From positions 1 to 64,000 of the IMG/VR virus record IMGVR_UViG_3300042566_001780: 64,000 nt of DNA. One strand, 5' to 3'. A program made the translations under genes and the position numbers. Shown here piece by piece: positions 1 to 64,000 of the stretch. The notes below the pieces were generated by a model, which had not been told where the DNA came from, made no database searches, and saw only the letters and a program-made list of their open reading frames with translations. How positions within the stretch are numbered: position 1 is the first letter of the stretch; the number at the start of each line of letters is the position of its first letter.

Positions 1-9
1 TGATATAAT
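1..9 (+). promoter_or_regulatory. Extended -10 sigma70-type (early) promoter TGATATAAT upstream of tRNA-Asn
   Basis: TGnTATAAT about 20 nt upstream of the tRNA; the same TGTGATANAAT motif recurs at 947, 3266 and 61715 (minus). Confidence 0.6.
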
Positions 10-28
10 TCATCATACGATAATTAAT

Positions 29-105
29 TGGCATATAGCTCAGTTGGTAGTAGCAAGTGACTGTTAATCACTAGGTCCCTGGTTCGAGCCCAGGTATGCC
101 AGCCA
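29..105 (+). tRNA. trnN: tRNA-Asn(GTT)
   Basis: Acceptor TGGCATA/TATGCCA, D arm, anticodon arm AGTGA-CTGTTAA-TCACT, T loop TTCGAGC, G73 and encoded CCA. Confidence 0.95.
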
Positions 106-133
106 GTTTTAAACTTTTTGAAGAACTTCAAAA

Positions 134-337
134 ATGCTCAAAGATCGAAAAGCCCTTCTTGAAGATGAAATCAGGAAGAATCACAAGAAAGCCGCAGACC
201 TCTATCTCATGATGGTCTCTGGTACAAAGAAAACTGTTGAAGATCACTCAGAAGAGTATGAACTTTTGAAAGCTAAACTGACTGATCTTCGATTTGAATT
301 GAATTTAGTTGATTCCCTGATTTCTCAAGGCAATTAA
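134..337 (+). CDS. Small hypothetical coiled-coil protein (67 aa)
   Basis: ATG ORF with upstream AGAAG between tRNA genes; helical, charged composition. Confidence 0.65.
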   Translation: MLKDRKALLEDEIRKNHKKAADLYLMMVSGTKKTVEDHSEEYELLKAKLTDLRFELNLVDSLISQGN

Positions 338-345
338 TAATTTTG

Positions 346-511
346 TGCCCGTGTAGTTGAGTGGTAAAAACAGACACTGAGTTGCAGCAATTCTAGACAT
401 GATGCAACAATGCTTTCATAACACGAAGGTAGTAGATCGGCCGGTTTGCTATCTGATTATGAGAGTGTAAAGGTGGAAGGTCGTGGGTTCGAGTCCCTCC
501 ATGGGTAGCCA
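346..511 (+). ncRNA. tRNA-like RNA with ~85-nt structured insertion replacing the anticodon loop
   Basis: Acceptor (T)GCCCGTG/CATGGGT(A), D arm GTT-GAGTGGTAAA-AAC, stem ACACT(374-378)/AGTGT(464-468), T arm GTGGG-TTCGAGT-CCCTC, terminal GCCA; internal 12-bp hairpin 427-454. Confidence 0.75.
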
Positions 512-652
512 TATCAAAGTGTTCATTGTTAGGTTCCTCTGATTATCCTAAGGTGTCATCAGAGCAGGGTCCTTGGAATTACAAGGAAGAAGAATGAGGA
601 AACTCATTTGGAAGGCAAGTGCAAATCCCCCTGGTGAATTCTTTGATATGGT
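508..652 (+). ncRNA. Putative multi-branched structured RNA between tRNA genes
   Basis: 12-bp closing stem GCCATATCAAAG/CTTTGATATGGT; hairpins 537-564, 570-587 and 593-608 (GAAA tetraloop); no ORF. Confidence 0.55.
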
Positions 653-660
653 TTAAAGAT

Positions 661-737
661 GCCGTTGTGATGGAATTGGTATACGTGTCTGATTCAAAAT
701 CAGAATTCTGTGGGTTCGAGTCCCACCAGCGGCACCA
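661..737 (+). tRNA. trnL: tRNA-Leu(CAA), short variable arm
   Basis: GCCGTTG/CAGCGGC acceptor, TCTGA-TTCAAAA-TCAGA anticodon arm, 5-nt variable loop, A73, CCA. Confidence 0.9.
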
Positions 738-742
738 TCAGT

Positions 743-836
743 TTTCCAAAACACATAGTCTCGCCGTTAGGCTAGCATGACGGATTATTGTTAGAGACCT
801 TGCATGATTAGACTTGAGTGCAATGTGTTTTGGGAA
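743..836 (+). ncRNA. Putative pseudoknotted small RNA
   Basis: 14-bp closing stem 743-756/823-836; GTCTC/GAGAC; hairpin 764-783 whose loop CTAGCA can pair with TGTTAG 789-794. Confidence 0.55.
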
Positions 837-847
837 TTATAGTTTTT

Positions 848-924
848 CTGCCCTTGGCGCAACTGAATAGCGCAACTGCCTTCTAAGCAGTAGGTTGTGG
901 GTTTGACTCCCGCAGGGCAGGCCA
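848..924 (+). tRNA. trnR: tRNA-Arg(TCT)
   Basis: CTGCCCT/AGGGCAG acceptor, ACTGC-CTTCTAA-GCAGT anticodon arm, CCA; T loop TTTGACT and D loop lacking GG are non-canonical. Confidence 0.88.
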
Positions 925-946
925 TTCATTTTTAATCAACCAAAAA

Positions 947-957
947 TGTGATACAAT
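947..957 (+). promoter_or_regulatory. Early-type extended -10 promoter TGTGATACAAT
   Basis: Matches the recurring motif; upstream of the 1008/1214 gene pair. Confidence 0.5.
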
Positions 958-969
958 CAATCTATGGAA

Positions 970-977
970 CTAAATAG
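970..977 (+). promoter_or_regulatory. Putative late promoter CTAAATAG
   Basis: Same 8-mer found upstream of many structural genes in this window. Confidence 0.55.
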
Positions 978-1007
978 CTTATTGTTATACCACTAACTTT
1001 TTGAAGG

Positions 1008-1217
1008 TTGAATATGAATTTGATGAATGAAGTTCTTCAAGTCTCTTTGATTGAAGAAGACATCCAAGAAAACGGCGCTGGCTTCAAAGCTGAGGACCTC
1101 CGCCAAGTTATTCAGTGTGTTACTACACTGAATGAGCAACAGCTCTCTGAGCCTCTTGAAGCTGATGACTTCCTTGCTCAAATGCGCAAAGAAGGTCTTT
1201 TGCCTGGAGGTGAATGA
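1008..1217 (+). CDS. Putative acidic antitoxin (69 aa)
   Basis: Small acidic ORF coupled by an ATGA overlap to the downstream RelE/YafQ-like gene. Confidence 0.55.
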   Translation: MNMNLMNEVLQVSLIEEDIQENGAGFKAEDLRQVIQCVTTLNEQQLSEPLEADDFLAQMRKEGLLPGGE

Positions 1218-1630
1218 AAATGGCAAAAGCAAGTAACGCCCCAGCAAAGAAGGTCGTTTTTCAAAGAACAGGTTTGTTCAATGACACCTTCGCAAACTAT
1301 GCAAATAATGCTACTGTGACAGCTAAGTTTGAGGATTTCATTGCCTTCAAGCGTCAGAATCCTCTTTTGCCTTATGGTAGCAAAGACGAACATTTCAAGG
1401 GCAATGGTCCCTTAGGTCAATCTAAAGTTATTCACGTTCACTTAACGCATAACGTCAATTTAATCTATAGTCGTGCCGGCAGTAATCCTATGACTATCAC
1501 TTTAATTTGGATTGGCGTTCATGATGAAATGGGCACAGGGCAACCACCAAATGCAAAGTTGCAAAAGAATGCTGCAGCAAAATTCTTAGCTGCTAAACCA
1601 GAAGGAAAAGTTTTTGAAAATGGAAAATGA
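1214..1630 (+). CDS. RelE/YafQ-like ribosome-dependent mRNA interferase
   Basis: Pattern PYGSKDEHFKG...IHVHL..NVNLIY...ITLIWIGVHDEM resembles YafQ KDHxLxG...CHI..D.LLIY...TGSH. Confidence 0.7.
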   Translation: MKMAKASNAPAKKVVFQRTGLFNDTFANYANNATVTAKFEDFIAFKRQNPLLPYGSKDEHFKGNGPLGQSKVIHVHLTHNVNLIYSRAGSNPMTITLIWIGVHDEMGTGQPPNAKLQKNAAAKFLAAKPEGKVFENGK

Positions 1631-1711
1631 TGTAAGATGGTCTCTTACGACTGCCTGCTAAGCAGTTCGTCCAGTCAAATGGATTCGGTTCGATCCCGAC
1701 GTTTTCCGCCA
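1622..1711 (+). tRNA. trnS: tRNA-Ser(GCT) with 8/4 acceptor/T-stem architecture
   Basis: 8-bp acceptor GGAAAATG/CGTTTTCC, 4-bp T stem TCGG/CCGA, 5-bp D stem GTAAG/CTTAC, anticodon GCT, long variable arm TCCA/TGGA, G73, CCA. Confidence 0.85.
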
Positions 1712-1728
1712 TAATAAGGAACTAGAAA

Positions 1729-2403
1729 ATGAAAAAAGTTATTGAGATTAGGCCTGCTGAAGGCGGTGAAGATTCTAAGTTGTTTGTCAGTGATCTGGCA
1801 AACGCATATGTGAAGTTGTCCATGAAAAAGGGCTGAAAGCACCAGCTGTCAGATTGTGATTCTTACACAACAATCACAATTACTGGTCACGATTTGACAG
1901 CTCTATCTCAAGAAGCCGGTGGTCACAGAATTCAGCGAGTACCGCCAACTGAAAGAAAATGTCGGGTACACACATCAACTGTTACTGTAGCAGTTCTAGA
2001 TGGTGATTCTTTAGTTGGCACAATTGCACTAGATCAAAAAGATCTCAAGCTTGAATGGTATTCTGGTACTGGATGTGGTGGCCAAAATCGTAATAAGGTG
2101 ATGGCTTCTTGTAGATTGACGCACGTTCCAACAGGAATTGTGAAAACGTCCCAAACAAGAAGCCGCGAAACTTCTTATGCTCAAGCATTGACTGCATTAA
2201 CTCAAGCAGTCAATGAAGGTTTGACAAAATCAAAGTTGAGCCAATTCAATCAAATTCGTAAGAATCAGGTTGGAAGTGGCGAACGCGGTGATAAAATAAG
2301 AACTTATCGATTTCAAGATGATTCAGTAAAAGATCATCGCACAAACAAAAGTGCTTCTGTTGCAAAAGTAATGAATGGTCATTTTGACCTTCTTTGGAAA
2401 TAA
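1729..2403 (+). CDS. RF1-type peptide chain release factor homolog lacking domain 1, with in-frame TGA at 1834-1836
   Basis: ATG 1729 with AAGGA RBS gives MKKVIEIRPAEGGEDSKLF..., in frame with GHRIQRVPPTE (PxT), GTGCGGQNRNK (GGQ) and GERGDKIRTYRF; the TGA occupies the conserved Trp position of RF1 (xxGW). Confidence 0.88.
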
Positions 2404-2405
2404 TA

Positions 2406-2678
2406 ATGGCTAAGTTGAATGCACGACAAATTGGTGAATTGGAAGCTCGGCAATTCTTGGGTGATGATGTTTGGAAGGCTTACAAAACTGATTATGATCA
2501 GTTGATGGCTTTTCGCAAAACACTTAAGGGAAAACCGACTGAAGAACAGAAAATCATTTTGGCTGCTAATAATGCGTTCATTGATTTTTATGGGAGCATT
2601 TTGTTCCATTCTGCAAGGTTGGCTTCTAGTGGAAAATGTGACTGCACGCGTTGCGGAAAGATTCGCAACGCTAAATAA
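2406..2678 (+). CDS. Hypothetical protein with C-terminal CxCxxC cluster
   Basis: ATG directly after the RF stop; ends ...KCDCTRCGK. Confidence 0.6.
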   Translation: MAKLNARQIGELEARQFLGDDVWKAYKTDYDQLMAFRKTLKGKPTEEQKIILAANNAFIDFYGSILFHSARLASSGKCDCTRCGKIRNAK

Positions 2679-2714
2679 TCTTAGTGCTATCACTATTCTC
2701 AAAGAAAGATTCTT

Positions 2715-3089
2715 ATGAAACTCGAAAACCTCGTTATTGACAAAAAGCCTGATACAAAAGCAGCTACTACTTCTGCTCCAGAGGAAACTCCGGGTGGTGC
2801 CACTGTGATGATCTTGAATGATCCTATCACTCCAGCAGAAGTTGTAGTTGAAGCTATCATGCATGGTACTGGATTGTCGAAACAGGCTGCTATGAAGCGC
2901 ATGATGCGTGCTCATCGTAATGGTTGGGTGCCTATTGCTTCTTATGCTACTAAAGACATTGCTGAAACGATTGCAAACAAAATCGAGCAACACGCTCGAA
3001 ACAATCCGAACTATGACCACTATCGTCCATTTGTTCGTCATAACGGACCTTGGCCGCTAGCTGTTGAAGTAATGGATGCTGAACAATGA
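2715..3089 (+). CDS. clpS: ClpS-like Clp protease adaptor
   Basis: VMILNDPITPAEVVVEAI...MMRAHRNG...YATKDIAETI matches the ClpS core. Confidence 0.85.
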   Translation: MKLENLVIDKKPDTKAATTSAPEETPGGATVMILNDPITPAEVVVEAIMHGTGLSKQAAMKRMMRAHRNGWVPIASYATKDIAETIANKIEQHARNNPNYDHYRPFVRHNGPWPLAVEVMDAEQ

Positions 3090-3095
3090 AATGAT

Positions 3096-3172
3096 GCACC
3101 GATGACGGAGCGGTCTAACGTCTACGCCTGCAAAGCGTGTGTTCCCAGGTTCAAATCCTGGTCGGTGCTCCA
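3096..3172 (+). tRNA. trnC: tRNA-Cys(GCA)
   Basis: GCACCGA/TCGGTGC acceptor, anticodon GCA, U73 discriminator, CCA. Confidence 0.95.
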
Positions 3173-3245
3173 AAGTTTTTGCTACTCAAGTGATGAGGAA
3201 GACATCTCGGTGATTGTGACAAATCATCAACAAAATGAGTAGCTA

Positions 3246-3276
3246 TTGAACAAATGATGAGTTTTTGTGATATAAT
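3246..3276 (+). promoter_or_regulatory. Early-type promoter (TTGAAC ... TGTGATATAAT)
   Basis: Extended -10 at 3266-3276; possible -35 TTGAAC with a long (19 nt) spacer. Confidence 0.55.
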
Positions 3277-3284
3277 TCACCTAC

Positions 3285-3367
3285 AAACTCTTCATAAACT
3301 GAATCTTGCTTCTATTACCAACGTTTTTGCCGAAACACCAGGGTGAGATTCAGTTTATGAGTAGTTT
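3285..3367 (+). ncRNA. Long stem-loop RNA immediately downstream of promoter
   Basis: 18-bp stem 3292-3309/3343-3360 plus AAACT/AGTTT; pyrimidine-rich loop starting TTCTA. Confidence 0.5.
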
Positions 3368-3371
3368 TATT

Positions 3372-3445
3372 GGGACCTTAATTTAAAAGCAAAATGTCTC
3401 CCTTACATGGAGAATTCGGCGGGGCAGTACCGTCAGGTCCTACCA
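3372..3445 (+). tRNA. trnV: Non-canonical tRNA-Val(TAC)
   Basis: GGGACCT/AGGTCCT acceptor, TCTCC-CTTACAT-GGAGA anticodon arm, A73, CCA; T loop GGCAGTA instead of TTCRAAT; D loop without GG. Confidence 0.75.
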
Positions 3446-3479
3446 CATTTTTCAAAATCTAGAATAGATTTACTTTTTC

Positions 3480-3638
3480 AGACGGCTATTTGATCAGCTA
3501 CTTCTACATCTTAATTACTGTTTTGCTGATCACGCTTTCCGTCTACACTTTTCAAGTTGGCTACTAATTCAGTTACTTCATAATCGCATCAGCGGTTGCA
3601 AAAACCGCTACCATTCCACTGAATTTCCTTTCCAATTT
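3480..3638 (+). ncRNA. Two tandem copies of a structured RNA motif (GG-CTAYT-N8-TACTTC...N8'-NNCTTT-CC)
   Basis: Copy 1 at 3480-3544 (stem TGATCAGC/GCTGATCA) and copy 2 at 3554-3638 (stem AATTCAGT/ACTGAATT): different stem sequences, same geometry and same loop motifs. Confidence 0.7.
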
Positions 3639-3658
3639 CATTTTTTGAAAGTTTCATC

Positions 3659-5788
3659 ATGAACAAGCTCTCCATTGCATTTGCAAACAATCTCGCCATC
3701 ATTCCGACCCATGATAATGGCGATACCAAAAATACCGCTCTTGCAATGAGTGTTCAAGCTGAACTAATGAATGTCGGCTTCATGTTGAGCAAAGAAGCTT
3801 TCTCTTATCTTGAGACACGCACTGAGTCTTTCATTGCATCCTTCCATAACGGTATCATTCCTCTTGCAAAATCCGCAAAGGGCGTCACTAGCAAGAAGTA
3901 TTCTCCACTTTGGAAGAACTTCCCAATTGATGTTATGGCTGCATCTGATGCAGAGCTCTACATCACTGCGCTTATCCATTACTGGACTAATGGTACTTGG
4001 TCACCAGACGCGGAGCTGAAGGCTCGCGGTTTTGCTTTTGAAAAGAAAAACTTTATTGAGCTAAAGCTTGCTCCTGAAAATTGGGAGCAAAGTCTTGTCA
4101 ATGATTTGGCGGCTTTCACCAAACCGCTTGATCCCACCAATCTAAATAACCTGGTGTGGCTTGCGCAGAACTGTCAAGTCACCATTCCGGAAGTTTCTGT
4201 CAAAGAAACTATGGCAGCTTTGGCTGTAGCTGGAATTCCAGTGAAGGTGAAATCTCCTGTTGATGTGCTGCGGATTGCAGTCGGCATGTCTGGTGGCGAT
4301 ATGGCTCTCCCTTCTATGCCAAAAATCCCGCAAATGAAGGATAAGAGCTTGATGCGTGGCAGCTACGCATTTAATGCAAAAGTACAAGAAGCTAATGCGT
4401 TGCGTGAAACTTTCAAATTCAAGAAGTTCACTCGAAGCGAACGCCGGTACATCCTTGGATTGCTTGAGTCGCTGAAATTTGTTGATGAAGCAGAAATGCA
4501 GCGTCATCTTGGCCGTTGGGTTCGTCTTGGCGAAGTTCTCCATCCAGGCGAAATGAAGAGCAAGTTTCCAAAAGCAGCAGCTGCATTCTCCAAGATTCGC
4601 AATCAAGAAGAAGTGAAGGTTCGTACCTTTGCTGGTCGTGTTGATCTGGCGTTCAAGCAATCTCCTGATGTTGGTATGCAAGTTCTTCAAGAACGTCCTG
4701 GTGAATTTGCACGTCGTCTTGATGCACTGGTTCGTAATGAAAAGCATGATGCACAGCAGGTGATTGATCGATTTGCAGAAGTTGCAGGCAAAGTGTCGAC
4801 TAAAGTGCTGTTCGAGATGTTTGATCATTTTGAAGGTCGCTTGAAGGACAAGCCGCGTATGGTCATGATCAAGGGTAAAGGTTCCAAGGTTAAGAATCTG
4901 GAAACTCTCCCGAAACTGCCAGATCATATTGTGGAAAATATCCAGAAGATGATCAAGCAACAATTGGCTAATCGCGCTGCAAAGTTGCCAGCAATGGGTA
5001 ATGTGTTTGTTGATGATCAACTGCTGAATATGCCGGTGCCATATTCTATGCAATCCTCTGCAGAGGGTACTTCTACTTTGGTTCGCGGTACTCGCATGCC
5101 AATTGTTGAAGGTGCCAATACACTGCGTGGGTTTGTTCACTGGTATGATGAGAATGGCGATGACGACATTGATTTGTCGGCTACGTTCCTGGGCGCAAAG
5201 TTTGAAATTCTTGGTGAATGTGCATTCTATGATCTGCGGTCCACGAATTTGAAGGCGTATCACTCTGGTGATGTTCGCCATCGTATTGGGCATAATGCAG
5301 AGTACATTGACTTTGATTTGAATTCTGCTAAGGAACATGGTGTCAAGTATGTGGTGTTCTCTGCATACAATTTCAATGGTAATGCCATTAAGTCTGTACC
5401 TGAATGCACCTTTGGCGTGATGGAGCGTTCTAAGCCAAAAAGCAATGAGATCTTTGACCCAGCTACTGCCCCACAAGCTATCAAAGTTCAGGCAAATAGC
5501 AATTCGGTGTTTCCTGTCATGATTGATGTGGAAGCACATGAATGGATTTGGTTGGATCTTGAATCTGAAGGTCGAGGCTTTGCTTCTTTCCATAGTAATT
5601 CTTCTACTCTTGACAAAATCAAGGCATTCACACAACAAGCAAAGTTCAGTGTCTATGATCTGATTTCTCTGCATGTTGGCAGTCGCTCTGGTACCATTGT
5701 GAACAAGATGGAAGATGCTGATCTCATCTATTCGTATGACGACATTGTTCGAAACTATTCGAAACTGACTGAGTTCTTGAACATCTAA
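3659..5788 (+). CDS. ROT/TROVE-like helical protein fused to C-terminal TerD domain (709 aa)
   Basis: Helical N-region with RPGEFARRLDALVR; C-terminal TerD-like segment (W...DDIDLSATF...HSGDVR...AEYIDFDL...YVVFSAYNF); architecture recalled for the Prok-RING_4-associated family, but no RING finger here. Confidence 0.65.
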   Translation: MNKLSIAFANNLAIIPTHDNGDTKNTALAMSVQAELMNVGFMLSKEAFSYLETRTESFIASFHNGIIPLAKSAKGVTSKKYSPLWKNFPIDVMAASDAELYITALIHYWTNGTWSPDAELKARGFAFEKKNFIELKLAPENWEQSLVNDLAAFTKPLDPTNLNNLVWLAQNCQVTIPEVSVKETMAALAVAGIPVKVKSPVDVLRIAVGMSGGDMALPSMPKIPQMKDKSLMRGSYAFNAKVQEANALRETFKFKKFTRSERRYILGLLESLKFVDEAEMQRHLGRWVRLGEVLHPGEMKSKFPKAAAAFSKIRNQEEVKVRTFAGRVDLAFKQSPDVGMQVLQERPGEFARRLDALVRNEKHDAQQVIDRFAEVAGKVSTKVLFEMFDHFEGRLKDKPRMVMIKGKGSKVKNLETLPKLPDHIVENIQKMIKQQLANRAAKLPAMGNVFVDDQLLNMPVPYSMQSSAEGTSTLVRGTRMPIVEGANTLRGFVHWYDENGDDDIDLSATFLGAKFEILGECAFYDLRSTNLKAYHSGDVRHRIGHNAEYIDFDLNSAKEHGVKYVVFSAYNFNGNAIKSVPECTFGVMERSKPKSNEIFDPATAPQAIKVQANSNSVFPVMIDVEAHEWIWLDLESEGRGFASFHSNSSTLDKIKAFTQQAKFSVYDLISLHVGSRSGTIVNKMEDADLIYSYDDIVRNYSKLTEFLNI

Positions 5789-5807
5789 AGAAGTTCAAGT
5801 CAAAAAG

Positions 5808-5832
5808 AAAAGGGAAGCATTTGCTTCCCTTT
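5808..5832 (+). terminator. Intrinsic terminator
   Basis: AAAGGGAAGC-ATTT-GCTTCCCTTT followed by a T-rich tail. Confidence 0.8.
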
Positions 5833-5839
5833 GTTGTTT

Positions 5840-5847
5840 CTAAATAG
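5840..5847 (+). promoter_or_regulatory. Putative late promoter CTAAATAG
   Basis: Recurring motif, 25 nt upstream of ATG 5872. Confidence 0.65.
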
Positions 5848-5871
5848 GTCTTAAGACAGTAAGGATTTCAT

Positions 5872-6402
5872 ATGAAGCTAACAGACCTATTTGAAACACA
5901 TTTTTCAGATGATAATTTTGATGATTTAGATTTTGGATCGGAAGATCTCATTAGATTGACACCGCGCATTTCTGATAAGACACTTAGAAAAACAATTTCT
6001 GAAAATGTTGAAATCCATTTTGTCAATTTCCTCAGCAAGTACTGGGTACTTACCGTAGATAGGGAACCCGTCGCTTTCTTGCAGTTGGGCTATCTATTTG
6101 AAGTAGCCGATTCCTATTACATGACAGTGGAACTTATCTACGCGGCTCCTAAAATTAGGAAATCAATTTTGTTAGGAAAGTTCTTTTTAGAGCTCAAGCC
6201 ACTGTTGAGTCACCCACTTATTATTGGGGCTGGTGATTGGGGTGGAGTAACCTACAAACATGGTACGATCCTAATCAGGAAGTTAGCAAAATCCCATCGA
6301 TTCAAACTCCAATCCTTAGACCTAAGGACTGGTGAACTATCAGACTTTGATCCCGAGACTGACATGGTATCAACCAAAGGAAAGACTATAGTCTTCAAAT
6401 AA
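5872..6402 (+). CDS. Hypothetical late protein (176 aa)
   Basis: AAGGA RBS, late motif upstream; N-terminus MKLTDLFE. Confidence 0.7.
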   Translation: MKLTDLFETHFSDDNFDDLDFGSEDLIRLTPRISDKTLRKTISENVEIHFVNFLSKYWVLTVDREPVAFLQLGYLFEVADSYYMTVELIYAAPKIRKSILLGKFFLELKPLLSHPLIIGAGDWGGVTYKHGTILIRKLAKSHRFKLQSLDLRTGELSDFDPETDMVSTKGKTIVFK

Positions 6403-6419
6403 CTCTCGGGTCACCCAGA

Positions 6420-6476
6420 TGAAGCCCGGGAGTGAAGAGCTTTTCGTAATGATTGGCTCTTCACTCCCGGGCTTCA
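6420..6476. repeat. Perfect 21-bp GC-rich inverted repeat (15-nt loop) between convergent genes
   Basis: TGAAGCCCGGGAGTGAAGAGC / GCTCTTCACTCCCGGGCTTCA. Confidence 0.9.
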
Positions 6477-6488
6477 ATGTCTCTAAAG

Positions 6489-8459
6489 TCACTCTGCTAT
6501 AGTTGAGAACCCATGTTCTTTCTGCACTATGAGTTTCTTATCAAGTCTACCATCAATTAGTGGATGATGCGAAATAACATAGATTGATAGGGCTTCATCA
6601 CGACTCTTATTCTTCAAAATGCCAGTGATTGCATCAATACCACCAGGATCTAATTGACCATCAAGCTCATCAATCAACAAAATGTTGAATTGATTGTGCA
6701 ATCGGTGCAACACATCCCTAAAAGCTAAAGATAGAGCAGTATTTACCCGGCGTTTTTCGCCAGCAGACAAATTACCAAAGTCAAGTTCTCTACCATATTC
6801 AGAAACGGTGCAACTCATGTCGGCATCAAACTTGACGATATGGGGAAGACCAAGAGATGATGTGTAAAAGTTGATTCGGTCATTCAAAAATGGAACAGAG
6901 CGGTTAATAATTCTTTTTCGAATAAAAGAATCTTTACCAGTCAGTAACTTTAGCAAAAATTGTTGGTGATCAAGGCGCTTTTTGAGAGCATCAACCTTAG
7001 CTGTATCAATCACAACCTCATCTTCTAGCATAAGTTGCTCAAGAGTCGAGACATACGGATTTTCAGTTGATGCAAGATCCTCAATCCGCTGTTTGGAGAT
7101 GGCAGCATTCTGCCGTGCTTTCAACAAAATCTCAAGATTAGGCTTAGTGATTTTTGCCTTGACATCTTTCAACTTTTCTTGAAGAACAGCAAGATCAGAA
7201 TTAGATGCAGCTAATTCTGTATTCTTTAAATCAAGAGCAGTATTGTTCTCGATTAAAGATGTCTTAAGTGCTTCAAGTTTGTCTTTTGCTTCTGCATAAT
7301 CTTGCAAACAATAAGGACATTTGGCATCTTCCAAATGAGCAATATCATCCTGCTGCTTTTTGATTGTTTTCTGTAGATTGCTAATTGCTAACTTGATAGG
7401 TGTCAGTTTTGCATTTTGATTAGAAATTTGCAAAGTCAGTTGATCGCGTTCAGCATGCAGTAATTGTTCAGCTTCAAGATCATCAGATGATACTAAATCA
7501 AGTTCAGCTTGAAGCTTCTTGATTTCTGTATCTCGATTAGTTTCCCAGTTCAAAGCACGTTTTTCTGCATCATTGATGTGCTTTTTCTGTGTATCACGAG
7601 CTTGTTGTTGTTGAACAATAATTGCTTCTTGAACTTTAATATCACCTTCAGTTTGCTTTATAAGCTCTTTTAGCTTTACTGCTTTTTCTGAAAGAAGGGT
7701 GATGTTAAGCAGCTCTTCAATATGAAGTCGTTGCTGAGCAATAGGCAGTGCTAAGAATGCCTGAGAATTACCAGAGAAGATGACCGTTTTGGTAAACAGT
7801 TCAAAAGAAATTCCAATGATGTCTTGGATAAAATTGTCGCACTCAGTAACACCTTTGCCTGGTGTAATATCATCACCATTCTTTGTGATTGAGATTGAAT
7901 ATGATTCTCCACGAGAGCGAATGATTTCATATTCATCCAATCCTTTAGTGAAAGAAATACCAACCTGCATCAACGTGTTTTTTGTAGCATTTGTGCTATT
8001 GATAAGTCGTTGAAGACTAATGTTATCGAATGGCTTGTTGAATAGGACATAGCAGAGTGCATTAATGATAGTAGTGTTGTGAGATACTATATCGTTAGTA
8101 TAGTATCGATGATCATCAGAATCTACCTGAACATCGTACATATTTTCAAATCGATCAGTTTGAATAATCGACTTGATTTCACTATCACCAGCCCGTGTTT
8201 TTATTTTGTTGCCAACTTTAAGGTTCTTGACAAAAATTTCGTTGAAACTTTCATCAAACACAATGTGATCATCAGCACACTCAAGAGTAAATCCATCCCC
8301 AGTTTCAAGAATGAAAACTTGATACTGGATAGTCTTAACTACTTTTGAAATAGGTTGAAAACCACTATCAGTCTCAATCTCAAAATTTGAAACATCAAAG
8401 CTTTCAAGAATTTTTCGACTGACTATTTCTGAAGGTTTAAACAATTGGTTATGATTCAT
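6489..8459 (-). CDS. gp46: Rad50/SbcC/gp46 ATPase, C-terminal fragment with 128-aa N-terminal split-intein C-half
   Basis: Intein blocks LECADDHIVF and MYDVQV...YYTNDIVSHN|T; then TTIINAL, coiled coil, Zn hook CPYC, signature LSAGEK, Walker B LLIDELD. Confidence 0.9.
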   Translation of the reverse strand: MNHNQLFKPSEIVSRKILESFDVSNFEIETDSGFQPISKVVKTIQYQVFILETGDGFTLECADDHIVFDESFNEIFVKNLKVGNKIKTRAGDSEIKSIIQTDRFENMYDVQVDSDDHRYYTNDIVSHNTTIINALCYVLFNKPFDNISLQRLINSTNATKNTLMQVGISFTKGLDEYEIIRSRGESYSISITKNGDDITPGKGVTECDNFIQDIIGISFELFTKTVIFSGNSQAFLALPIAQQRLHIEELLNITLLSEKAVKLKELIKQTEGDIKVQEAIIVQQQQARDTQKKHINDAEKRALNWETNRDTEIKKLQAELDLVSSDDLEAEQLLHAERDQLTLQISNQNAKLTPIKLAISNLQKTIKKQQDDIAHLEDAKCPYCLQDYAEAKDKLEALKTSLIENNTALDLKNTELAASNSDLAVLQEKLKDVKAKITKPNLEILLKARQNAAISKQRIEDLASTENPYVSTLEQLMLEDEVVIDTAKVDALKKRLDHQQFLLKLLTGKDSFIRKRIINRSVPFLNDRINFYTSSLGLPHIVKFDADMSCTVSEYGRELDFGNLSAGEKRRVNTALSLAFRDVLHRLHNQFNILLIDELDGQLDPGGIDAITGILKNKSRDEALSIYVISHHPLIDGRLDKKLIVQKEHGFSTIAE

Positions 8460-8710
8460 TTTTGCTTTGCAATCATTTCATGAAATTCACCAATTTTCAT
8501 AGTGAATAATTCTTTAGTAGTTTTATCTCTGATAGTGATCATTACGTCATGTGTGACACATTTGCCGGATCCATTAGAGCCTCCAGTATCGAGGTTTTTA
8601 CCCTCAACCAATATAGTGCTTGGTTGAGATAAATCAATTTCATTTACATTTTGACCAAAGCTTAAAAAGTTACTAAACCAAAGTTTGTTGAATGTAATAT
8701 CATTACTCAT
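8456..8710 (-). CDS. gp46: Rad50/SbcC/gp46 N-terminal fragment (50 aa) plus 34-aa split-intein N-half
   Basis: MSNDITFNKLWFSNFLSFG...GGSNGSGK (Walker A) followed directly by C-VTHDVMITIRD (intein block A); ATG at 8710 preferred over 8761. Confidence 0.88.
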   Translation of the reverse strand: MSNDITFNKLWFSNFLSFGQNVNEIDLSQPSTILVEGKNLDTGGSNGSGKCVTHDVMITIRDKTTKELFTMKIGEFHEMIAKQK

Positions 8711-9083
8711 CTTTGGAAACATCCTTAGAAAAAGCAAATTGGACATCACTAGTGACATCAACCTCGCTAACTACTTTGTTGATGTATTTCCAGGTGCCCC
8801 AAACATATAATGCATCTGAGTTATTTCCAGGTTCTCCAGCAAATTCGTAGCATCGTCCAGAAGAAGTAAAAATCTTCTGTGAGGTTAGATCAATAGATTT
8901 GATAGCAGAAGAAACTCGCCCCTGATAAAACCGCGGTTCATAGCCAATTACGTGTCGAGTTTTTGTCCCATCAGCATAAGAAGCTTCCATAATTTTCCAT
9001 TGGGTCAATACTACTTCAGGCTGGTCTTCAATAGATTCAACATTCCATACTGATGAAGCTAAAATTTCGTTAATCATTTTCAT
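8703..9083 (-). CDS. Conserved hypothetical protein inserted between gp47 and gp46
   Basis: ORF overlaps both neighbours; motifs GRVSSAI, TSSGRCY, PGNNSDALYVW. Confidence 0.7.
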   Translation of the reverse strand: MKMINEILASSVWNVESIEDQPEVVLTQWKIMEASYADGTKTRHVIGYEPRFYQGRVSSAIKSIDLTSQKIFTSSGRCYEFAGEPGNNSDALYVWGTWKYINKVVSEVDVTSDVQFAFSKDVSKDE

Positions 9084-10120
9084 TTCCTTTCATCAAACAA
9101 TTCGTCAAAAATAGTAACTAAAGTATTTGGGTCAATTGTGGCCGTAGGAGTAACGCCGTCCTTGATTAATTGACGAACAGTATTATCAAGTTGATCAAGA
9201 GCATCATCCTCAACTTCAAGTCCTTCAGATATTGCTTGCTTTTGATTAACTGCATCCTGTTCAATAACAAACTCTCTCAATTGATACGCTTCAATCATTT
9301 CTGCTTTAAGAGCCTGAACATCAGTATAACCAATATCAATATCAAGTAGACATTTGACGCGAGAACCAGGTTTAAAGTCTGCATTTTCTGCAGCTAATAC
9401 ATGTGATAACCGAGTCTTGTAGAATAATGGGCACTTAGGATAATCATAGAAAATGATGTCTTCAGATTCAGTGTCTAACATAGCAGCACCGCGCTCTGAA
9501 TCACCAGCATCCCCATAGTTTGTTGGGAATGCATTTCCAATGTAAACTACATTACCAGAAAACTGGCGCTTATGAAAATGCCCAGATAAAATGTATCGAG
9601 GACCCGTAAATTGCTTAGCATCTGGACCATGATCAAGAACTTTATCCTGACCAGTCACAACAAAGTTTCTAAATTCAAAATGGCCTAGCACATATTTGTA
9701 AGAGTTAATTTTGGCTGCAAGCTCTGGATACTCTGGATGAAACAAATAAGGAGCAGCATACATCTCTTTATTAATTTCTTGTGGTTCTGATATGATCCTG
9801 AAATTTTTGAAATCAGAAAATGGATCGGTTGAAAAAATATTTCGATTAGATCTGTAAAAAAGATCATGGTTACCAACTATAAAGAAAACTGGCAACCCAA
9901 GATTATCAAGTTTTCTTGCAGCAGCATGGGAAGAATTTAGAGTTCTAACACTGATTTGGTTTCGATTCTCATACCAATCACCCAAAAAAGCAATGTGAGT
10001 AGCTTTTTCGCGAATAGCTAGATCGCAGAACCAATCAATGAACTCATGACAGTCATTCAGATGTTGTTCTGAGTTGAGTCTTGCACCAAAATGAATGTCA
10101 GTAAAGCAAAGTAATTTCAT
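9080..10120 (-). CDS. gp47: Mre11/SbcD/gp47 recombination nuclease
   Basis: Metallophosphoesterase motifs TDIHFG, LGDWY, VGNHD, SGHFH; adjacent to gp46. Confidence 0.92.
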   Translation of the reverse strand: MKLLCFTDIHFGARLNSEQHLNDCHEFIDWFCDLAIREKATHIAFLGDWYENRNQISVRTLNSSHAAARKLDNLGLPVFFIVGNHDLFYRSNRNIFSTDPFSDFKNFRIISEPQEINKEMYAAPYLFHPEYPELAAKINSYKYVLGHFEFRNFVVTGQDKVLDHGPDAKQFTGPRYILSGHFHKRQFSGNVVYIGNAFPTNYGDAGDSERGAAMLDTESEDIIFYDYPKCPLFYKTRLSHVLAAENADFKPGSRVKCLLDIDIGYTDVQALKAEMIEAYQLREFVIEQDAVNQKQAISEGLEVEDDALDQLDNTVRQLIKDGVTPTATIDPNTLVTIFDELFDERK

Positions 10121-10133
10121 TGTCTGAAGCAAA

Positions 10134-10169
10134 AACAGGCAGAAGTTTCAATTGTAACTTCTGCCTGTT
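10134..10169 (-). terminator. 14-bp hairpin, probable terminator downstream of gp55
   Basis: AACAGGCAGAAGTT/AACTTCTGCCTGTT with a T-run on the minus strand. Confidence 0.6.
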
Positions 10170-10192
10170 ACACATGTAACGCGGTTTTTGGA

Positions 10193-10654
10193 TTAGTCTT
10201 CTTTGAAGGACATGAATGAATGGTCGTCTGAAGACTTAGATTGATAGTTAAAGGATGGATTTGCTCCGGCATCCATCAGTAACTCATCACGAATGTCTCG
10301 TTCCTTGCGTTCTGCATTGATATAACCTAAGAATGAACGATAAACTGAGGTTGTATAATATGAAAATGGATTAGGAGATTCGGATTTGGTATGATCAAAT
10401 TTATGCCAATTATTGACCAAATTAACTACGGCAGTTGCTACCATGTCTTCGCGAAATGAATAACCTGCAAACCATGGATGGTAGGAATATCGTTCTGCAA
10501 TCAGAACCAAATATTGGCCTAAACGATCTGTAAGAACGCCTTTTTCTTTTGCCTCTAAAAATGCTTCTAAAATTTGAGCATTAGATACGTAATGCTTTTT
10601 ACTATCTGTTGATTTTTCTTTTTTGTATTTTTTCTTTGGTTCTGTTGCTGCCAT
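10193..10654 (-). CDS. gp55: gp55-like late-transcription sigma factor
   Basis: HYVSN...LIAERYS...GYSFREDM...NPFSYYT...INAERKE; T4-like synteny 55-47-46. Confidence 0.88.
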   Translation of the reverse strand: MAATEPKKKYKKEKSTDSKKHYVSNAQILEAFLEAKEKGVLTDRLGQYLVLIAERYSYHPWFAGYSFREDMVATAVVNLVNNWHKFDHTKSESPNPFSYYTTSVYRSFLGYINAERKERDIRDELLMDAGANPSFNYQSKSSDDHSFMSFKED

Positions 10655-10767
10655 AGAATCCTCTATTAGGTTGTTGGACAGCAGTGTATATTTTAACCTA
10701 ATAACCTCAAATTATTTAATTGGTTTTAGGATGAAATGCTGCTGTTTTGTGCAATAGTCATTTGTAG

Positions 10768-10775
10768 CTAAATAG
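10768..10775 (+). promoter_or_regulatory. Putative late promoter CTAAATAG
   Basis: Start of the rightward structural operon. Confidence 0.7.
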
Positions 10776-10809
10776 TTAAGTCACATTCTTATTGATAGAA
10801 TTCCTAATC

Positions 10810-11430
10810 ATGTTACAACCAGCAGCTATTATTATTGGCCGATATCAGCCTCCGCACTTGGGGCATTATGCTATTATTGACATGGTCAAAGAGCACATTA
10901 AGAATCATGCTGATATTTATCCTAACCCGATCGTAATTGTAATAGATGGCGAAAAAAGTAGCAAGGATAAAAAGCGCAATCCATTGACACCCGACGATCG
11001 TATTTCAGCTATGCGTGCTTCTGGCAGAGCATCCGGTGTCAAATATCTTATTGCAAAAGATGTTATTAGTGCTATGGAGAAGCTAAAGGCTGCTGGGTTT
11101 GAAGCTGCTGTAACAGCTACAGGTTCAGATAGAAATGATAGTTACATTAAAATCCTAGACAAATACTATGAGTCTGGCGTAAAGAGAAAAAACCTTAGTT
11201 TGAAGAGAAGTGAGCTTGATGTAAAGCCTGAAACCATTGATGACATTTTGAACAATTTTGATTATGATACACCTGTTGAATTCATATCAGGCACCCTAAT
11301 TAGAGCAACTGTGGAAAAGGGTGATTTTGACAAATTTGCTATTATGACAGGTTTGACAGAGAATACAGATCTTGCAAAATCGATATTCAATAAAATTAAA
11401 AAATCAATGAAGGCAGATAGCGATGTTTGA
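10810..11430 (+). CDS. Cytidyltransferase-like (HxGH) nucleotidyltransferase
   Basis: GRYQPPHLGH, GSDR, ISGTLIR motifs. Confidence 0.8.
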   Translation: MLQPAAIIIGRYQPPHLGHYAIIDMVKEHIKNHADIYPNPIVIVIDGEKSSKDKKRNPLTPDDRISAMRASGRASGVKYLIAKDVISAMEKLKAAGFEAAVTATGSDRNDSYIKILDKYYESGVKRKNLSLKRSELDVKPETIDDILNNFDYDTPVEFISGTLIRATVEKGDFDKFAIMTGLTENTDLAKSIFNKIKKSMKADSDV

Positions 11431-12904
11431 TAAATTATTCGATTTACCAAAAATTGCTTCCTCTGTAAGTCAGGAAGTCACAAGCAAAATAGGAGAAGCT
11501 GCATCAAAAGTTAGTTCTTCTTTAGCTACTTCTGCATTAAACAAAATTGCTAGCGGGGTGCCATCATTTACTGAGCTTGCATCAAGCAATATTCTCGGAA
11601 AAGCTGTATCACCAGTTTTGAGCGAATTATCTGCTAATCTTGGATCTGCAGCATCAGCTTTAGGTGGTCTGGGAACAGGACTTGGTAATTTAGCAAATAA
11701 TCCGTTTGGATTAGATGCAGCATTTGGAGATGCTACAACATCCTTATCTGCGTCTGCATTGCGAGAAACTGTAGGTGAGCCGGCAGATTCTGCAGTAGAT
11801 GAAACTCATAAGGTCAAGCTAATATCTATAGTTGATAATAACTCGGTATATTTTGAAAATATGCCACAAATTCAAGAAACTAGAAGAGCTGAATATGAAG
11901 CTCTTCAACCGCCTCAAATGCCTGGTGAATTCCAAAAATACAAAGGCACAAAGAGCGTTCAATGGACTATTACTGCAACACTAACAGCAGCAACTGTATT
12001 TGAAGCATCTGTCAATCGAGATTATGTGAATTTGCTCAGAACGTGGACATATCCGTATTTCGGTGATGCTCAGCAAGGAACTGGCCGGCTTGGAGCACCA
12101 CCACCAGTAATCTTATTTTCTGGCTGGAGAAACTTAGTTGGAGAAGTGCCAACAGTCATAACAGATTTGAACTGGACTTGGCCAAAAGATGTTGATTGGA
12201 TACCTACTGACTACATAGATCAGTATAGCGGAATGCCGGTACCATTTCCAGCTGTTATTGAAGTGACTATAACTTTAGTTGAATCATTTAGTGCAAATCA
12301 ATTGAATAGTATCAACTTAATAGATTATAGAGATGGAAATATGGTTGGGGCATTTGCGATTCCGGCAAATCAACCAGAAAATTCAGGTGAGCTTTCTAGC
12401 AGCATTGAACCTGATGTTGAAAGTATGATGGCAGAAAGTGAAGCGATGATTGCTGAAATGAGCGCTGTTCCAGAAATTGATATTCCAAATATTGAAGCCT
12501 TGAATCCATTGCCTAATCTTTCTGCAGATGAAATAACAGCTACTATCCCTGAATTAGATGGCGCAGATAGTATGCCAACTTTAAGTGATTTAGGTGACTC
12601 TGATTTTATTGCTCCTTCAGAATTTAACGATCCACCAATTAGTAACTTAGCTGCTGATACAGATGACGTTAATGTAGATGAAGTATTAACAGAAGCATCA
12701 TCCGGGACAATTGAAGAAACTGCAGAAGATATGTCAGTTTTTGCTGCAGCTAGTGCATCATTTAATTTGAATCAATCGACATATTTTGGCGTAGCCTCAA
12801 ACCAATTGACATACACTGGCGATGATCCAATAGTATGGGACAATGTTAATACTGAAAGACTTCGTCGTGGTCTATCAGGATTGCCTAATACTAGACCCGT
12901 ATGA
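11423..12904 (+). CDS. Baseplate/tail-tube initiator-like protein (gp48/54-like)
   Basis: Core FENMPQIQE...PGEFQKYKGT...WTITATL...APPPVILFSGW; position upstream of the LysM and hub genes. Confidence 0.55.
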   Translation: MFDKLFDLPKIASSVSQEVTSKIGEAASKVSSSLATSALNKIASGVPSFTELASSNILGKAVSPVLSELSANLGSAASALGGLGTGLGNLANNPFGLDAAFGDATTSLSASALRETVGEPADSAVDETHKVKLISIVDNNSVYFENMPQIQETRRAEYEALQPPQMPGEFQKYKGTKSVQWTITATLTAATVFEASVNRDYVNLLRTWTYPYFGDAQQGTGRLGAPPPVILFSGWRNLVGEVPTVITDLNWTWPKDVDWIPTDYIDQYSGMPVPFPAVIEVTITLVESFSANQLNSINLIDYRDGNMVGAFAIPANQPENSGELSSSIEPDVESMMAESEAMIAEMSAVPEIDIPNIEALNPLPNLSADEITATIPELDGADSMPTLSDLGDSDFIAPSEFNDPPISNLAADTDDVNVDEVLTEASSGTIEETAEDMSVFAAASASFNLNQSTYFGVASNQLTYTGDDPIVWDNVNTERLRRGLSGLPNTRPV

Positions 12905-12916
12905 TAGGAATCTCAA

Positions 12917-13291
12917 ATGATTAAAAATTCTGTATTATCACAAAATTCCAGATATGTTGCCGGCGGCGCCACTGAAGTTAATGTCAATGCATTAGAGTGG
13001 TGGGAACGAACAAAGTTTTCTTTTGATCAGACTGATATTATCTATTCTGTAGAAAAACACCGAGAAGGAAGATTAGATTTGATTGCGCATGATCATCTTG
13101 GGGATTCAAAACTGTGGTGGTTGATAGCTCAATACAACTCCATCTTAGATGTTTTTACTGAAATTTCTGAAGGAAGAATAATAAGAATTCCCGCTCCAGC
13201 TAGAGCAAAAAGTATGGTAACCGGGCAATTAGGAGGGATTGAATCCCAAAGAATAGTGCCAGTTAATAAATTTGGGCCAGTTATCCTATGA
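12917..13291 (+). CDS. LysM-type baseplate wedge protein (gp53-like)
   Basis: YSV...GRLDLIAHDHLGDSKLWWLIAQYN. Confidence 0.75.
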   Translation: MIKNSVLSQNSRYVAGGATEVNVNALEWWERTKFSFDQTDIIYSVEKHREGRLDLIAHDHLGDSKLWWLIAQYNSILDVFTEISEGRIIRIPAPARAKSMVTGQLGGIESQRIVPVNKFGPVIL

Positions 13292-15411
13292 AATTGATTA
13301 ATGAATTAGATGATTTCCAATCACATTCAATACACTATGTGATGGTTGGATCAAATAACACTGAAGATATTAGATTGTTGTTTGATCCGCAATATCAATC
13401 GTCTACAATACAAGCTATTGATGCATGCAGATCATTAGGTGATAGGGTATTTTTAAAAGATGTAGCTACAAATAGCTCATGCTTTTTGGTATTAGACACC
13501 CGCAGATTTAGTCAATTTTCCATTGACAATTTCGAAATTACAATGTACCCCCAGTCATTGTCTAATCCAAAATCGCTGTCATCATACGTTCATTACACTG
13601 AGGGCAAATTAAGAATTATTGATTCAGTTGGCATATCTTTTGCTAACTTTATGCAATATATGACTGAAAAGTTGTTACAGGTAAATTTCACGGGTGCTGT
13701 TTTTGCACTTCGAATTTTATTTGTGGGCCATTTGTCTGATGGCAGCAGCAAAATGGTTCAGTCAATCACTATTCCCGTTACATTCCAAGACATTAAACTG
13801 GACTTGAATGACGTAAGAGGCATTTATGATTGCACATTTATGCCGGTAGTATCTCTAAAGGACTATGGCAATGGCGCGGATTGGACAAATATAGGCAATG
13901 CTACGTCTTATTTTTCTGGTACAAGTGTCAATAATCTTGGGGATTTAGTTCAGTCATTTGAAGATAACTTGAATAAAGAATCATTAAAGCTTTATCAAGC
14001 AATGACCGCGCGGGTTGTCAATCGCGGGCAATCCTTTAAAAATGTTGACAGTATTGGAAGACCGGTTCAATACATGATAACTATACCCGAGTCATGGGCA
14101 AAGTATCAGTTTAGTGGGCCATCTCAGGGTGCAGCAACAGAAACAAATTTTGTTGATGTTCTTAAGCAAGAAGACTTAAGAAGAGCCCAAACCTCAGAAA
14201 ATCAAGAAAAGAAAACACAAAATACAGGAACTCCTGTTACTAAAGATTCTTATTTGACGGTACCTGCAGGTTGGACAATTATGCAGGTGCTAGATAAGAT
14301 GTTTGCGCAATGCATTGAAATATCAAAACTTGCAAATTTTGCATCTACTGAATCTACGCCAAAATCAGTCAAATTCTATAAGCAGCTAGTTATGTTAACT
14401 AGCGATGCCGAAACTTTTACCGTGCATGTTGATGTTATTGAATTTGAAGTTCCTAATGTTTATTTGGCAGAAAGCGGCCAAGCTTCCCAGATTACTGAAA
14501 AAGATGATGCCATATTTGAAAAAAGAATGGTAAATGGTAAAGAAGTAAAGGTACCAAGAAACTTCATTGAGTTTGATTACATTTTTAGTGGTAGAAACAT
14601 TGATGTGCTACAACTTGATTTGAATATTCAAAATCTGGCATTTATGCTGTCAAATAAAATTGCTGTCGGCAGTGCTAACTTAGTTAGCAACGTTAGCGCT
14701 GAAACACCAGAAAATGGAAAAGGTGTTACGAATGACCAGCATGTCGTGCAATCGTTTAGACAAAAAGACCCAGTTCTTATTCCGCGTTTAACTCAGAGCC
14801 AAAAGAACAATTTCTCTGATTTTTCTGCCAATGCAACTACATCTGATAATTCAAGCCCGCAGGAAATAAATCAACAATTTACTCAAAATTTGTCAAATTG
14901 GTATTTTCAAAGCCCGGTCCAAGCTAAGATGATAATGCGAGGCAATCCTCACTTTTTAAGTAAAGCTACATTTCAGTTTTTGCCAGAGCATATTAGACCG
15001 CGCACCTTAGTTGACGACTCAGGCACTGTAAGTACTGCAAACAGTTCAGTAAAGCAGACTTATAGAAAAAAGCTTGAAGAACATTTAGCAGGTCCAAATA
15101 TGGCTCGACAATCCGATGGTTCATTTAGAGTGACTGGGCAATTGTCTGGTCCAAATATAGCATCGTCGCCGCTGTTTGCAAAGATAAATATTTTTGGCCC
15201 AAATGTCAATTTTATTAATGCAGAACCTATCGCTGGTCAAGACTTTGCTCAAAAGCTTTTTGATACCGGATACTTCAACGTAATGGAAGTAGTATCAAAA
15301 ATAGAAAATTCCAAATTTACGCAAGAATTGAAATTGTATTCTAATGGCTTATATGGAGCGCCTAGCATTACTGCACAAGGTGCCCAAGCTAAACCTAATC
15401 CTCAGGAGTAA
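13288..15411 (+). CDS. Baseplate hub-like protein (gp27-like)
   Basis: Position between LysM and gp5; C-terminal AKMIMRGNP...YFNVMEVVSKIENSKFTQEL hub pattern. Confidence 0.5.
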   Translation: MKLINELDDFQSHSIHYVMVGSNNTEDIRLLFDPQYQSSTIQAIDACRSLGDRVFLKDVATNSSCFLVLDTRRFSQFSIDNFEITMYPQSLSNPKSLSSYVHYTEGKLRIIDSVGISFANFMQYMTEKLLQVNFTGAVFALRILFVGHLSDGSSKMVQSITIPVTFQDIKLDLNDVRGIYDCTFMPVVSLKDYGNGADWTNIGNATSYFSGTSVNNLGDLVQSFEDNLNKESLKLYQAMTARVVNRGQSFKNVDSIGRPVQYMITIPESWAKYQFSGPSQGAATETNFVDVLKQEDLRRAQTSENQEKKTQNTGTPVTKDSYLTVPAGWTIMQVLDKMFAQCIEISKLANFASTESTPKSVKFYKQLVMLTSDAETFTVHVDVIEFEVPNVYLAESGQASQITEKDDAIFEKRMVNGKEVKVPRNFIEFDYIFSGRNIDVLQLDLNIQNLAFMLSNKIAVGSANLVSNVSAETPENGKGVTNDQHVVQSFRQKDPVLIPRLTQSQKNNFSDFSANATTSDNSSPQEINQQFTQNLSNWYFQSPVQAKMIMRGNPHFLSKATFQFLPEHIRPRTLVDDSGTVSTANSSVKQTYRKKLEEHLAGPNMARQSDGSFRVTGQLSGPNIASSPLFAKINIFGPNVNFINAEPIAGQDFAQKLFDTGYFNVMEVVSKIENSKFTQELKLYSNGLYGAPSITAQGAQAKPNPQE

Positions 15412-15414
15412 TGA

Positions 15415-16521
15415 ATGTTAATGGAAGGCTTTGTGGTAGATACCAATGATCCACAACAAATGGGTCGCGTTAAGGTATGGGTGCCATCAATCGATGGAGA
15501 CAAATACCAAATTAAAAATCTGCCATGGGCTACGTTTGTATCTCCCTTAGCAGGTCAATTAAGAAATTATCCTTCTGGCCCAAATGCATCAGTATCAAAG
15601 GGGCTAGCATCTTATGGATGGTGGGCAATACCAAAAGAAGGATCTCTTGTCATTGTTGGATTACTCTACAATGACCAAAATAGACGCGTTTATATGGGAT
15701 CTTTTTTCCGTGATCATGGAAATAGATCTTTGCCTGCAGGTAGAATGCGGCCAGATATTGGCGATGTGCCATTAACTGATACATTTGATCCTTTAGAACC
15801 CGCAAGTACTAACCTTAAAGATCAATTTAACGGTAAGTTGTCTGCAAGTGAAGCCAAGACCCGCGGAGCAGTTGAGCGTCCAGTAGCGCAAGACAAAACT
15901 GAAAAAGACGGTACTAATGGATACCATGGAGATTTATTAAACCCAAAGGATTATGATAGCAAACCAGCATTTGACCCGCAAACTGTATCATTAACCACTC
16001 CGGGACATCACACTATTGTTTTCCAAGATAACCCTGAAAATGGTCGTGTCCGAATTAAAACAGCTGCCGGACATCAAATTATTTTAGATGATGCCAATGA
16101 GCGAATTTATGTCTCAACTGCAAAGGGCAAAAACTGGATTGAATTTGATCAGGATGGCCGTGTCCATTTATATGCCGAGCAGGATATAAGCATTGCTACA
16201 GCTGCATCAATGAACATCACTGTTGGAAAAGATTTTAAGCTTAATGCTGGTGGATCGGTCAATATCCAAGCAGGATCATCAATGAACTTGGCTTCTTGTA
16301 AAGATATGAATGTTGCTGGCACTGGTGTAAATCTTCAGTCGACAGCAGATTTCAATATCTTAGCTTCATCAAATTTACTGCAAACTGCTAGCAACATTCA
16401 TTTGAATGGTCCATCTGCAAAAAGTGCAGTATGTCCAGTTGTACCATCCGTGGTACCGCAACATGAGCCATGGGTTAGGGAGGCATCAAAGTCAGCCCGT
16501 AATAAGAATTGGAAAGCATGA
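15415..16521 (+). CDS. gp5: gp5/VgrG-like central spike (OB fold plus beta-helix, no lysozyme domain)
   Basis: GFVVDTNDPQQMGRVKVWVP, WWAIPKEGS, GHQIILDD, beta-helix repeats. Confidence 0.85.
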   Translation: MLMEGFVVDTNDPQQMGRVKVWVPSIDGDKYQIKNLPWATFVSPLAGQLRNYPSGPNASVSKGLASYGWWAIPKEGSLVIVGLLYNDQNRRVYMGSFFRDHGNRSLPAGRMRPDIGDVPLTDTFDPLEPASTNLKDQFNGKLSASEAKTRGAVERPVAQDKTEKDGTNGYHGDLLNPKDYDSKPAFDPQTVSLTTPGHHTIVFQDNPENGRVRIKTAAGHQIILDDANERIYVSTAKGKNWIEFDQDGRVHLYAEQDISIATAASMNITVGKDFKLNAGGSVNIQAGSSMNLASCKDMNVAGTGVNLQSTADFNILASSNLLQTASNIHLNGPSAKSAVCPVVPSVVPQHEPWVREASKSARNKNWKA

Positions 16522-16898
16522 TTATGAGACAAAGTTTATATCGAGGTTTTTCAACTGCAGATTTTCAAAAAACAAAAACATTTTCTGTTGTTAATCAGGA
16601 ATTAGTAAAACGAGATTTGCTCAATTACATCTACACAATTCCCGGTGAACGACCGCATATGCCAGATTTTGGTACCCGGATTCCTTTACTGACTTTTGAG
16701 TTGCTTGATGATATTACGCTAAACATTATTCGTGAAGATCTAAGAAAAGCAGTCAACTATGATCCACGACTTCAACTGCTGGATATGGTGGTATTAGCTG
16801 CACCAGATGCAAACTCGGTTATTGCGGCTCTTGACGTCAGATATGTTGAGTTAAATGTTGTCGACACCATTAGATTAGACTTTGCGAGATCACTATGA
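16518..16898 (+). CDS. gp25: gp25-like baseplate wedge subunit
   Basis: LVKRDLLNYIYTIPGERPHMPDFGTRIP...DPRLQL; ATGA overlap with gp5. Confidence 0.9.
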   Translation: MIMRQSLYRGFSTADFQKTKTFSVVNQELVKRDLLNYIYTIPGERPHMPDFGTRIPLLTFELLDDITLNIIREDLRKAVNYDPRLQLLDMVVLAAPDANSVIAALDVRYVELNVVDTIRLDFARSL

Positions 16899-17170
16899 AA
16901 ATAAGAGAACTTATTGAGGGTAAAATTAAGCAGTTTGTGATAGACAACCCTACTGCCAAAGAGTTGCCCAGAGTCACCCAGAAGGCCCCAGAGACCCCAA
17001 ATCACTCCTCTATAGATACCACTATAACCAAATTGGCTATGAAGTCTAGGAGGCCCGTAGAAGACGTGAGGGCCATATATGATCAGCTAAAAGCCGCGCA
17101 TCACCCAAACAGTCATCAAGACTATGCCATTCTCATTAGCACTTTGAAGCGCCAATTACGGATTGACTAA
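16895..17170 (+). CDS. Hypothetical protein (91 aa)
   Basis: ATGA-coupled to gp25; N-terminus MKIRELIE. Confidence 0.65.
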   Translation: MKIRELIEGKIKQFVIDNPTAKELPRVTQKAPETPNHSSIDTTITKLAMKSRRPVEDVRAIYDQLKAAHHPNSHQDYAILISTLKRQLRID

Positions 17171-17175
17171 TTTTT

Positions 17176-17183
17176 CTAAATAG
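17176..17183 (+). promoter_or_regulatory. Putative late promoter CTAAATAG
   Basis: Upstream of gp6. Confidence 0.7.
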
Positions 17184-17213
17184 ACTACTGCAACTCTAAA
17201 TTACCAAAAGATT

Positions 17214-20200
17214 ATGGCATTCAGAAATACTCCCGACGCAGAAAGCTGGTCAAAAATATATGAAGCTTTTTCGCAAATAAATTTCACTTCATATGACTAT
17301 GATACTATCAAAGCCTCATTGATAGATTATCTCAGGATCTATTGGCCAGAATCTTTCAATGATTTAATTGAGTCATCGGAGCTCATTGCATTATTAGAAA
17401 TGTTTGCGTATGTAGCAGAGCAATTGGCTTATAGGGTTGACATGGTATCCCATGAAAACTTTATTTCTACTGCTCAGCGAAAACAATCCATTTTGAGACT
17501 GGCCAAGTTGATTTCATACAAGTCAACTCGTAATGTACCAGTTCGTGGATTAGTGAAATTCACTAGCATTACCACTACAGAAAGAATTATTGACAGTCGC
17601 GGCGTTGATTTATCTGGATTAACTGTTAATTGGAATGACCCAAATAATAGCAATTGGAAAGAACAATTTACTACGATCATTAACCGTGTGATGACGAGTC
17701 GACTCGGGCTACCACAAAAGAGCTTTCAAGTCGGTGATGTAGTAATGGATCTATACTCGTTGAATGCTACACCGGCTTCAACAAAAAATGGAGTTCATGC
17801 TTTTTCTGTGCAGACTGGTTTAGATCGCTATTCAATGGAGTTAGTACCAGTTGATTTAGATGTCAATGGACCATATGAACGAGAGCCGGATGTCAATGGA
17901 AATATGTCCATTATTTTTGCAAATGATGGTATTGGTGATAGTTCAGAATACACTGGATTTCTAGGATACGTTAAGCAAGGTACATTAATTCGTATTGATT
18001 ACGCAATTAATGATCAATTACCTAATCGTAAAATCGATTTCTTGCCAGACAACATCAACCATACCGACGTTTGGGTGCAAAAGCTTGATACTAATGGAGT
18101 TGTTGCTGAAAGATGGAAACAAGTTGATACGATATCTGAGCAAAATATCATTTTTAACGGTGACAAGTCAACTCGATTAAAATACGAAGTTGATTCACTC
18201 GAAAATGATCAAATATCAATTGTGTTTGGCGACGGTGATTTTGCTGAAAGCCCAGTTGGCCAATTTAGATTCTGGATGCGCCAATCAGCAAACAGAAACG
18301 TAGTAATTCCAAAAAGCAAACTGGTCAATGAAACATTTAGTTTTACTTATGTTTCTGCTAATGGCACCACTGAGACATGCACGCTTACATTTAGCTTGAC
18401 ATCAACAATGCAGAATGGTTCTGCATCTGAGACAATAGAACACATTCGCCAATCTGCTCCATCCACTTACTATTCCCAAAACCGAATGGTTAATGGTCAG
18501 GACTATAACACATACATGTTGAAGGATCCTTCAATCCTTAGATTGAAGACTATCAATAGAACGTTTGCGGGACAACCAAAATACATTGATTGGAATGATG
18601 CATCTGGAAGCTACGAAAACGTAAAATTGTTTGGCGATGATTTATCAATGCGATATGATTTGAGTCTAAATTCTTTGACTACCACAGTTAGTGGTCAGGC
18701 TTTGATTGATAATGTCATAGAGCCGTTATTGAATGATTCTGGTATTATTACGGCATTAACATATTTGTCAGCTACACATCCTGCTACAACCGGCGTCATA
18801 TCTTCCCCTCGCCGTACTTTCATAGAAGATAATCGTGCGGGCTTACACTATTCAACAGCCAATTCGTTGATTTCATTAATTGCTGGTTCTACTGGCGATG
18901 GATCATTGAAAGAGAAAACTGCTATTCAGGGTCTAATTGATAGACATTGGTATGGAGAGCCCCTCGAGTACATTAAAGGCGATGGTTTACAAGTATGGGC
19001 CAAGATACCAGATCCTGCTCTTAATCCAAAAGATGATTCAAAAATCTATGCAGCTACCGTTCCAAGAACAATTGATGGCATCAATAAGTATCCTCCAGGT
19101 GATGTTGGTTCTGGATTTCAGCCAATTGCCGAGCAGGATTATTTTGCATTAAAATATCATCGCACATCTTTAGGAATTGGTACTGGATCTATTGTTGTCC
19201 ACAATAGGCCAACTGCTGGAAGTGACTTCGACGGAGAAGTTTGGACTATTGAAATAGGTGCAGATTCAAAGACAATTTATGTTCGCTCTTCATTGCGCGG
19301 AACATTCCCGACAGGTGTTGTTGGTGAGGTTTATGAAATAACTCCTGCAGGTCAAATAGCCCCAATAGACTTTTTTACAATATCGCAATTACCAACGGAT
19401 ATCGTATTTGAGCCAGGCGATGCATTTATTTTAGATACCCCAACTAATGCAGCTCCGACTGTTAGAAATATTGCCCCGTATTTTAATACTAGCTCGGTGA
19501 TTAACTTAAATGGTTGGTGGGAATTACTTACTACCGGTGCTAATGACTTGGGTGCAGAATTTGCAAACGGTCCAACCAGTGCAGCTCCTTATTTCCATGA
19601 TCAAGTATATGATCCATTTGGCGATAGGAAGAATAGTTGGTTGATTTTTGTCAAGAAAATCAAGCAACAACCAACTAACGTTGTGATTGGTTATGAAGTA
19701 TTCTATAGAAGTTTGAAATTGCTCGTTGAATCCCCAACAACCAAATTTTGGTTCAATGAAGTAGATCAGATTCTTGACAGCGATACTAAGAAGAGAGTAT
19801 TTGATAACATTAAAGTTTTGCGGTCTAATAAAGACTGGGCAGGGAATGTTATTAAGAGCACTCAGCTTTATGACGTCATTGGAGCGGTGAAAAAATCCAC
19901 TGGCGAAAATGACATCAATAAATTGCACATAGTACCATCTGATTTATTACAAGAAGATACTAGTGGAAATCTTGAGCCAGATCGTTTATTGCAATTTATC
20001 AATTTTGCTGGATTAAATGCCGCTGAAAGCTTTGAGTATTTTGATTTAGAGAATCAGGCCGTTATCCTTGCTGGCACTAGCAAATCGGCAGCTGTTAATG
20101 CTTTCAGCAGTAAAAGTATTTCCGCATTTGGTGTAGTTGCTTCATCTAATCCAGTTCAAGCTTATGGTCGCAGATTGTCTGCTGCAAATAGAACAGATGC

Positions 20201-20825
20201 TGCTGCAAAAGGTTTGGACTTTATGTGGCAACATTTTGCTCCTAATACTAACATAATTGATCCATCAGTAACAAATATCCATGATTGTTATATTTTGACT
20301 GAGGGATATTATTCTTCTGTGATTAATTTCGTTCGCGGAATAAGTTCAATTACGCCAATAGAACCAACATCACTTGACCTAAGAAATTCATATAGCTATT
20401 TGTTGAAAAACAAAATGTTAAGTGATACTTTGGTATTACATTCTGGTAAAATAAAGCTTTTATTTGGTGCTTTAGCTGAACCACAGCTAAGAGCAAAATT
20501 CAGAATAGTTAGATCACCAGGTTCAAGACTGACAAATGAAAAGATAAAAGAAGAATTGCTAAACGTAATTAATTCTTATTTTGAAATATCAAATTGGGAT
20601 TTTGGTGAAAGCTTCTATGCAACAGAATTGATTGCATTAATGCATCAAAAATTACCTACTGAAATTTCATCTGCTGTATTAGTGCCGTTGTACTCAACCA
20701 ATTCATTTGGAGATATGTTTACAGTTGATTGCGGTGAAAATGAGTTATTGCAATCGGCCGCAATGATATCTGATATTGAAATTGTTGATGCGCTAACTCC
20801 CACCACATTGAGACAAATCAAGTAG
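17214..20825 (+). CDS. gp6: Baseplate wedge protein gp6-like (1203 aa)
   Basis: YDYDTIKASLIDYL...DLIESSELIALLEMFAY...ILRLAKLISY; VFGDG; QNRMVNGQDY. Confidence 0.85.
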   Translation: MAFRNTPDAESWSKIYEAFSQINFTSYDYDTIKASLIDYLRIYWPESFNDLIESSELIALLEMFAYVAEQLAYRVDMVSHENFISTAQRKQSILRLAKLISYKSTRNVPVRGLVKFTSITTTERIIDSRGVDLSGLTVNWNDPNNSNWKEQFTTIINRVMTSRLGLPQKSFQVGDVVMDLYSLNATPASTKNGVHAFSVQTGLDRYSMELVPVDLDVNGPYEREPDVNGNMSIIFANDGIGDSSEYTGFLGYVKQGTLIRIDYAINDQLPNRKIDFLPDNINHTDVWVQKLDTNGVVAERWKQVDTISEQNIIFNGDKSTRLKYEVDSLENDQISIVFGDGDFAESPVGQFRFWMRQSANRNVVIPKSKLVNETFSFTYVSANGTTETCTLTFSLTSTMQNGSASETIEHIRQSAPSTYYSQNRMVNGQDYNTYMLKDPSILRLKTINRTFAGQPKYIDWNDASGSYENVKLFGDDLSMRYDLSLNSLTTTVSGQALIDNVIEPLLNDSGIITALTYLSATHPATTGVISSPRRTFIEDNRAGLHYSTANSLISLIAGSTGDGSLKEKTAIQGLIDRHWYGEPLEYIKGDGLQVWAKIPDPALNPKDDSKIYAATVPRTIDGINKYPPGDVGSGFQPIAEQDYFALKYHRTSLGIGTGSIVVHNRPTAGSDFDGEVWTIEIGADSKTIYVRSSLRGTFPTGVVGEVYEITPAGQIAPIDFFTISQLPTDIVFEPGDAFILDTPTNAAPTVRNIAPYFNTSSVINLNGWWELLTTGANDLGAEFANGPTSAAPYFHDQVYDPFGDRKNSWLIFVKKIKQQPTNVVIGYEVFYRSLKLLVESPTTKFWFNEVDQILDSDTKKRVFDNIKVLRSNKDWAGNVIKSTQLYDVIGAVKKSTGENDINKLHIVPSDLLQEDTSGNLEPDRLLQFINFAGLNAAESFEYFDLENQAVILAGTSKSAAVNAFSSKSISAFGVVASSNPVQAYGRRLSAANRTDAAAKGLDFMWQHFAPNTNIIDPSVTNIHDCYILTEGYYSSVINFVRGISSITPIEPTSLDLRNSYSYLLKNKMLSDTLVLHSGKIKLLFGALAEPQLRAKFRIVRSPGSRLTNEKIKEELLNVINSYFEISNWDFGESFYATELIALMHQKLPTEISSAVLVPLYSTNSFGDMFTVDCGENELLQSAAMISDIEIVDALTPTTLRQIK

Positions 20826-20865
20826 TTTTGAACCGGGGCGTCCCGGGACAGTTTGCGAAAATTCT

Positions 20866-20873
20866 CTAAATAG
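20866..20873 (+). promoter_or_regulatory. Putative late promoter CTAAATAG
   Basis: Upstream of the 3128-aa structural gene. Confidence 0.7.
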
Positions 20874-20913
20874 GCTTAATTGATCGTTATGTCCAATTTA
20901 GAGAATTTAAAAC

Positions 20914-23900
20914 ATGTCCAATGACTTCTCAATAAAATATCAAAACATGATAAATTTGATTCCTAGCCAGCTTAGGAATCCAACGGTTGTCACAATTGTT
21001 GATAATTTATTCAATCGCTTTTTAACAGCAGAAGAAGCCATTCCGCTTTATGGATATGTTGGTACTCCCTCAATCTCAACAGTTAATCTACCTCAAATTC
21101 GCCAACTGACGGTTGAGCGTTCTGTTAATACTCTGCTTCCAGTTTATTCATTTAAACTCGGCACAAAAAATCATTCATTTACTCCGCAAGACATCATCAA
21201 CAAGATGTTAGTGCTTGGGGCATCTGACAACCAAGCAACTTGGCTGTATTCACAAGGCAATAACTTCGCTCCGCCGATTGATTTTGACAAATTTGCCAAT
21301 TTCTACAATTACTATTGGATAGCTGCTAATGTTACTGATTCAATTTCGTGGAATCCTGATTTAGTACCAGAATATTACTGCATTGAAAAACCTAAAGAAG
21401 CTGATTTAGACAAACTTAATGTGGTCACTGCATCTTCCGGAAGTACGGCATTGACTGGAAGTGGATTCTTTAACCAAATCTGGAATCTTACGTTTACTTC
21501 TAGCACAACTGTTACCGTTACCGCCACCGGACCGTTGGTTGGTTTTTTACCAAACCAGCAAATTCAATTTTTCACCTTAAAACCAATCCCCGCAGTTCCG
21601 GATGGTGGATCTTGGCCTGTTATTGAAGACACTATTGAGTTTAAGGCTGGTCGTCTTAATCAAACTTTGATAGCATTAAAGATTCGTAGAGAACCTATAT
21701 TTGACATTAATGGTGATCTGGTACAATACGAAACATTTGCGGTCAATGATCAATTCATTATTGATGCGCCGTTTATTTCAAATATTCACAATTTAACTTT
21801 TACTGGATCAACAGGCCCTAAGGGATCTATTGTGTCAGTAAACACATTATCAGAGTATCAGATCATCAGTGGCGTCACTTTGAAAAAGAATGATCGTGTT
21901 CTTATCAAAGACAATCCGGCATTTGATAATGGAATTTATGTGGTGTCTGAAGGCACATGGTCAAAGGCTGCCGATTTTAATTCCACTACTGCTGCAGCTG
22001 GAGCTCGAGTTTGGGTCCAAGGCGGCTCAAATGCAAGAAATCTTTATACGGCAGTTCAGGCATCTAATGGATGGAACTGGACATTGACCTCATCCAATGT
22101 TGAGAGTAATGTTAATGACTGGCAGCAATATAACTTCTGGGTATCTAGAGATGATTTAGCTAGCTTAGGATTAACAGTGTCCGATGCGCAGCAAGCAGTG
22201 CGCCCCATCATTGAATTTAAGAATGGCATCAAATTAAATTCGTATGTTAATAACGGATTACCAGCAGATTCTGGAATTGCATATACTCAATTAAAGTCGC
22301 AAATTAATCAAATCCCGTTATTTGATGTCTATCATTATGATGGCACGCACGCAAATGTAGCATCTGGAATATTTTTCTATGTTGAAGATCATACTTCAGA
22401 TATTGATCCAGCATTGCAAAAACGCGTTAAGTTTTCTACTGGACTATCAAAGGATTTTATATTTGATCATGGCCTTTATAATCCAAGCGGATCAACTTTT
22501 TTCTACAAAATCAATAACCAATTGAAGTCTATATGGCACCCAGGTTACACTGAGAAAACTGTGGTAGATACCGTTTTTGCTGGTGAAGGAAATGGTACGT
22601 TAAGTGTTAGCTTAAGCAATGCAAGCCCATTCATAACACAGCAAATTTGGACACTTACTGCTATTTCTGCAACACAATTCTCAGTGTCTGGCTCAAAAAA
22701 TAAGATAGTAAATCCCCCATATAATGTGTTAACTGTCGGGCAGCCGTACAACTATGCATTGTTTAGCGCCACTATCACTAATGGATCTATTCCATTTTCT
22801 ATAGGTGATACATTCACGTTTAGAGTAGGAAACCTTGAAACTGCACGTTATTCTAGATTGCTGGATACCGGTGAAATTTGTGATGTGTGCGGTGGATTTG
22901 AGTATGATGCTCTCCAGATCGGTGCATGGAAAATTCCTAAGATGTTTTATACAAATATTCGTGGATCTTCTGGCAGTGAGGTATCAGAGGGAATTGTAAA
23001 TTCTCATTTAAAGAGCATACTAGCTAATCAACCAAGTGGCGCTTTAGAGAACCGTGCATTTGGTGGGTCCATTAAACTATGGTCAGAACCGGTCAATTTG
23101 TTTGCATCACTCATGATGCAGAGAGATGTGACTCCAATTACATTAGTTGATTTAGCTGAAAGACAATACCAAAATACATATTTGGCAATCATCTCGTTAT
23201 TCCAAAAGAATGTTCTACCATTTATTTCTGCAAATGGTGCGATTAACACAATTGAAAAACTAGACATTTTCATTGATCATTTACTAAACTTACGTGCATT
23301 AGATGAAGATGTCAAAACTGTATTGTTTGATAGCACATCACCAGTGAAAGGCTTTCCTCCTACACTTCCACAAATGGGTGCTATTCCATTAGTGTCACCT
23401 GGTTTAGTGTTAGATGAGGAACTTGGAGTAGTAGCGCTACGCCGCCACGATGGAAGTTTGTTCCCGCTTTTCAACAATACCCAAGACTTTTTAGACCAAT
23501 TTGTTCCTCCTGGTACTTCGCTTCCGCAAGATTTGGCCCAATTGTTGAATGATGTCATTGCACAATTGGAGGTCCGGCTATTCAGGGGAATTTCATCTCA
23601 GCAAAAGACATATTTTTCATTAGACGATGTCAAAAACGCGTTGTCTGGTCCATTAGCTTCATACATGCATAAAGAACTTGCAAGTTGGGCTGCATCTAAT
23701 AACTACGATATGTATGGAACTGATTATGAAGCCGGAAATGCGTTTACTTGGAATTATTCTTTTGCTAATACTAACGATTGTGCGTCAATTTCCCAATCAG
23801 CAGTCCCAGCGCGGTGGTTTAATTTCCTTCAGTCTCACCAATCATCTGTAACTGGTGTAATACCGACTTCACGCCCAGATTTGAATCCTTGGAAGCTAGT

Positions 23901-26900
23901 TGGATTAGCCAATGATCCTGGAAGTTCATGGGACATCTATAGATCGCAAGTTACTCCATCAATGCTGAATTCTGGATTTATTGATGGTGGATCAGTTTCT
24001 GTTGTTCTTTACAATTCTTCTACATTACAGTCAACGTCATTATTTGGATTGCCTATTATTGATGGATATCAGTGTGTTGAAGGTGAAAAGATTCTGTTAG
24101 CATCAGAACAAATGGCACGAAACAATGGTATTTGGGTCGTGTCTTCAGGATCATGGACTCGTGATTCAATTGCACTAGTAGAAGGCACAGTAGTATTTGT
24201 TGTCAATGGTCAATACAGAAATAATACTCGTTGGTATTTGCTTAATGATGTAGATTCTATTAACGTAGATGACGTTAATTTCTGTCAGGTAAGACAATGG
24301 TCTGATGCAATGTGGCAATTTATTCAGACTAGCAAGCCGAATCTAAAAATCTCGGTCAATCCATTTACTGATGAGCTATTACCACCATACGTTAATAATG
24401 GTTTGATTATTGCTCCATATGCATTGACTAATGTGATGCCTTCAAAGGCATCGTCAACATACGAATTTGGTGAATCATCTCCAGTTGAAACTGCATGGCA
24501 GCGAACTGCCGAATTTAGATACGGTTTGGTTAGAGCACTCTTTAGAAAAGATCCACTGGGATGGTTGAGTCACCTTTGGGGAATGGAATGGGTGACTGTC
24601 GACAATATTGCCTATTGCATGTCATTGGTCACAATGCCGACTACTGAAAATCTGCCATTACATGGCGATGTTACTTCTGCTGTTGAAAGACAGAATCCAT
24701 TCATATTTGCTAGCATAACTGGGCCCGCAAATTCAAGCTTGACTGTTGTTCGTGACAGCTTCACTGCAGATAATAAACAGGGATGGACCGTCTTCTACCA
24801 AAATTTACCAATTGGGCATTTGAAAGAGGGTGTCCTTTACTCAAATATTACGTCATCTGGATTTACATTTATTGGGTTACAAATTGAAGATGAAGGAAAA
24901 CCATTCTCATTAGGCGACAAGTTTGAAATTCAAATCAATAGTTTGGGCTATTCAGACAATGTGCTGTTTATTCCGATTAATCGACGCGTCATGAATGGTT
25001 TCTGTCAAATATTTGCATTTGCGCTAAGACAAGCTGCACTTAGCAGTGAAAATGCATATGCAATGAAAGCATATAGATCTTGGACGCCCAACCTTGGTTA
25101 TAGAGCTGGTGGATTAGTTTCATTGGATGATTTGAAAATTGATGCTAGCAATGGCGATGTATCAAGTGCAGCTTTTGAATTACGTCTAAAGAAATCACGA
25201 TTTGCTAAAGACTCATGGCTACACGCGTTACGAATTAAAGTAGCTGCTATCGGTTCTTCATATGCAAGCACCAATAAAACTTTTGTACCTGCGTCAAATG
25301 CAGATGATTGGGTGTTCCGTATTGAGGGATACAACGATCGCTATACCGAGCTGTCTTTCTATGAATTAGCACAAGATTCTAATTACATAACATTTAATGC
25401 TCTTGATAAAACTGCTACGAAATTAGAGTGGAAAAAATATGCTACAAAAGTAGAACTAAAAACTACTCAGCTTCCAGTCACTATTACCGGTTTGCAGAAT
25501 GTCATCAATTTCTTATTTGGATATGAATATAAGCTAATTGAAGATGGTTGGAGATTTGATGATCCGACTTCTAGTTCTATTGACGCTGAAACTGGAAGAG
25601 CAAGATCTTGGCAGCTTGAAGTTGAAAAATTAGTTGATCGTGTATTCCGTGGTATCAATGAAAGCCAAGGAACCGTTATTAATCCATTCCTTGATAAGGT
25701 TTGGGTTGATCACCCAACTGGTTTATTGGGAGACTTCAGCGTTACTGGAATGTTTGACATCAACGCTGATGCTGCAATATTCGACATATTTGGTACCAAA
25801 ATTGCGCCAAATGAAATGAGCGTATTACGCCAACGCGAAAGATCGGAAATATCTTCAAACATTCCTATTTTCTCAGCGCACATTCAAATAGATGAAATTG
25901 AGCACTTATTCGTGTTCAATAATTTTGCACAGCCTTCTTTAAATGATCAATTGCTATATGATCCTTACAGTGGAGCCCAAATAGCAAATATCACGTTGAA
26001 TGGCAGATTCCAAGGAAATGGTACGCTACGTCCAGAAATTGGTGGATACTTCCTATCTGATGGCCAATTAAAGAGAAATATTAGAGCATCGGTTGATGGC
26101 GTAGCAACCATGTATGACGCCAATAAGGCATTTGAGAATAGCACTATATCTAATCACGCTTTTGCATTATTAGGCTTCAATCTAAAAGACTATCTTTCTG
26201 ATCTAGATTTAACTGATAAAAGCCAATTTAATTTCTGGCGTGGTCTAGTTCATATGAAGGGCACTAATGAATCAATAGATGCATTTTTGAATAATGGAAA
26301 ATTTGCTGATACTATATTGGATGAGTTTTGGGCTTATAAAGTAGCAGAGTATGGTGATAGCAGATCTAAAGTATTCCCAGAGTTAAAAATACAATCAGCA
26401 GATGCAATTCAGCAGTTCACTAAGTTGCAGTTTGATGGTACTACGCCGCTCTTAGACTTTACTCAAATTTCATCATTAGATGAAGATAGATGGTTTTCAA
26501 TTGACGATATTTCAGAGAAAACCAAGTTTGAAACAAAGTTGGTTGGAAATTATGACCTATCTAATGGAGTCAATTTAATTGATACTAGCTGGTGGGCGCA
26601 AAATGCTGCAGTGCCAATTGGCTGGGCAATTTATGGATCAGCTCCAGAAAATAGTTTCATATTAGCAGAAACATATTACGGCGTCAATGAAGATCTTTGG
26701 TTAGCAAATGCTGGCGCTGCAGGATCATCCTTCTTTGGTCCTGACGGCGGATGGTCAATTGGTGGTTTTAATGCTGATATCGATCGCACAAAAACCTATC
26801 GATTTATCCTTCCGGTCAAGCGCTTAACAGAAGAAAACGGTACAGTTCAGTTCGGATTAACTGGTGTAGCTAATTTGAATACGCCCGTTGAAGCCAGTAA

Positions 26901-29900
26901 CGGTTTCTTTATATCGATTGCATTACCTGAAGTTGATGTTTGGTATTACATTGTTGGATATGTTTACCCGGTAGACTCGATTGGTAATACTAACGATGGA
27001 TCTGGACTTTACAAAATCGAAAATAATCAGTTGATTAGCACCGGGATTAGCTTTAATTGGCATGATTTGTTGCCAATTAGACATCGTGCGCAATTATCCA
27101 ATGCTGATGAGGGTGCCCAAATAATCTTCGGAAAACCTGCCGCACATGCAATAGATGGTTTTGAACCAACTTTATCAGATATTATTTCTGGACAACGCCC
27201 AATCATAAAGCTCCCATTTATTGCTGATGAATTGGTTATTTCTGGTGCTGCTGCAAAAATAAATGACACAACTATTCAGTCAATTACACCATATCCTTCT
27301 AAACTAAATGTAGTTGGTTATGGTCCAGACGCCAATAGTTTTACTCCAATAAAGCTGATCAACTACGCAGATAATGAGCTTGTTGAAGAAATATCATTGT
27401 GGCACCCAGCTGCTGGTTATCATAATGTGACAGCTATTGAGTCGATCAACATTATTTCTAATAAGGATCCTGCTCGTTATAACTCTTCTACACAAGTAGT
27501 CGGAAATGACAACTATGATCCATTAAGAAGTTGGGGATCGAAAGAAGTTGGCAGAGTTTGGTTAGATACAACCAAACTGAAATATGTTCCTTACTACGAT
27601 TCAACTATTTTTGACAATATAGAGCAACGTCTAAATCGTTGGGGTACATTAGCTGATTATGGATCAGTTGATGTTGTTGAGTGGGTTGAATCAACCGTTC
27701 CACCTGCAGAATATGCAGCTCAAGCCGTTTTAGATTTGGCAAATCCCGATATACCTAATAATCTAAAAGCAGATGGTACTGTATACGGCGCAACTACATA
27801 TTCTAGAAATAGACAATGGCAAATGCGCCCTATAGCATGGAGCTACTCAGAGCGCCCTGAAGCTGCTGCACATACTGGTGGTATGATTGGTTCGCGTGGT
27901 TCGTTTAATGCGGACTACGATGCCGGGTTGTTCTTCGTTGAAGATGAATTTGGTAATGGAGAAGTTATTCTCGGAGAAGGTAATTTTGCAGATGCTGGAA
28001 TAACAATAGGCATGCATTTTGGTGAGTTTGAAGACACCCCGGCGAACTTGCGTGCACGGTCTGAGAATGTTATTACTGCTTTCACAAAATCTGTGTATTT
28101 TGGTGAAGGTGATAACTACACCGTCATTACATCTGGAAATAGATTTATTGATGCTTCTGGTAGCCTAAATGGACTTTCTGCAAAGGTTAACATAGAGCTT
28201 CTTCCAGATACTACTTTGACTGGTGAATTAGTTCTGTCTAATCGCGTTGAAGTCATACCAATTTATGACACCGATGGAATAACATCCGGAAAGCAGATCG
28301 TCAAATCATATCTGCGTGCAAGAATTCCCGGTACTGATCAAGATGAAGAAGTTTTAGTTCGTGAAGATCAAGGCTCTGTAGGTATTCAACTTTATGCTAT
28401 CGACACTGCAGCAGTAATTGCTGGTTTGTATGAGGCAGTAAACAACGTTGAACCAGGCAAGGCATTATTCAAAGACACATTGATTGGAACTCGCCCATTA
28501 GCTGACATTTCTAATGAAGGTGACGTATCATTCTATGATCTAGCAGTGTATCAATCCTGGGTTGATGGATCTATCTCTAATCAAACTATGATTGATTACA
28601 TTGAAAATGTTTTTAATCCATACATCCTGTCTAATCCAACCATCTATGAAAACTATATCAACAATGTAGAGATTGTTGCTACGGAAGCTACCACCATTGA
28701 CATAGAACCCAATCAGCTGTTTACCACAAAGTTCCTAAGTTTAGGTCTCACTGTTAAACTTGAATCTTTGAGCACGACAACTGTTAGTGTGCCAAGTACC
28801 ACGATTTCTCAAATTATGGTAAATGAGCTTAGTACCAATAGACAACTTCGTGTATTAGATGCTGCAAAGTATGATGTGCTAGTTGCAGGTTTAGGATTAA
28901 CATATCTCACCAATGATTTCACTGATCCGGCAAGCTTTGCTGATGATAATGGTACTGGTGGCATTGGGTGGAGAGCTTGGAATGTACCAACCCAAGAAAC
29001 TCTTGACGCGGATAGCAAATATCCAAATTCATCATGGTATCCGATGGCTGGTCCTTTAAGCAATATCTCTACGCCGAGTATTACCGTCATACAGCAAATT
29101 GCAGAGACTAATGGCAAGATCACTTTAAGCAATTCAAGTGTAATTGATAGATACAAGTCAGTTTGGACTGATTGGCAATCTATGCTAGATGTCATGATTG
29201 AAAGAACATCACTGGCAACAGGTCAAATGGTAATCACCCTACCAGAAGCAATAGATCCATCTAGACTGTCGGTGTACATCAATGGCATTGCTCAATTAGC
29301 TGGTACATATGATTTGCAAGGTACCTCATTGACAATCAATAATGTCATTTACGGGCATGAGGTAACTGTAATACTTCGTGCATATTCACCATCAAATGAA
29401 GAACTGGAATTTAACCCCGATGTTGAAGATGATTTGCTAAGAGCTTCTCAATACAAGGTAGACTACCAATGTGTAGAAATGCCTATTCGCGATACAAGTG
29501 GTTCTATTTTGACTACTAAGTATTTCTTCTGGGTCAAAAATAGATCATTTACCGCTAGCAAAAAGAAATTATCTGTAAAAACAATTTCTGAAAAACTTCG
29601 TGTGGGTCCTGAGCAATATTTGATCTTCCAAAATATAGTTGACAAGTCATATTACGATTCAGTCAGCATTTTTGGATTATCGCAAATTGTGTCTAAGGAC
29701 AATACCTTTAAATTGCGATTTGTCAGAGATTTGACCTTGCGCGATGATCCAAATGGTTTAGATTTGAAGGATACTCATACAGAGTGGGCATTAATACGCC
29801 CGCGGCAGAGAAATAAGATTCCAGAAGCTTTATGGAGTAAAATGGTTGATTCTGCATGTGGTATGGATTTAGCTGGAAATGCTATTCCATCAGCCAGAAG

Positions 29901-30300
29901 AGCTTCTTATGATTTACGTAACGGCACTTCTATTAGATATGGTTTTGCAGCAGACCAAATTTTGGCTGATCCTAATTTGATCAAATCAACACTTTTGAAC
30001 ACTATTCTAAATACAAAGTTAACCGAAAAATCTGGTGATCTGGTTTTTGCAGACTATATAACATTCTTAGATTATTCTAATTATGAAGCTTGGTTTGCTA
30101 CTCCTGAATCTACTAGAGCAATATTAACTGATATTTGGAATAAAGCAAAGTCTAGTCAAATCAATGAATTGTTTTTTGCAGTCCTTGAGGACGTAGTTGC
30201 AGCGAATTATGAATTGACAGATATTTTCAAAACGTCTAGATTGAGTGTTCAATCTGTTCGTACAGTGGATACTTTAGCTTACATCCCAACTTATGAATAA
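20914..30300 (+). CDS. Very large baseplate/tail structural protein (3128 aa)
   Basis: Follows gp6; beta-rich; two copies of the tail-protein module RVL.K....NGI.VVS.G.W. Confidence 0.7.
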   Translation: MSNDFSIKYQNMINLIPSQLRNPTVVTIVDNLFNRFLTAEEAIPLYGYVGTPSISTVNLPQIRQLTVERSVNTLLPVYSFKLGTKNHSFTPQDIINKMLVLGASDNQATWLYSQGNNFAPPIDFDKFANFYNYYWIAANVTDSISWNPDLVPEYYCIEKPKEADLDKLNVVTASSGSTALTGSGFFNQIWNLTFTSSTTVTVTATGPLVGFLPNQQIQFFTLKPIPAVPDGGSWPVIEDTIEFKAGRLNQTLIALKIRREPIFDINGDLVQYETFAVNDQFIIDAPFISNIHNLTFTGSTGPKGSIVSVNTLSEYQIISGVTLKKNDRVLIKDNPAFDNGIYVVSEGTWSKAADFNSTTAAAGARVWVQGGSNARNLYTAVQASNGWNWTLTSSNVESNVNDWQQYNFWVSRDDLASLGLTVSDAQQAVRPIIEFKNGIKLNSYVNNGLPADSGIAYTQLKSQINQIPLFDVYHYDGTHANVASGIFFYVEDHTSDIDPALQKRVKFSTGLSKDFIFDHGLYNPSGSTFFYKINNQLKSIWHPGYTEKTVVDTVFAGEGNGTLSVSLSNASPFITQQIWTLTAISATQFSVSGSKNKIVNPPYNVLTVGQPYNYALFSATITNGSIPFSIGDTFTFRVGNLETARYSRLLDTGEICDVCGGFEYDALQIGAWKIPKMFYTNIRGSSGSEVSEGIVNSHLKSILANQPSGALENRAFGGSIKLWSEPVNLFASLMMQRDVTPITLVDLAERQYQNTYLAIISLFQKNVLPFISANGAINTIEKLDIFIDHLLNLRALDEDVKTVLFDSTSPVKGFPPTLPQMGAIPLVSPGLVLDEELGVVALRRHDGSLFPLFNNTQDFLDQFVPPGTSLPQDLAQLLNDVIAQLEVRLFRGISSQQKTYFSLDDVKNALSGPLASYMHKELASWAASNNYDMYGTDYEAGNAFTWNYSFANTNDCASISQSAVPARWFNFLQSHQSSVTGVIPTSRPDLNPWKLVGLANDPGSSWDIYRSQVTPSMLNSGFIDGGSVSVVLYNSSTLQSTSLFGLPIIDGYQCVEGEKILLASEQMARNNGIWVVSSGSWTRDSIALVEGTVVFVVNGQYRNNTRWYLLNDVDSINVDDVNFCQVRQWSDAMWQFIQTSKPNLKISVNPFTDELLPPYVNNGLIIAPYALTNVMPSKASSTYEFGESSPVETAWQRTAEFRYGLVRALFRKDPLGWLSHLWGMEWVTVDNIAYCMSLVTMPTTENLPLHGDVTSAVERQNPFIFASITGPANSSLTVVRDSFTADNKQGWTVFYQNLPIGHLKEGVLYSNITSSGFTFIGLQIEDEGKPFSLGDKFEIQINSLGYSDNVLFIPINRRVMNGFCQIFAFALRQAALSSENAYAMKAYRSWTPNLGYRAGGLVSLDDLKIDASNGDVSSAAFELRLKKSRFAKDSWLHALRIKVAAIGSSYASTNKTFVPASNADDWVFRIEGYNDRYTELSFYELAQDSNYITFNALDKTATKLEWKKYATKVELKTTQLPVTITGLQNVINFLFGYEYKLIEDGWRFDDPTSSSIDAETGRARSWQLEVEKLVDRVFRGINESQGTVINPFLDKVWVDHPTGLLGDFSVTGMFDINADAAIFDIFGTKIAPNEMSVLRQRERSEISSNIPIFSAHIQIDEIEHLFVFNNFAQPSLNDQLLYDPYSGAQIANITLNGRFQGNGTLRPEIGGYFLSDGQLKRNIRASVDGVATMYDANKAFENSTISNHAFALLGFNLKDYLSDLDLTDKSQFNFWRGLVHMKGTNESIDAFLNNGKFADTILDEFWAYKVAEYGDSRSKVFPELKIQSADAIQQFTKLQFDGTTPLLDFTQISSLDEDRWFSIDDISEKTKFETKLVGNYDLSNGVNLIDTSWWAQNAAVPIGWAIYGSAPENSFILAETYYGVNEDLWLANAGAAGSSFFGPDGGWSIGGFNADIDRTKTYRFILPVKRLTEENGTVQFGLTGVANLNTPVEASNGFFISIALPEVDVWYYIVGYVYPVDSIGNTNDGSGLYKIENNQLISTGISFNWHDLLPIRHRAQLSNADEGAQIIFGKPAAHAIDGFEPTLSDIISGQRPIIKLPFIADELVISGAAAKINDTTIQSITPYPSKLNVVGYGPDANSFTPIKLINYADNELVEEISLWHPAAGYHNVTAIESINIISNKDPARYNSSTQVVGNDNYDPLRSWGSKEVGRVWLDTTKLKYVPYYDSTIFDNIEQRLNRWGTLADYGSVDVVEWVESTVPPAEYAAQAVLDLANPDIPNNLKADGTVYGATTYSRNRQWQMRPIAWSYSERPEAAAHTGGMIGSRGSFNADYDAGLFFVEDEFGNGEVILGEGNFADAGITIGMHFGEFEDTPANLRARSENVITAFTKSVYFGEGDNYTVITSGNRFIDASGSLNGLSAKVNIELLPDTTLTGELVLSNRVEVIPIYDTDGITSGKQIVKSYLRARIPGTDQDEEVLVREDQGSVGIQLYAIDTAAVIAGLYEAVNNVEPGKALFKDTLIGTRPLADISNEGDVSFYDLAVYQSWVDGSISNQTMIDYIENVFNPYILSNPTIYENYINNVEIVATEATTIDIEPNQLFTTKFLSLGLTVKLESLSTTTVSVPSTTISQIMVNELSTNRQLRVLDAAKYDVLVAGLGLTYLTNDFTDPASFADDNGTGGIGWRAWNVPTQETLDADSKYPNSSWYPMAGPLSNISTPSITVIQQIAETNGKITLSNSSVIDRYKSVWTDWQSMLDVMIERTSLATGQMVITLPEAIDPSRLSVYINGIAQLAGTYDLQGTSLTINNVIYGHEVTVILRAYSPSNEELEFNPDVEDDLLRASQYKVDYQCVEMPIRDTSGSILTTKYFFWVKNRSFTASKKKLSVKTISEKLRVGPEQYLIFQNIVDKSYYDSVSIFGLSQIVSKDNTFKLRFVRDLTLRDDPNGLDLKDTHTEWALIRPRQRNKIPEALWSKMVDSACGMDLAGNAIPSARRASYDLRNGTSIRYGFAADQILADPNLIKSTLLNTILNTKLTEKSGDLVFADYITFLDYSNYEAWFATPESTRAILTDIWNKAKSSQINELFFAVLEDVVAANYELTDIFKTSRLSVQSVRTVDTLAYIPTYE

Positions 30301-30311
30301 CGAAATGAATT

Positions 30312-33300
30312 ATGGCATCAAATAAAAACACCGTTTATACGAAGGCATTAGTTAGTTTTCTGCTTGATACAAAGCCGTATAGTAGAAAACTAACTGAAAT
30401 CAATGAAATCTATAAACTGGATGAATCCATAAGTGTTTCATTTAGTGATGAATTATTCACGGGTGCTACGCTAAAGTCTGCTTGGCCATATTCATTTTTT
30501 TCAAGTGGTTCTTCATCGCTGCAACCATTAAAGTTCCAGCGTATTAGCAATTACCAAGATTACGGCAAATATGTCAATAATCAACAATTACTAAGTCGTG
30601 GGGCTTTTAAAATTGGCCGAGATGAGAGCGTCAGCCTTAGCATGATTCCTAATACCTATGATCCAAAATCATTATCTGGTATTGGGCTTAAGGATTGCTA
30701 TGTCCAAAAAGAGGGCAATCCTGTTGATGTCCAATACTTAATTGAAGGTATTGATCATTTCTTAAGTAAAGGTAGTTATTCATTTCAAGTAAAACAGATT
30801 ACTGGATCAAATGTATCCGGGACCATTATCAAAACTTATGATGATTTAGATGGTCCATTTCCGACAGATGTTGAGATTACTTTTGAATATGATGAGTTAA
30901 TTTTACTTGGGCCAGTGATTCAAGTTGATAGTAATACTATTCGTGTAACAAACCCAGGTGAAATAAAGGTTTACGGTACGATTAATGGTGGTGCATATAG
31001 CCCGCAATTCACTGAACTGCGCAATGAAGCTATTATTTCTGCAGCGCAACAAGCGGCAGCAAATGCTGCATATGATTTGGATAATCCAAATAGCGCTATT
31101 AATCAAATTTCTAGCATCATGGATGCAATTGATGCTCAGTTGACAATCACGCCAAATACTGAAGCACAAAGGGAAGTTGACTCCATCTTTTCTATTTTAG
31201 AAACACCGAAATTACCTTATTCTTATGCAGATCTAATTGGTGCATTAATTAATGCAAGCACACCAGTAATATCTGGATATGCTTCATGGAATAATGTATC
31301 TCTTAAACTTGAATCTCTTAGCCCAAGAATCTTGTTTAATGATTTCACTGATATGAGCTTGAGAGAATCTGGCAAGCTTAATTATGTCGATATTGTTGAT
31401 GACACTATCCAAATAACTAATATTGATCCAAATATTGATCGTGAAAATTACGAAGAGTTTACAGTAACGGCTATCAGCGACACTCAATTATTAGTGTCGG
31501 GTAGTTTATCAGGTAATATTGGACTTGCAGAATTAGGTTCACGTTTTGAGAGTGATTATCTAAACTTCGACGTGTCTGCAGGAACTAACTTACTTGTGGT
31601 TGGTTCAAAATTTGTACTAACGCCAAGCGCGAAAATTACAGTTTCTAAAAATACTACTGCACAATCATGGTCAGTAATAAAAACTAATCCAATTGCTTAT
31701 TCGCGCCCGGTATATGCATCACCAACTAATGCATATGCAAAAATAATATCGTTAGATGCAAAAGAAGGTCAAATAACATTTTTAGATCAAGATTTTCCAT
31801 CTGGCAAATTAGAACTAGAAGTCATTTCTGCTACCCAAGCCCGGATGTATTGTGAAAATGAGCCTACTTATTCTCCATTAATTACATTCAACACTGTATT
31901 CAATGACGGTCGTCTTGGATTCACTGTTGTAAATGGCACTTTTGCGCCATTGCAAATAGGTGATCGCATCTTAATGCGAGTATTAAATCTTCCTCCAAAT
32001 GTTGAAGGTTTAGATTTGTACTTTGGTTATGATGTTGATGCATATGATGCAAACAATTTAGTTTACAACAATGTGTCATCAGCTATTGAAAACTACCTAA
32101 CAACAATCGACTTTGGTTTTGACAGCAGGTTTATCGGATACGATCTTGCAACATTTAATTTAGTCATTGATGATAATGCAGTTAGCAATAGAGCATGGAG
32201 ATTAAGGGCTCTTGCTGATTTATCAAAACCGCTGTTAATGCCATCTGGGATTGTTAATTTGCTTGGTACAGATGATCCAACAAATCCTACAGCATTTGCA
32301 AAATATGATAGTGATAATGATGCTACATCAGAAGGAATTCAGAGCTCCACTGATTTTGATGATTTAGATGATTTGCAATTGTGGTATGCAAATAGATTTG
32401 CATTAGAATATCAGGATGGGGAAGCCGGCATATGGCAAACAGTGAATGCGAACATTCAAGTAAATCAGCGTTACACTTTTTCTGAATATGGAATAGCTTT
32501 TACTGTCGTTCCAGCAGCAAAACCATTTATTGCATCTAGATCCACATCCACTCAATATGTAAACACCTCTGGCGGATTAGTTACATCAGTGGTTGATGGT
32601 GGCGATATTATCTATTTCAAGATCGTTAATCCAGAACCGAAATTAGAAAATCCAGCATCTATTCTATCCAACACTCCTAGAATGATAATGTATGGAGAGC
32701 ATTTTCATAAATGTCCTTCAGCAAATTGGGTAGTTACGAAAGTCGCAGGAGGCTTCACTCTTCAAGGTAAGTACTCTTCTAATAACATAAATGTCTATTC
32801 AACACCTCTATTTTTATCTTCTGAAGATGGTTTAAGCTATCACATAAAAGAAAACAGTCTGCATTTCACCATAGTTGAAGGTAGAGGAATGGCAGTTGGT
32901 GATACTTTCACCTTCACAACTTTTGAAAATCATGCATCGTTCTTAGTGTATGGATCTGTGACTGGATGGACTGCTCCGGCCAGATTGAATACATGGTATT
33001 GGAATGGACACATCGGCTTCAAGATACGTGCTGCCCAATGCGAATTGTTTGTTGATGGCGAATTACAGTCGACAAATGCTACAAGTTGGGTTACTTCTTA
33101 TGGAAATATTGAGCTTGATTATCTAAAGGAAGATCTATCTGATTCAATTATCAATTTCCAATCATTAGGAAATGGTACTTGGTTAGCATATCGCAATGGT
33201 AATTTACTTGGATCTGGAGTAAATGAAATTGTCATTGATGAATTTGGTATTACTCTGCCAAATGCTCCTGAATCTACAAACATTTCAATGAAGATTCTAG

Positions 33301-36300
33301 GAGCTACTCAAGATTTTGCATTGGGCCAAGACCTTGTTATTCTCAATAGATCAAGTGAAAGATTCCCAGATAACGGAGACTTTCTGGTTATAGAGAGAAT
33401 CGATACCGATGATATGCAATTAGCAATTAAATCATTGGATGTATCGCACTTCAATGATTTACGTAACCTAGGTGCTCAGACAATAGATATCCGCTTCACT
33501 GGTAGCACTAATTCGACTACATCACCAGAGCTGAATACATTGTCCAATTGGATACCTTTAACTAAAAAGTTCATTGGACCTTCTGGAAATGAAGTGCCAT
33601 TTGGGGCAGTATCAACTTCAGTAGAAATATCATCGCCTTTTACATTAGAGAAAATTGCAGAAATAAAGAGCATTGGCAATAATCTAAATGAAGATGTGTA
33701 TGTATTCTGGGATGCAGACTTCTATGAATCTTATTTGCCTCTTAATGCTGAAAGCATCGTATTAGCTAGATCTGCGGGAATGAATGAAAAAGTTAATGTT
33801 AGCTTGACAGAAACTATCAACTTCTTGACATCTGCACCAGGATTGAATGAAAGTTCATTATTTGCAGATACTGTATTTGTGAATATTCAGGAACTTGCAC
33901 AATGGTTTGTTGGCATGAACTATTCAGATGCCATCAATATTGCTGCAGTGGATGGACCATTTGACGGATTCTTACCGGGTTTTGATAATCTTCCGTATGA
34001 CTATGAAACCCTAATAGGTGATTTGAACGGTGAGGGCGGCGGTTATTATGATGCTGGACAACCGTTATTAGCTGCGTTTGATAGAGCTAAAGAGTTAAGC
34101 AATCTTTCAACAATTAGTCCTCAAGAACAACTTGAATTGAATACTTTAATTGGGGTAGTGAATCCTTACTTGGTAGATGGTAGTCTTGCAAACACGTCTA
34201 TTGGAGAATTTATAACTGCAATTGATAGTGATGATGCAATTAACTTTAATTTGACCAATCAGGGATTCGGTTTCCCGAATGTTGGTTTAGCTACTCATAT
34301 AAAGGAAAATTCTACATCTAGTGCATCAAGCAGCATTTTTGATGTGATGACGTTAATCTCTAGGAATCCTGGTACTGCATATGATGCGCGGGGCTATGAT
34401 ATCGGGATGTACGACGAGCCAGCAAGTTCTACTACAATTATTTCTTCGTCAAAAGACGATTTGTATAAGTCATTGCCTGTAGGAATATCATTTAACGAGT
34501 TTGAAACTGATTTGTATGCTATTGCAGATACTGAATCCATTGAATTAAATTTCAATTCTGATGTTAATGGATACCCAGATATTTTCATTTGGGAAAATAG
34601 TTGGAGTAAGCCGGTAAAAGCCTATTATCAAAAGCTGTCTAATAGACAAATTACTATGTCGGTGCCAAGTGCAGGCGAAGTAAAGATAGCAACTTTGGCT
34701 TCTCCAGCAGAGTTATTTGCTAATAATAATGAGATTGGCGCATGGTATGATCCTAGTGACGTGAGCACGTTATTTCAAGACAGCGCAGGAACAATTCCAG
34801 TTACAGCAATTGAGCAGCCGGTGGGGCTTATGCTGGATAAGAGTCGTGGCGGAATAACTAATCAAGGATCCCAGAAGTATAACCTATTATCATTTACAGA
34901 TAATCCTACTGCCATCGGCTGGACTCGTGATAGCGTTACAGCACAAATAAGTCAAATAGAATCTCCATTTTCAACTGGAGCTATCTACAAAGTTAATGAA
35001 AATATAGGTACTGCCCTTCATAGATTCTATAGATCAGTATCAGTATCAACTGCAACAACATATACTTCTACGTCTATTGTTAAAGCTGGAGAAAAAACTA
35101 GGGTAATGCAAACTATGGCACATAGTAGTAGTACCCGTGCGTTCTTAGGTACATTCGATTTATCTACAGGTACAGTGGTATCTTTAACATATGAAGGAAC
35201 TGGTAGTGGTGGGAGCGCAAATATTAAAGATCTAGGTGATGGATGGTATCAAATATCAGTAACTGGTTCTATGAATGCAGCAACTATTTTTGCTGGAATA
35301 CGGTTAGTTGGCCCAGATGGAACATCTACTACTTATGCCGGTGATGGTGTCTCTGGCATATTTTTTGCTGGTATTGATTTACGAATTACAGAATATGTTA
35401 ATAATTTACCTCAATACCAGGTTATTGGTGCGAATTGGACTGATACTATACCAGGAAACCACGCCACTCAATCGACCTCGGCATCTCGGCCTGTGCTGAG
35501 TGCGCGGGTGAACTTGCTGACGAAGACTGAGCAGTTCAATGATGCTGCTTGGGTGAAATCTGCTGTTTCCGTGGTTGGTAATGCCGCGCTTGCTCCAGAC
35601 GGAACATCGACCGCCGATTTGGTTTACCCGTCTTCAAGCGGTACAGGAAGAGTTATTTACCAAACATTTGCACTTACTGCCGGCTCCTACAAGACCTCGT
35701 TTGCATTAAAAGCCGCAGGGAAACAGTGGGCGGCTATTGACGGTACAAATACAACAGCAGCCGCATACTTTGATCTTCAGAATGGTTTAGTCGGCACTGT
35801 TGCTGCTGGGCATACAGCTTCAATACTTCCTCTTGGGGGTGGCTGGTATCGTTGCACAGTAGAAAATACAGCCGCAGGAGGAGCTGCATTTTTCGCAGTA
35901 AGGACAGTTGATGCTAATGGATCAGCAAGCGTCACAACCAACGGAACAGATGGCATCTACATCTGGGGCGCAGACCTGCGAGTAGCCAACGACGGCGTAG
36001 GCTTGCCAGCGTATCAGCGCGTCAACACCAGCACGGATTACGACACGACCGGATTCCCGATGTATCTGCGCTTCGACGGTGTGGATGACGGCATGGTCAC
36101 GAACAGCATCAACTTCACGTCAACTGACAAGATGACGGTATGGGCTGGGGTACGGAAGTTAAGTGATGCTGCGACTAGTATTATTTACGAATTAAGTGCA
36201 GAAGAGACTGTTAATAATGGATCAATGGTTGCATATGCACCAATTACAACATCAGAGTATTCTATACGCAGTCGAGGCACGGCAGCTGCAGTGTCACAGA

Positions 36301-36611
36301 ACCGTGCAATTGTTGATTCGGCACAATATGCAGCGCCCATAACAAACGTGTTTTCAGCAATTCATTCAATTGCTTTAGACAACACAGTGCTTAGACTCAA
36401 TGGTGCCCAGGCAGCGCAATCGAACGGCGATCAAGGAGCAGGAAACTTCGGCAACTACCCACTTTATATTGGGCGGCGTGGCGGCACTACTCTGTCATTC
36501 AACGGCCGTATCTACAGTCTAGTCATCCGTGGAGCTCAATCTTCAGAAGAAGAAATCACTACAATTGAATCATGGGTAAACCAAAGAACTAAAGCGCTCC
36601 CGTCTCTATGA
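30312..36611 (+). CDS. Large tail fibre/baseplate protein with C-terminal carbohydrate-binding/LamG-like modules (2099 aa)
   Basis: Beta-rich; C-terminus WYDPSD...LRFDGVDD...LYIGRRGG..FNGRIYSLVIR typical of concanavalin/LamG-like folds. Confidence 0.7.
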   Translation: MASNKNTVYTKALVSFLLDTKPYSRKLTEINEIYKLDESISVSFSDELFTGATLKSAWPYSFFSSGSSSLQPLKFQRISNYQDYGKYVNNQQLLSRGAFKIGRDESVSLSMIPNTYDPKSLSGIGLKDCYVQKEGNPVDVQYLIEGIDHFLSKGSYSFQVKQITGSNVSGTIIKTYDDLDGPFPTDVEITFEYDELILLGPVIQVDSNTIRVTNPGEIKVYGTINGGAYSPQFTELRNEAIISAAQQAAANAAYDLDNPNSAINQISSIMDAIDAQLTITPNTEAQREVDSIFSILETPKLPYSYADLIGALINASTPVISGYASWNNVSLKLESLSPRILFNDFTDMSLRESGKLNYVDIVDDTIQITNIDPNIDRENYEEFTVTAISDTQLLVSGSLSGNIGLAELGSRFESDYLNFDVSAGTNLLVVGSKFVLTPSAKITVSKNTTAQSWSVIKTNPIAYSRPVYASPTNAYAKIISLDAKEGQITFLDQDFPSGKLELEVISATQARMYCENEPTYSPLITFNTVFNDGRLGFTVVNGTFAPLQIGDRILMRVLNLPPNVEGLDLYFGYDVDAYDANNLVYNNVSSAIENYLTTIDFGFDSRFIGYDLATFNLVIDDNAVSNRAWRLRALADLSKPLLMPSGIVNLLGTDDPTNPTAFAKYDSDNDATSEGIQSSTDFDDLDDLQLWYANRFALEYQDGEAGIWQTVNANIQVNQRYTFSEYGIAFTVVPAAKPFIASRSTSTQYVNTSGGLVTSVVDGGDIIYFKIVNPEPKLENPASILSNTPRMIMYGEHFHKCPSANWVVTKVAGGFTLQGKYSSNNINVYSTPLFLSSEDGLSYHIKENSLHFTIVEGRGMAVGDTFTFTTFENHASFLVYGSVTGWTAPARLNTWYWNGHIGFKIRAAQCELFVDGELQSTNATSWVTSYGNIELDYLKEDLSDSIINFQSLGNGTWLAYRNGNLLGSGVNEIVIDEFGITLPNAPESTNISMKILGATQDFALGQDLVILNRSSERFPDNGDFLVIERIDTDDMQLAIKSLDVSHFNDLRNLGAQTIDIRFTGSTNSTTSPELNTLSNWIPLTKKFIGPSGNEVPFGAVSTSVEISSPFTLEKIAEIKSIGNNLNEDVYVFWDADFYESYLPLNAESIVLARSAGMNEKVNVSLTETINFLTSAPGLNESSLFADTVFVNIQELAQWFVGMNYSDAINIAAVDGPFDGFLPGFDNLPYDYETLIGDLNGEGGGYYDAGQPLLAAFDRAKELSNLSTISPQEQLELNTLIGVVNPYLVDGSLANTSIGEFITAIDSDDAINFNLTNQGFGFPNVGLATHIKENSTSSASSSIFDVMTLISRNPGTAYDARGYDIGMYDEPASSTTIISSSKDDLYKSLPVGISFNEFETDLYAIADTESIELNFNSDVNGYPDIFIWENSWSKPVKAYYQKLSNRQITMSVPSAGEVKIATLASPAELFANNNEIGAWYDPSDVSTLFQDSAGTIPVTAIEQPVGLMLDKSRGGITNQGSQKYNLLSFTDNPTAIGWTRDSVTAQISQIESPFSTGAIYKVNENIGTALHRFYRSVSVSTATTYTSTSIVKAGEKTRVMQTMAHSSSTRAFLGTFDLSTGTVVSLTYEGTGSGGSANIKDLGDGWYQISVTGSMNAATIFAGIRLVGPDGTSTTYAGDGVSGIFFAGIDLRITEYVNNLPQYQVIGANWTDTIPGNHATQSTSASRPVLSARVNLLTKTEQFNDAAWVKSAVSVVGNAALAPDGTSTADLVYPSSSGTGRVIYQTFALTAGSYKTSFALKAAGKQWAAIDGTNTTAAAYFDLQNGLVGTVAAGHTASILPLGGGWYRCTVENTAAGGAAFFAVRTVDANGSASVTTNGTDGIYIWGADLRVANDGVGLPAYQRVNTSTDYDTTGFPMYLRFDGVDDGMVTNSINFTSTDKMTVWAGVRKLSDAATSIIYELSAEETVNNGSMVAYAPITTSEYSIRSRGTAAAVSQNRAIVDSAQYAAPITNVFSAIHSIALDNTVLRLNGAQAAQSNGDQGAGNFGNYPLYIGRRGGTTLSFNGRIYSLVIRGAQSSEEEITTIESWVNQRTKALPSL

Positions 36612-36617
36612 TTTTCA

Positions 36618-36625
36618 CTAAATAG
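36618..36625 (+). promoter_or_regulatory. Putative late promoter CTAAATAG
   Basis: Upstream of 36649 with GAGG RBS. Confidence 0.7.
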
Positions 36626-36648
36626 ATCAAATTACTTAAGAGGAATTT

Positions 36649-37281
36649 ATGAAAGAAGTCTTAAAAACAATCGTATCTGGCGATGTTCAAATTTACGAAG
36701 ATGGTAAATTAATTCGCGAAAAGAAAAATGCAATCCACCCAGCAAATATGGCTATTGCTATTGCGCGGGGTTTATCGAATACAAACAATCATCAAGTATT
36801 CAAAATCAAGTTAGGCAACCAAGGTACGTATGTTGATTCATCTCAACAGATTATCTTCCGCCCAGCAAATACAACTGGAGCCACTGCAGATCTTTATAAC
36901 CCAACTTACGTGGAGGTTGTGGATGATGGTGATTCTGCTGTTGGCGTTGGTAATAGTGTAACTTACACGACTATTCCTGCATCTACATCTACACGTGTTA
37001 TCGTCACTTGTGTTATTTCTTCAAATGAAGCAGTAAATCGTACTACTGATGGTGCAGATTCTTCTACTGGCGATGGTCTTGATGGCGTAGATAATACTCC
37101 TGTTGAAGGTCAATTCTTCTTTGACGAACTTGGCTTATTCACAAGTGGCGGCACGGGAACCCCATCGTTATTAAATGAAGATGAAGAATTAATGCTGTCG
37201 CATCTAATCTTCTCCCCAATTGAGCATACAGGTAATCGCGAAATCACTATTATCTATTCGTTAACTATCACAGTAACGTAA
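36649..37281 (+). CDS. Virion structural protein (210 aa)
   Basis: KKNAIHP..., FFFDELGLF, MLSHLIFSPIEHT...ITIIYSL resemble tail/baseplate collar proteins. Confidence 0.6.
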   Translation: MKEVLKTIVSGDVQIYEDGKLIREKKNAIHPANMAIAIARGLSNTNNHQVFKIKLGNQGTYVDSSQQIIFRPANTTGATADLYNPTYVEVVDDGDSAVGVGNSVTYTTIPASTSTRVIVTCVISSNEAVNRTTDGADSSTGDGLDGVDNTPVEGQFFFDELGLFTSGGTGTPSLLNEDEELMLSHLIFSPIEHTGNREITIIYSLTITVT

Positions 37282-37682
37282 TGTTTTCATTCTTAGCATC
37301 TAAACTAAAGCTCACATTAGTGGTTGCTGCAATAGCTTTTGCTATTGCAGCATTTCTGTATGTGCAAAGTTTAATTGGCAAAAATGAAGATGCATTAACA
37401 ACCATCCAAAATTTGCAAGCTGAGTTAGTTCTTCTGCAGGAAGCTAATGTAAAAAATCTAACAACTATTAATAACTTACAAGAAGAAAAACGCCTGATTG
37501 AACAGGCTAATTTAAATTTGCAAAATTTGAATAAGCTTGATAGAAAAACAATATCGTCTCTTCAAAAGAAGTTAAAAAGCTTTGAAAAAGATCCTGCGAA
37601 TACGGTGCCATTAAGCCCAGTGTTAAAGGACACGGTGGATACCATACAGAATGAGCGATTAAAGCGGAGCAAAACAAAATGA
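37281..37682 (+). CDS. Inner-membrane spanin (Rz-like)
   Basis: N-terminal transmembrane helix plus coiled coil; coupled to the downstream lipoprotein. Confidence 0.75.
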   Translation: MFSFLASKLKLTLVVAAIAFAIAAFLYVQSLIGKNEDALTTIQNLQAELVLLQEANVKNLTTINNLQEEKRLIEQANLNLQNLNKLDRKTISSLQKKLKSFEKDPANTVPLSPVLKDTVDTIQNERLKRSKTK

Positions 37683-37945
37683 AATTGATAAGCATTTTAT
37701 TTGCAACAATTTTTTTATCTGGCTGTTGGTCTACTTCACCAAAGATCATAGTTGAAAAAGAATACATCGTCAGAATAGCACCACAGAATTTAAAGACTCT
37801 TCCAGAATATCCAGCAAAATTGGATACTAATGCAAATCAAATTGATTTGGCAAACTGGATTTTATTGTCTGAAGAGCGACAGTGGCAGTTGGAAAATATG
37901 ATTTCTGAGCTTATTAAGTTTTACGAAGCTCCAGTTAAGAAATAA
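37679..37945 (+). CDS. Outer-membrane lipoprotein spanin (Rz1-like)
   Basis: Signal peptide with lipobox LSGC; ATGA overlap with the i-spanin. Confidence 0.78.
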   Translation: MKLISILFATIFLSGCWSTSPKIIVEKEYIVRIAPQNLKTLPEYPAKLDTNANQIDLANWILLSEERQWQLENMISELIKFYEAPVKK

Positions 37946-39555
37946 TGGCTTGCTGTAAAGATACACCCTTTCCCAAAATAAGTTCTTCTTCTGGTGATGC
38001 GAATGGGCCAGAGAGTGACATACGGCCTGGAGAATCAGCTGAATGCTATATGAATCGCGCTGGGAATACCACCGGGTTGCAGGATGATGCTACTGAAGAT
38101 GTTGAGAACAAAATAGCAAATACAGCTATTCCAATTTCTCAAAATCCAGTGAGATTTGAAAATATTCAATTCAAGTTAACTCCAAATAGCACTAGAAAAG
38201 CACTTGAGTGGAGATGGTCGAATAATGGTGGGGAAATACTCTCGTCGTTGGGAGTTACATTAAGTCCATCTGGTGTGCTGAATGGAAACATATCACCATC
38301 TGCATTAGGTAAAAAATTCAACGTTATAGTAACTGTTCTGGATGGTTCTGGTGTAGTTGACAGCCGAGGATTTGCATTTTCGCCAGCAGTGGCAAAAGAA
38401 GGTGAAATACGGTTAATAAGCCCATTACCGGGTGCAATTGTCAATTCAAAATATGGTCCTCGGTTGCACCCTATTAAAAAGGTGATGAAGCCTCATACCG
38501 GGATCGATATGAAGTACGCTGATCGCTCGGTCAAAAATGTAGTTGCTGCAGCTGATGGGGAAGTTATTCAGGCTGGTGGGGATGCAGCTCGGGGTTATGG
38601 TCTTAAGGTATGGGTAAAGCATTCTGCAAATGGTAAACATCTCTGTACCACCACATATAACCACTTAGCAAAAATCTATGTATCTGTCGGTCAAAAGGTT
38701 ATGGCAGGTCAAGCCATAGGGCTAGAAGGAACTACAGGTTCCTCAACTGGTAATCATTTACATTTTGAAGTGCGTTTGCCAAATGGTACTTTCACCGATC
38801 CAGAGCCGCTTATAAATGGTAAGTTGTCAGTAGCAACATCTACTGATACTTCCGGAAATGCAGTAAATCCAACTGAAAGAACAAGCTCTGCATCATTAAC
38901 ACCTGAAGATGCAGAAGCAAAACAGTCTTCATGCGCTGCATATGGACCAACTTATCCAGCAGATCCAAATACTACAGATGATGAAATACCGCCAAATTTA
39001 AACCCTTTTGAGCTAGCATGGTATTTCACTATGACCCATGAGGTAGGACCATTTTGGACAACCAGTCTAGAAAATGATCCAGACGTAATAGCGGGAAACA
39101 TAGCTACACCAGAGCAACGTAAAAAATGTGGATACGTAAACACACCTAATTTTCCAGGTGGCGAAACGAAATTTGGTATTGCTCAAAAACCAAATCCGCA
39201 ACTAGTCGTTAAAACCATCACCTATGCAGCAGCAAAAAAGACTGGCTACAATAATTATTGGGCTGGCGGAATAATAAAAAGCACACAGCACCCGCCATAC
39301 GTGGGCATAATGTTATTTGACTTGAATTATTTGCATGGTATGGGTAACGCAAGAAAAATATGGAATGATGCCTTAGCTAAAGGTATGAGCCCAACAGGTG
39401 ATAAAGCAGCGCAGATAAAAGCATGTGAAATTTTAACAGCTGCAAGAATAGCATTCATCAATAATATCGGGAATCCAGCCTATACTAGAGGCTGGTTAAA
39501 ACGCGCTAATGATTGCTTAGGTTATGTTAAGAACCTTCCCAATAATCTTATTTGA
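37945..39555 (+). CDS. Modular peptidoglycan hydrolase: Ig-like + M23 peptidase + GH108-like muramidase
   Basis: M23 HTGID and HLHFE; GYVNTPNFPGGETKFGI and RGWLKR of GH108/PG_binding_3. Confidence 0.8.
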   Translation: MACCKDTPFPKISSSSGDANGPESDIRPGESAECYMNRAGNTTGLQDDATEDVENKIANTAIPISQNPVRFENIQFKLTPNSTRKALEWRWSNNGGEILSSLGVTLSPSGVLNGNISPSALGKKFNVIVTVLDGSGVVDSRGFAFSPAVAKEGEIRLISPLPGAIVNSKYGPRLHPIKKVMKPHTGIDMKYADRSVKNVVAAADGEVIQAGGDAARGYGLKVWVKHSANGKHLCTTTYNHLAKIYVSVGQKVMAGQAIGLEGTTGSSTGNHLHFEVRLPNGTFTDPEPLINGKLSVATSTDTSGNAVNPTERTSSASLTPEDAEAKQSSCAAYGPTYPADPNTTDDEIPPNLNPFELAWYFTMTHEVGPFWTTSLENDPDVIAGNIATPEQRKKCGYVNTPNFPGGETKFGIAQKPNPQLVVKTITYAAAKKTGYNNYWAGGIIKSTQHPPYVGIMLFDLNYLHGMGNARKIWNDALAKGMSPTGDKAAQIKACEILTAARIAFINNIGNPAYTRGWLKRANDCLGYVKNLPNNLI

Positions 39556-39564
39556 GAATTTTGA

Positions 39565-39861
39565 ATGTCAAACACGGTTCGAATAGGTGATAGCGTATCT
39601 TGCGGAGACCATGCAGCAGAGGGATCTTCAAATGTTTTTGCAAATGGTCTTCCGATAACACATGCCGGTAAGAAGAAGACTACCGGTCATGGCTGTTTTC
39701 CGCCCACAGTTTTTTCTGGCGGGTGGTCTAGTACAGTTTTTGTGAATAATCAGGTCGTGGCTTTAAAGGGAAAAACTGCTATTACTCCGCATCGTTGTGG
39801 ATCTAAAGCTCATAGCGGGGTTGCAAGTAGTGCATCTCCAGATGTTCATATTGAGGTCTAA
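39565..39861 (+). CDS. PAAR-like spike tip protein (gp5.4-like)
   Basis: RIGDSVSCGDH...GSSNVFANG...GHGCFPP...VFVN...HRC...H. Confidence 0.88.
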   Translation: MSNTVRIGDSVSCGDHAAEGSSNVFANGLPITHAGKKKTTGHGCFPPTVFSGGWSSTVFVNNQVVALKGKTAITPHRCGSKAHSGVASSASPDVHIEV

Positions 39862-39866
39862 GCACT

Positions 39867-40757
39867 ATGCCGCTGAATGTGCCAAAGTCATATGAGTATA
39901 CACCGGTTTCATCTGGTGAAACAATAATTAATACTAAAGTTTCAAAGAGAGCTAGAGCCTATGCAGGTGGAACTTTCTTTAGGTCCAGAGAACGAGGTCA
40001 ACAAACTAACTCTATTAAGGTTGATCTTGATGAAAATAGAACTCAACATGTTGGTGACTTGATTGTTCATTTTGATGCAATAAGATCGAGTGAGATGTTA
40101 ATTTCATCAGATGAAATTCAATTGGAGATCTTCAGTATAAACCTCAATTGGAATCAAGAGATAGAGATTATTGGAGAAGGCTCAGCCATCAGCCGCGTGC
40201 GATTTATAGGCATTATGGGGCAAATAAGCGTTGGCGGGCTAATATCAGAACATGGCCCATTTACGATGGGATCAATAATACGATTGCCTAACATAACCTT
40301 CAAGCTAACTGGATCTTTGACTGCTGGAACAGTGACTAAGATAGTGCCTAGGGTCAAACGATACCCATTAACATGGACACCTAAGACCATTGATGTTGGT
40401 GGATTCCCAGTTACGATCTATGGATGGTCAATTGACCGCCTCAGACAAGCAGTAAATGCTGATCTAACTGGATGGATCTATATGCCCCGCAGACCTTCTG
40501 GACCTGGATTAACGGATGGGGAAGATGTGACCGACAATAAAGTAGATGCTGATCTACTTCAGACTTTTTCAACCATTGTATTGACCGGTGGTGATGGTCT
40601 TCCACTCTACCCAAGTGGATTAAGTACTGGTCCTGATAGGACCTTAATTCATCTTAACTACTCAGAAGAGGATGATGGTTCACTTGGAGTGGTGAACCAA
40701 ATATTTGAATGGAATGGAAAATCGAGTACTGATGGTTTCTGGGATGTTTACGCCTAG
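39867..40757 (+). CDS. Hypothetical, probably virion protein (296 aa)
   Basis: End of the tail operon; beta-rich. Confidence 0.6.
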   Translation: MPLNVPKSYEYTPVSSGETIINTKVSKRARAYAGGTFFRSRERGQQTNSIKVDLDENRTQHVGDLIVHFDAIRSSEMLISSDEIQLEIFSINLNWNQEIEIIGEGSAISRVRFIGIMGQISVGGLISEHGPFTMGSIIRLPNITFKLTGSLTAGTVTKIVPRVKRYPLTWTPKTIDVGGFPVTIYGWSIDRLRQAVNADLTGWIYMPRRPSGPGLTDGEDVTDNKVDADLLQTFSTIVLTGGDGLPLYPSGLSTGPDRTLIHLNYSEEDDGSLGVVNQIFEWNGKSSTDGFWDVYA

Positions 40758-40839
40758 GTGACATCAGGGGTGTTTTCTTAGAAAGCTATAATGTACTATA
40801 TCTTTCAGAACAGGGTGTCCCTGAGTGTCCCTGGTGACT

Positions 40840-41457
40840 TCAGAACCATTCTCTAAATGTACCACCAAACTGCTCAGACTTATATTCCAGCGGACTGTTG
40901 AGGGTAATACCAAAAACCAACTGCTCTAGCGAACCATACAGTACATGGCTCAATGCATATGCAAAGTTTGGCGTTGCTGGGAAAATAACCAAGGTGCCAC
41001 GAACAGGTACAAAGCTGAAATCAAAAGATGGAAATTCTAATTTTCCACCATATGTCTCAAATCTTGGATCTAATGGAACTGAGTCGTTATAGTCTTTGAG
41101 CCAAACTATTCCAACTAAATCTACACCAGATAATTTTGTCCACTTTTTTCTGCTATATTTCCAACCTGGCAAAGAAATTTGCTGTGCAGGCGATTTAGCA
41201 TTTTCCCAAAACTGCTGAAATTTTACTGATTGGGAATTAATTGACACGTTGTAATATGAATTTATTACACTCGACATGTCATCCAGCTTTCCCACTAGGT
41301 TAGCTTCAACATCCTTTGGCAGGTATCTTTCATATGCAAATGGCTCACCATTCTCCATCTTTGAAGGAGTGACCAAGGAAAAATCCTTGGTCAACTTCTC
41401 ACATTGACTTGGAGATAAAAATTCTTCAAATACGAAAAATGGGCTTTTGATTTGCAT
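40840..41457 (-). CDS. 2OG-Fe(II) oxygenase-fold protein, metal ligands apparently degenerate
   Basis: FVFEEFLSPSQCEKL, IVWLKDY...GGKLEF...PVRGTLVIFP; no HxD and no distal His/Arg. Confidence 0.6.
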   Translation of the reverse strand: MQIKSPFFVFEEFLSPSQCEKLTKDFSLVTPSKMENGEPFAYERYLPKDVEANLVGKLDDMSSVINSYYNVSINSQSVKFQQFWENAKSPAQQISLPGWKYSRKKWTKLSGVDLVGIVWLKDYNDSVPLDPRFETYGGKLEFPSFDFSFVPVRGTLVIFPATPNFAYALSHVLYGSLEQLVFGITLNSPLEYKSEQFGGTFREWF

Positions 41458-41458
41458 T

Positions 41459-42100
41459 TTAGCCTAGCATCGAGGCAATGATAGTCGGATCAATCACCAA
41501 TTTAGCAGTAGCTGCAGATTCACCGAGGACTGCGCTGATCGTCATAGTCGAATCATCACGAGCCAAAGCAACAACATTTGTCACCGTGAAATCAGATGAC
41601 GGAACCCATTGCTTAAAAGTAGCTTCGTTGATCTGATAAGACACTTTGCAAGCATGTTCAGATTCAACTGTAATAGAACGCATTTGGGGATGAATAACTG
41701 CTTTGCTACCTTTGGCACCAGCATAAACATCAATCTTGACACCATTAACGAAAGCTTCAACACCTTCCATTTTAGGTTCAATCATGTCACTTTCACCAGT
41801 TTTTTCTGGAGCGGAATTATCTGGCACAGTTTTTTCTACTGCAGAATTATTGTCGCCAGTTTTTTCTGGCGCAGTTTTTTCTGGTGCTGAATTTTCTACA
41901 TCAGTTTTTTCTGGTGCTGAATTTTCTTGCTCATCAGCCTCCTCAGATTCAACATCTGCCAGTGCGCCAAGAAAGTCAACCAACATTGACTTTGGCGTTT
42001 CAAGCACTTTAACGGTGTGACCTGCATCTTTTAGAACCTGCATTGCGTTTTTGACTGAATCGTCAGTTTCGTGCGTAATGATGAGAATAGGATGTAACAT
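41459..42100 (-). CDS. Hypothetical protein with acidic (EN)SAPEKT repeat linker
   Basis: ENSAPEKTDVENSAPEKTAPEKTGDNNSAVEKTVPDNSAPEKT. Confidence 0.75.
   Translation of the reverse strand: MLHPILIITHETDDSVKNAMQVLKDAGHTVKVLETPKSMLVDFLGALADVESEEADEQENSAPEKTDVENSAPEKTAPEKTGDNNSAVEKTVPDNSAPEKTGESDMIEPKMEGVEAFVNGVKIDVYAGAKGSKAVIHPQMRSITVESEHACKVSYQINEATFKQWVPSSDFTVTNVVALARDDSTMTISAVLGESAATAKLVIDPTIIASMLG
41790..41922 (-). repeat. Imperfect tandem repeat encoding APEKT units
   Basis: Repeated GTTTTTTCTGG(T/C)GC(T/A)GAATT on the plus strand. Confidence 0.8.
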
Positions 42101-42119
42101 TTTAACTCGCCTTCAACTA

Positions 42120-42674
42120 TTAGAATTTTGAAATTTTAAGGATCAATGATCCAGGATATTGATTAGGGATGACATCATCAGCCATCTTAATGAGAGCATG
42201 ACCTTCATTACGAGCTGAAATCATGAATGAATTTTTAGCACCAGTTGATTCAATGAATGACACTTCAAAAATTTGTTTGCCGGCATCAATAGGCATTTTT
42301 GCTAATCTCTTTGCTTCAACAATAGATTTCTCAGCATCATATTGCTTCTTCAATTCTTTACTAGAAAACACTGAATCAAAATGCTCAACTACACAAACTG
42401 GATTCTGCTTTGCTTCATGTGCAATCTTGAACTTATCAAAGCCTAATCTTTTTACAAGCTTATAGGATTTTTGATGACCTGTTTCGTTGTGCGTACAGAT
42501 AATGCTGAGCACGACATCCACAAATACTTGACTACCTTCTGGTGAGAACTCTACCATGGTGAAAGAGTCTGGAGTAATGGTGATAGTTTCATTATCTTCA
42601 TAAGATGCATCTTCTAAATCTGTTGGATTCAAATCATAGAAGTCAAATTCTGGCATTTCATCATTCATTTTCAA
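42120..42674 (-). CDS. Hypothetical protein (184 aa)
   Basis: ORF in tight operon; acidic N-terminus. Confidence 0.65.
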   Translation of the reverse strand: MKMNDEMPEFDFYDLNPTDLEDASYEDNETITITPDSFTMVEFSPEGSQVFVDVVLSIICTHNETGHQKSYKLVKRLGFDKFKIAHEAKQNPVCVVEHFDSVFSSKELKKQYDAEKSIVEAKRLAKMPIDAGKQIFEVSFIESTGAKNSFMISARNEGHALIKMADDVIPNQYPGSLILKISKF

Positions 42675-42680
42675 TCTCTT

Positions 42681-43367
42681 TCATAATTTGCTAGCATTAG
42701 ATTCCATGAATGAATCTACTCGAATAACTAAATCATAAAGTTCATCCTCAATGTCGAAGATGAATTCTTGCGGCATTCCACCAGCTCCAGCCAATAGCAC
42801 CACGCCCTGTTTGATGTCAGTATCAAACATTTCATTATGGGCAATTGCATAAAAAGCTAGTTGCAATGCATAACTTTTTATCTCTTCACGATTCTTTAGT
42901 CTATTTAGACTAGTTTTGAAATCGATTATAGAAGGAATTCCCTTGTATAATCCAGCACAATCAAATCGACCCGCTACCAGTAAGGAGTATGAATAGATTG
43001 ATTTTTCCTGACCCCAAATTGGGCTAATCAACTTTAGCTTTAATTTGAGCGAATTAAAAGCTGCCATGTCTGGCCAAGGTATAGGTTTTCCATTTACTGG
43101 AGCATCTATTTGCTCGCCTTTTAGAAATCGTTCAGCCAGCAAATGAACCATAGTCCCATGGTCTGTAGCTTTCTTGCTTACTTCAGCAGACTTTACTGGG
43201 CCTAAAGCATTTCTCCAAGACTCTAAAGAAGCCTTCTTTTCAGCTGGTTCAGTATGACCGAGCACTGTCGTAATAGATGGGAGATAACCTATAGGCGTGT
43301 TATAGAGTCGCATTCCATTTTTAGAAATGGTCTCATAATCTCCATAGTCAAAAAAGTCACAGCTCAT
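42681..43367 (-). CDS. PD-(D/E)xK exonuclease (T4-like phage exonuclease, Cas4-like fold)
   Basis: LPSITTVL, HGTMVH, GQEK, AGRFDC, IIDFKTS, LQLAFYA. Confidence 0.85.
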   Translation of the reverse strand: MSCDFFDYGDYETISKNGMRLYNTPIGYLPSITTVLGHTEPAEKKASLESWRNALGPVKSAEVSKKATDHGTMVHLLAERFLKGEQIDAPVNGKPIPWPDMAAFNSLKLKLKLISPIWGQEKSIYSYSLLVAGRFDCAGLYKGIPSIIDFKTSLNRLKNREEIKSYALQLAFYAIAHNEMFDTDIKQGVVLLAGAGGMPQEFIFDIEDELYDLVIRVDSFMESNASKL

Positions 43368-43900
43368 AAATTTTGGTTTAACCTTTTCAACTTTAAAGAA
43401 ACTGTCTTCTTTTTGGTGATCTTGGATTTAAGTGCTCTAACAAATTTATTCTTTGCTGCAGCCCGGCTTAACTTCAACCGAGTTTTTGCTGGCTTCATCG
43501 GTTTAAAGGCAGTAGAAATATTCATCACCACTTCACCTTTTCTAGGTCCTGAAGTAACACGGAACCCCCGTTTTATTTTAGATCCAACTCGCTTATATGC
43601 TCTCGTAACACCTTCATGCAATGAATCAATTTCTTCAGTAAAATCTGACAATGGTAGTTCAATTATCTTAGTTGAACCATCTGGCTTGCTGATATTGAAA
43701 ATAACAGAATCTTCAGTAGGTTCAACTAAAACGGGATTACCATCTTGATCATATAAAGATCCAATTTCACCTGATGACAAAATTGCAACTAAGTTATCCA
43801 TTTTATCATGACTTAATTGAAGATAGAAATCCCCAGAACTTAAAAGCAGTCCAGCTGGACTGTGTCCTACATTCCAATTAGACTGCTTATGTTCCATCAT
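43364..43900 (-). CDS. Hypothetical protein with highly basic C-terminal half
   Basis: Acidic N-half, LHEG, then K/R-rich RAYKRVGSKIKRGFRVTSGPRKG. Confidence 0.7.
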   Translation of the reverse strand: MMEHKQSNWNVGHSPAGLLLSSGDFYLQLSHDKMDNLVAILSSGEIGSLYDQDGNPVLVEPTEDSVIFNISKPDGSTKIIELPLSDFTEEIDSLHEGVTRAYKRVGSKIKRGFRVTSGPRKGEVVMNISTAFKPMKPAKTRLKLSRAAAKNKFVRALKSKITKKKTVSLKLKRLNQNL

Positions 43901-45384
43901 TGTTCTCTTTTCTGGGTATTGGCGTTGATCATGCTTAGCAGAATATCCATACGCTGCTCAATCATTCCGCGTGAACGCAGCGAAAGTTTCTTTTCTCTCA
44001 TTGCACGGATAAGAACAGATTTGCGGTAGTTCAGATTGTCTTCAGGAACTCCAAGAGCCATGACTAATTGAATAACCTTTTGCAAGAATTCATCATTACC
44101 CACATCAACTTCTTCATTAAGTTTAGATTCACCAACTTGCATATCAATATCTGCAGAGTGAAGGCCTAAGCGAAGCGCCAAATTATTCAATGCTGATTCA
44201 AGACCTTGGTTGGAATCAATCAATTTAGCAACACGGAACAACATTGGACTGGTAACAGATGGACCTGAGGAACTAACTAATTGCTCCGGCATACCTAAAG
44301 CAATCAGAATGGTTTCAAATTTCTTTTGCAGATAAGTACCGCGCTTTGCAGAAGTACCATCAGATTCACTGACCTTTTCAATTGCAGAAAAGCCTTTAGC
44401 TTGTGCAAGCAGCATGTAAAATTCGTCAAATGCACGACGCACTGACATGTTTTTACGAAGCATATCAGCAGAAGAACGAATAGCATCATCAACACCATCA
44501 ACATTGATGACATAACGACCAGGAATTCCAGTCATAGAGAAGAATGCAACAATCTTCTTCTCAACTGGGCGCTTCAATCTCATAGCTAACAGTGAATACT
44601 GAGAATCCATGGGAATGTTCATTCCATCACGAACGCCATCCACATCATCTTCTTCATTCAATTTTGCTTTACGCTTGCGAGAATCAAAATCAGAGGTATA
44701 TCCAACAGTAAAACCGAGCTTGTCACCACCAAGGTCTTCAGCTTTCTTTTTAGCCTTATTCTCATCTTTCATTGGACCTGCAATAGGCACATCCTTTTGG
44801 TTGTATACGTACCAACCTTCTTCAATATCCAAGTTCATCTTTTTTGACTCCTTAACGGGTGGGGGATTATCTTCAGAATCCGAAATTTCGGATTCTGTAT
44901 CATTCAATTCATCTTCATCATCTTCAATACTGTCAATATCAAAATCATCTTCAGCAGGTACATCATTATCAGATTCTGTTGATTCCGGATCTGCAGGCCA
45001 AACCACATCGACAATATCAAACGTTTCTGCAGCTTTGTTAATTGCCGATTCTAGATCATCTTCAAGACCAAGCAATTCGCTCATTTTTGCTTCAAAATCA
45101 TCTGCTTGATCTGCAGCAACATAAATTTTTACGATATCACCATTTTCGTCTTCAAGACCAAAAACAATGGTATCAACTTCGTCATTGATTTCAGCAGCTT
45201 TTTCAAGATAATCCTTGACAGCGGCACCAGTAATTTCATCTGGTTTGCTAATACCATTTCTTAAAGTTTTAAATTCTAAGTCGGTAACATCTGATGAATC
45301 TCCATTACCCGCATCTGTGGCATCAGACTTCTTTAAATCTGCTTGGATATTTGCAGTATTTTCTAATTCTTTAATTAGTTTCAT
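43897..45384 (-). CDS. Acidic multi-segment protein, probable head-internal protein (495 aa)
   Basis: MKLIKELE start; several (L/V)xE motifs; D/E-rich linker. Confidence 0.65.
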   Translation of the reverse strand: MKLIKELENTANIQADLKKSDATDAGNGDSSDVTDLEFKTLRNGISKPDEITGAAVKDYLEKAAEINDEVDTIVFGLEDENGDIVKIYVAADQADDFEAKMSELLGLEDDLESAINKAAETFDIVDVVWPADPESTESDNDVPAEDDFDIDSIEDDEDELNDTESEISDSEDNPPPVKESKKMNLDIEEGWYVYNQKDVPIAGPMKDENKAKKKAEDLGGDKLGFTVGYTSDFDSRKRKAKLNEEDDVDGVRDGMNIPMDSQYSLLAMRLKRPVEKKIVAFFSMTGIPGRYVINVDGVDDAIRSSADMLRKNMSVRRAFDEFYMLLAQAKGFSAIEKVSESDGTSAKRGTYLQKKFETILIALGMPEQLVSSSGPSVTSPMLFRVAKLIDSNQGLESALNNLALRLGLHSADIDMQVGESKLNEEVDVGNDEFLQKVIQLVMALGVPEDNLNYRKSVLIRAMREKKLSLRSRGMIEQRMDILLSMINANTQKREQ

Positions 45385-47603
45385 TTCGCTATTCCTTTTT
45401 TGAATTTCATAAACATTTTGAATAATTCAGGATTTCTGACTCGCTTAATGATCTTTTTGTCATTATTTGCAAATAGCTTAGTTGGCACAGAAGCAATATC
45501 TCCGGCGCTAGTAGATGCGGCATCACCATCTTCCTTAATCTTACTGACTTCAGCAAGCAGATTTAGATTTGAATTTCCCATAATGATATTAGTTTGAATG
45601 TGTTTGAATCTATTTAAGAGTAATGACCGCGGAGTGAATCTTAAAGCATGCATGTATAACTCGCCAAGATATTTGACTTTTTCATCAAATGTCATTTGGT
45701 CCCACCCAAACGCATTTCTAATCAAATAATTCAGCTTTTTAGATCTGAAACCGCTAAAGTCTATTAATTGCTTTATCGTGAAATGATGAGATTTCCAATC
45801 AATCTTACGATTTAAGTCAGTTGACAAATCCATATGCAACATATTCCACCAGAGCTTTGGAATAGGCTGTGTCATTCTTGCTATTACTTTTTCAGCATCA
45901 GAATTTAGAACGCTTTTCACATCTTTTCTATTTGCCGACCATATGATATATCCCCAGTGATTTAAGGGACTCATATCGTAATTCCACTTTTTCAAGTGCA
46001 TGTTCTTTTGATCACGCAACAATCGTCGAGCTTTTGTATCATTCTCTTTAAGAAGAATAATAGACATCATCAAAATGGATAGGTATGAATTTAGAATGTG
46101 AAACCCATCCAAATTCTTTGCATTTTGAAGATCAACTTCGCCATATGAAGAAGCTTTATGCTTTTTAGCTTCCTGAATTGGTGAGTTATCACCAATCAAG
46201 TGACCATACAAAATATCTAATAGTTCTAGCGAATTATTAGTACCTTTGATTTTGTTAAATTGAGATATAAAGCTTTTCCGGGTTTCAGCAAAAATTGTCA
46301 GTGTTTTCTTAAAAACTTCATCAGATAACTTAACTACCTTACCGCTCTTCAACTTTAATTCATATTTGTCTTTGTTTTTCTTAAAGTCATCCAATTTGGA
46401 ATCTAGCTCTTTCTTAGTAGCCGATATCATCAACAAAATTTTTCTTTTTGTTTGCTGAAAGTCTTTAATCTCAAAATAGTTTTCAAGATTGCTTAAGACT
46501 TCTTCCTTAGAGTCTCCGCCAAGCTCTGCTAATTTCTTCTTCATAGTAGCTGCCTTGGCTAGACTTGCTTCACCCAAAAACTTTGCAATTCGAATTCTCA
46601 AATGACCTGTAAGACCACCTTGAGCTTCTAGCGAGGCGTTTTCATCAGTTGTCATAAGTGGACCACGAATAATATCACGCATCGACTGGTTGAATCTATT
46701 GGTAATTAGAAATTCATCCTTATTGACCAACTTAACTTGTTCATTTGTATTTGGATCCCGAAAAACAATACCTTCTAGATTAGCATCACCTAGACTGGAT
46801 TTTAAAGATGCCGATCTGTCAAGCAGCGCGCGTTTAATATCGGCTTTGTATTCAGAATCAATCTTAGCCAAAACTGCAGACCTGGCAGCTTTTACTAACT
46901 CACGTGAGTCAGTTTTTACTGATGAAAGATTAACCGAAGCCAATTCTTTATTTGTGTATTGCTTGATTTCAGACTTTTGATTTAGAAAGTCTTCAAGATC
47001 TTTAAGAGACTTTAAAAGTTGTTCACTCTTAAGTTTTTCCAAATCAATTTTTTGCGGAGATACTATTTGGAATGTAGTGCGGATTTTTTCATCAATCAGT
47101 TCAATACCATCATTAGATGAAACTACTTCAACCTCAGTATCTATCTTTTGGTTAGCTAGAGATGCAGCCAACTCATCTGCCACATTATCTGGAGTACCAG
47201 CAGCACCGCGTAATATGACCAAATAAGAATTGCCAGATCCACCATAGTTGACGGTGTTCGGTTGTGCGCCGAACAAAACTTCTATTTCAACAGTAGCACC
47301 AGGAAATAATACTTTTTTAATATCAGTTTCTATATTTGAAAGGGCTATATGTGCTGCTCTGAATTGATTGAAATCTGCGATTTTGGGCCATTCGTCTGGT
47401 GAATAGTACCTAATTGCTGCCGATCGTTTCCCCTCACGGGAAGTATAAAACTGGCCGTCATCATCTACGCCTATCCAAAGCTGAGCACCATCAACCTTTT
47501 CTAGACCCTTTAAATCTGATAATCGGTTTAGCACAGAAATAAAATCTTCCAATGGAAGATCTTCAATATGGCTAATACCTTCTGACAAAAAAGTTGATGA
47601 CAT
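45381..47603 (-). CDS. Ligase-like nucleotidyltransferase-fold protein (late)
   Basis: Motif I EKVDG, EIE, motif IV EGIVF, VKLVNK; start 47603 fits the late motif 30 nt upstream. Confidence 0.6.
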   Translation of the reverse strand: MSSTFLSEGISHIEDLPLEDFISVLNRLSDLKGLEKVDGAQLWIGVDDDGQFYTSREGKRSAAIRYYSPDEWPKIADFNQFRAAHIALSNIETDIKKVLFPGATVEIEVLFGAQPNTVNYGGSGNSYLVILRGAAGTPDNVADELAASLANQKIDTEVEVVSSNDGIELIDEKIRTTFQIVSPQKIDLEKLKSEQLLKSLKDLEDFLNQKSEIKQYTNKELASVNLSSVKTDSRELVKAARSAVLAKIDSEYKADIKRALLDRSASLKSSLGDANLEGIVFRDPNTNEQVKLVNKDEFLITNRFNQSMRDIIRGPLMTTDENASLEAQGGLTGHLRIRIAKFLGEASLAKAATMKKKLAELGGDSKEEVLSNLENYFEIKDFQQTKRKILLMISATKKELDSKLDDFKKNKDKYELKLKSGKVVKLSDEVFKKTLTIFAETRKSFISQFNKIKGTNNSLELLDILYGHLIGDNSPIQEAKKHKASSYGEVDLQNAKNLDGFHILNSYLSILMMSIILLKENDTKARRLLRDQKNMHLKKWNYDMSPLNHWGYIIWSANRKDVKSVLNSDAEKVIARMTQPIPKLWWNMLHMDLSTDLNRKIDWKSHHFTIKQLIDFSGFRSKKLNYLIRNAFGWDQMTFDEKVKYLGELYMHALRFTPRSLLLNRFKHIQTNIIMGNSNLNLLAEVSKIKEDGDAASTSAGDIASVPTKLFANNDKKIIKRVRNPELFKMFMKFKKGIAK

Positions 47604-47631
47604 GGACTGACCTTGAATTTGTTTCAATTGT

Positions 47632-47639
47632 CTATTTAG
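47632..47639 (-). promoter_or_regulatory. Putative late promoter CTAAATAG
   Basis: Reverse complement CTATTTAG. Confidence 0.65.
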
Positions 47640-47659
47640 ACGTTTTTGGCTCAAATGAC

Positions 47660-47688
47660 AAAAAGGGTGTTCAATGAACACCCTTTTT
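47660..47688 (-). terminator. Intrinsic terminator
   Basis: AAAAGGGTGTTC-AAT-GAACACCCTTTT flanked by A/T runs. Confidence 0.8.
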
Positions 47689-47705
47689 AATCAACTACAC
47701 AGAAA

Positions 47706-47939
47706 TTACTCAGCCGTAGCTGGCTCATCCTTAGCAGCAAGCTCTTTCTTTACGGCATCACCAATTTGGGAGCCGATAGTTTGCATAGCTGCCTGAAGCT
47801 TAAGCACTTCAAGTTGTGCTTGCTGGAGATCAGCAGCAAATTTATGATACACCGTTACTGCTTGTTGCACTGTATCAGAAAATTGTGCAACATCGTAGTT
47901 GACGCCATCAATAGTAAGATGATTTTTAGCTTGATCCAT
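47706..47939 (-). CDS. Small coiled-coil hypothetical protein (77 aa)
   Basis: LTIDGVNYDV followed by a heptad helix; GGAG RBS; late motif upstream. Confidence 0.75.
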   Translation of the reverse strand: MDQAKNHLTIDGVNYDVAQFSDTVQQAVTVYHKFAADLQQAQLEVLKLQAAMQTIGSQIGDAVKKELAAKDEPATAE

Positions 47940-47975
47940 AGTTGTTAAACTCCAAATGTTATGTTAATGGTCTGT

Positions 47976-47983
47976 CTATTTAG
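47976..47983 (-). promoter_or_regulatory. Putative late promoter CTAAATAG
   Basis: Upstream of 47939. Confidence 0.65.
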
Positions 47984-48001
47984 CGCTCAAAAACGCCTTT
48001 T

Positions 48002-49348
48002 TCAACCTTGATTCAGCAGTGATTCAAGTGAATCAGAACGATCGCCTGGAGTCACAGTTGTCATCATTGGTTTTTTACCAGTTGGACGTTCAAGCTTAAG
48101 ATTAGATTTCATATCAGAGATTCTCAAGCTTTCGGCATTCCAATCCATCTCTAGCTTTTTGTTGACGGCACTAGAGTTACGGGACTTGAGGAATTCAAAA
48201 CGATACAAACCTGCAGCATCCATAGCCTCATCTTTAACAAGAGCAATTGCCAGATCAGCAGTGTTGATTTTCGAGATGCCGCCCTGAATCATATCTTGCC
48301 CGAGACTCTTTTGTTCACGAGTAGCGGTAATTGCGGAGCGTCCTAGTTGACTCGAACTAATAACTACTGCATCAAAGTCAAATCCAATTGCGCGCACTTC
48401 TTCAGCAACAAATTTGTCTTTGACAAACAGAGAATCTCCTGCGTGCTTTTGAACTGAAGCCATCAGATCCAAGTAATCAACAATAATGAAGTCTGGTCTA
48501 AATGCGCACTCAACTTCCAACTCGCGCAGATATGAAGTAATATGATCTGCAGTCGTAGTAGTCTCTCTCATTCGCTTGATGAAGAATCTACCAAAACCAG
48601 AATCACGAGCAATTTCAATATCTTGCCCGACTTTAAGCTTGTTGGCAAAAATGTTCTTACCACTGATACGGCTGATGATGGAGTCAAGACGTTTTGCAAC
48701 TACTCGATCACGCATTTCGAGCGTAATATAAACACCATTCAACCCGGCTTTCAACAAATTGTAACCGAGATTCAACTTTGCTACAGATTTACCACCGCCG
48801 CTATTAGCCAAAAATAGAATCAATTCTTGTCGACCAATACCACCGCCAATCAAATCATCAACAGAATTCCAGCCAGTTGGAATCAAAATTTCTGCAGATT
48901 CGGAAGCAGTTAACCGAGAAATAGGATCGCTGAAGTAGTCAATACCTAAATCACTGTGCAGTGCAATCTGAGATGCTAGCTTGATCTCATTGACCATTTG
49001 GCCAAAAGAACCCTTCTCAATATGAGATGGAGCTCTCAAAACAGCTTCAGTGACTGCGCGAATTTGACAAAATGACGCAATTTGTTCTGCAATGTATTGA
49101 GCATCTGCTTTATTCAAAGCAGGAATCGCATCGATTTTAGCCTTAGTGGCTACCTCAACGATATGAGAAGGCGGCACACTTCTCTGCTCTTGAAAATACT
49201 CTTTCATGAAAGAGATTGTCTTTTGCAACGATGGGTCAAAGTAGCTTGGTTTAATCAAATGATGCACCCGTGCAAATAATCCCGGATTGCTAATCATACT
49301 TGCAATATATAACCGCTGCGCGGTATCATCAATCAATGCTTCACTCAT
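48002..49348 (-). CDS. gp41: DnaB-like replicative helicase
   Basis: Walker A ANSGGGKS, YITLEM, IIVDYLDLM, SSQLGR, KSRNS. Confidence 0.93.
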   Translation of the reverse strand: MSEALIDDTAQRLYIASMISNPGLFARVHHLIKPSYFDPSLQKTISFMKEYFQEQRSVPPSHIVEVATKAKIDAIPALNKADAQYIAEQIASFCQIRAVTEAVLRAPSHIEKGSFGQMVNEIKLASQIALHSDLGIDYFSDPISRLTASESAEILIPTGWNSVDDLIGGGIGRQELILFLANSGGGKSVAKLNLGYNLLKAGLNGVYITLEMRDRVVAKRLDSIISRISGKNIFANKLKVGQDIEIARDSGFGRFFIKRMRETTTTADHITSYLRELEVECAFRPDFIIVDYLDLMASVQKHAGDSLFVKDKFVAEEVRAIGFDFDAVVISSSQLGRSAITATREQKSLGQDMIQGGISKINTADLAIALVKDEAMDAAGLYRFEFLKSRNSSAVNKKLEMDWNAESLRISDMKSNLKLERPTGKKPMMTTVTPGDRSDSLESLLNQG

Positions 49349-50382
49349 TTCGTACCTTTAAGTTTTGACAATGCAACTGCCATATTCAATGCCAACATTG
49401 TAGTTAGAGATTTGTTTTCAGAAGTTGTAATAGTATCCGGTTTACTCATATTCTTCATAAGAGACCATGCAGTAAAACTTCTACCAAACTTTTTGACACT
49501 ATCATTTACGTCCGTTGCTCTATCATCCACGAATGTAATGTCCCATCCCAGATCAAGAGCATCATTAGCAACTCTGGCTCCGTTCTTGTTCTTGTCAATG
49601 ACAAATACTTTTTTGCGTGGGCTTTTCTTCAAGATTTCAATCTTGGCTTCATTCAATGAAGAGCCTAGCAATGCTACTCCATCAAATTCATAAGCATCAA
49701 AAATGCCTTCAGCAATGAATAGCGGATAGTCAAAGTTCTTAAACAGATTATCATATCCCCACATCACCGCTTCTTTATTTGTGCTCGGGGATTTATACCT
49801 CATTTTGTCATTTGGCAATATACTACGTGCTTGCCAATAAATGAGCTTGCCATTTCGATAAACTGGAATGATGATTCGATTCAACCACTTCTCATTTAAG
49901 CTGAAGCCGCACTTCAACCTAGTGTAATCAATTGATCTTGAATTCAAATAATCAATTAGCGGTTGCTGAATAGTTTTAGCTCGATCATCACCAAGAAAAA
50001 ATGTAGATGGGGGAAAGTCAATCTCTGGGGTACTTAGATTGACTTTCTTTTTGAGAGTGTCTAAAGTAATGTCTTTAGATTCTTCAGGTTTAACGAAGAA
50101 CTTATGCGCAGTTATCTGAGCTAGTTGATCATCATTTAGACCATATGCTTTTAGAACTCGAGATGCGCTTTTTGATAAATGACCGGTACTGTGATCATAG
50201 TTGAATGCAGCGCCACAGTTGAAATCATGCCAAACTACGTTATCGCCTTCAAACAAAAAGCCTGCACGTTCTTTATAGTCATTGCAAACCGGGCATTTGC
50301 TAATAAACCAGCCAGATGGCAGTTGCCTTCCCAGAGGAATATTATTTTGAATAAGCTCACGAAGAGATACTATTTTCTGCAT
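49345..50382 (-). CDS. gp61: DNA primase
   Basis: Zn finger CPVC...HDFNCG; RIIIP; TOPRIM IAEGIFDA, VIDKN, DVND. Confidence 0.9.
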   Translation of the reverse strand: MQKIVSLRELIQNNIPLGRQLPSGWFISKCPVCNDYKERAGFLFEGDNVVWHDFNCGAAFNYDHSTGHLSKSASRVLKAYGLNDDQLAQITAHKFFVKPEESKDITLDTLKKKVNLSTPEIDFPPSTFFLGDDRAKTIQQPLIDYLNSRSIDYTRLKCGFSLNEKWLNRIIIPVYRNGKLIYWQARSILPNDKMRYKSPSTNKEAVMWGYDNLFKNFDYPLFIAEGIFDAYEFDGVALLGSSLNEAKIEILKKSPRKKVFVIDKNKNGARVANDALDLGWDITFVDDRATDVNDSVKKFGRSFTAWSLMKNMSKPDTITTSENKSLTTMLALNMAVALSKLKGTK

Positions 50383-50422
50383 TAGCTAATTCTAACATTT
50401 TCAGCTAATGAATGTAACCTCA

Positions 50423-50941
50423 TTAGAGGATTCCCATGTAGTGCCGAACCTTCTTAGCATAATAGAAGTTTGAATTAGAAATTGATTTAGATCCAGGTCC
50501 TTGATTATAGGAATTAATCAGCGTGCTACCAGTAAATCCAAACCGATTTCTAATCATTAGCAAGTACTTTGATGCTACTTCAATATTGAATTTGAAATCA
50601 TATGCAAGTGCATGCTTGATAGCTTTGTCAGATTTTTGCACATCATATTTTTCAAGCAAATATGGCCATTGCTTGAGGACATCTTTAGCAGCACCAATGG
50701 TCAATTGTGCCATACCGTAATAGGTGCTTTTTCCATTACGAACAATTTCATACTTAGGATGTTTACCAGCCTTTGATTCAACCATAATGATGGCTGCTAT
50801 CAAATTCTCAGGATGATCATGCTCAATTGCGATTTCTTTTGCAAATTCAATAGCTTCATGATCAATTGAATTTGCAATTGATAGGTTATTTGAAAGTGTA
50901 AAGAGCGCCAGACCTAGTAAAAGGTGTTTCAATTTTGTCAT
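50423..50941 (-). CDS. Soluble lytic transglycosylase (SLT) with N-terminal signal/anchor
   Basis: AIIMVES, GMAQL, NIEVASKYL, SYNQGPG, YAKKV; hydrophobic N-terminus. Confidence 0.85.
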   Translation of the reverse strand: MTKLKHLLLGLALFTLSNNLSIANSIDHEAIEFAKEIAIEHDHPENLIAAIIMVESKAGKHPKYEIVRNGKSTYYGMAQLTIGAAKDVLKQWPYLLEKYDVQKSDKAIKHALAYDFKFNIEVASKYLLMIRNRFGFTGSTLINSYNQGPGSKSISNSNFYYAKKVRHYMGIL

Positions 50942-51050
50942 AAGATTTTCTCCAATAATGACTTTTTGCGAGATCTTAACCCAAAGCAGAAACTTTAGGA
51001 CCTAAGAAAGTCATTTTGATTTTAGGCTTGTTCCAAGCCTATTCTAAACT

Positions 51051-51076
51051 ACAAAGGAGCCCGAAAGCTCCTTTGT
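51051..51076 (-). terminator. UUCG-capped intrinsic terminator
   Basis: Minus strand ACAAAGGAGCT-TTCG-GGCTCCTTTGT. Confidence 0.8.
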
Positions 51077-51094
51077 TTTTGGTTTGCCCAAAAA

Positions 51095-51520
51095 TTATCG
51101 CAACACAGAAGGTTGCTCGGAAGCAACACCTGCACCACGTGGATCAGAGAACTGAGATCCAATCATCGTACCATCATCGGCATCAATAGCCACAGTAGCT
51201 AAACCGCCACCAAGTACAGAACCCTTCGGTCGCTTAACCTTAACATAGTTTGCGTGGAAGAAATCCAGTGCATTCATGCCATTGTTGAGCTTTGCTTGAG
51301 ACAAGAGTTCCCAAAGGGGATATTTGTCTGCGTGTACTGAAGTCACAATCTTTTTCAGACGACCTTTATCAATGGGATGAAGCTTTTCAACATCAACACC
51401 GAAAATAGTGCCATCTTCAGTTTCCATAACGACAGCAATTTCTTTCAAAATACCATCATCATTCCATTCGATCAAATATACGTGACGCATATTTGTTTCG
51501 CGCTTTTCAATTTTTGCCAT
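51095..51520 (-). CDS. Conserved hypothetical phage protein
   Basis: Probable start MAKIEKRE at 51520 with GGAG RBS; late motif at 51615. Confidence 0.7.
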   Translation of the reverse strand: MAKIEKRETNMRHVYLIEWNDDGILKEIAVVMETEDGTIFGVDVEKLHPIDKGRLKKIVTSVHADKYPLWELLSQAKLNNGMNALDFFHANYVKVKRPKGSVLGGGLATVAIDADDGTMIGSQFSDPRGAGVASEQPSVLR

Positions 51521-51614
51521 AGTTTTTCTCCAATTCGGGATATCGTCAAACGATTTACTTGCTAAGAACCTTCTTAGCAAAACCCATTAAGCCACTATTT
51601 TTCAAGTGGTAAAA

Positions 51615-51622
51615 CTATTTAG
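51615..51622 (-). promoter_or_regulatory. Putative late promoter CTAAATAG
   Basis: Intergenic CTATTTAG. Confidence 0.6.
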
Positions 51623-51648
51623 CAGAATTGAAAAGCCTTCTCCGGAGG

Positions 51649-52047
51649 TTAACTGACCTTTTTCAGGATGCTGATTTCATCTTGCTGCCATCCATTCTTG
51701 AGATGTATATTGAATGCCCTATTGACTTCATTGAACGTCATGGGAATAGAAAGATTTAATTGATGCTGCACCAAAAAATAGTCTCTTGGTTCTTTAACCT
51801 TGATGAAAAACCAGCTTTCACCACTAACTATTTCACGCGTAACTAGATCAGGTTTTTCTTTTTGAATCTGCTTAGCTTCTTCAAGAGTGAGCTCATCTGC
51901 TTCAATGTAGAAGTCAAATGGTTTCAACAACTTAGAGCGAAGCTTTGTGGAAATAGCTTTGATTGTAGTTGATGTCCCAACAACAGTGAGAATAGTGCGA
52001 TCAGTCATTTCAAAAAACAAAGCCTTTGATAACTGGTTTGCTGACAA
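51649..52047 (-). CDS. Hypothetical protein
   Basis: ORF following RNase H; true start may be internal. Confidence 0.6.
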   Translation of the reverse strand: MSANQLSKALFFEMTDRTILTVVGTSTTIKAISTKLRSKLLKPFDFYIEADELTLEEAKQIQKEKPDLVTREIVSGESWFFIKVKEPRDYFLVQHQLNLSIPMTFNEVNRAFNIHLKNGWQQDEISILKKVS

Positions 52048-53053
52048 TCTTCTTCACAGGTTCTTCACCATTAATTTGCTCAGGATAACCTGTTCCAGAC
52101 AGCATTGGGACAAAATCAGTAGATTTCTCCGAGATTTGTTGAAGCTCATACTTGCCAAGGAACTTTTGGAATTGAAAGAAGTTAAATTGACCGTGATTTT
52201 CACTTTCAAACTTAATGACTTCTTCAATCCTCTCACGAATAGGAGCAGGTTGCATCTTAAGATTCATGAGAAGATTATTTTCCTCATACATCTTATCGAC
52301 TGACATCATTCGCTTATCGCCCGTTTCTGGATCCATGAATTCCCAAGTTGAATTCAATAAGTTAGACATTTCAAAAGCATCTGCTTGCTGCAAATCAACT
52401 TTATCACCAACTACACCAAAAGCCTTATGTAAACGAGTCTTTCTCACTCGAGGAAATGCAGGGAGCACATTATCGCCAGAATCTCCACGCATACATTTCT
52501 CAAACATGAAATAGTCTGCGTCATCTACACCACACACACCCAGCAAAGAGCGCGGCTTTCCGTCATCTGGATTAATAACTCGAATCTTTGGGTTGCCAAG
52601 AAGCTGAACGAAGTCTTTATCTCCAGAGAGAATATCTACTTCATCGCCCTGAGCTGCGAAATAATCAGCATACCCTCCAATCAAATCATCACCCTCAAGA
52701 ATGGGATTTGTAAGGGTGACAATGTTAGTATGCGATCTGGCAAGTTCTTCAAATGATCGAAGCACATCAAAAAGAACCGCCATTGATGGATCTGCTACTC
52801 GATTAGCTTTGTATACACGTTTTGAATAGCAGTCTTCTGACCTAGTGTATGCTTTGCGCCAGTTCTGGGAACCCTCAAAAACTACAGCCAGCTTTTGGGG
52901 TTTAATTGCCATGTAATGTTTACGAAGTGACATTAAAGCACTGTGCAAACCTAGACCCGCAGTTTCTCTCGCATCTGCTGGACCATAGCGATTTACTGCT
53001 GCAACAGAACGCCAAAACAAATTGCTCAAATCTACAACAAGTCTCTTAGTCAT
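52010..53053 (-). CDS. rnh: T4-type RNase H / FEN-like 5'-3' exonuclease
   Basis: VVDLSN, YKANR, EGDDLIG, SGDKDFVQL, GDSGDNV. Confidence 0.92.
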   Translation of the reverse strand: MTKRLVVDLSNLFWRSVAAVNRYGPADARETAGLGLHSALMSLRKHYMAIKPQKLAVVFEGSQNWRKAYTRSEDCYSKRVYKANRVADPSMAVLFDVLRSFEELARSHTNIVTLTNPILEGDDLIGGYADYFAAQGDEVDILSGDKDFVQLLGNPKIRVINPDDGKPRSLLGVCGVDDADYFMFEKCMRGDSGDNVLPAFPRVRKTRLHKAFGVVGDKVDLQQADAFEMSNLLNSTWEFMDPETGDKRMMSVDKMYEENNLLMNLKMQPAPIRERIEEVIKFESENHGQFNFFQFQKFLGKYELQQISEKSTDFVPMLSGTGYPEQINGEEPVKKIVSKPVIKGFVF

Positions 53054-53377
53054 TTGACCATCCGATTAATGTCATTCATCAAATTTGGGTGCGCTGCAGA
53101 TTTTGCTTGCTCATCTTCTTCAGCAAAAGACACATCCGTTGGTTTCATTTGGCTAGCATAAAAGAAGAGCTGAACTGTATCTTCTTCAGTCTCAGCTTGA
53201 AACCCCATTTTATTGATTGCCTCAATAAAAGGCTTATTCCAGTTGAACTCAACCTTAATACGCCCATCATTTTCAAATCCAACAACCTCGAAACAAGACC
53301 AGGGTTCTTTAGACTTTTCCTGTGACTTCAGATAAAGCTGACGTGAATTGACAAATTTGCTAATGAATTTGAACATC
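53050..53377 (-). CDS. Hypothetical protein
   Basis: Probable start MFKFISK at 53377; overlap-coupled to rnh. Confidence 0.65.
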
Positions 53378-53734
53378 TTACCAATTTCCTGCTGATTGAA
53401 TTTTATTTGCAGAAGCAAGAACGCGTTCTACTTCTGGTTTGATGACTTCTTTGAATCGATCAGCAATGCTAGACTTCACAAAAGCATCAACAATTTCAGT
53501 TACCAAAGTAGTCGTATCTTCGATATTGATCTTGGTGTAATCAATATTGACTTGTGATTTCTTACCAGCAAAAGAAACTGCTACACTCAACATGTTATTG
53601 GTGATTTCGGCTTTAGCCACTGGCGTCCACTTAACTGCATCTGCTTTATAAGCATTGAGCTGCTGTGTAGCATGCTTCAACTGGGCCTCAAGCTTTGCCA
53701 CATATTCAGCACGGCTTTTTTCAATATCGTCCAT
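53378..53734 (-). CDS. Hypothetical protein (118 aa)
   Basis: Coiled-coil N-terminus; operon context. Confidence 0.65.
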   Translation of the reverse strand: MDDIEKSRAEYVAKLEAQLKHATQQLNAYKADAVKWTPVAKAEITNNMLSVAVSFAGKKSQVNIDYTKINIEDTTTLVTEIVDAFVKSSIADRFKEVIKPEVERVLASANKIQSAGNW

Positions 53735-53744
53735 AGTTCATCTT

Positions 53745-54467
53745 TCAGTAAGTGTCAATTTTAGGAATGGCAATCAACTCATACGAGTTATACGTAACTC
53801 GAAGTTGCCCAGTTTGAGAAATAGAGAATGTGACTGGATCGCATTCTTTACTTGAAGCATCAAGAAGTTTTGCAATAACCCCGCCTGCTCCGTCGAAGCT
53901 TGTCAACATTGGAGTTGCTTCATCAATAAACTCGGCAGGATTTTCAAGTTTGAATTCAAACGTATCGTTGGTACTGTCTTTGGCTTCAAACCGGATAATT
54001 TGGTTGCGGTCAATGTGCATCATGATTTTTTCAGACGACAGCACGTTGACGCCACGAACAATCTGCGATACTTCTGCTTTAGACATTACACCCACTGCAA
54101 CTACAGGATCTGTAATTTCTGTAGGCGCTTTGATCATCTTTGGATCTGTACATCTAAACTCAACTCGACCAGATGCCGTCTTGATGTGCATAATTTTAGC
54201 TTTACCTTCAGATGTTACATCTAAAGTCACGTCAATGCTATCACCAAAAAGAGACAAACGTTTGTCAAGTTCGCTAAGACGATTTAAGCCAATCTTGATA
54301 TCGTGATTGTCGGTAAATGAAAAATCTGAGAAGATGCAGCCATTCATCTTCTCAGACACACCACTTACTTTTCCATCTCGAATAACAAATGCATCAACAC
54401 CAACTAAGCGAGCTGCAGAAATAGCATTTTTCAATGCCGTGATATCTTGAGGAGTAAATTTGATCAT
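53745..54467 (-). CDS. gp45: Sliding clamp (gp45-like)
   Basis: 240 aa with a two-domain alpha/beta clamp pattern, directly downstream of the polymerase. Confidence 0.65.
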   Translation of the reverse strand: MIKFTPQDITALKNAISAARLVGVDAFVIRDGKVSGVSEKMNGCIFSDFSFTDNHDIKIGLNRLSELDKRLSLFGDSIDVTLDVTSEGKAKIMHIKTASGRVEFRCTDPKMIKAPTEITDPVVAVGVMSKAEVSQIVRGVNVLSSEKIMMHIDRNQIIRFEAKDSTNDTFEFKLENPAEFIDEATPMLTSFDGAGGVIAKLLDASSKECDPVTFSISQTGQLRVTYNSYELIAIPKIDTY

Positions 54468-54473
54468 AGTCTA

Positions 54474-54501
54474 ATTGTAACAAAGTGTAAGCGGTTTTCA
54501 A
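54474..54501 (-). promoter_or_regulatory. Sigma70-type promoter TTGAAA-N16-TACAAT (extended TG)
   Basis: Minus strand TTGAAAACCGCTTACACTTTGTTACAAT upstream of the clamp gene. Confidence 0.55.
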
Positions 54502-54503
54502 CA

Positions 54504-56113
54504 TCAAAATTTGAACACGGAATTGATATAGCTTCCTTGCAGCGTTGGCTTTTCAATTCCCATTGCATCAAAGATACCTTCAATTTTTGAGTCAATCAAT
54601 TTTTCTTCTGTTAGCGCCATATCAATCCTGAAGTTTTCGTTGAACCATTGAGGAATATGCATTAAGTCAGAAGGGAATGCGATTGATTTAAGACCGAACT
54701 CATTGGGCATTAAGTAAAAAACGACACCTTTATCACCTGATTTGATCATAGGTGCATCAGGTTGGAATTGAGTAATTAGTTCATTGTAGTTGATTGCTGC
54801 TCTTACATGTCCTGGGAGATTAATCTTCTTATTGTTCTTTTTCTCATTCAACGTCCAATCAGCATACAACTTGTCGAGGTTATTAATCTGCTTAGCGCCG
54901 CCAAGAGCAAGAACATCTTCCGACTTATGAATCAATTTACCACGAGATTCATTGACTAGTTTTTCAATATCTGAATACGGCTTTTTATCAAGAATCAAAT
55001 CCATCAGTTTCTTCAAGAAATCTTGAATGACTTTAGGAGTGTCGGCTTTCTTGATTTCTGAACCCATCGATTTCAGTTTAGGTTTTTCACGAAGATCAAG
55101 ACCTTCTAAGTTGACTACTTTAAGCGTGTACTTTTTCTTTGCAGTCAAGAATAAACCAGTTTCTGCAACTACTTCACGTGCTACCTTAATAAGATCTTCA
55201 CGACCTTCAGTACAGTTGAAACTCTTTTTCATGAATGCTGAGAACATGTCATTCACTGTAGAAGCAACATCATCAGCAATAGTTACAGCATCTTCATAGT
55301 TGTCGACAGGAATGCTGAAATACGCAGAGTCGGTATCAGAATAGATGCACTGAGTGTTTTTCGAATAGTAGAATGCGCCATAGCATGGATGCGCAGTTCC
55401 CTTGTACATTAGCAGTTCGCCAGCCCGCGTTGGGAATTTTTCCAACTCGTTCCATTTGCAATGCTTACGGTATAAAGCTAGATCATCACTTGAAATGACT
55501 GTTTTATATGAAGATCGAGTTTCACCTTCATCAGTAACTGTAGTTACCAAACGAGATGGTGCATAGCGTTTTTCAATAACACACTCTTGACCAGACACTA
55601 ATTCGCCAATAGTCTCATTCATGAAATGCGTAATTTGACGCCCACACCCGGTTACTGATGCGCCAACCTCTCGCCGCCCAAATCTGAAGGCCACGTTAAG
55701 AAGAGAACCGTACGTGCTGTTCCTTAGTGTTACGGTGATATCGTTTCCATATCACCTCTCATTGTTGCCAATGAGAGCAGACTATATCATCATCCACATG
55801 GGATGCCGGGCGCTTCGAGATCACTTGACCCCTACGAGCATATGCTCTAGTCGTTGCACCTTCCGTGTTAGCGGCTTGGCTCAGGATTGTCCACTTGGGA
55901 GTTTCCCTGAATTCACCCGGTTTTCGACAACCATTGCTGATTGAAGGCTCTAAATCAAAGCTGAATTTTTTTCGTAAGCTGTAAAAGATCGTAGTGTTCT
56001 GCTTGTTGAGCAGCATATTGGATCTTTTCATATTCTTCTCGTGTATACAGTTTGCTTCCATCAAGAATCAAACTGCCATTTTTTATTCCTGTTCTAATTT
56101 CATCAATGTTCAT
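54504..56113 (-). CDS. gp43: Family B DNA polymerase C-terminal subunit; exon 1 56113-55958, exon 2 55721-54504
   Basis: Splicing restores motif B LQLTKKIQL|NSTYG; motif C YSDTDS; KKKY; ATG 56113 overlaps the end of the N-terminal gene. Confidence 0.85.
55722..55957 (-). mobile_element. Group I self-splicing intron (236 nt, no homing endonuclease ORF)
   Basis: 5' exon ends in U (GCUU paired with GAGC in P1); intron ends in G; core GGTGAATTCAGGGAAACTC, AATCCTGAGCCAAG, AAGGTGCAACGACT, GATATAGTCT. Confidence 0.92.
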
Positions 56114-57896
56114 TTTTCAGTTGTTCCAAAATGTCCTCAGTCAATTTTATGCCAGTTACTTCTTTCAATGAAATCATTTCCTTGGTCCATTTCTTCTTTT
56201 CTGCTTGCAATCGTTTACGCTCAGAAAACCAGAATGTCAAAGTGTCTGCTACCATCCCAATCTTATTTTGATCAAACACTGTTCCATAAGCAGAGATTGC
56301 CCAGTTCATATCCTTCATAATCTGTTTCCACTCTTTGCCGGTCTTCTGCTCTGGAGCAAATTCATCAAACTCGAGTGTCCATTGATTTGCATCTTCAGCT
56401 ACAATTCCCAACCAAGCATATTCGCCTTCTGCAAACTGTCCGATAACAGTTTCACGCGACATGTTCAAGGCGCGAATCACTGATGGATACAGCGAGTTAA
56501 TGTCAACAGATGCCACCCAATCATGCAAACCTGCAAGCGGTGTAAGAACCAGGGCACCCTCAACCTTTTCGTTTGCATGCTCAATAATTTCTTTGTTGAA
56601 ACAAACTAGATTATGAACATGATGGGCACGATTCATAATACCAGTTTCAACATATCGAACAGTACCCATGATAGCTACAAATGGCACTGTATTTTCGTGA
56701 GCCATTTGATTGACAAGTTGAATGAATTTGTACTTATCATCAAGCATAACTAGAAGCTGAACGTCATGCAAGTTATAAGCAACAAATTTTAAGAATGAAG
56801 CATCTTTGAATTCTCTATCAATCTCTTCATATTCCTTTTTCAAAGACACATCATTTACAGATTCACGTTTTAACCATGCTCGAATATTAGCTAGGCGAAG
56901 AACTTCATCTTCAATTTCTAGAATTTGCTCAAAGGTTGTACGAGAAATATCTGGCTCAAATGTACCTTTGTAAAGCTGCTCAAGCGTGCCTTCATAATCA
57001 AGCTTTGGAATTCCTAGTTCTTCAAGACCAATGTTTCCAAGAGAGTATGAAGTGCGACCTTCGAAGGTGAACTTCTTGAAGGCATCCAGGTAATCCAGGT
57101 GTGTTCTACCATAAAGCTGATAGACTATAGCAGGCGAGCCAAACCGCATCACTGTGGACTCACGTGGTGCTTGCGCGCCTTTAAAGGACATCCTTGCTAC
57201 AATCTTATCGCCATAAACTCGCTGAATTCGCTTGACAATATATGGAATATCGAAGAACTCAGAGTTCCAACCGCTGATAATGTCAAGATCCTCAATCTCT
57301 TCCAGAAAACCTGCTAGCAACTCTTTTTCATTGGCGCATAGATAGATTTCTGGAAAAATCTTGACATCATGTGCAAGTAGAACCTTCTTTAATCGATCTT
57401 CAAATCCGACTTTACCATTCCAACCAGGAGGAGGAACTGCAAAAGTCACATACTTCTTTGAATTTGAGTGGTAGATAGTGACTGCGTTGATGGGAGCATA
57501 TGGATTCTCTGGAGATGAGAAACCCAAACCTGCTGCCGAAGAATAGTCTGTTTCAATATCGATAAAGCCATAATTGATGATAGGCGTAGGACGATCGTAA
57601 TATTCATCCATCAGCACTCGAGCTGCAGGCTGAACATCAGATTCAAACTTTACTCTGTATGACCTACACAAGTTGTTGAATTCTTCTTCATCGTAACAAT
57701 CAACGCGCTTTACAGTTTCTCCAGTGATTGTTTTTCTATCACCATTTTCATCAGGGACGTAAAAATATCTAGGGGCATCATACTCAACCAGAGTACGAGG
57801 CCCACCTTCAATTGGTCGTTCCCAAACTAACACTTTATCTGACTTACGGTCATGATAAGCAGAGATGAAATTTGTTAGTTTCTTAGGTTGTGTCAT
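56103..57896 (-). CDS. gp43: Family B DNA polymerase N-terminal subunit (3'-5' exonuclease plus motif A)
   Basis: FIDIETD, GWNSEFFDIPY, YNLHDV, VEGALV, SVDINSLYPS; ends after the first finger helix. Confidence 0.92.
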   Translation of the reverse strand: MTQPKKLTNFISAYHDRKSDKVLVWERPIEGGPRTLVEYDAPRYFYVPDENGDRKTITGETVKRVDCYDEEEFNNLCRSYRVKFESDVQPAARVLMDEYYDRPTPIINYGFIDIETDYSSAAGLGFSSPENPYAPINAVTIYHSNSKKYVTFAVPPPGWNGKVGFEDRLKKVLLAHDVKIFPEIYLCANEKELLAGFLEEIEDLDIISGWNSEFFDIPYIVKRIQRVYGDKIVARMSFKGAQAPRESTVMRFGSPAIVYQLYGRTHLDYLDAFKKFTFEGRTSYSLGNIGLEELGIPKLDYEGTLEQLYKGTFEPDISRTTFEQILEIEDEVLRLANIRAWLKRESVNDVSLKKEYEEIDREFKDASFLKFVAYNLHDVQLLVMLDDKYKFIQLVNQMAHENTVPFVAIMGTVRYVETGIMNRAHHVHNLVCFNKEIIEHANEKVEGALVLTPLAGLHDWVASVDINSLYPSVIRALNMSRETVIGQFAEGEYAWLGIVAEDANQWTLEFDEFAPEQKTGKEWKQIMKDMNWAISAYGTVFDQNKIGMVADTLTFWFSERKRLQAEKKKWTKEMISLKEVTGIKLTEDILEQLKNEH

Positions 57897-57898
57897 GC

Positions 57899-58222
57899 TC
57901 AGTTGTCAGAATCGTCTTCAATACCAGTCACACTATTGATTAGCGCAAGCATTTCTTCAAGAGATTGTTTCTTAGAAGAATAGTCATTATCATACGCAGC
58001 TTTGACATAGAAGCTGAAGATTTTAGGATTCAGGTCAAGCTCCTTCTTTGCAACTTCACGAAGTTGTTTGATGTGTTCTTGCTCGAGTTGGATCTTCGTC
58101 TTGCATGTAACAGCTTGATCAACGAGCTGGGTCAATTTAGCTTTGAGCCGATCATCACGCAGGATGTCTTGAATACTACGAAAACGAGGAGCTTCATCTT
58201 TAATAATAAGCGGATTATTCAT
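57899..58222 (-). CDS. DsbA/GapR-like dsDNA-binding protein
   Basis: 107-aa helical pattern AKLTQLVD...EHIKQLREVAKKELDLNPKIFSFYVK. Confidence 0.6.
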   Translation of the reverse strand: MNNPLIIKDEAPRFRSIQDILRDDRLKAKLTQLVDQAVTCKTKIQLEQEHIKQLREVAKKELDLNPKIFSFYVKAAYDNDYSSKKQSLEEMLALINSVTGIEDDSDN

Positions 58223-58238
58223 AATTTCTTTCTTTAGT

Positions 58239-58622
58239 TTACAGAGGGATTTCTACAATGTTTGCAAATGCAACTGCCTCTACAGCTTCTTGATTTGCAA
58301 AATCTGTTGACTCAGGAATAATCCAAAGTTTTGATAATTGGTTTTCTTGCCAATCTGGGGAATAAGATTCAATTCCACTTAATTCAGGATTAATTTCGGC
58401 AATCAATTTGTACACATTTGCTGATTGTTGATTGATGTCCTTAAGACATTCATTCATTACTGAATCACATGATACTACAGCAGACTGCAGATGTTCAAAT
58501 CTTTTTGAAGACAAAATAACAGAATTTGCAAATGGGGCAGCTTTTAGAAAACCAGGTATGTTAAGCAGCGAAAAATTAATACTAATCGCATACTGGTAAA
58601 AACTAGTTGATTTTTTTGACAT
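58239..58622 (-). CDS. Hypothetical protein (127 aa)
   Basis: ORF in operon. Confidence 0.6.
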   Translation of the reverse strand: MSKKSTSFYQYAISINFSLLNIPGFLKAAPFANSVILSSKRFEHLQSAVVSCDSVMNECLKDINQQSANVYKLIAEINPELSGIESYSPDWQENQLSKLWIIPESTDFANQEAVEAVAFANIVEIPL

Positions 58623-59070
58623 GGTCTTGGCTATCTACCAGCATTGCTACTGAAACGTCAGGCAAATCAAAGTCTTCATAGATAACTTTGCCTTTTGCCA
58701 AAACATCTTCAGCTAATGCCAATATAATTTCTGAGATTGCGTATGGATTACTGAAGCCTGCTACACCGACAATTTCACCATCAACATCAAAATCAATATC
58801 ATCTTCTTTGATTGATTGTGGAAGGTAGATTGGATTGAATTTTTCAGAATAGTCAGCTTCAATCGGGAGATTTAGCTTAATGCTCTTTATGAAGTTTGAA
58901 GCAATGCTAAATCCCTCAATATCGCTGTCATATTCTTTGGAAATAATCCAACTCGAATCAATATCACCAGAATGAGCCCCAACAAAGTAGTTAGCAAAAA
59001 CTACTTGTGAAGCATCCTTCTTGAGGGAAATTGAAATTACACATGGAGTACCTTGAGGTGCTTCTATCAT
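58603..59070 (-). CDS. Hypothetical protein (155 aa)
   Basis: ORF in operon with overlaps. Confidence 0.6.
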   Translation of the reverse strand: MIEAPQGTPCVISISLKKDASQVVFANYFVGAHSGDIDSSWIISKEYDSDIEGFSIASNFIKSIKLNLPIEADYSEKFNPIYLPQSIKEDDIDFDVDGEIVGVAGFSNPYAISEIILALAEDVLAKGKVIYEDFDLPDVSVAMLVDSQDHVKKIN

Positions 59071-60242
59071 GAATCTGGCCCGAGGATTATTTGATTATCA
59101 AGTTTGACTGCTTCGCTATTGCCAGTTAAATTACTCATTAACGCCGTTCTAGCATAGTAGTTGGTCGTAACCATAACTGGGAAAATATCTTTGACAGAAA
59201 TTTCCGTAGCATACAAATGCTTAACACCATCTACAAGTTTAATTGTAAGATATTTTGTATCAGAGTTTAATCCGGAAAGTGGGATGTACTTAGATTTTAT
59301 TTGGTCCAGATAGGTGAATACCCCATCTACACTTAGTAGAAAAGCGCATTCTTCAAGATTGAGATCTTTTGAGGATCCATCTGAAAGCATTGGCGGAAAA
59401 TCAGTAGAAATTCGTAATTTGCTATTCAGTGGGAGCAAAGCTTGCTCTGATAGATCACAATAGAACAAGTACCATTTTTGGGCAGAACTATCAATTATTG
59501 TGACATAGTTGACACCCTCCCATGAACCAGTACCAACTCTAGAATTATCGGATATCATTCTTGAGAATGGTAATTGCAGGGTTGAAGTTGGTCGTGATTT
59601 AGAAATAACAACATCAACCTGAATACTGGTGCCTGCAATGGGGTTATTGAACAGAATTGCATTTGGCGGTACTTGAGATGAAGAATCACCAGAATATAGC
59701 TGATATTGGCCAGCACCGGTACCTTCATCAACCTGAATTCCATTGACAAACACGCTAATAACATCAGGATCAGAACCAACAAGTGAGTATCGTAATGTCT
59801 TCTTTTCAACACCGTCTTCAACACCATTTATGATTTTTGTAGGTACAGATTTTCTAAAAGTGTACTTTCGATAATCTTTTGGAGTATCATCCTCAACTAC
59901 AAAAGTAAGATTGACTGATGATATGTCATCAATAATGGTGTCTTGATTCTTGACCGCCAAAATGATCTGTTGAAGTGTACCAGTACTTAAATTAATCAGT
60001 GGTGATTCAGTTGATTCAATAGCGCTAATAATGCGGGATCCTCTAGGCGCCCAATTACTAACATCATTGTCCGATGGAGTACCACGAATAGTATTTCCAT
60101 TATTCGTGTATCCCTCAATTGACAGCAAACCCTCGCACCCTAAAGTGATGTTACACCGATTTGGCACAAAATGAGATATGTTGACTAGTTGGTCAATAGT
60201 ACGAGCACATTCTGAACATTTTAATTTTGCATACTTTTTCAT
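59067..60242 (-). CDS. Hypothetical late, probably virion protein (391 aa)
   Basis: N-terminal CxxC...C....C; beta-rich; late motif upstream. Confidence 0.6.
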   Translation of the reverse strand: MKKYAKLKCSECARTIDQLVNISHFVPNRCNITLGCEGLLSIEGYTNNGNTIRGTPSDNDVSNWAPRGSRIISAIESTESPLINLSTGTLQQIILAVKNQDTIIDDISSVNLTFVVEDDTPKDYRKYTFRKSVPTKIINGVEDGVEKKTLRYSLVGSDPDVISVFVNGIQVDEGTGAGQYQLYSGDSSSQVPPNAILFNNPIAGTSIQVDVVISKSRPTSTLQLPFSRMISDNSRVGTGSWEGVNYVTIIDSSAQKWYLFYCDLSEQALLPLNSKLRISTDFPPMLSDGSSKDLNLEECAFLLSVDGVFTYLDQIKSKYIPLSGLNSDTKYLTIKLVDGVKHLYATEISVKDIFPVMVTTNYYARTALMSNLTGNSEAVKLDNQIILGPDS

Positions 60243-60271
60243 AGCAAAGCACTTTCTAAACAGATTATGGA

Positions 60272-60279
60272 CTATTTAG
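60272..60279 (-). promoter_or_regulatory. Putative late promoter CTAAATAG overlapping upstream stop codon
   Basis: 30 nt upstream of ATG 60242. Confidence 0.55.
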
Positions 60280-60478
60280 ATTTGCCATCTACTATAAGAA
60301 AGAGCGATGATTCAGAAACCCATTTGGTCCATGATCCATCATTCTCATGAGCTGGTGTCACTTCCACTAACTCAATAGTTCGTTTGCTGATAGACGCCAA
60401 TTGTCTAACAGCTACTCTTCCGGTCTTCTTGACTTCTATGTTTTCTAGGACATAGAAGTCTTCTTTTTGGCTACTCAT
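60272..60478 (-). CDS. Hypothetical protein (68 aa)
   Basis: ATGA-coupled to the exonuclease. Confidence 0.65.
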   Translation of the reverse strand: MSSQKEDFYVLENIEVKKTGRVAVRQLASISKRTIELVEVTPAHENDGSWTKWVSESSLFLIVDGKSK

Positions 60479-61065
60479 TGCGATAATCCAATGTTAACAA
60501 GTTGTCGACACATCTGAAGCGCCTTGAGAGATGCCATAGCATCTTCAAGAGCATTATGGGAACCGCGCGTAACGCCAGCAAGAAGTTCAAAAACTACATC
60601 AGATTTGTATTCACCAATACATGCAAATGCCACCACTGAACTGTCAAGGACCACATGGTGTATTTGCGGCATTACTCCATTTGGCTCAAGCAGTTGCTTA
60701 GTTGCATGAATATCAAACCAAGTGTTATGTCCAGCAAACATAACTTTACCATCAATCCCAAAATACTTGACGATAAGAGTAGCAAGATCTAAAGCTGCCT
60801 CTTCAGACGTTACTCCATGTTCCCCAAGATATTCTCGAGATTTTCCATGAATAGCTTCTGCCTCTGCAGACCACGTATATTTTGGATCAAATTTGATCTC
60901 GCGATATAGCGTTTCAATTGGCTCAAGAGTTTCGGCATCTACAATAATAGCACCAAAAGTAATACCTTGAAACTGCTTGAATGTTTCTTCAAACGATGCA
61001 AAAGTGGTACCTGAAGTTTCCCAGTCAATTGCTAGGATGAATTTGGGTTTAGCGCTTCGACTCAT
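60475..61065 (-). CDS. DEDDh 3'-5' exonuclease (DnaQ-like)
   Basis: IDWETSG, GHNTWFD, LDS, HNALEDA. Confidence 0.9.
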   Translation of the reverse strand: MSRSAKPKFILAIDWETSGTTFASFEETFKQFQGITFGAIIVDAETLEPIETLYREIKFDPKYTWSAEAEAIHGKSREYLGEHGVTSEEAALDLATLIVKYFGIDGKVMFAGHNTWFDIHATKQLLEPNGVMPQIHHVVLDSSVVAFACIGEYKSDVVFELLAGVTRGSHNALEDAMASLKALQMCRQLVNIGLSQ

Positions 61066-61685
61066 TGTAAGATTTCCTTTGTAGAAAAAGTTTTCAAAAA
61101 TTTAAGTGTTTCATTTACACGTTTGGTGAGAGATTCATTCTCAATAGTGTGTACCGGAACAGAAGGATCTGCCAAATTGAAATCTGTAATGAATGACGCC
61201 ATTTTGCCATAACAAATTTCAGCATCTTGTTTTGATGCACGTTTTGGGTCATCTTCCCATTGAATGTTTTTCATTAATGGTACCATGATAACCCCGGAAT
61301 ACAGCGTTTGACAGAGTAAGCATGTCATCTTGTACGACGACATCCACTGGTTATAGGATGGATTTAATCGCATGCCCATACGATCAAACCATAATTCTGC
61401 ATATGCGTGAATGTCGGTAAATGAGCGCTCTACTAGAATGACATTATCCCCATCTCGAGCAGCCAGTTGTTTATCATGAGCAAACTTGGCATGTAGGATT
61501 TGCTCCTGGAATTGCATCATTTTAGTTGGGTTGTTATACACTTCATCTAGTGAAGCCCATCCCATTTTCTTTTGCACGGTTCTCGAAACCTTGAAGTCGT
61601 CAACCAGTATATCTTTAGTTTTAAGTTTTTCTAACAGAGTAGTTTTTCCTGAACCTTGCGCACCACTTACCGCAATAATCTTCAT
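61062..61685 (-). CDS. P-loop nucleotide kinase (dNMP kinase / AAA_28-like)
   Basis: MKIIAVSGAQGSGKTT, ILVERSFTD, DDPKR. Confidence 0.8.
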   Translation of the reverse strand: MKIIAVSGAQGSGKTTLLEKLKTKDILVDDFKVSRTVQKKMGWASLDEVYNNPTKMMQFQEQILHAKFAHDKQLAARDGDNVILVERSFTDIHAYAELWFDRMGMRLNPSYNQWMSSYKMTCLLCQTLYSGVIMVPLMKNIQWEDDPKRASKQDAEICYGKMASFITDFNLADPSVPVHTIENESLTKRVNETLKFLKTFSTKEILQ

Positions 61686-61714
61686 TGTTCTTCTCCTACA
61701 TGAATGATTTGAAC

Positions 61715-61725
61715 ATTCTATCACA
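61715..61725 (-). promoter_or_regulatory. Early-type extended -10 TGTGATAGAAT
   Basis: Matches the recurring motif; TTACAG 17 nt upstream. Confidence 0.55.
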
Positions 61726-61778
61726 ATGTGGAAATTCCTGTAACCGAGTTTCTAGGTTGTCATTTGTATGAGTGAACG

Positions 61779-61786
61779 CTAAATAG
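61779..61786 (+). promoter_or_regulatory. Putative late promoter CTAAATAG
   Basis: Divergent intergenic region upstream of 61796. Confidence 0.65.
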
Positions 61787-61795
61787 TTCATTAGC

Positions 61796-62290
61796 ATGTC
61801 ACACTGGAAAGTAACTATGGCAAAAGTAACATTAAAACAATTTTTGGAACTGCAAGAAAGTCAATTAGAACAAAAAGAGGCTTCAACAGTTTGGGATGAA
61901 AATAAGGATTCTGCGTCTACTTATGAAATCACTACTAAATTTCTTATCAAGCCATCTGAAGAGAAAAAGGGTTTCTACGATGTATTTGAGCTAACAGAGA
62001 ATGGAAAACGTAAATTCCAAGATTCTTACAAAGAAGTGCAAATTGATCAATTATTTCGTTTAGCATCCCAAACATCAAAAGCTGATATTGAGGGATTTAA
62101 AGAATACCTTTTACAAGGTACAATTGAAGCAATTAAATGGAATCAAGATCCGGTTGAAATTATGACAGACGGTACTTCATTCACGCTCAAAAAGGGTGAT
62201 TACCTTTTGAGAGAATTAGATGGAAAAGAATTTGTGTTCACTGTAGAAAATCGTGGTACTTTTGAATCATCACCAAGAAAGAAAGTTTAA
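61796..62290 (+). CDS. Hypothetical late protein
   Basis: Late motif upstream; the start may be ATG 61817 (MAKVTLKQFLE). Confidence 0.7.
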   Translation: MSHWKVTMAKVTLKQFLELQESQLEQKEASTVWDENKDSASTYEITTKFLIKPSEEKKGFYDVFELTENGKRKFQDSYKEVQIDQLFRLASQTSKADIEGFKEYLLQGTIEAIKWNQDPVEIMTDGTSFTLKKGDYLLRELDGKEFVFTVENRGTFESSPRKKV

Positions 62291-62292
62291 TA

Positions 62293-62841
62293 ATGACTGC
62301 TGAAAAAACCGAGAAGCCTAAGAGAAAAAATACTTCTAAGAAAAAAGGAAATGGCTTTGAATTGACAGTAGCAAAACTGTTGTCAAAAGAATTAGCACCA
62401 ATGAACTTTATTCGAACCCCTGGATCTGGGGCACGAGTTGGCGGAAAGAACTTTGCTACCATTGGCCAAATGTTCGGTGAAGAGGCATTAAAGATTTTTG
62501 TTGGCGATGTTGTCCCAGTTAATGAAAAACAAATAGGCAAGAAGTTTAAAGTATCATGTGAATGTAAGTTCTATGCAACGCAGGATCACTTTACATCAGT
62601 TATGATGGGATCGGGCTTAATCTTCAAATGGATGAAAGAATCAGAGGATGACGCTCAAAAGATCGATAAACTTCCAGTCCTAATCTTTAAGTGGAATCAT
62701 ACACCTATTTTCATTGCATGTACCGACGACAATATGCCAGTTGACTGCATTAAGATGATTCTACCGAGAGAAAATCTGTCTAGCATCAAAGTTGGTATCC
62801 TTGAAGAAGTTCTCAAACATAAAGATTTTTGGATAGAATGA
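62293..62841 (+). CDS. Hjc-like PD-(D/E)xK Holliday junction resolvase
   Basis: SKKKGNGFELTVAKLL, RTPGSGA, GDVVP, ECKFY. Confidence 0.8.
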   Translation: MTAEKTEKPKRKNTSKKKGNGFELTVAKLLSKELAPMNFIRTPGSGARVGGKNFATIGQMFGEEALKIFVGDVVPVNEKQIGKKFKVSCECKFYATQDHFTSVMMGSGLIFKWMKESEDDAQKIDKLPVLIFKWNHTPIFIACTDDNMPVDCIKMILPRENLSSIKVGILEEVLKHKDFWIE

Positions 62842-62867
62842 AAGCAACGGCGTGTTAGAATAACAGC

Positions 62868-64000
62868 ATGACACGCCCGTTTGACTTATCTCTTAATCGA
62901 GAAATTGAGGAATCTAGTCCTCTACATTGGAGAAAATTTTGGCCAAATCTCCAACGTATACATCCTACTAAAGTAGCATTACGCCAATCTATTATTTTGT
63001 GGGTAGCAAACCTGCATTATTCATGTCAAATGAATCCCCGCGGGTTCAACTATACTGAAATCCGTCTTACTGATTTGCGTCAGCAAGTCCGCGATTATCG
63101 AGTCATTATTGATTATTTCTTTGAAGTTGATCAACGCGGTTTTTGCATAGATGCTGATCATTATGAGGTGTCTCGCTTAATCCCTAAAGAAATTGGGTTT
63201 GAATTATCCCAAGAGATCAAGTTGGAAATCCCAAAGGCAGCATATATACCTCCTTCAAAACCAAAAGATGGTACTGTGTCAACAGTAAACATCTTCAATC
63301 GGGATAGTATAGAACAGCTTTTACTAGAAAATAAGCGCTATGATCTTTGGCCCCAAGTTAAGTGGCTGATAAATCAAGGCGATGCGGTAGAGTTTATTTT
63401 TCAGAAAAGTGGAAAACTTCAACAACGCGATACTAGCATTTGGCCTATTCAAGCAATTGAGACTTGGCCCTCTTGGCTGAGAGAAAAGTTATTTGGACCT
63501 GGGATTGACCTTGATTCTGCATATGTTCAGTTTATGATCAAGTCAGTGCAACCGTGCTATGATTCATTTCATAGTATGAAAACCGCTATACCAGATTTAG
63601 TTGATTTGATTTATGACAAAGAGCAATTTAGAAAATATCTGTGTCAAGATGTAATGAATTTGCCATACACAGAGAATAATATCAAGAGCATAAAACAGAT
63701 CATCATGGCTATTGCCAATGGATCTCGAATATCTGCAGATCTGACAAAATGCAGCAATTATTCTGAATCAGCAAAATTGCTTGTTGAATGTATGCGTGAT
63801 TCAAATGAAGAATATTTGGTCAAAGCTGCTAATAGGTTTCAACAAATTTCCCATCAATTTAGTACAGCTAAAAAGATGGCGTGTTTATATCTTACTAAAA
63901 GACATCCATCACGACTAAATCAAAAAGTAATTTTCAGAAACTATTTTGAGTGGGAAAGAACTGCGCGATATGCTATTTGGGAAGAATGTGGCCGACACGG
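62868..64000 (+). CDS. PolA-superfamily-like protein, 3' end outside window
   Basis: Not in the ORF track; open from ATG 62868 to the window end with no stop (translated by hand); SGKLQQ..., GIDLDSAYVQF, IKSIKQIIMAIANG. Confidence 0.6.
   Translation, partial: MTRPFDLSLNREIEESSPLHWRKFWPNLQRIHPTKVALRQSIILWVANLHYSCQMNPRGFNYTEIRLTDLRQQVRDYRVIIDYFFEVDQRGFCIDADHYEVSRLIPKEIGFELSQEIKLEIPKAAYIPPSKPKDGTVSTVNIFNRDSIEQLLLENKRYDLWPQVKWLINQGDAVEFIFQKSGKLQQRDTSIWPIQAIETWPSWLREKLFGPGIDLDSAYVQFMIKSVQPCYDSFHSMKTAIPDLVDLIYDKEQFRKYLCQDVMNLPYTENNIKSIKQIIMAIANGSRISADLTKCSNYSESAKLLVECMRDSNEEYLVKAANRFQQISHQFSTAKKMACLYLTKRHPSRLNQKVIFRNYFEWERTARYAIWEECGRH

What the first reader, a model, noticed from the sequence alone, without database searches (positions are those of the whole stretch)
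3285..5788. Repeated covarying RNA motif upstream of a ROT/TROVE-like-TerD gene: candidate phage Ro/Y-like RNP
Two adjacent elements (3480-3544 and 3554-3638) share the exact architecture GG-CTAYT-[8-bp stem]-TACTTC...-[stem']-NNCTTT-CC. Their stem sequences are completely different, which amounts to internal covariation. A third long hairpin with a TTCTA loop sits at 3285-3367. They lie directly before a 709-aa protein resembling the ROT/TROVE-like plus TerD family. Ro60/Rsr proteins are encoded beside their Y RNA ligands and RNA-repair genes. I infer that these RNAs are ligands or autoregulatory sites for a divergent Ro-like protein acting in RNA repair or quality control.
Basis: partly seen in the sequence, partly recalled or inferred. 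Interest (0 to 1): 0.8.

Follow-up and report, generated by a model that had tools for sequence, protein, structure and literature searches.

The report
New small RNA family with partner protein
Two small structured RNAs upstream of a jumbo-phage gene belong to a large RNA family not in Rfam that sits beside this helical-repeat plus TerD protein in hundreds of phages and bacteria, pointing to an uncharacterised RNA-protein particle built like Ro60/Y RNA.

Summary
Window 3480-3544 and 3554-3638 share one architecture: outer stem ending GG/CC, internal loop CUAYN / NNNUUU, an 8-bp inner stem, and an apical loop starting UACUUC. Their stems are unrelated. The motif occurs only twice in the 292-kb phage genome.

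A covariance model built from it finds 306 copies in 158 sources holding homologues of the 709-aa gene (phage and bacterial). All lie on the gene's strand, just upstream or downstream, 1-6 per locus, and none elsewhere in whole genomes. Pairing is 93-98% with heavy covariation. No Rfam family matches.

Some copies carry a YrlA-type tRNA-like apex. Others sit, circularly permuted, inside tRNAs. RNA-seq of a Bacillus cereus-group locus shows the two elements as a discrete, sense RNA more abundant than the mRNA.

Best reading: a Ro/Y-like RNA-protein particle that belongs to neither the Y RNA nor the TROVE family. Binding and function are inferred, not shown.

The parts
3247..3276 (+). Sigma-70-like promoter (TGAACA, 18 nt, TG-n-TATAAT), the likely start of the transcript that carries the RNAs and the gene
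   Evidence: Promoter scan, 10 of 12 matches with an extended -10. Conserved in L005. Function is inferred.
3285..3367 (+). Long hairpin at the 5' end of the leader. It is lineage-specific and not a member of the repeated family.
   Evidence: z -5.85. Compensatory stem changes and a conserved loop in L005. Its loop sequence is absent from all other fetched loci.
3372..3449 (+). Degenerate tRNA-like element: 7-bp acceptor stem, anticodon-like arm with loop CUUACAU, a second 5-bp hairpin and an ACCA tail
   Evidence: Fold. ARAGORN calls it tRNA-Val(tac) only in its lax mitochondrial mode. Present in L009, absent in L005. This is a hint, not a demonstrated tRNA.
3480..3544 (+). RNA copy A of the new family (model R1): 6-bp outer stem, internal loop CUAUU / CGCUUU, 8-bp inner stem, 26-nt apical loop starting UACUUC
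   Evidence: Fold z -4.95. R1 score 57.9 bits, E 3e-13.
3554..3638 (+). RNA copy B of the same family: 7-bp outer stem, internal loop CUACU / UCCUUU, 8-bp inner stem, apical loop starting UACUUC that holds an extra 7-bp hairpin
   Evidence: Fold z -4.26. R1 score 55.6 bits, E 1.4e-12.
3659..5053 (+). N-terminal helical-repeat domain (aa 1-465) of the 709-aa protein, the presumed RNA-binding part
5099..5620 (+). TerD-fold domain (aa 481-654)
5621..5788 (+). C-terminal helical tail (aa 655-709) and stop codon
   Evidence: Secondary structure of the model.
5809..5832 (+). Intrinsic terminator-like hairpin after the gene
   Evidence: Terminator scan: 10 pairs, 5 G-C.

Best explanation
The two elements are small non-coding RNAs of a previously undescribed family. 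I call its covariance model R1. Their conserved module is the specific binding site for the protein encoded next to them. That module consists of a GG/CC-closed outer helix, the internal loop CUAUN / NNNUUU, an 8-bp helix and the single-stranded U(A/C)CUUCUA.

RNA and protein would form a ribonucleoprotein organised like Ro60/Y RNA. A stem formed by the RNA's two ends would hold the protein. A variable apical module would carry the second function. That apex is minimal in this phage, a YrlA-type tRNA mimic in some relatives, and a whole tRNA in others.

In this phage the RNAs are probably made from the promoter at 3247-3276 as the 5' part of the gene's transcript and then released or kept as a stable structured leader. 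The TerD domain stands where Ro60 has its vWA domain and probably binds Ca2+ or a small ligand.

The setting inside phage tRNA clusters suggests the particle acts on tRNA or other structured RNA during infection: quality control, protection, or capture of a host RNase.

Shown: the RNA structure, its linkage to the gene, its expression in one bacterium, and the TerD fold. Inferred: binding, the Ro-like ring, and the biological role.
For: 1. Structure. In a 19-copy seed, 97% of cells pair and 13 of 16 pairs change on both sides. In 135 distinct phage copies 93.4% pair. In 104 distinct bacterial copies 97.6% pair. Slid controls give 29-54%.

2. Linkage. R1 finds 197 hits in 78 phage-side sources, window included, and 109 hits in 80 bacterial loci.
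- Every hit is on the gene's strand.
- Of the 257 best hits, 164 are upstream, 93 downstream and none inside the gene.
- With speed filters off, 15 of 19 apparently empty loci also show copies.

3. Specificity. The only credible hits are those beside the gene: in the 292-kb phage (one further 23-bit hit there was rejected as chance), in 6-Mb and 8-Mb Paenibacillus genomes, and in a 389-kb phage.

4. Reach. Copies flank homologues of only 23-30% identity in cultured phages XacN1 and Weasels2.

5. Conservation pattern. The loops are conserved and the stems are free to vary, as expected for a protein-recognition site.

6. tRNA-like partners.
- Apices of L126, L096 and L072 copies hit Rfam YrlA at 30-39 bits, below the threshold of 69.
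- L133 and L096 show T-arm, acceptor-like hairpin and D-arm in YrlA order.
- A permuted module sits in the anticodon arm of tRNAs in six phage loci.

7. Expression in the B. cereus-group locus L092.
- Run X21: depth about 41 over the two elements, 0 in the next 200 nt, about 9 in the gene, and molecule ends at 1144.
- Run X23, stranded: sense reads at 130-170 over the elements against 30-50 in the gene.

Against: - No binding experiment exists.
- Sequence methods see no TROVE relation.
- The RNAs lack the Ro-binding motif GNCGAAN0-1G / GGUCCGA (PMC4201824).
- In this window no terminator separates the RNAs from the ORF, so here they could act only in cis.
- The RNA-seq comes from a distant bacterial homologue, at low depth (72 and 395 reads), and the runs are coded.
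- Alignments A4 and A7 are fitted to the model, which inflates pairing somewhat.
Confidence: 0.65

Rival explanations
1. The elements are purely cis-acting leader structures. The protein, or another factor, binds its own mRNA leader to autoregulate translation or stability, as ribosomal-protein leaders do, and no free RNA species exists.
For: In the window, the RNAs lie between a promoter and the ORF with no terminator between them. In bacteria most copies are upstream: 57 of 66 loci have upstream copies only.
Against: - 93 of the 257 best hits are downstream of the gene, in arrays of up to 6 and interleaved with tRNA genes.
- In the B. cereus-group locus run X21 shows zero coverage between the elements and the gene.
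- Some copies carry tRNA-like domains.
- Copy B ends 20 nt before the start codon and does not pair with the ribosome-binding region.
Confidence: 0.13
2. The RNAs are tRNA-related decoys or processing substrates that act on their own, for example against host anticodon nucleases. They are only co-located with the gene because both ride in phage tRNA clusters.
For: Phage copies sit in tRNA arrays. Some copies have T-arms or are embedded in tRNAs. The conserved CUUCUAA equals the anticodon loop of the phage's own tRNA-Arg(UCU), read directly.
Against: - The linkage also holds in bacterial chromosomes that have no tRNA cluster nearby.
- In whole genomes, copies are found only beside the gene.
- In the consensus no 5-bp stem closes CUUCUAA into an anticodon-like loop.
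Confidence: 0.1
3. It is a type III toxin-antitoxin-like pair. An array of RNA units upstream of the gene, partly insulated by a terminator, neutralises a toxic protein.
For: The B. cereus-group locus shows RNA in excess over the mRNA, with a fall in coverage between the elements and the gene. The units are tandem and lie next to a single gene.
Against: - The units are not near-identical direct repeats. Their stems are unrelated.
- The protein has about 700 aa and no recognisable nuclease domain.
- There is no PADLOC hit.
- Arrays often lie downstream of the gene.
- The gene is carried by large phages in their tRNA regions.
Confidence: 0.06
4. The elements are tandem riboswitches that sense a small ligand, for example a metal or a nucleotide derivative linked to TerD, and control the gene.
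For: The loops are conserved and the stems covary. Copies come in tandem pairs in 5' regions.
Against: - No expression platform is visible.
- Many copies are downstream or lie in tRNA arrays.
- The apical region is freely variable and accepts 20-100-nt inserts, including tRNA-like domains. That is unlike a ligand pocket.
- The motif is restricted to a single gene family.
Confidence: 0.03

Closest known systems
Ro60 (Rsr) with Y RNAs, especially bacterial and phage YrlA (Rfam RF02553), for example the phiLo phage Ro60-Yrl particle (PMC12135203, PMC4201824)
   Same: - One to several small RNAs are encoded beside the protein gene, on the same strand.
- The RNA is closed by a stem formed from its two ends, with a conserved internal-loop region and a variable apical module.
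- In some members the apex is a T-arm / acceptor-like / D-arm tRNA mimic in the YrlA order.
- Both occur in large phages and in bacteria.
- The protein's helical-repeat domain gives its longest collinear structural matches to Ro60.
   Different: - No TROVE Pfam signal, and no vWA domain. A TerD domain takes its place.
- There are about 140 extra N-terminal residues.
- The RNAs lack the Ro-binding motif GNCGAAN0-1G / GGUCCGA and have GG-CUAUN ... U(A/C)CUUCUA ... UUU-CC instead.
- Rfam Y RNA families do not reach threshold.
- One Paenibacillus genome has both a canonical TROVE+vWA protein and this protein, so they are separate systems.
MXAN_6230/SCO0854 family RING domain-containing protein (NCBIfam NF041916)
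   Same: Clear sequence homology over the helical and TerD parts: E 1e-90 for the window protein and up to 4e-152 for bacterial members. Same fold in the ESM Atlas search, TM 0.65 by the query.
   Different: The window protein scores below the family cut-off (305 against 600 bits) and has no RING domain. No function is published for that family in the library searched. One true RING member has only a weak R1-like element upstream (13 bits).
TerD (tellurite-resistance / Ca2+-binding) proteins, PDB 2kxt, 3ibz, 2qz7
   Different: Here TerD is one domain of a 709-aa protein. There are no ter operon neighbours, and the Pfam TerD model does not score.
Type III toxin-antitoxin RNA arrays (ToxIN-like)
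   Same: Tandem RNA units sit next to the single protein they are thought to bind, and the RNA is in excess over the mRNA.
   Different: The units differ in sequence. The protein is large and has no known RNase fold. Arrays can lie downstream.

Membership tests
Y RNA / YrlA (Rfam RF00019, RF02553) | Reaches the Rfam gathering score | tested here: not met
   No Y RNA hit in the window even at E up to 10. The best relatives score 29.6-39 bits against a threshold of 69, and only through their tRNA-like apex.
Y RNA / YrlA (Rfam RF00019, RF02553) | Ro-binding motif GNCGAAN0-1G (bacteria) or GGUCCGA (vertebrates) near the 5' end (PMC4201824) | tested here: not met
   The consensus of 135 copies is NNNNGG-CUAUN-[8 bp]-U(A/C)CUUCUA. 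The Ro motif is absent.
Y RNA / YrlA (Rfam RF00019, RF02553) | Encoded next to the partner protein gene, closed by a stem of the 5' and 3' ends, about 60-130 nt | tested here: met
   Median length 68 nt, range 57-134.
Y RNA / YrlA (Rfam RF00019, RF02553) | tRNA-like domain (T-arm, acceptor-like stem, D-arm) | tested here: not met
   The window copies have none. It is present in a minority of family members: 10 of the 257 best hits have a T-loop pattern, and L133 and L096 have the full set.
Ro60 / TROVE (Pfam PF05731 plus vWA_Ro60 PF25045) | TROVE domain detectable by sequence | tested here: not met
   No hit in the window protein or in 34 family members at E up to 1. None in the phage genome. 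hhalign against four TROVE+vWA proteins gives probability 0.14%.
Ro60 / TROVE (Pfam PF05731 plus vWA_Ro60 PF25045) | C-terminal vWA domain closing the ring | tested here: not met
   The C-terminal domain is a TerD beta-sandwich.
Ro60 / TROVE (Pfam PF05731 plus vWA_Ro60 PF25045) | HEAT-like helical-repeat ring fold | tested here: inconclusive
   VIA-align results:
All are collinear. Foldseek against the PDB and against Swiss-Prot models finds no Ro60.
Ro60 / TROVE (Pfam PF05731 plus vWA_Ro60 PF25045) | Binds the adjacent RNAs | not testable with these tools
   Needs EMSA, RIP or a structure.
TerD domain (Pfam PF02342) | TerD beta-sandwich fold with acidic metal-binding motifs | tested here: met
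NCBIfam NF041916 RING_SCO0854 | Score over the curated cut-off (600 bits), and a RING domain | tested here: not met
   305 bits, aligned to profile positions 381-766 only. This is a RING-less relative.
Cis-regulatory leader / riboswitch | Always located in the 5' untranslated region of the regulated gene | tested here: not met
   93 of the 257 best hits are downstream of the gene.
Type III toxin-antitoxin | Near-identical direct RNA repeats and a small endoribonuclease toxin | tested here: not met
   The stems of neighbouring copies are unrelated. The protein has 709 aa, no nuclease family hit and no PADLOC hit.

The most novel reading that the evidence does not exclude
R1 is a portable protein-binding RNA handle for a new, widespread class of ribonucleoprotein. 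The handle occurs in three forms:
- alone;
- carrying a tRNA-like apex;
- inserted, circularly permuted, into the anticodon arm of tRNAs.

On this reading the helical-repeat plus TerD protein is an analogue, or a very distant relative, of Ro60. It would use a TerD sensor domain in place of vWA. Phages would deploy it in their tRNA clusters to handle, protect or mature tRNAs and tRNA-like RNAs during conflict with the host.
Probability: 0.4. Interest if true: 0.88.

Novelty: new variant of a known kind. Interest (0 to 1): 0.8.

Why it matters
The protein family is large: 3,052 clusters at 50% identity. It is present in jumbo phages, the Bacillus cereus group, Paenibacillus, Brevibacillus and many other phyla, and it is annotated only as "TerD family", "cytoplasmic" or "hypothetical" protein.

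Tying it to a specific, covarying RNA partner turns an orphan protein into a testable RNA-protein particle. It also adds a structured RNA family that is missing from Rfam 15.

The work gives a second, independent case of the Ro/Y design, a protein-binding stem plus a tRNA mimic. That bears on the long-open question of why Y RNAs mimic tRNAs.

The copies embedded in tRNAs hint at a direct link to tRNA biology in phage infection.

Tractable systems exist: B. thuringiensis, Paenibacillus, Xanthomonas phage XacN1 and Rhodococcus phage Weasels2.

Tried and rejected
- Rfam at gathering and at lax thresholds found no family for the motif.
- blastn of the locus against GenBank phages found no match.
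- The search for related loci with the single protein found nothing. The protein alignment was needed.
- Pfam, PADLOC and a PDB sequence search gave no informative hit for the N-domain.
- hhalign against four Bacillota TROVE+vWA proteins was negative, but that alignment is thin, Neff about 1.9.
- Foldseek of the N-domain against the PDB and Swiss-Prot models gave only noise.
- The third R1 hit in the window, 33074-33156, scores 23 bits and folds no better than shuffles (z 0.25). I rejected it as chance.
- I considered anticodon-loop mimicry, because CUUCUAA equals the loop of tRNA-Arg(UCU). I set it aside because no short stem closes it in the consensus.
- I considered a DNA-level role such as operators or iterons. 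I rejected it because all 306 hits share the gene's strand, the stems covary, and the bacterial copies are transcribed.
- The promoter and terminator I saw by eye in L092 were not called by the scan. I therefore rest only on the RNA-seq boundaries there.
- No permuted, tRNA-embedded module is present in this phage's own genome.
- The 2016 Burroughs and Aravind paper on RNA-repair systems, which may discuss ROT/TROVE-like proteins, is not held. Prior mention there cannot be excluded.
- Literature searches for TerD together with Y RNA or tRNA-like RNA gave only the 2021 jumbo-phage overview. That paper mentions ROT/TROVE proteins and TerD separately.
Full report
**Setting**

The window is the first 64 kb of a 291,687-bp virus record, a jumbo phage. 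The finding lies in a tRNA-rich stretch. It holds tRNA-Asn, Leu, Arg, Ser and Cys, an RF-1-domain protein and a ClpS homologue.

After tRNA-Cys (3096-3172) the order of features is:
- a sigma-70-like promoter at 3247-3276;
- a long hairpin at 3285-3367;
- a tRNA-like element at 3372-3449;
- the two repeated elements at 3480-3544 and 3554-3638;
- a 709-aa ORF at 3659-5788;
- a terminator-like hairpin at 5809-5832.

Both elements read GG-CUAYU-[8 nt]-UACUUC...[8 nt']-YSCUUU-CC. Both fold as a 6-7-bp outer stem, a 5 x 6-nt internal loop, an 8-bp inner stem and a large apical loop. Their z-scores are -4.95 and -4.26.

The stems share no sequence. The exact pattern occurs twice in the window, against 2.2 looser matches expected by chance. 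It also occurs only twice in the whole phage genome.

The long hairpin is also real (z -5.85). It is kept, with compensatory changes, in a relative whose protein is 69% identical. It is a different, lineage-specific structure and was seen in no other locus.

**The motif is a family**

The same tandem pair, with different stems, precedes homologues of the gene that are 96%, 69% and 50% identical.

I built a seed of 19 copies and gave it the structure by hand. It pairs in 97% of cells, and 13 of 16 pairs change on both sides. Sliding the partner strand gives 29-47%. The covariance model R1 was built from this seed.

R1 then found:
- 197 matches in 78 phage-side sources, window included;
- 109 matches in 80 bacterial loci.

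All 306 are on the strand of the gene. With the speed filters off, 15 of 19 loci that had looked empty also showed copies. Four loci still lack one, and two of those have under 210 nt of upstream sequence.

Of the 257 best matches, 164 lie upstream of the gene, 93 downstream and none inside it. There are 1-6 per locus, with a median length of 68 nt.

In whole genomes the only credible matches are those beside the gene. This held in the phage itself, in 6-Mb and 8-Mb Paenibacillus chromosomes, and in a 389-kb phage. The phage's one further hit (23 bits) was rejected as chance (see "What I could not settle").

Model-fitted alignments of 135 distinct phage copies and 104 distinct bacterial copies pair at 93.4% and 97.6%, with every inner-stem pair covarying in the phage set and 7 of 8 in the bacterial set. 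These alignments lean towards the model. The slid controls (34-54%) and the hand-made seed point the same way.

The consensus is NNNNGG-CUAUN-[N6 S U]-U(A/C)CUUCUA...[A S N6]-NNNUUU-CC-NNNN. The loops are conserved and the stems are free. No Rfam 15 family covers it.

**Links to tRNA-like RNAs**

In phages the gene and its RNAs sit in tRNA arrays.

In some copies the variable apex is a tRNA mimic:
- L126 3952-4057 matches Rfam YrlA at 39 bits, E 5e-7 locally, through a T-arm, a hairpin and a D-arm.
- L072 and L096 give weaker YrlA matches.
- L133 3614-3739 and L096 3581-3714 show T-arm, acceptor-like hairpin and D-arm in YrlA order, enclosed by the R1 stems.
- Several phage copies carry a T-arm only.

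The converse also occurs. Six phage loci end their array with a tRNA of about 125 nt. Five of the six were aligned. There the anticodon arm holds a 50-60-nt insert that carries the three conserved R1 strands in circularly permuted order. The proposed helices pair in 95.6% of cells, against at most 44% when slid. This rests on five sequences.

The R1 module therefore behaves as a portable handle that is joined to tRNA-like parts in several ways.

**Expression**

No run could be laid on the phage itself. I used the Bacillus cereus-group locus L092, where the two elements are at 1002-1064 and 1070-1138 and the gene starts at 1418.

Raw RNA-seq reads gave:

| Run | Elements | Between | Gene | Other |
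|---|---|---|---|---|
| X21 | depth about 41 (1023-1145) | 0 (1146-1309) | about 9 (its later part) | molecule ends at 1144 |
| X23 (stranded) | 64-173, sense | 116 then 85, falling to about 30 after 1268 | 11-51 | adapter-joined 5' ends at 1002 |

In that bacterium the elements are thus a discrete, abundant, sense RNA. Depth is low (72 and 395 reads), and the organism is far from this phage.

**The protein**

There is no Pfam hit. PHROGs places it in an unknown-function family. Sources name homologues "TerD family protein" or "cytoplasmic protein". The family has 3,052 clusters at 50% identity.

NCBIfam NF041916 (MXAN_6230/SCO0854 RING family) matches at E 1e-90 but below its cut-off. This is a RING-less relative.

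The AlphaFold model is confident, with pLDDT 86 and pTM 0.78. Residues 481-654 form a TerD fold:
- Foldseek E 1.6e-6;
- invariant acidic motifs.

The N-terminal 465 residues were modelled alone at pLDDT 89. Their longest collinear structural matches are to Ro60 proteins:

A Ro-like ring is therefore suggested but not shown.

One Paenibacillus genome encodes both a canonical TROVE+vWA protein and this protein, so the two are distinct systems. In bacteria no neighbouring protein gene is conserved. There is no defence-system hit.

**Interpretation**

The near-universal, strand-specific, genome-unique linkage of a covarying RNA to one protein family is best explained by the RNA being the protein's ligand. 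Several further points fit this reading:
- the linkage holds down to 23% protein identity in cultured phages XacN1 and Weasels2;
- the loops are conserved while the stems vary;
- the apices are modular;
- the RNA is expressed as a discrete species.

The design parallels Ro60/Y RNA, including the tRNA-mimic module (PMC4201824, PMC12135203). But the defining Ro-binding motif, the TROVE signature and the vWA domain are all absent. It works like Ro/Y but is not a member of either family.

A purely cis-regulatory role is unlikely given the downstream arrays, although in this window the RNAs are probably co-transcribed with the gene. The biological role is unknown. Its setting among tRNAs, an RF-1-like protein and ClpS points to translation and RNA maintenance during infection. 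The phage has two Rnl2-type RNA ligase genes far from the locus and no RtcB.

**What I could not settle**

- Binding is untested.
- The ring architecture is unproven.
- I could not tell whether the window's RNAs are released from the leader.
- I could not tell whether the inserted modules in tRNAs are removed.
The RNA family was found in neither Rfam nor the searchable literature.
- The weak third hit in the window (33074-33156) was rejected as chance.

Noticed in passing
L015 4219-4344; L019 4218-4343; L030 4187-4309; L041 4211-4333; L021 4154-4280; L025 4274-4402: These are tRNAs of about 125 nt with normal acceptor, D and T arms. A 50-60-nt insert in the anticodon arm carries the R1 module in circularly permuted order: AAUUUCY, a CC/GG hairpin, CUAUA, the inner helix and UACUUCUA. 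It is unknown whether the insert is an intron or a permanent extra arm.
   Followed up: partly
window 3372-3449: A degenerate tRNA-like element lies between the long hairpin and copy A. It has a 7-bp acceptor stem, an anticodon-like loop CUUACAU, an atypical T-arm and an encoded ACCA tail. ARAGORN calls it only in its lax mitochondrial mode. It is present in the 96% relative L009 and absent in L005.
   Followed up: partly
window 347-507: The Rfam tRNA match spans 161 nt at 35 bits. This would be a tRNA gene with an insertion of about 90 nt, and ARAGORN did not call it.
   Followed up: no
window 55758-55967 (- strand): Group I catalytic intron, 85 bits, E 3e-20.
   Followed up: no
window 1894-2403 and 2715-3089: The phage encodes an RF-1/PCRF-domain protein (169 aa) and a ClpS adaptor homologue (124 aa) just upstream of the locus. 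Both are syntenic in L005.
   Followed up: no
window 3181-3243: A conserved stem-loop lies between tRNA-Cys and the promoter (z -2.3). Its sequence is largely kept in L005.
   Followed up: no
L181 1908-2287 (Xanthomonas phage XacN1) and L182 3869-4226 (Rhodococcus phage Weasels2): Three R1 copies lie in each of two unannotated intergenic gaps, next to ORF396 and gp266. Both genes are annotated as hypothetical proteins. These are cultured phages in which the system could be tested.
   Followed up: partly
L188 4120-4185 (- strand): A high-GC, weak R1-like element (13 bits) lies 60 nt upstream of a true MXAN_6230/SCO0854 RING-family gene. It keeps UUCCUUCU and the two-helix layout. This is a single case.
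   Followed up: partly
L072 307-620: A phage-encoded tmRNA (112 bits) lies in the same tRNA/R1 cluster of another phage contig.
   Followed up: no
G000:C1 126120-126638 and 162243-162704: The phage genome has two Rnl2-type RNA ligase genes (PF09414), far from the locus. No RtcB was found.
   Followed up: no

Follow-up and report, generated by a model that had tools for sequence, protein, structure and literature searches.

What does it mean when a phage gp46/Rad50 gene is broken in two inside its Walker A motif? The question is raised by a locus in a window of 64,000 nucleotides (positions 1 to 64,000 of IMG/VR virus record IMGVR_UViG_3300042566_001780). A sequence-only reading of the window had placed a naturally, atypically split intein at 8076-8710, and all the features that it described are indeed present, on the minus strand. 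The parts are as follows.

9083-10120, minus strand: gp47/Mre11-like nuclease subunit, partner of gp46 (Pfam Metallophos, 1.6e-10)
8703-9083, minus strand: small ORF of 126 aa (context) that separates gp47 from gene 1; it overlaps the gp47 end with its start and the gene 1 start with its stop
8456-8710, minus strand: gene 1, 84 aa, consisting of a 50-aa gp46 N-extein and a 34-aa IntN, then TGA
8561-8710, minus strand: gp46/Rad50 N-extein, 50 aa (MSNDITF...GSNGSGK), with the first half of the Walker A motif
8459-8560, minus strand: IntN, 34 aa (CVTHDV...EFHEMIAKQK), with beta1, beta2, helix alpha1 and a short tail; stop codon TGA at 8456-8458
8456-8459, minus strand: ATGA stop/start overlap of genes 1 and 2, with gene 2 in the -1 frame, adjoining an A5 run
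6489-8459, minus strand: gene 2, 656 aa, consisting of a 128-aa IntC (MNHNQ...IVSHN) and the C-extein from TTIINAL
8076-8459, minus strand: IntC, 128 aa (MNHNQ...IVSHN), with block B His65, block F Asp109 and block G His127-Asn128
6489-8075, minus strand: gp46/Rad50 C-extein, 528 aa from Thr+1 (TTIINALCY...), plus the stop codon

The host gene and the insertion site

The exteins belong to a Rad50/SbcC/T4 gp46 ATPase. Residues 2-50 of gene 1 match positions 293-333 of the SbcC-like profile PHROG_77 (E 3.4e-6) and residues 129-656 of gene 2 match positions 334-954 (E 5.9e-72). The two exteins thus abut at 333|334, which makes the insertion exact. A tblastn search found gp46/SbcC matches in 2786 phage records, and among the 40 best of those listed nearly all start at gene 2 residue 129. 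The Metallophos gp47 gene upstream points to the same identity, and Pfam SMC_N matches gene 2 at 3.9e-8, with a score of 33.4 bits that is below the cut-off of 40. The locus itself has zero megablast matches in 50,697 phage records.

Excision of the intein would give back an uninterrupted Walker A motif. The nearest relatives carry GSNGSGKTTIINA uninterrupted, and the intein-less orthologues L021-L023, L025 and L026 read ..GGSNG(S/A)GKTT(I/L)INA.. at the insertion site. The N-extein of gene 1 likewise aligns with the N-termini of intein-less orthologues (L021-L026). Three longer tblastn matches were considered as contiguous gp46 inteins and rejected: those in XacN1 and Stenotrophomonas CM1 are actually intein-free Mre11-Rad50 (gp47-gp46) fusions or neighbours, and that in S-RIM32 is an ordinary, intein-free gp46 of 565 aa.

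The intein halves and the site of the split

The catalytic residues of a class 1 intein are all in place: Cys1, the block B His, the block F Asp, the block G His-Asn and Thr+1. Cys1 (Cys51 of gene 1, right after GSNGSGK) is the sole invariant column among 21 IntN sequences, and His65, Asp109, His127 and Asn128 are invariant across 86 IntC sequences. In block B, His65 is present with the Thr of TxxH replaced by Ala (CADDH), as is also the case in VidaL (CAFNH). The window has Thr at +1, a position where 222 of 223 family members have T or S. The translations and the conserved residues agree with the N piece of 34 aa, the C piece of 128 aa and the Cys1/Thr+1 chemistry that had been read from the sequence.

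Profile comparison leads to the same family of proteins, mainly through the C-terminal half. The window IntC sequence matches CatC (2.2e-5) and VidaL (2.3e-5) in the PDB, and a profile of the IntC family matches solved inteins at 1e-13 to 1e-9 (VidaL 1.4e-13, gp41-1 1.6e-11, CatC 9.5e-9). Taken with the extein mapping and the tblastn matches that start at residue 129, this goes far beyond what chance would give. TIGR01443 scores 15.6 bits for the window, which equals its cut-off, and 24.4 bits for the relative L004. Pfam finds no intein family in either gene at E <= 0.1. In the PDB there is nothing significant for gene 1 or for the IntN profile; the best hits there are chance matches to a ribosomal protein, and CatN has E = 1.3.

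The predicted structures are those of a HINT fold. The AF2 model of IntC (pLDDT 94.3) has VidaL as its top Foldseek match in the PDB (E 8e-8, TM 0.75, RMSD 0.8 Å over 101 columns, 30% identity). The top 50 are mostly inteins, among them gp41-1, Mtu RecA and Npu DnaB, and they include two intein-like BIL domains. A contiguous relative, P0134, is modelled by AlphaFold as a complete HINT horseshoe (pLDDT 96.5). Both halves of the window intein have also been under purifying selection since the split, as judged from two split genomes at dS about 0.4: between the window and L014, dN/dS is 0.053 for IntC, 0.119 for IntN and 0.035 for the C-extein.

A 34-aa IntN and a 128-aa IntC make this a short-N/long-C intein, which is an atypical split of the S2 type. 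S2 inteins are defined by a short IntN (15-37 aa in the literature), a matching long IntC and a break after helix alpha1, and the position is that used by the AceL and GOS TerL inteins (PMC13014065). The secondary structure of the window IntN was assigned from the P0134 model, which has strands at 7-12 and 18-22, a helix at 23-29 and a linker of lower confidence after the helix. On this model the window split falls just after alpha1, at the S2 site. In contiguous TerL family members a linker of variable length lies exactly where the split members end and start.

How closely does this intein resemble the known TerL type, as the sequence-only reading had proposed? The AceL TerL and GOS TerL inteins and their consensus, Cat (PDB 6DSL), are alike in being naturally split, in coming from phage-like metagenomic DNA and in having no endonuclease domain. 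Their IntN pieces have 25, 37 and 30 aa, their IntC pieces 104-115 aa, and they are split at S2 after alpha1 (PMC13014065, PMC11766414). However, AceL is Cys1/Cys+1, GOS is Ser1/Cys+1 and Cat also has Cys+1 (PMC11766414), whereas the window intein is Cys1/Thr+1, sits at Walker A GK|T and has gp46/Rad50 rather than a terminase as its host. Its IntC is also longer, with about 20 extra residues before beta3, and is only about 24% identical to Cat in a structural alignment. Because of the remote CatC match, the CatN E value, Thr+1 and the gp46 host, the comparison of sequences places the window intein as a relative, but not a member, of the AceL/GOS TerL (Cat) subfamily. The likeness to the TerL type thus holds for the short-N/long-C form and the S2 split, but not for membership, and the nearest solved structure is instead VidaL (PDB 6VGV/6VGW). 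VidaL is the best match both by profile and by structure. It is also atypically split and cysteine-dependent, and it shares with the window intein the CA..H of block B and the HRYY..I(V/L)SHN C-terminus. However, the split of VidaL is at S1, following beta2, and its IntN has 16 aa (PMC13014065). The window intein breaks about 18 residues further on, past alpha1.

The break between the halves and its possible meanings

Is the break real? The question arises because a sixth A in the A5 run at 8459-8463 (which reads T5 on the plus strand) would fuse the frames of genes 1 and 2. If the true gene had six As, it would encode a contiguous mini-intein of 162 aa that splices in cis, and contiguous members of this intein family do exist in TerL (e.g., P0097 and P0134). 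The relatives make such an assembly or sequencing error extremely improbable. L031, from another sample and different from the window in 213 of 2222 nt (9.6%), shares its A5/ATGA junction. L014 too retains the A5 run, but because of a 1-nt indel its gene 2 lies in the other wrong frame, +1 instead of -1, with an overlap of 11 nt. In the L004-type lineage (75% identical; 17 contigs from many samples) the junction is gtgTAATGcgc, in which there is no homopolymer at all. The close lineage thus has four junction types that represent both possible wrong frames, and five further gp46 lineages are broken in the same linker: the halves are separated by a 3-nt spacer in L015 and L028, abut directly in P0024 and flank a gene for 366-387 aa in L017, L019, L029 and L030. 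All 17-18 gp46 members sampled start with IntC. Moreover, IntN tails and IntC heads differ in length and sequence among family members, as expected of free termini. The halves are on separate ORFs and this arrangement has been kept in evolution, which answers the question whether homologues keep the break. The gp46 break is genuine and conserved, not a sequencing error.

A genuine break could still be bridged by the ribosome, or it could be the mark of an intein that no longer works. What if the split were a case of recoding? In this scenario tRNA-Lys in the P site would slip by -1 from AAA to AAA at the stop codon (CAA AAA TGA), which puts ATG in the A site and yields a single-chain precursor with a cis intein; L014, with its A5 run, could use a +1 slip. 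We regard such a programmed frameshift as very improbable. Two close relatives would need slips in different directions, nothing in the L004-type junction (GTG TAA TGC) is slippery, the 3-nt spacer of L015 and L028 lies past the stop codon, and four members have a whole gene between the halves. Therefore, the family must work in trans. Nevertheless, the A5 run would permit occasional slippage to a fused precursor, so the window and its closest relatives may make some cis-splicing product as well. Reassignment of the stop codon was rejected: with TGA as a Trp codon, the chain would run on for just 11 residues to a TAG and would be out of frame with IntC, and in the L004 type the stop codon is TAA. 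The other alternative is a decayed, non-splicing remnant, whose halves hold the gp46 pieces together non-covalently or whose gp46 is a pseudogene. Split phage proteins that do without splicing are known, such as the fractured SbcD-like and NrdA cases (PMC2677866), and many natural split inteins splice poorly on testing (PMC11923092). However, Cys1, His65, Asp109, His127, Asn128 and Thr+1 have all been kept and are invariant or nearly so across the family, and the dN/dS values are 0.05-0.12 (intein halves) and 0.035 (extein). In addition, from what is generally known of Walker A motifs, a P-loop severed between GK and T would have to be rejoined before it could bind nucleotide. A remnant is very improbable.

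The reading that we prefer is that genes 1 and 2 very probably encode the halves of a naturally and atypically split class 1 intein, inserted between the Lys and Thr of the gp46 Walker A motif (GSNGSGK|TT) and splicing in trans. The halves would be translated from one operon (gp47, small ORF, gene 1, gene 2). Its overlapping stop and start codons are observed, and coupled expression is expected from them. Judging from the models and the homology to VidaL and Cat, the 34-aa IntN (beta1, beta2 and alpha1) would dock on a largely pre-folded IntC and complete the HINT fold. The conserved catalytic residues suggest the steps that would follow: formation of a thioester at Cys1, attack by Thr+1 to give a branched ester, and cyclisation of Asn128 aided by His127. 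An O-to-N shift would then leave a gp46 of 578 aa with an intact GSNGSGKTT P-loop and the junction ...GSNGSGK-TTIINALCYVLFNK. Before splicing, gp46 would presumably be unable to bind ATP. The intein belongs to a large P-loop intein family of phage ATPases, whose members break in a variable linker that follows alpha1. Several gp46 relatives have this point filled by a free-standing gene for an apparently Vsr-like homing endonuclease, and the window has the endonuclease-free form.

Relatives, hosts and significance

The metagenomic family to which the intein belongs has at least 1039 clusters, most of them split. Insertion is always at Walker A GK|T/S, in phage TerL, ClpX-like, gp46 and DnaB proteins, and 183 of the 225 family proteins in hand start with IntC. 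The P-loop is a known hot spot for inteins, which occupy DnaB site b, MCM site a, RFC-S and terminase (Novikova et al., 2016; PMC4760082). These P-loop inteins of cellular and prophage ATPases have the same kind of insertion site, but they are mostly contiguous and often have endonuclease domains. Rad50/SbcC has 0 occurrences in that survey.

The "fractured genes" described by Dassa et al. (2009), in which split inteins occur with free-standing Vsr-like or GIY-YIG endonucleases, are similar in that phage DNA-metabolism genes are broken in place by a split intein (PMC2677866). Here too gp46/Rad50 is absent from the hosts named ("gp46" and "Rad50" have 0 occurrences). The model presented there, of a fractured gene that loses its endonuclease, would account for the layout of the window. 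The fractured-gene layout is exactly that of L017, L019, L029 and L030, which have an endonuclease-like ORF (366-387 aa) between the intein halves, whereas the window has a 4-nt overlap and zero intervening ORFs; the earlier remark that there is neither an endonuclease domain nor an intervening gene is correct for this window. The inteins gp41-1, NrdJ-1 and IMPDH-1, which were characterised from the fractured-gene set, have the canonical split position. A canonical split gives an IntN of about 100 aa and an IntC of about 40 aa (PMC11923092).

Among PHROG families, the intervening ORFs match a "homing endonuclease" (1.2e-6) and phrog_22677 (8.6e-18). A single endonuclease ORF sequence has no match in the PDB, and a profile of the four has a motif-level match to Vsr at E about 0.9. 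Since the PDB match is only at this level, the grounds for the term "Vsr-like" are the motif in common and the work of Dassa et al., and in these four relatives the free-standing ORF is apparently a Vsr-like homing endonuclease.

Is an intein in this host new? Literature searches that combined split intein with gp46, and intein with SbcC or Rad50, found no report, which agrees with, but does not prove, the novelty suggested by the sequence-only reading. However, the intein is not one of a kind, because at least 17 gp46 clusters occur in the family sample. This type of split intein is known and abundant, and what is new is its gp46/Rad50 host. Reviews name only four natural, atypically split inteins whose IntN is short: AceL TerL, GOS TerL, VidaL and PolB16 (including PMC13014065 and PMC11766414). 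Inteins of this sort are sought for protein semisynthesis and labelling, and the window adds a candidate Cys1/Thr+1 example with a 34-aa IntN, a new host and diverged natural homologues that could feed consensus design or orthogonality tests. There may be a consequence for the phage as well. Its Mre11-Rad50 would be unable to bind ATP until two polypeptides meet and splice, and a dependence of recombination and end processing on protein trans-splicing is a simple and testable idea. The intein may or may not be the control point for recombination-dependent replication that the sequence-only reading had proposed. Relatives that have an endonuclease gene at the break point, and those that lack one, also bear on the origin of split inteins.

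In a tree of 105 IntC sequences the gp46 inteins appear in several places, although with too few columns for 60 of the 102 branches to be resolved, and the data do not reject a grouping of all gp46 inteins in one clade (AU p = 0.586). Perhaps the window exemplifies a very large intein superfamily, hardly described in the literature, whose members sit at the Walker A GK|T/S of phage ATPases that are unrelated to one another (TerL, ClpX-like, gp46/Rad50, DnaB and others). Its members would mostly be split in the linker after alpha1, where the break was created through invasion by a free-standing gene for a Vsr-like homing endonuclease that was later lost. This is a tentative proposal, and we consider it slightly more likely to be wrong than right. 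If true, atypically split inteins would be common and not rare, and the series from contiguous, through fractured with an endonuclease gene, to endonuclease-free and overlapping would be a test of the gene-breaking model. The gp46 clade would then be a pool of Cys1/Thr+1 tools with a short IntN.

Elsewhere in the window no further inteins were found, and a DnaB-like gene (48002-49348) is uninterrupted. The small ORF upstream of gene 1 has no match in Pfam or PHROG searches. An ORF of 124-129 aa is found at the same position in L004-L014 and L031, and the gene order of gp47, small ORF and gp46 is kept in relatives.

A split intein in gp46

The gp46/Rad50 gene of the window holds a natural split intein, and this element is real and well supported. 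Translation bears out the sequence-only reading, which proposed two genes joined by an ATGA overlap, with a 50-aa extein followed by a 34-aa N-terminal intein piece (IntN) and, in the second gene, a 128-aa C-terminal piece (IntC). The coordinates also agree:

9083-10120, upstream of gene 1: gp47/Mre11-like nuclease (Metallophos)
8710->8456, minus strand: gene 1, 84 aa; a 50-aa N-extein ending GSNGSGK, then 34 aa and TGA
8459->6489, minus strand: gene 2, 656 aa; 128 aa from MNHNQ to IVSHN, then TTIINALCY

IntN starts with Cys (CVTHDV...) and ends ...EFHEMIAKQK. ATGA at 8459-8456 is the ATG of gene 2 overlapping the TGA of gene 1. A 126-aa ORF also lies upstream of gene 1, beside the gp47/Mre11-like gene. 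Stop and start codons overlap between neighbors from gp47 through this ORF and gene 1 to gene 2, which makes them one tightly packed unit within a source record (IMGVR_UViG_3300042566_001780) of 291,687 bp.

The placement of the insertion in the Walker A motif of gp46/Rad50 also stands. In a PHROGs search residues 2-50 of gene 1 align to positions 293-333 of PHROG_77 (SbcC-like) and residues 129-656 of gene 2 to positions 334-954 (E 5.9e-72), so the two exteins are consecutive to the residue. In the nearest IMG/VR relatives by extein (53-62% identity) nothing interrupts gp46, which reads ...GGSNG(S/A)GKTT(I/L)INA(L/I)CYALYNK.... The inserted element is therefore sporadic, and its removal restores the motif. 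By tblastn gene 2 matches 2786 phage records, with the match starting at residue 129 in nearly all of the best 40 listed. A few longer matches resembling contiguous inteins come instead from ordinary genes or from fusions of Mre11 with Rad50. Such a fusion, a single 1100-aa protein of Mre11/gp47 and Rad50/gp46, occurs in two jumbo phages, Xanthomonas phage XacN1 (L001 1421-4720) and Stenotrophomonas phage CM1 (L003); the N-terminal part of the CM1 fusion seems frameshifted in the deposited, unverified record.

Pfam reports no intein at this locus. IntC alone matches the solved inteins CatC (2.2e-5) and VidaL (2.3e-5), as well as PolB16 and gp41-1, and scores at the cut-off of the NCBIfam intein C-terminal model. 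A profile of 86 IntC homologues finds VidaL (1.4e-13), gp41-1 (1.6e-11) and CatC (9.5e-9), then the Spl DnaX and NrdJ-1 inteins. Block B His65, block F Asp109, His127 and Asn128 are invariant in this 86-sequence alignment, and these are the catalytic positions; among 21 IntN sequences the sole invariant column is Cys1. The AlphaFold model of IntC (pLDDT 94.3) has VidaL as its best Foldseek match in the PDB (E 8e-8, TM 0.75, RMSD 0.8 Å), and the first 50 matches are mostly inteins, two intein-like BIL domains also being among them. Searches with gene 1 and with IntN found no significant match for IntN, because it is too short.

Separation of the two halves

A five-A run (T5 on the plus strand, 8459-8463) adjoins the ATGA, and with six As the two genes would share one frame. 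Is the split simply a miscounted homopolymer, the caveat attached to the sequence-only reading? In L031, a locus from another sample with 213 differences from the window over 2222 nt, the A5/ATGA junction is identical. Locus L014 (94% identity in gene 1, dS ~0.4) has the junction GC-TAGCAAAAATG vs GCAAAGCAAAAATG in the window; its gene 1 ends ...IASKNES, and its gene 2 overlaps gene 1 by 11 nt and is out of frame the other way. The lineage of the homologous protein P0002 (75% identity in gene 1; 17 contigs, many samples) has the junction gtgTAATGcgc, without a homopolymer. A 3-nt spacer parts the halves in the distant gp46 loci L015 and L028, the C-half gene of P0024 begins directly after the N-half gene, and a whole gene separates the halves in L017, L019, L029, and L030. 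Homologs thus keep the break, with differing junctions, in all the more distant gp46 lineages examined. No contiguous form occurs among the gp46 members recovered, in searches that would have let one through. Between the window and L014, both split, dN/dS is 0.053 for IntC, 0.119 for IntN and 0.035 for the C-extein, so selection has kept both halves functional in their separated state. On these comparisons, the question of split versus error can be settled without reads. What if frameshifting on the A run joins the two frames? This is mechanically conceivable in the window. However, L014 would need a slip in the other direction and a slippery site is missing from other relatives, so frameshifting cannot be the mechanism of the family.

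The position of the split can be read from terminases, which hold contiguous family members (e.g., P0097 and P0134, ...RQxGK|C...). When these are aligned with split members, ~29 residues of IntN form a conserved core that closes with ...GEFYxx; the linker behind it differs widely in length, and IntC then starts with a conserved S..(R/K)KF. All split members aligned end and restart within the linker. In the AlphaFold model of the P0134 intein (pLDDT 96.5), strands at residues 7-12 and 18-22 and a helix at 23-29 are followed, before the next strand, by a loop whose residues 31-40 are the least confident (mean pLDDT 80). The window IntN ends 4-5 residues past the helix. The split is thus at S2, as in AceL TerL (IntN 25 aa) and GOS TerL (37 aa), and not at S1, as in VidaL (16 aa) and PolB16 (15 aa; scheme of PMC13014065).

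Gene layout, exact insertion, conserved catalytic residues, HINT fold, split site and purifying selection on both halves are all observed. On this basis the two halves would be translated in coupled fashion and the 34-aa IntN would dock onto a largely pre-formed IntC. Splicing would presumably follow the standard class-1 pathway (Cys1 thioester, Thr+1 attack, Asn128 cyclization, O-to-N shift), yielding a gp46 of 578 aa in which the P-loop is restored. Splicing may also act as a regulatory checkpoint.

Endonuclease genes in relatives

The gene between the halves in L017, L019, L029, and L030 is an ORF of 366-387 aa that overlaps the start of the C-half; the N-half is 67-89 aa where complete, that of L030 being cut by the contig end. 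In PHROGs the ORF hits families with a homing endonuclease annotation (1.2e-6), as well as phrog_22677 (8.6e-18). The motif at its C-terminus (...EYNGdFWH...GYeVLvIWE...) aligns with Vsr (...HGCFWH...GWRVLIVWE...), at an E of only ~0.9. The layout corresponds to the "fractured gene" type reported by Dassa et al. (2009; PMC2677866), in which the homing endonuclease is Vsr-like; neither gp46 nor Rad50 is named in that paper. For the endonuclease-free overlap of the window, the simplest reading is the same element, either lacking the endonuclease gene or having lost it, an order of events that we infer. SegE-type GIY-YIG or NUMOD3 genes follow gp46 at L019 5295-6359, L028 4296-4724 and L030 3218-5653, so free-standing homing endonucleases abound in this neighborhood, beyond the ORF between the halves.

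Family, known relatives and neighboring genes

Among 1.84 billion representatives scanned with HMMER, IntC matches 1039 clusters at E <= 1e-3, of which 548 still pass E <= 1e-10. In 183 of 225 sampled proteins IntC starts within the first 15 residues, and these are therefore split. The junction is always ...SHN|T or S of Walker A GK|T/S; P-loops are a recognized hot spot for intein insertion (PMC4760082).

Hosts of sampled family proteins, assigned by C-extein; the sample is biased towards the query and the proportions are not a census
Terminase large subunit: 125 proteins, 94 split
ClpX-like AAA_2 ATPases: 48 proteins, 48 split
gp46/SbcC: 17-18 proteins, all split
DnaB-like helicases: 12 proteins, 9 split
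Other ATPases: a few proteins, most split

The IntC tree is poorly resolved and compatible with a single gp46 clade (AU p = 0.586). In P0082, P0087, P0101, and other terminase-like proteins two or three separate stretches match the IntC query, which suggests more than one related intein per host protein.

Natural, atypically split S2-type inteins are already known from phage DNA. VidaL is the nearest solved structure, but it is split at S1. A likeness to the atypically split TerL-type inteins had been proposed, and it holds for the S2 split; AceL/GOS TerL and Cat are relatives, but host and sequence differ, and their +1 residue is Cys (PMC11766414) rather than Thr. No report of an intein in gp46/Rad50/SbcC was found in the searchable literature, whose incomplete coverage makes this absence of evidence only, and many siblings already lie in public metagenomes. 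The window intein has practical potential, and it opens a view on a large family of P-loop inteins of a kind that current reviews call rare.

In L004, a 75%-identical relative, an IS605 OrfB/TnpB (Cas12f-like) gene (2664-3887; also in L005) adjoins the gp47-gp46 cluster, flanked on one side by a cytidylyltransferase-like gene and on the other by a 177-aa gene that sits where the window has its sigma-like ORF (10193-10654). The equivalent place in the window, 10655-10791, has no TnpB gene. A few kb from gp46 (11547-12255), L004 also has genes for a ClpS-like protein and for a protein with the release-factor domains PCRF and RF-1; window ORFs read normally with code 11. Elsewhere in the window, five tRNA genes (Asn-GTT, Leu-CAA, Arg-TCT, Ser-GCT, Cys-GCA) form a cluster spanning ~3.1 kb at 29-3172 (+). 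ORFs of 709 aa (3659-5788, +) and 510 aa (4142-5674, -), neither with a Pfam match, overlap by ~1.5 kb, an unusual length for an antisense ORF; the former corresponds to a called 716-aa gene in L004. A baseplate-hub-like gene (15415-16521; Phage_base_V 4.5e-11) lies upstream of three consecutive giant ORFs of 1203, 3128, and 2099 aa (17214-36611, +).

What the first reader, a model, noticed from the sequence alone, without database searches (positions are those of the whole stretch)
55722..55957. Endonuclease-free group I intron inside polymerase motif B
The intron interrupts KKIQL|NSTYG, the dNTP-binding motif. Its first three bases form an in-frame TGA, so unspliced RNA gives only a 52-aa peptide. 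Replication therefore needs both splicing and two-subunit assembly. Core elements resemble the IC3/IB-type introns of bacterial tRNA and phage genes; the subgroup is uncertain. With no internal homing ORF, it is either a stranded intron or mobilised by a free-standing endonuclease elsewhere.
Basis: partly seen in the sequence, partly recalled or inferred. Interest (0 to 1): 0.6.

Follow-up and report, generated by a model that had tools for sequence, protein, structure and literature searches.

The report
Group I intron in phage polymerase
A 236-base group I intron (subgroup IA2) with no endonuclease gene of its own sits in the nucleotide-binding motif of the only DNA polymerase gene of an uncultured freshwater jumbo phage; it is real and well supported, but it is a familiar kind of selfish element in phage polymerase genes.

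Summary
On the minus strand, 55957..55722 is a 236-nt group I intron (Rfam RF00028, 85.2 bits). It splits KKIQL|NSTYG, motif B of a family B DNA polymerase, and begins with an in-frame TGA.

- **Splice junction:** exon 1 and exon 2 abut without gap or overlap on four intron-less homologues.
- **RNA fold:** homologous introns occupy the same site in six other metagenomic phage lineages. Across the seven, a hand-drawn P1-P9.1 fold is 98% paired, and 32 of 63 pairs change on both sides.
- **Splice-site signals:** the U.G pair at the 5' splice site and the terminal G are invariant. All seven intron-bearing alleles end exon 1 with Leu CTT; the four intron-less ones use CTA or TTG.
- **Subgroup:** P7.1 and P7.2 joined by GUA make it IA2, not IC3/IB.
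- **Split gene:** the two-cistron polymerase is real. It appears in an independent DNA assembly, in a 97% relative that lacks the A-run, and in about 27 related protein clusters.
- **Mobility:** no endonuclease gene lies in the intron or within 4 kb. An 80%-identical relative carries a zinc-finger/Vsr-like nuclease gene between the two cistrons, as Aeromonas phage 25 does.

Splicing was not seen in RNA contigs. This is a new member of a known kind.

The parts
56103..57896 (-). First polymerase cistron ('43A-like', 597 aa). It holds the N-terminal and 3'-5' exonuclease domains, palm motif A (DINSLYPS) and the first fingers helix (ERKRLQAEKKKW). Its TGA stop at 56105..56103 overlaps the next cistron.
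   Evidence: Pfam DNA_pol_B_exo1 5.9e-15 and DNA_pol_B 2.1e-10. About 27 related protein clusters of 527-597 aa end at the same place.
55958..56113 (-). Exon 1 of the second cistron ('43B-like'): ATG at 56113 and 52 codons ending ...EHYDLLQLTKKIQL. The last base, U at 55958, forms the U.G pair of P1.
   Evidence: Aligns to residues 1-52 of the intron-less 43B of L005 (73% identity) and ends exactly where exon 2 takes over. The Leu codon is CTT in all 7 intron-bearing alleles and CTA or TTG in 4 intron-less ones.
55722..55957 (-). Group I intron, subgroup IA2, 236 nt, no ORF. The first three bases (55957..55955) are an in-frame TGA; the terminal G is 55722.
   Evidence: RF00028 at 85.2 bits. 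Fold tested on 7 homologues: 98% paired, 32 of 63 pairs with changes on both sides, against about 40% paired when partners are slid. MFE fold z = -2.5 and recovers P2, P3, P7.1, P7.2, P8, P9 and P9.1.
55947..55961 (-). P1: exon GCUU (55961..55958) pairs with the internal guide GAGC (55950..55947). The U.G wobble is at the 5' splice site.
   Evidence: All four pairs are invariant in the 7 sequences; coordinates checked.
55806..55920 (-). P3 (55920..55914 with 55812..55806). It encloses P4 (55910..55905 / 55886..55881), P5 (55900..55898 / 55892..55890), P6 (55880..55879 / 55859..55858) and P6a (55874..55872 / 55865..55863).
   Evidence: Changes on both sides in P3 (2 pairs), P4 (2) and P5 (2). 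P6a was seen by eye only, in WIN and L004.
55780..55852 (-). P7 pseudoknot: GACUA (55852..55848) with UAGUC (55784..55780), the guanosine-binding helix.
   Evidence: All 5 pairs are invariant in the 7 sequences, so there is no covariation for or against.
55817..55847 (-). P7.1 (55847..55844 / 55839..55836), GUA linker (55835..55833) and P7.2 (55832..55827 / 55822..55817): the peripheral pair that defines subgroup IA2.
   Evidence: 4 of 4 P7.1 pairs and 4 of 6 P7.2 pairs change on both sides, and the GUA is invariant. The criterion is quoted from PMC3428280.
55735..55805 (-). P8 (55805..55801 / 55795..55791), P9 with a GCAA loop (55777..55769 / 55764..55756) and P9.1 (55755..55749 / 55741..55735).
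   Evidence: Changes on both sides in P8 (3 pairs), P9 (3) and P9.1 (7 of 7).
54504..55721 (-). Exon 2 (405 codons plus stop): NSTYG (second half of motif B), motif C (IYSDTDS) and the thumb.
   Evidence: Aligns to L005 43B residues 53-453, RsoM2USA 449-807 and RAS14 544-870. Against L004: 156 synonymous and 54 non-synonymous codon changes. The first possible in-frame start, GTG at 55694, lies 9 codons downstream of NSTYG.

Best explanation
[quoted passage not shown] It lies in the second cistron of a naturally split family B DNA polymerase gene of an uncultured jumbo phage. The two cistrons are probably transcribed together. The first (597 aa) ends 11 nt after the ATG of the second, which suggests coupled translation. 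In the transcript the intron folds into P1-P9.1. A free guanosine bound at P7 attacks after the U of the U.G pair (55958). The freed exon 1 then attacks after the terminal G (55722), joining ...KKIQL to NSTYG... and restoring motif B, the dNTP-binding helix of the fingers. Unspliced RNA stops at the TGA after 52 codons. The spliced 457-aa product then has to assemble with the 597-aa product, helix against helix at the fingers and strand against strand in the palm, to give the only recognisable replicative polymerase of the genome. The intron cannot move by itself. In this genome it is inherited vertically or rescued by recombination. In at least one relative a free-standing zinc-finger/Vsr-like nuclease gene sits next to it and may drive homing in trans. 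Shown here: sequence, fold, covariation, exact exon junction, the real split and selection on exon 2. Inferred: catalysis, subunit assembly, coupled translation and mode of spread.
For: Rfam 85.2 bits over the full model. Seven homologous introns sit at the identical site; 98% of cells are paired, 32 of 63 pairs change on both sides, 0 of 500 shuffles reach this, and slid controls give 37-43% paired. The U.G pair and the terminal G are invariant. Exons abut exactly on L005, L155, RsoM2USA and RAS14. CTT is the last exon-1 codon only in intron-bearing alleles. Exon 2 is under purifying selection, and NSTYG lies upstream of any start codon, so it can be translated only after splicing. Motifs A, B and C are intact, and there is no second PolB or PolA in the 292-kb record. 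The split is real: an independent DNA contig spans it with no gap, L006 keeps the arrangement with AAACATG instead of AAAAATG, and about 27 clusters end at the same point. Complex model of the natural intron-less pair: score 0.77 against a best control of 0.00. That mark was reached by 51 of 78 solved complexes and 2 of 108 mismatched pairs. Runs agree in at least 95% of contacts and the partner's pLDDT is 71. Precedent: the gp43A and gp43B of Aeromonas phages co-purify and are active, as reviewed in PMC2988022.
Against: No spliced joint was seen. The two RNA runs gave only short contigs that contain intron sequence. One crosses the 5' splice site unspliced (X19, 55837-55990), which could be precursor RNA or DNA carry-over. 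P7 and P1 never vary, so covariation says nothing about them. P10 is weak, 2 bp in the window by eye. The complex pass may reflect memory of solved single-chain PolB folds. There is no clear Shine-Dalgarno sequence before the 43B ATG.
Confidence: 0.85

Rival explanations
1. The intron is still mobile, driven in trans by a free-standing homing endonuclease encoded elsewhere in this same genome, for example the Ros/MucR-finger plus MTES_1575 nuclease ORF at G000 84418-85572.
For: G000 encodes three endonuclease-like ORFs: 82445-84013, 84418-85572 and 185768-186634. The 384-aa one has the same domain make-up as the 280-aa ORF that sits beside the intron in L004. L012 and L153 introns are 95% identical while their host proteins are 81% identical, which hints at recent exchange.
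Against: Those ORFs lie 28 kb or more from the intron, beside the terminase gene. The 384-aa ORF is only about 28% identical to the L004 ORF. Free-standing homing endonucleases usually cut near their own gene (PMC2988022). Five of six intron-bearing lineages examined show no adjacent endonuclease gene.
Confidence: 0.1
2. The intron is a decayed relic that no longer splices, and the polymerase gene is a pseudogene or works without exon 2.
For: No spliced RNA was observed, and unspliced-type contigs are present in RNA libraries.
Against: All helices are intact and maintained by compensatory changes in 7 lineages. Exon 2 shows 156 synonymous against 54 non-synonymous codon changes relative to L004. 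Catalytic motif C lies in exon 2, and no other replicative polymerase is found in the record.
Confidence: 0.04
3. The two-cistron state is an assembly error in an A5 run or a programmed +1 frameshift, so there is one polypeptide and no subunit assembly.
For: The frames switch at CTGAAAAATG; one A fewer would fuse the frames. There is no strong ribosome-binding site before the ATG.
Against: An independent DNA study gives the same letters with no gap (record 10). L006 has AAACATG, so no homopolymer, with the same stop-start overlap. L005 has a TAG stop, 6 nt and then ATG. About 27 diverged clusters end at the same point, and 43 separate 43B-type proteins start about 48 residues before motif B.
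Confidence: 0.02
4. Splicing needs a host or phage protein, or is regulated, so that polymerase supply is gated by splicing rather than being neutral.
For: P10 is weak and P1 is short, with 4 exon pairs. The in-frame stop at the first intron codon is kept as UGA or UAA in all 7 sequences.
Against: Related phage IA2 introns self-splice in vitro (PMC3428280; PMC3984707). An immediate stop is the simplest consequence of the conserved U(A/G)A start of P1.
Confidence: 0.1

Closest known systems
Aeromonas salmonicida phage 25 gene 43: intron 25.g43B, split 43A/43B and a free-standing GIY-YIG endonuclease (Petrov, Ratnayaka & Karam, J Mol Biol 2010; reviewed in PMC2988022 and PMC2993671; record AY303350.2)
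   Same: Family B polymerase split into two cistrons after the first fingers helix. [quoted passage not shown] A free-standing endonuclease gene lies between the cistrons, here seen in relative L004.
   Different: The host is a jumbo phage only distantly related to T4-like phages. The intron sits 6-7 codons further upstream (KKIQL|NS here, against KILINSLYGAL| in phage 25). The window has no intercistronic spacer and no endonuclease gene. The L004 endonuclease is a Ros/MucR-finger plus PvuRts1I/Vsr-like nuclease on the opposite strand, not GIY-YIG.
Subgroup IA2 introns of phage DNA polymerase genes (SPO1, Bastille, T7-like phiI/W31, cyanophage Pf-WMP3; PMC3428280, PMC3984707)
   Same: IA2 architecture with P7.1 and P7.2 joined by GUA, U.G at the 5' splice site, and insertion in a conserved catalytic motif of an essential replication gene.
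   Different: Those introns lie in family A polymerases, and most carry an HNH endonuclease ORF. This one lies in family B and has none.
Ralstonia phage BOESR1 DNA polymerase I intron (OR367448.1)
   Same: Nearest sequence relative among isolates: 72% identity over 99% of the intron, ORF-less, about 243 nt. It also follows a Leu CTT codon inside motif B, splitting KTFIYGFL|YGAG.
   Different: The host gene is a family A polymerase of a 42-kb T7-like phage. The exon context is unrelated.
Collaborative (trans) homing: cyanophage psbA intron with F-CphI, and T4 mobE with the nrdB intron (PMC3984707, PMC2988022)
   Same: [quoted passage not shown] Relatives here show three states: split only (L005), split plus intron (window, L006) and split plus intron plus endonuclease (L004).
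   Different: Cleavage of the intron-less site by the L004 enzyme is untested, and the window itself lacks the enzyme.
Group I introns, inteins and endonuclease genes that fragment essential genes of jumbo phages (Jug phages, PMC12880540)
   Same: A jumbo phage lineage whose polymerase and terminase genes are repeatedly interrupted by introns, inteins and stand-alone endonucleases.
   Different: Different phage clade and habitat (freshwater, soil and wastewater metagenomes). There is only one group I intron in this genome, against about 18 per Jug genome.

Membership tests
Group I catalytic intron (Rfam RF00028) | Covariance-model score above the curated gathering threshold over the whole model | tested here: met
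   85.2 bits against 50, model positions 1-253 of 253.
Group I catalytic intron (Rfam RF00028) | Conserved core helices P3-P8 with the P3/P7 pseudoknot, supported by compensatory change | tested here: met
   63 pairs, 98% paired, 32 with changes on both sides, slid controls about 40%. P7 and P1 are invariant and so uninformative.
Group I catalytic intron (Rfam RF00028) | U.G wobble at the 5' splice site in P1, and a terminal G at the 3' splice site | tested here: met
   U55958 pairs with G in the GAGC guide, and G55722 is the last base. Both are invariant in 7 sequences.
Group I catalytic intron (Rfam RF00028) | Guanosine-dependent self-splicing that yields ligated exons | not testable with these tools
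   RNA contigs showed no spliced joint and one unspliced 5' junction. This needs RT-PCR or an in vitro assay.
Subgroup IA2 | Extra helices P7.1 and P7.2 between P7 and P3', joined by G-U-A | tested here: met
   Both hairpins are present, with 8 of 10 pairs changing on both sides and an invariant GUA at 55835..55833. Criterion quoted in PMC3428280. Subgroup-specific covariance models were not available.
   P7.1/P7.2 are present and covarying. All blastn relatives are phage protein-gene introns of the Twort, SPbeta or polymerase type, none in a tRNA.
Mobile group I intron with its own homing endonuclease | Endonuclease ORF in a peripheral loop | tested here: not met
   236 nt. The longest sense open stretch is 65 codons out of frame, and the ORFs overlapping the intron have no Pfam match.
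Collaborative/trans homing pair | Free-standing endonuclease gene beside the intron-bearing gene | tested here: not met
   None within 4 kb in the window; gene order matches L005 one to one. The feature is met in relative L004: a 280-aa ORF, PvuRts1I-like_N 29.7 bits and ROS_MUCR 26.9 bits, both above their cut-offs, plus PHROG 'homing endonuclease' families.
Collaborative/trans homing pair | The endonuclease cuts the intron-less allele at or near the intron insertion site | not testable with these tools
   Needs a cleavage assay with the L004 ORF product on the L005-type site.
Split family B polymerase (43A/43B type) | Two separate cistrons, conserved among relatives and not an assembly error | tested here: met
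   independent contig, no gap; about 27 clusters end at the same place; L006 and L005 junctions; 43 separate 43B proteins.
Split family B polymerase (43A/43B type) | The two products assemble into one active enzyme | tested here: inconclusive
   Complex model score 0.77 against a best control of 0.00 (mark reached by 51 of 78 solved complexes and 2 of 108 mismatched pairs; at least 95% contact agreement; partner pLDDT 71). This is a model only and may come from memory of single-chain PolB structures. Activity was not tested.

The most novel reading that the evidence does not exclude
This jumbo-phage lineage may be a natural three-state series for collaborative homing: split gene only (L005), split gene plus ORF-less intron (the window), and split gene plus intron plus a free-standing endonuclease (L004). 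The endonuclease would be of an uncharacterised architecture, a Ros/MucR zinc finger fused to a PvuRts1I/Vsr-like nuclease, that recognises the motif B insertion site. The window's intron would then be the passive partner of a still-active trans-homing system shared among co-infecting phages.
Probability: 0.2. Interest if true: 0.5.

Novelty: new member of a known kind. Interest (0 to 1): 0.3.

Why it matters
For annotation, the polymerase of this phage and of many metagenomic relatives is called as three fragments (597, 52 and about 396 aa). It should instead be read as two subunits, one of them spliced. For biology, it adds a second, independent lineage in which a family B polymerase is split at the fingers tip and also carries an ORF-less intron in motif B, a pattern known so far from Aeromonas phage 25. 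It also supplies close relatives with and without the intron, and with a neighbouring endonuclease gene. That material could test how ORF-less introns spread. It does not change any concept.

Tried and rejected
- **Relatives in IMG/VR.** The search for related loci with the exon 2 product found none. A pattern scan of IMG/VR for the exon 1 end plus intron start gave 15 loci, none with a group I match, so these were chance hits.
- **Metagenome pattern scan.** Only one of the returned loci (L042) carried the intron core.
- **RNA evidence.** The two RNA runs gave no spliced joint. X19 record 3 crosses the 5' splice site unspliced. X20 record 20 is a relative with an L012-type intron start. This neither supports nor refutes splicing.
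- **Homopolymer error or frameshift at the 43A/43B junction.** Considered and rejected.
- **Hidden ORF in the intron.** Rejected.
- **IC3/IB assignment.** Rejected.
- **Intron tree against host tree as evidence of transfer.** Identities are broadly congruent, except L012/L153 (95% intron against 81% protein). I judged this too weak for a claim.
- **P10.** By eye, only 2 bp in the window and up to 4 bp in L004. Not counted as support.
- **Joined exon 1 + exon 2 product.** Not sent to any search, fold or complex tool. Exons were searched separately by reference, and the joined translation was read only in a local script. The complex test used the natural intron-less pair of relative L005.
- **Petrov et al. 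2010.** The primary paper is not held. It is cited through two reviews and the GenBank record.

Full report
**What is there.** The window is the first 64 kb of a 291,687-base IMG/VR virus record. The polymerase locus lies on the minus strand.
- A 597-aa ORF (57896..56103) carries the family B exonuclease domain and the start of the polymerase domain.
- Its stop overlaps by 11 nt the ATG (56113) of a 52-codon ORF that ends ...LTKKIQL.
- That ORF is followed at once by TGA (55957..55955).
- From 55721 the frame NSTYGSLLNVAFRF... runs 405 codons to the stop at 54504. It carries motif C (IYSDTDS).

Rfam's group I model matches 55967..55758 over its full length at 85.2 bits, E 3e-20. This is the only group I match in the genome.

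**Splice junction.** I kept the exons apart and searched them by reference.
- Exon 1 aligns to residues 1-52 of the intron-less second cistron of relative L005, and exon 2 to residues 53-453.
- The same abutment holds for L155 (..52 / 53..), Ralstonia phage RsoM2USA (..448 / 449..) and Stenotrophomonas phage RAS14 (..543 / 544..).
- No residue is gained or lost, and K-x3-N-S-x-Y-G (motif B) is restored.
- The joined product was not sent to any search, fold or complex tool. It was translated only in a local script, to read the frame.

**Relatives.** Isolated phages match only distantly: RsoM2USA at 42% amino-acid identity, then the RAS14/CM1 and XacN1 jumbo phages. Their polymerase genes are single and uninterrupted. 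The word search of the large protein collection found many metagenomic relatives.
- L006 and L007 (97% identity) repeat the window's arrangement.
- L005 (70%) has two cistrons and no intron.
- L004 (80%) has two cistrons, the intron, and a 280-aa ORF on the opposite strand between the cistrons.
- Five unsplit relatives (46-50%) have first ORFs ending ...EHYDLLQLTKKIQL.
- Rfam finds a group I intron at that very point in L012, L013 and L014. It finds none in L005, RsoM2USA or RAS14.
- L153 and L042 add two more introns at the site by sequence.
- Among 120 clusters similar to the second cistron, 43 have motif B intact about 48 residues from their start. At least seven others begin exactly with (M)NSxYG, the mark of an interruption at this site.

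**Structure.** I aligned seven introns from the same site and drew P1-P9.1 by hand on the window's sequence.
- Of 441 cells, 98% form standard pairs.
- 32 of 63 pairs change on both sides. No shuffle of 500 reaches any measure, and sliding the partners by 1-3 columns drops pairing to 37-43%.
- P2, P7.1 and P9.1 covary at every pair. P3, P4, P5, P7.2, P8 and P9 covary at several.
- P1, P6 and P7 never vary, so they are uninformative.
- The U.G pair at the 5' splice site and the terminal G are invariant.
- An energy-only fold of the window's intron recovers P2, P3, P7.1, P7.2, P8, P9 and P9.1 (z = -2.5).
- P7.1 and P7.2 lie between P7 and the 3' strand of P3 and are joined by an invariant GUA. 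That is the published criterion for subgroup IA2 (PMC3428280; PMC3984707).
- Blastn relatives are phage protein-gene introns: BOESR1 polymerase I, phiA009 and DSS3_VP1 terminase, SPbeta bnrdE, Twort, S-CBWM1 psbA and Aeromonas phage 25 gene 43B.
- The IC3/IB suggestion is therefore wrong.

**Signs that it splices.**
- All seven intron-bearing alleles end exon 1 with Leu CTT. This supplies the U of the U.G pair and the GCUU that pairs with the GAGC guide. The four intron-less alleles use CTA or TTG.
- NSTYG lies nine codons upstream of the first possible start in exon 2. It is kept at the protein level through synonymous changes.
- Exon 2 differs from L004 by 156 synonymous and 54 non-synonymous codon changes.
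- No other family B or family A polymerase is found in the record.

Together these argue that exon 2 is translated in frame with exon 1, which only splicing allows. Direct RNA evidence is lacking. Contigs of two metatranscriptome runs show intron-containing pieces and no spliced joint, and contigs cannot show absence.

**The split.** One A fewer in CTGAAAAATG would fuse the two frames, so I tested for an assembly error.
- A contig from an independent DNA study covers 55821-56656 with one mismatch and no gap.
- L006 has AAACATG at the same place, and L005 has TAG, six bases, then ATG.
- About 27 clusters at 45-97% identity end at the same point.

The break falls after the first fingers helix, the same structural spot as in Aeromonas phage 25. 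A complex model of the natural intron-less pair (L005) scored 0.77 against a best control of 0.00. That mark was reached by 51 of 78 solved complexes and 2 of 108 mismatched pairs. The runs agree in at least 95% of contacts and the partner's pLDDT is 71. The contacts join the last helix of the first product to the first 59 residues of the second, and join the palm strands. This may be memory of single-chain structures. It supports binding but does not show it.

**Mobility.** The intron holds no ORF. The ten genes around it match L005 one to one.

In L004 the inserted ORF has three parts: a Ros/MucR-type zinc finger, a PvuRts1I-like/MTES_1575/DUF559 nuclease domain, and matches to PHROG families named homing endonuclease. 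It also gives a faint match to the EDxHD enzyme I-Bth0305I. The ORF is flanked by two diverged copies of the first 25 codons of the second cistron, a footprint of insertion. It lies about 170 nt upstream of the intron site.

This mirrors phage 25, where a GIY-YIG gene sits between 43A and 43B and cuts intron-free 43B sites. The nuclease family and the orientation differ, and the intron lies 6-7 codons further upstream.

The window's own genome has three endonuclease-like ORFs far from the polymerase gene. One has the same domain make-up as the L004 ORF but only about 28% identity.

**Verdict.** This is a real, well-formed IA2 group I intron with no ORF, in motif B of a truly split polymerase. 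It is a new member of a known kind.

Noticed in passing
window 347-507 (+): A tRNA-like gene scores 35.2 bits in Rfam and is not called by ARAGORN. Its acceptor, D and T arms are intact, but about 105 nt stand in place of the 17-nt anticodon arm. It could be an interrupted or decayed tRNA in the phage tRNA cluster.
   Followed up: partly
window 29-3172 (+): Cluster of five phage tRNA genes: Asn-GTT, Leu-CAA, Arg-TCT, Ser-GCT and Cys-GCA.
   Followed up: no
G000 82445-87751 (outside the window): The terminase large subunit appears interrupted. ORF 85548-86642 has the tail of an intein splicing domain followed by Terminase_6N, both matches below Pfam's curated cut-offs. Upstream lie two endonuclease-like ORFs: 82445-84013 (DUF7487 above cut-off; Vsr and Mom just below) and 84418-85572 (ROS_MUCR above cut-off; MTES_1575 below).
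   Followed up: partly
G000 185768-186634 (-) (outside the window): A 288-aa ORF with a ROS_MUCR finger, NUMOD3 repeats and what looks by eye like a C-terminal HNH-type motif. It is probably a free-standing homing endonuclease beside structural genes.
   Followed up: no
L004 5777-5851 and 6711-6785: Two diverged copies (about 10 differences in 75 nt) of the first 25 codons of the second polymerase cistron flank the inserted 280-aa nuclease ORF. The upstream copy is a dead stub.
   Followed up: partly
L153 about 4290-4560: A second group-I-like element (GAGACUA ... AGAUAGUCC core) interrupts the same polymerase near motif C, between ...IIYG and TDSNYF. This relative therefore carries two introns in one gene. 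It was not scanned with Rfam.
   Followed up: no
L155 3220-3990, 5683-6426 and 7811-8500: In a 53%-identical relative, a 247-aa NUMOD3-bearing gene lies between the two polymerase cistrons. A Seg-like GIY-YIG gene lies just upstream and a 229-aa ORF just downstream. The split site seems to be a landing pad for endonuclease genes.
   Followed up: partly
L012 6059-6652 and L014 6306-7784: Exon 2 of these unsplit relatives carries Intein_splicing matches. Many database fragments start with intein C-terminal halves (...DEYVYDIIMED...). Inteins therefore also colonise this polymerase family.
   Followed up: no
L016 (Ralstonia phage BOESR1) 1501-1743: The nearest intron relative sits inside motif B of a family A polymerase (KTFIYGFL|YGAG) and also follows a CTT codon. 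The record annotates the two halves as separate polymerase genes.
   Followed up: partly
window 53745-54467 (-): A 240-aa ORF just downstream of the polymerase gene is conserved in position in all relatives and gives only a faint PCNA_N match (E 0.04). It may be a divergent sliding clamp.
   Followed up: no
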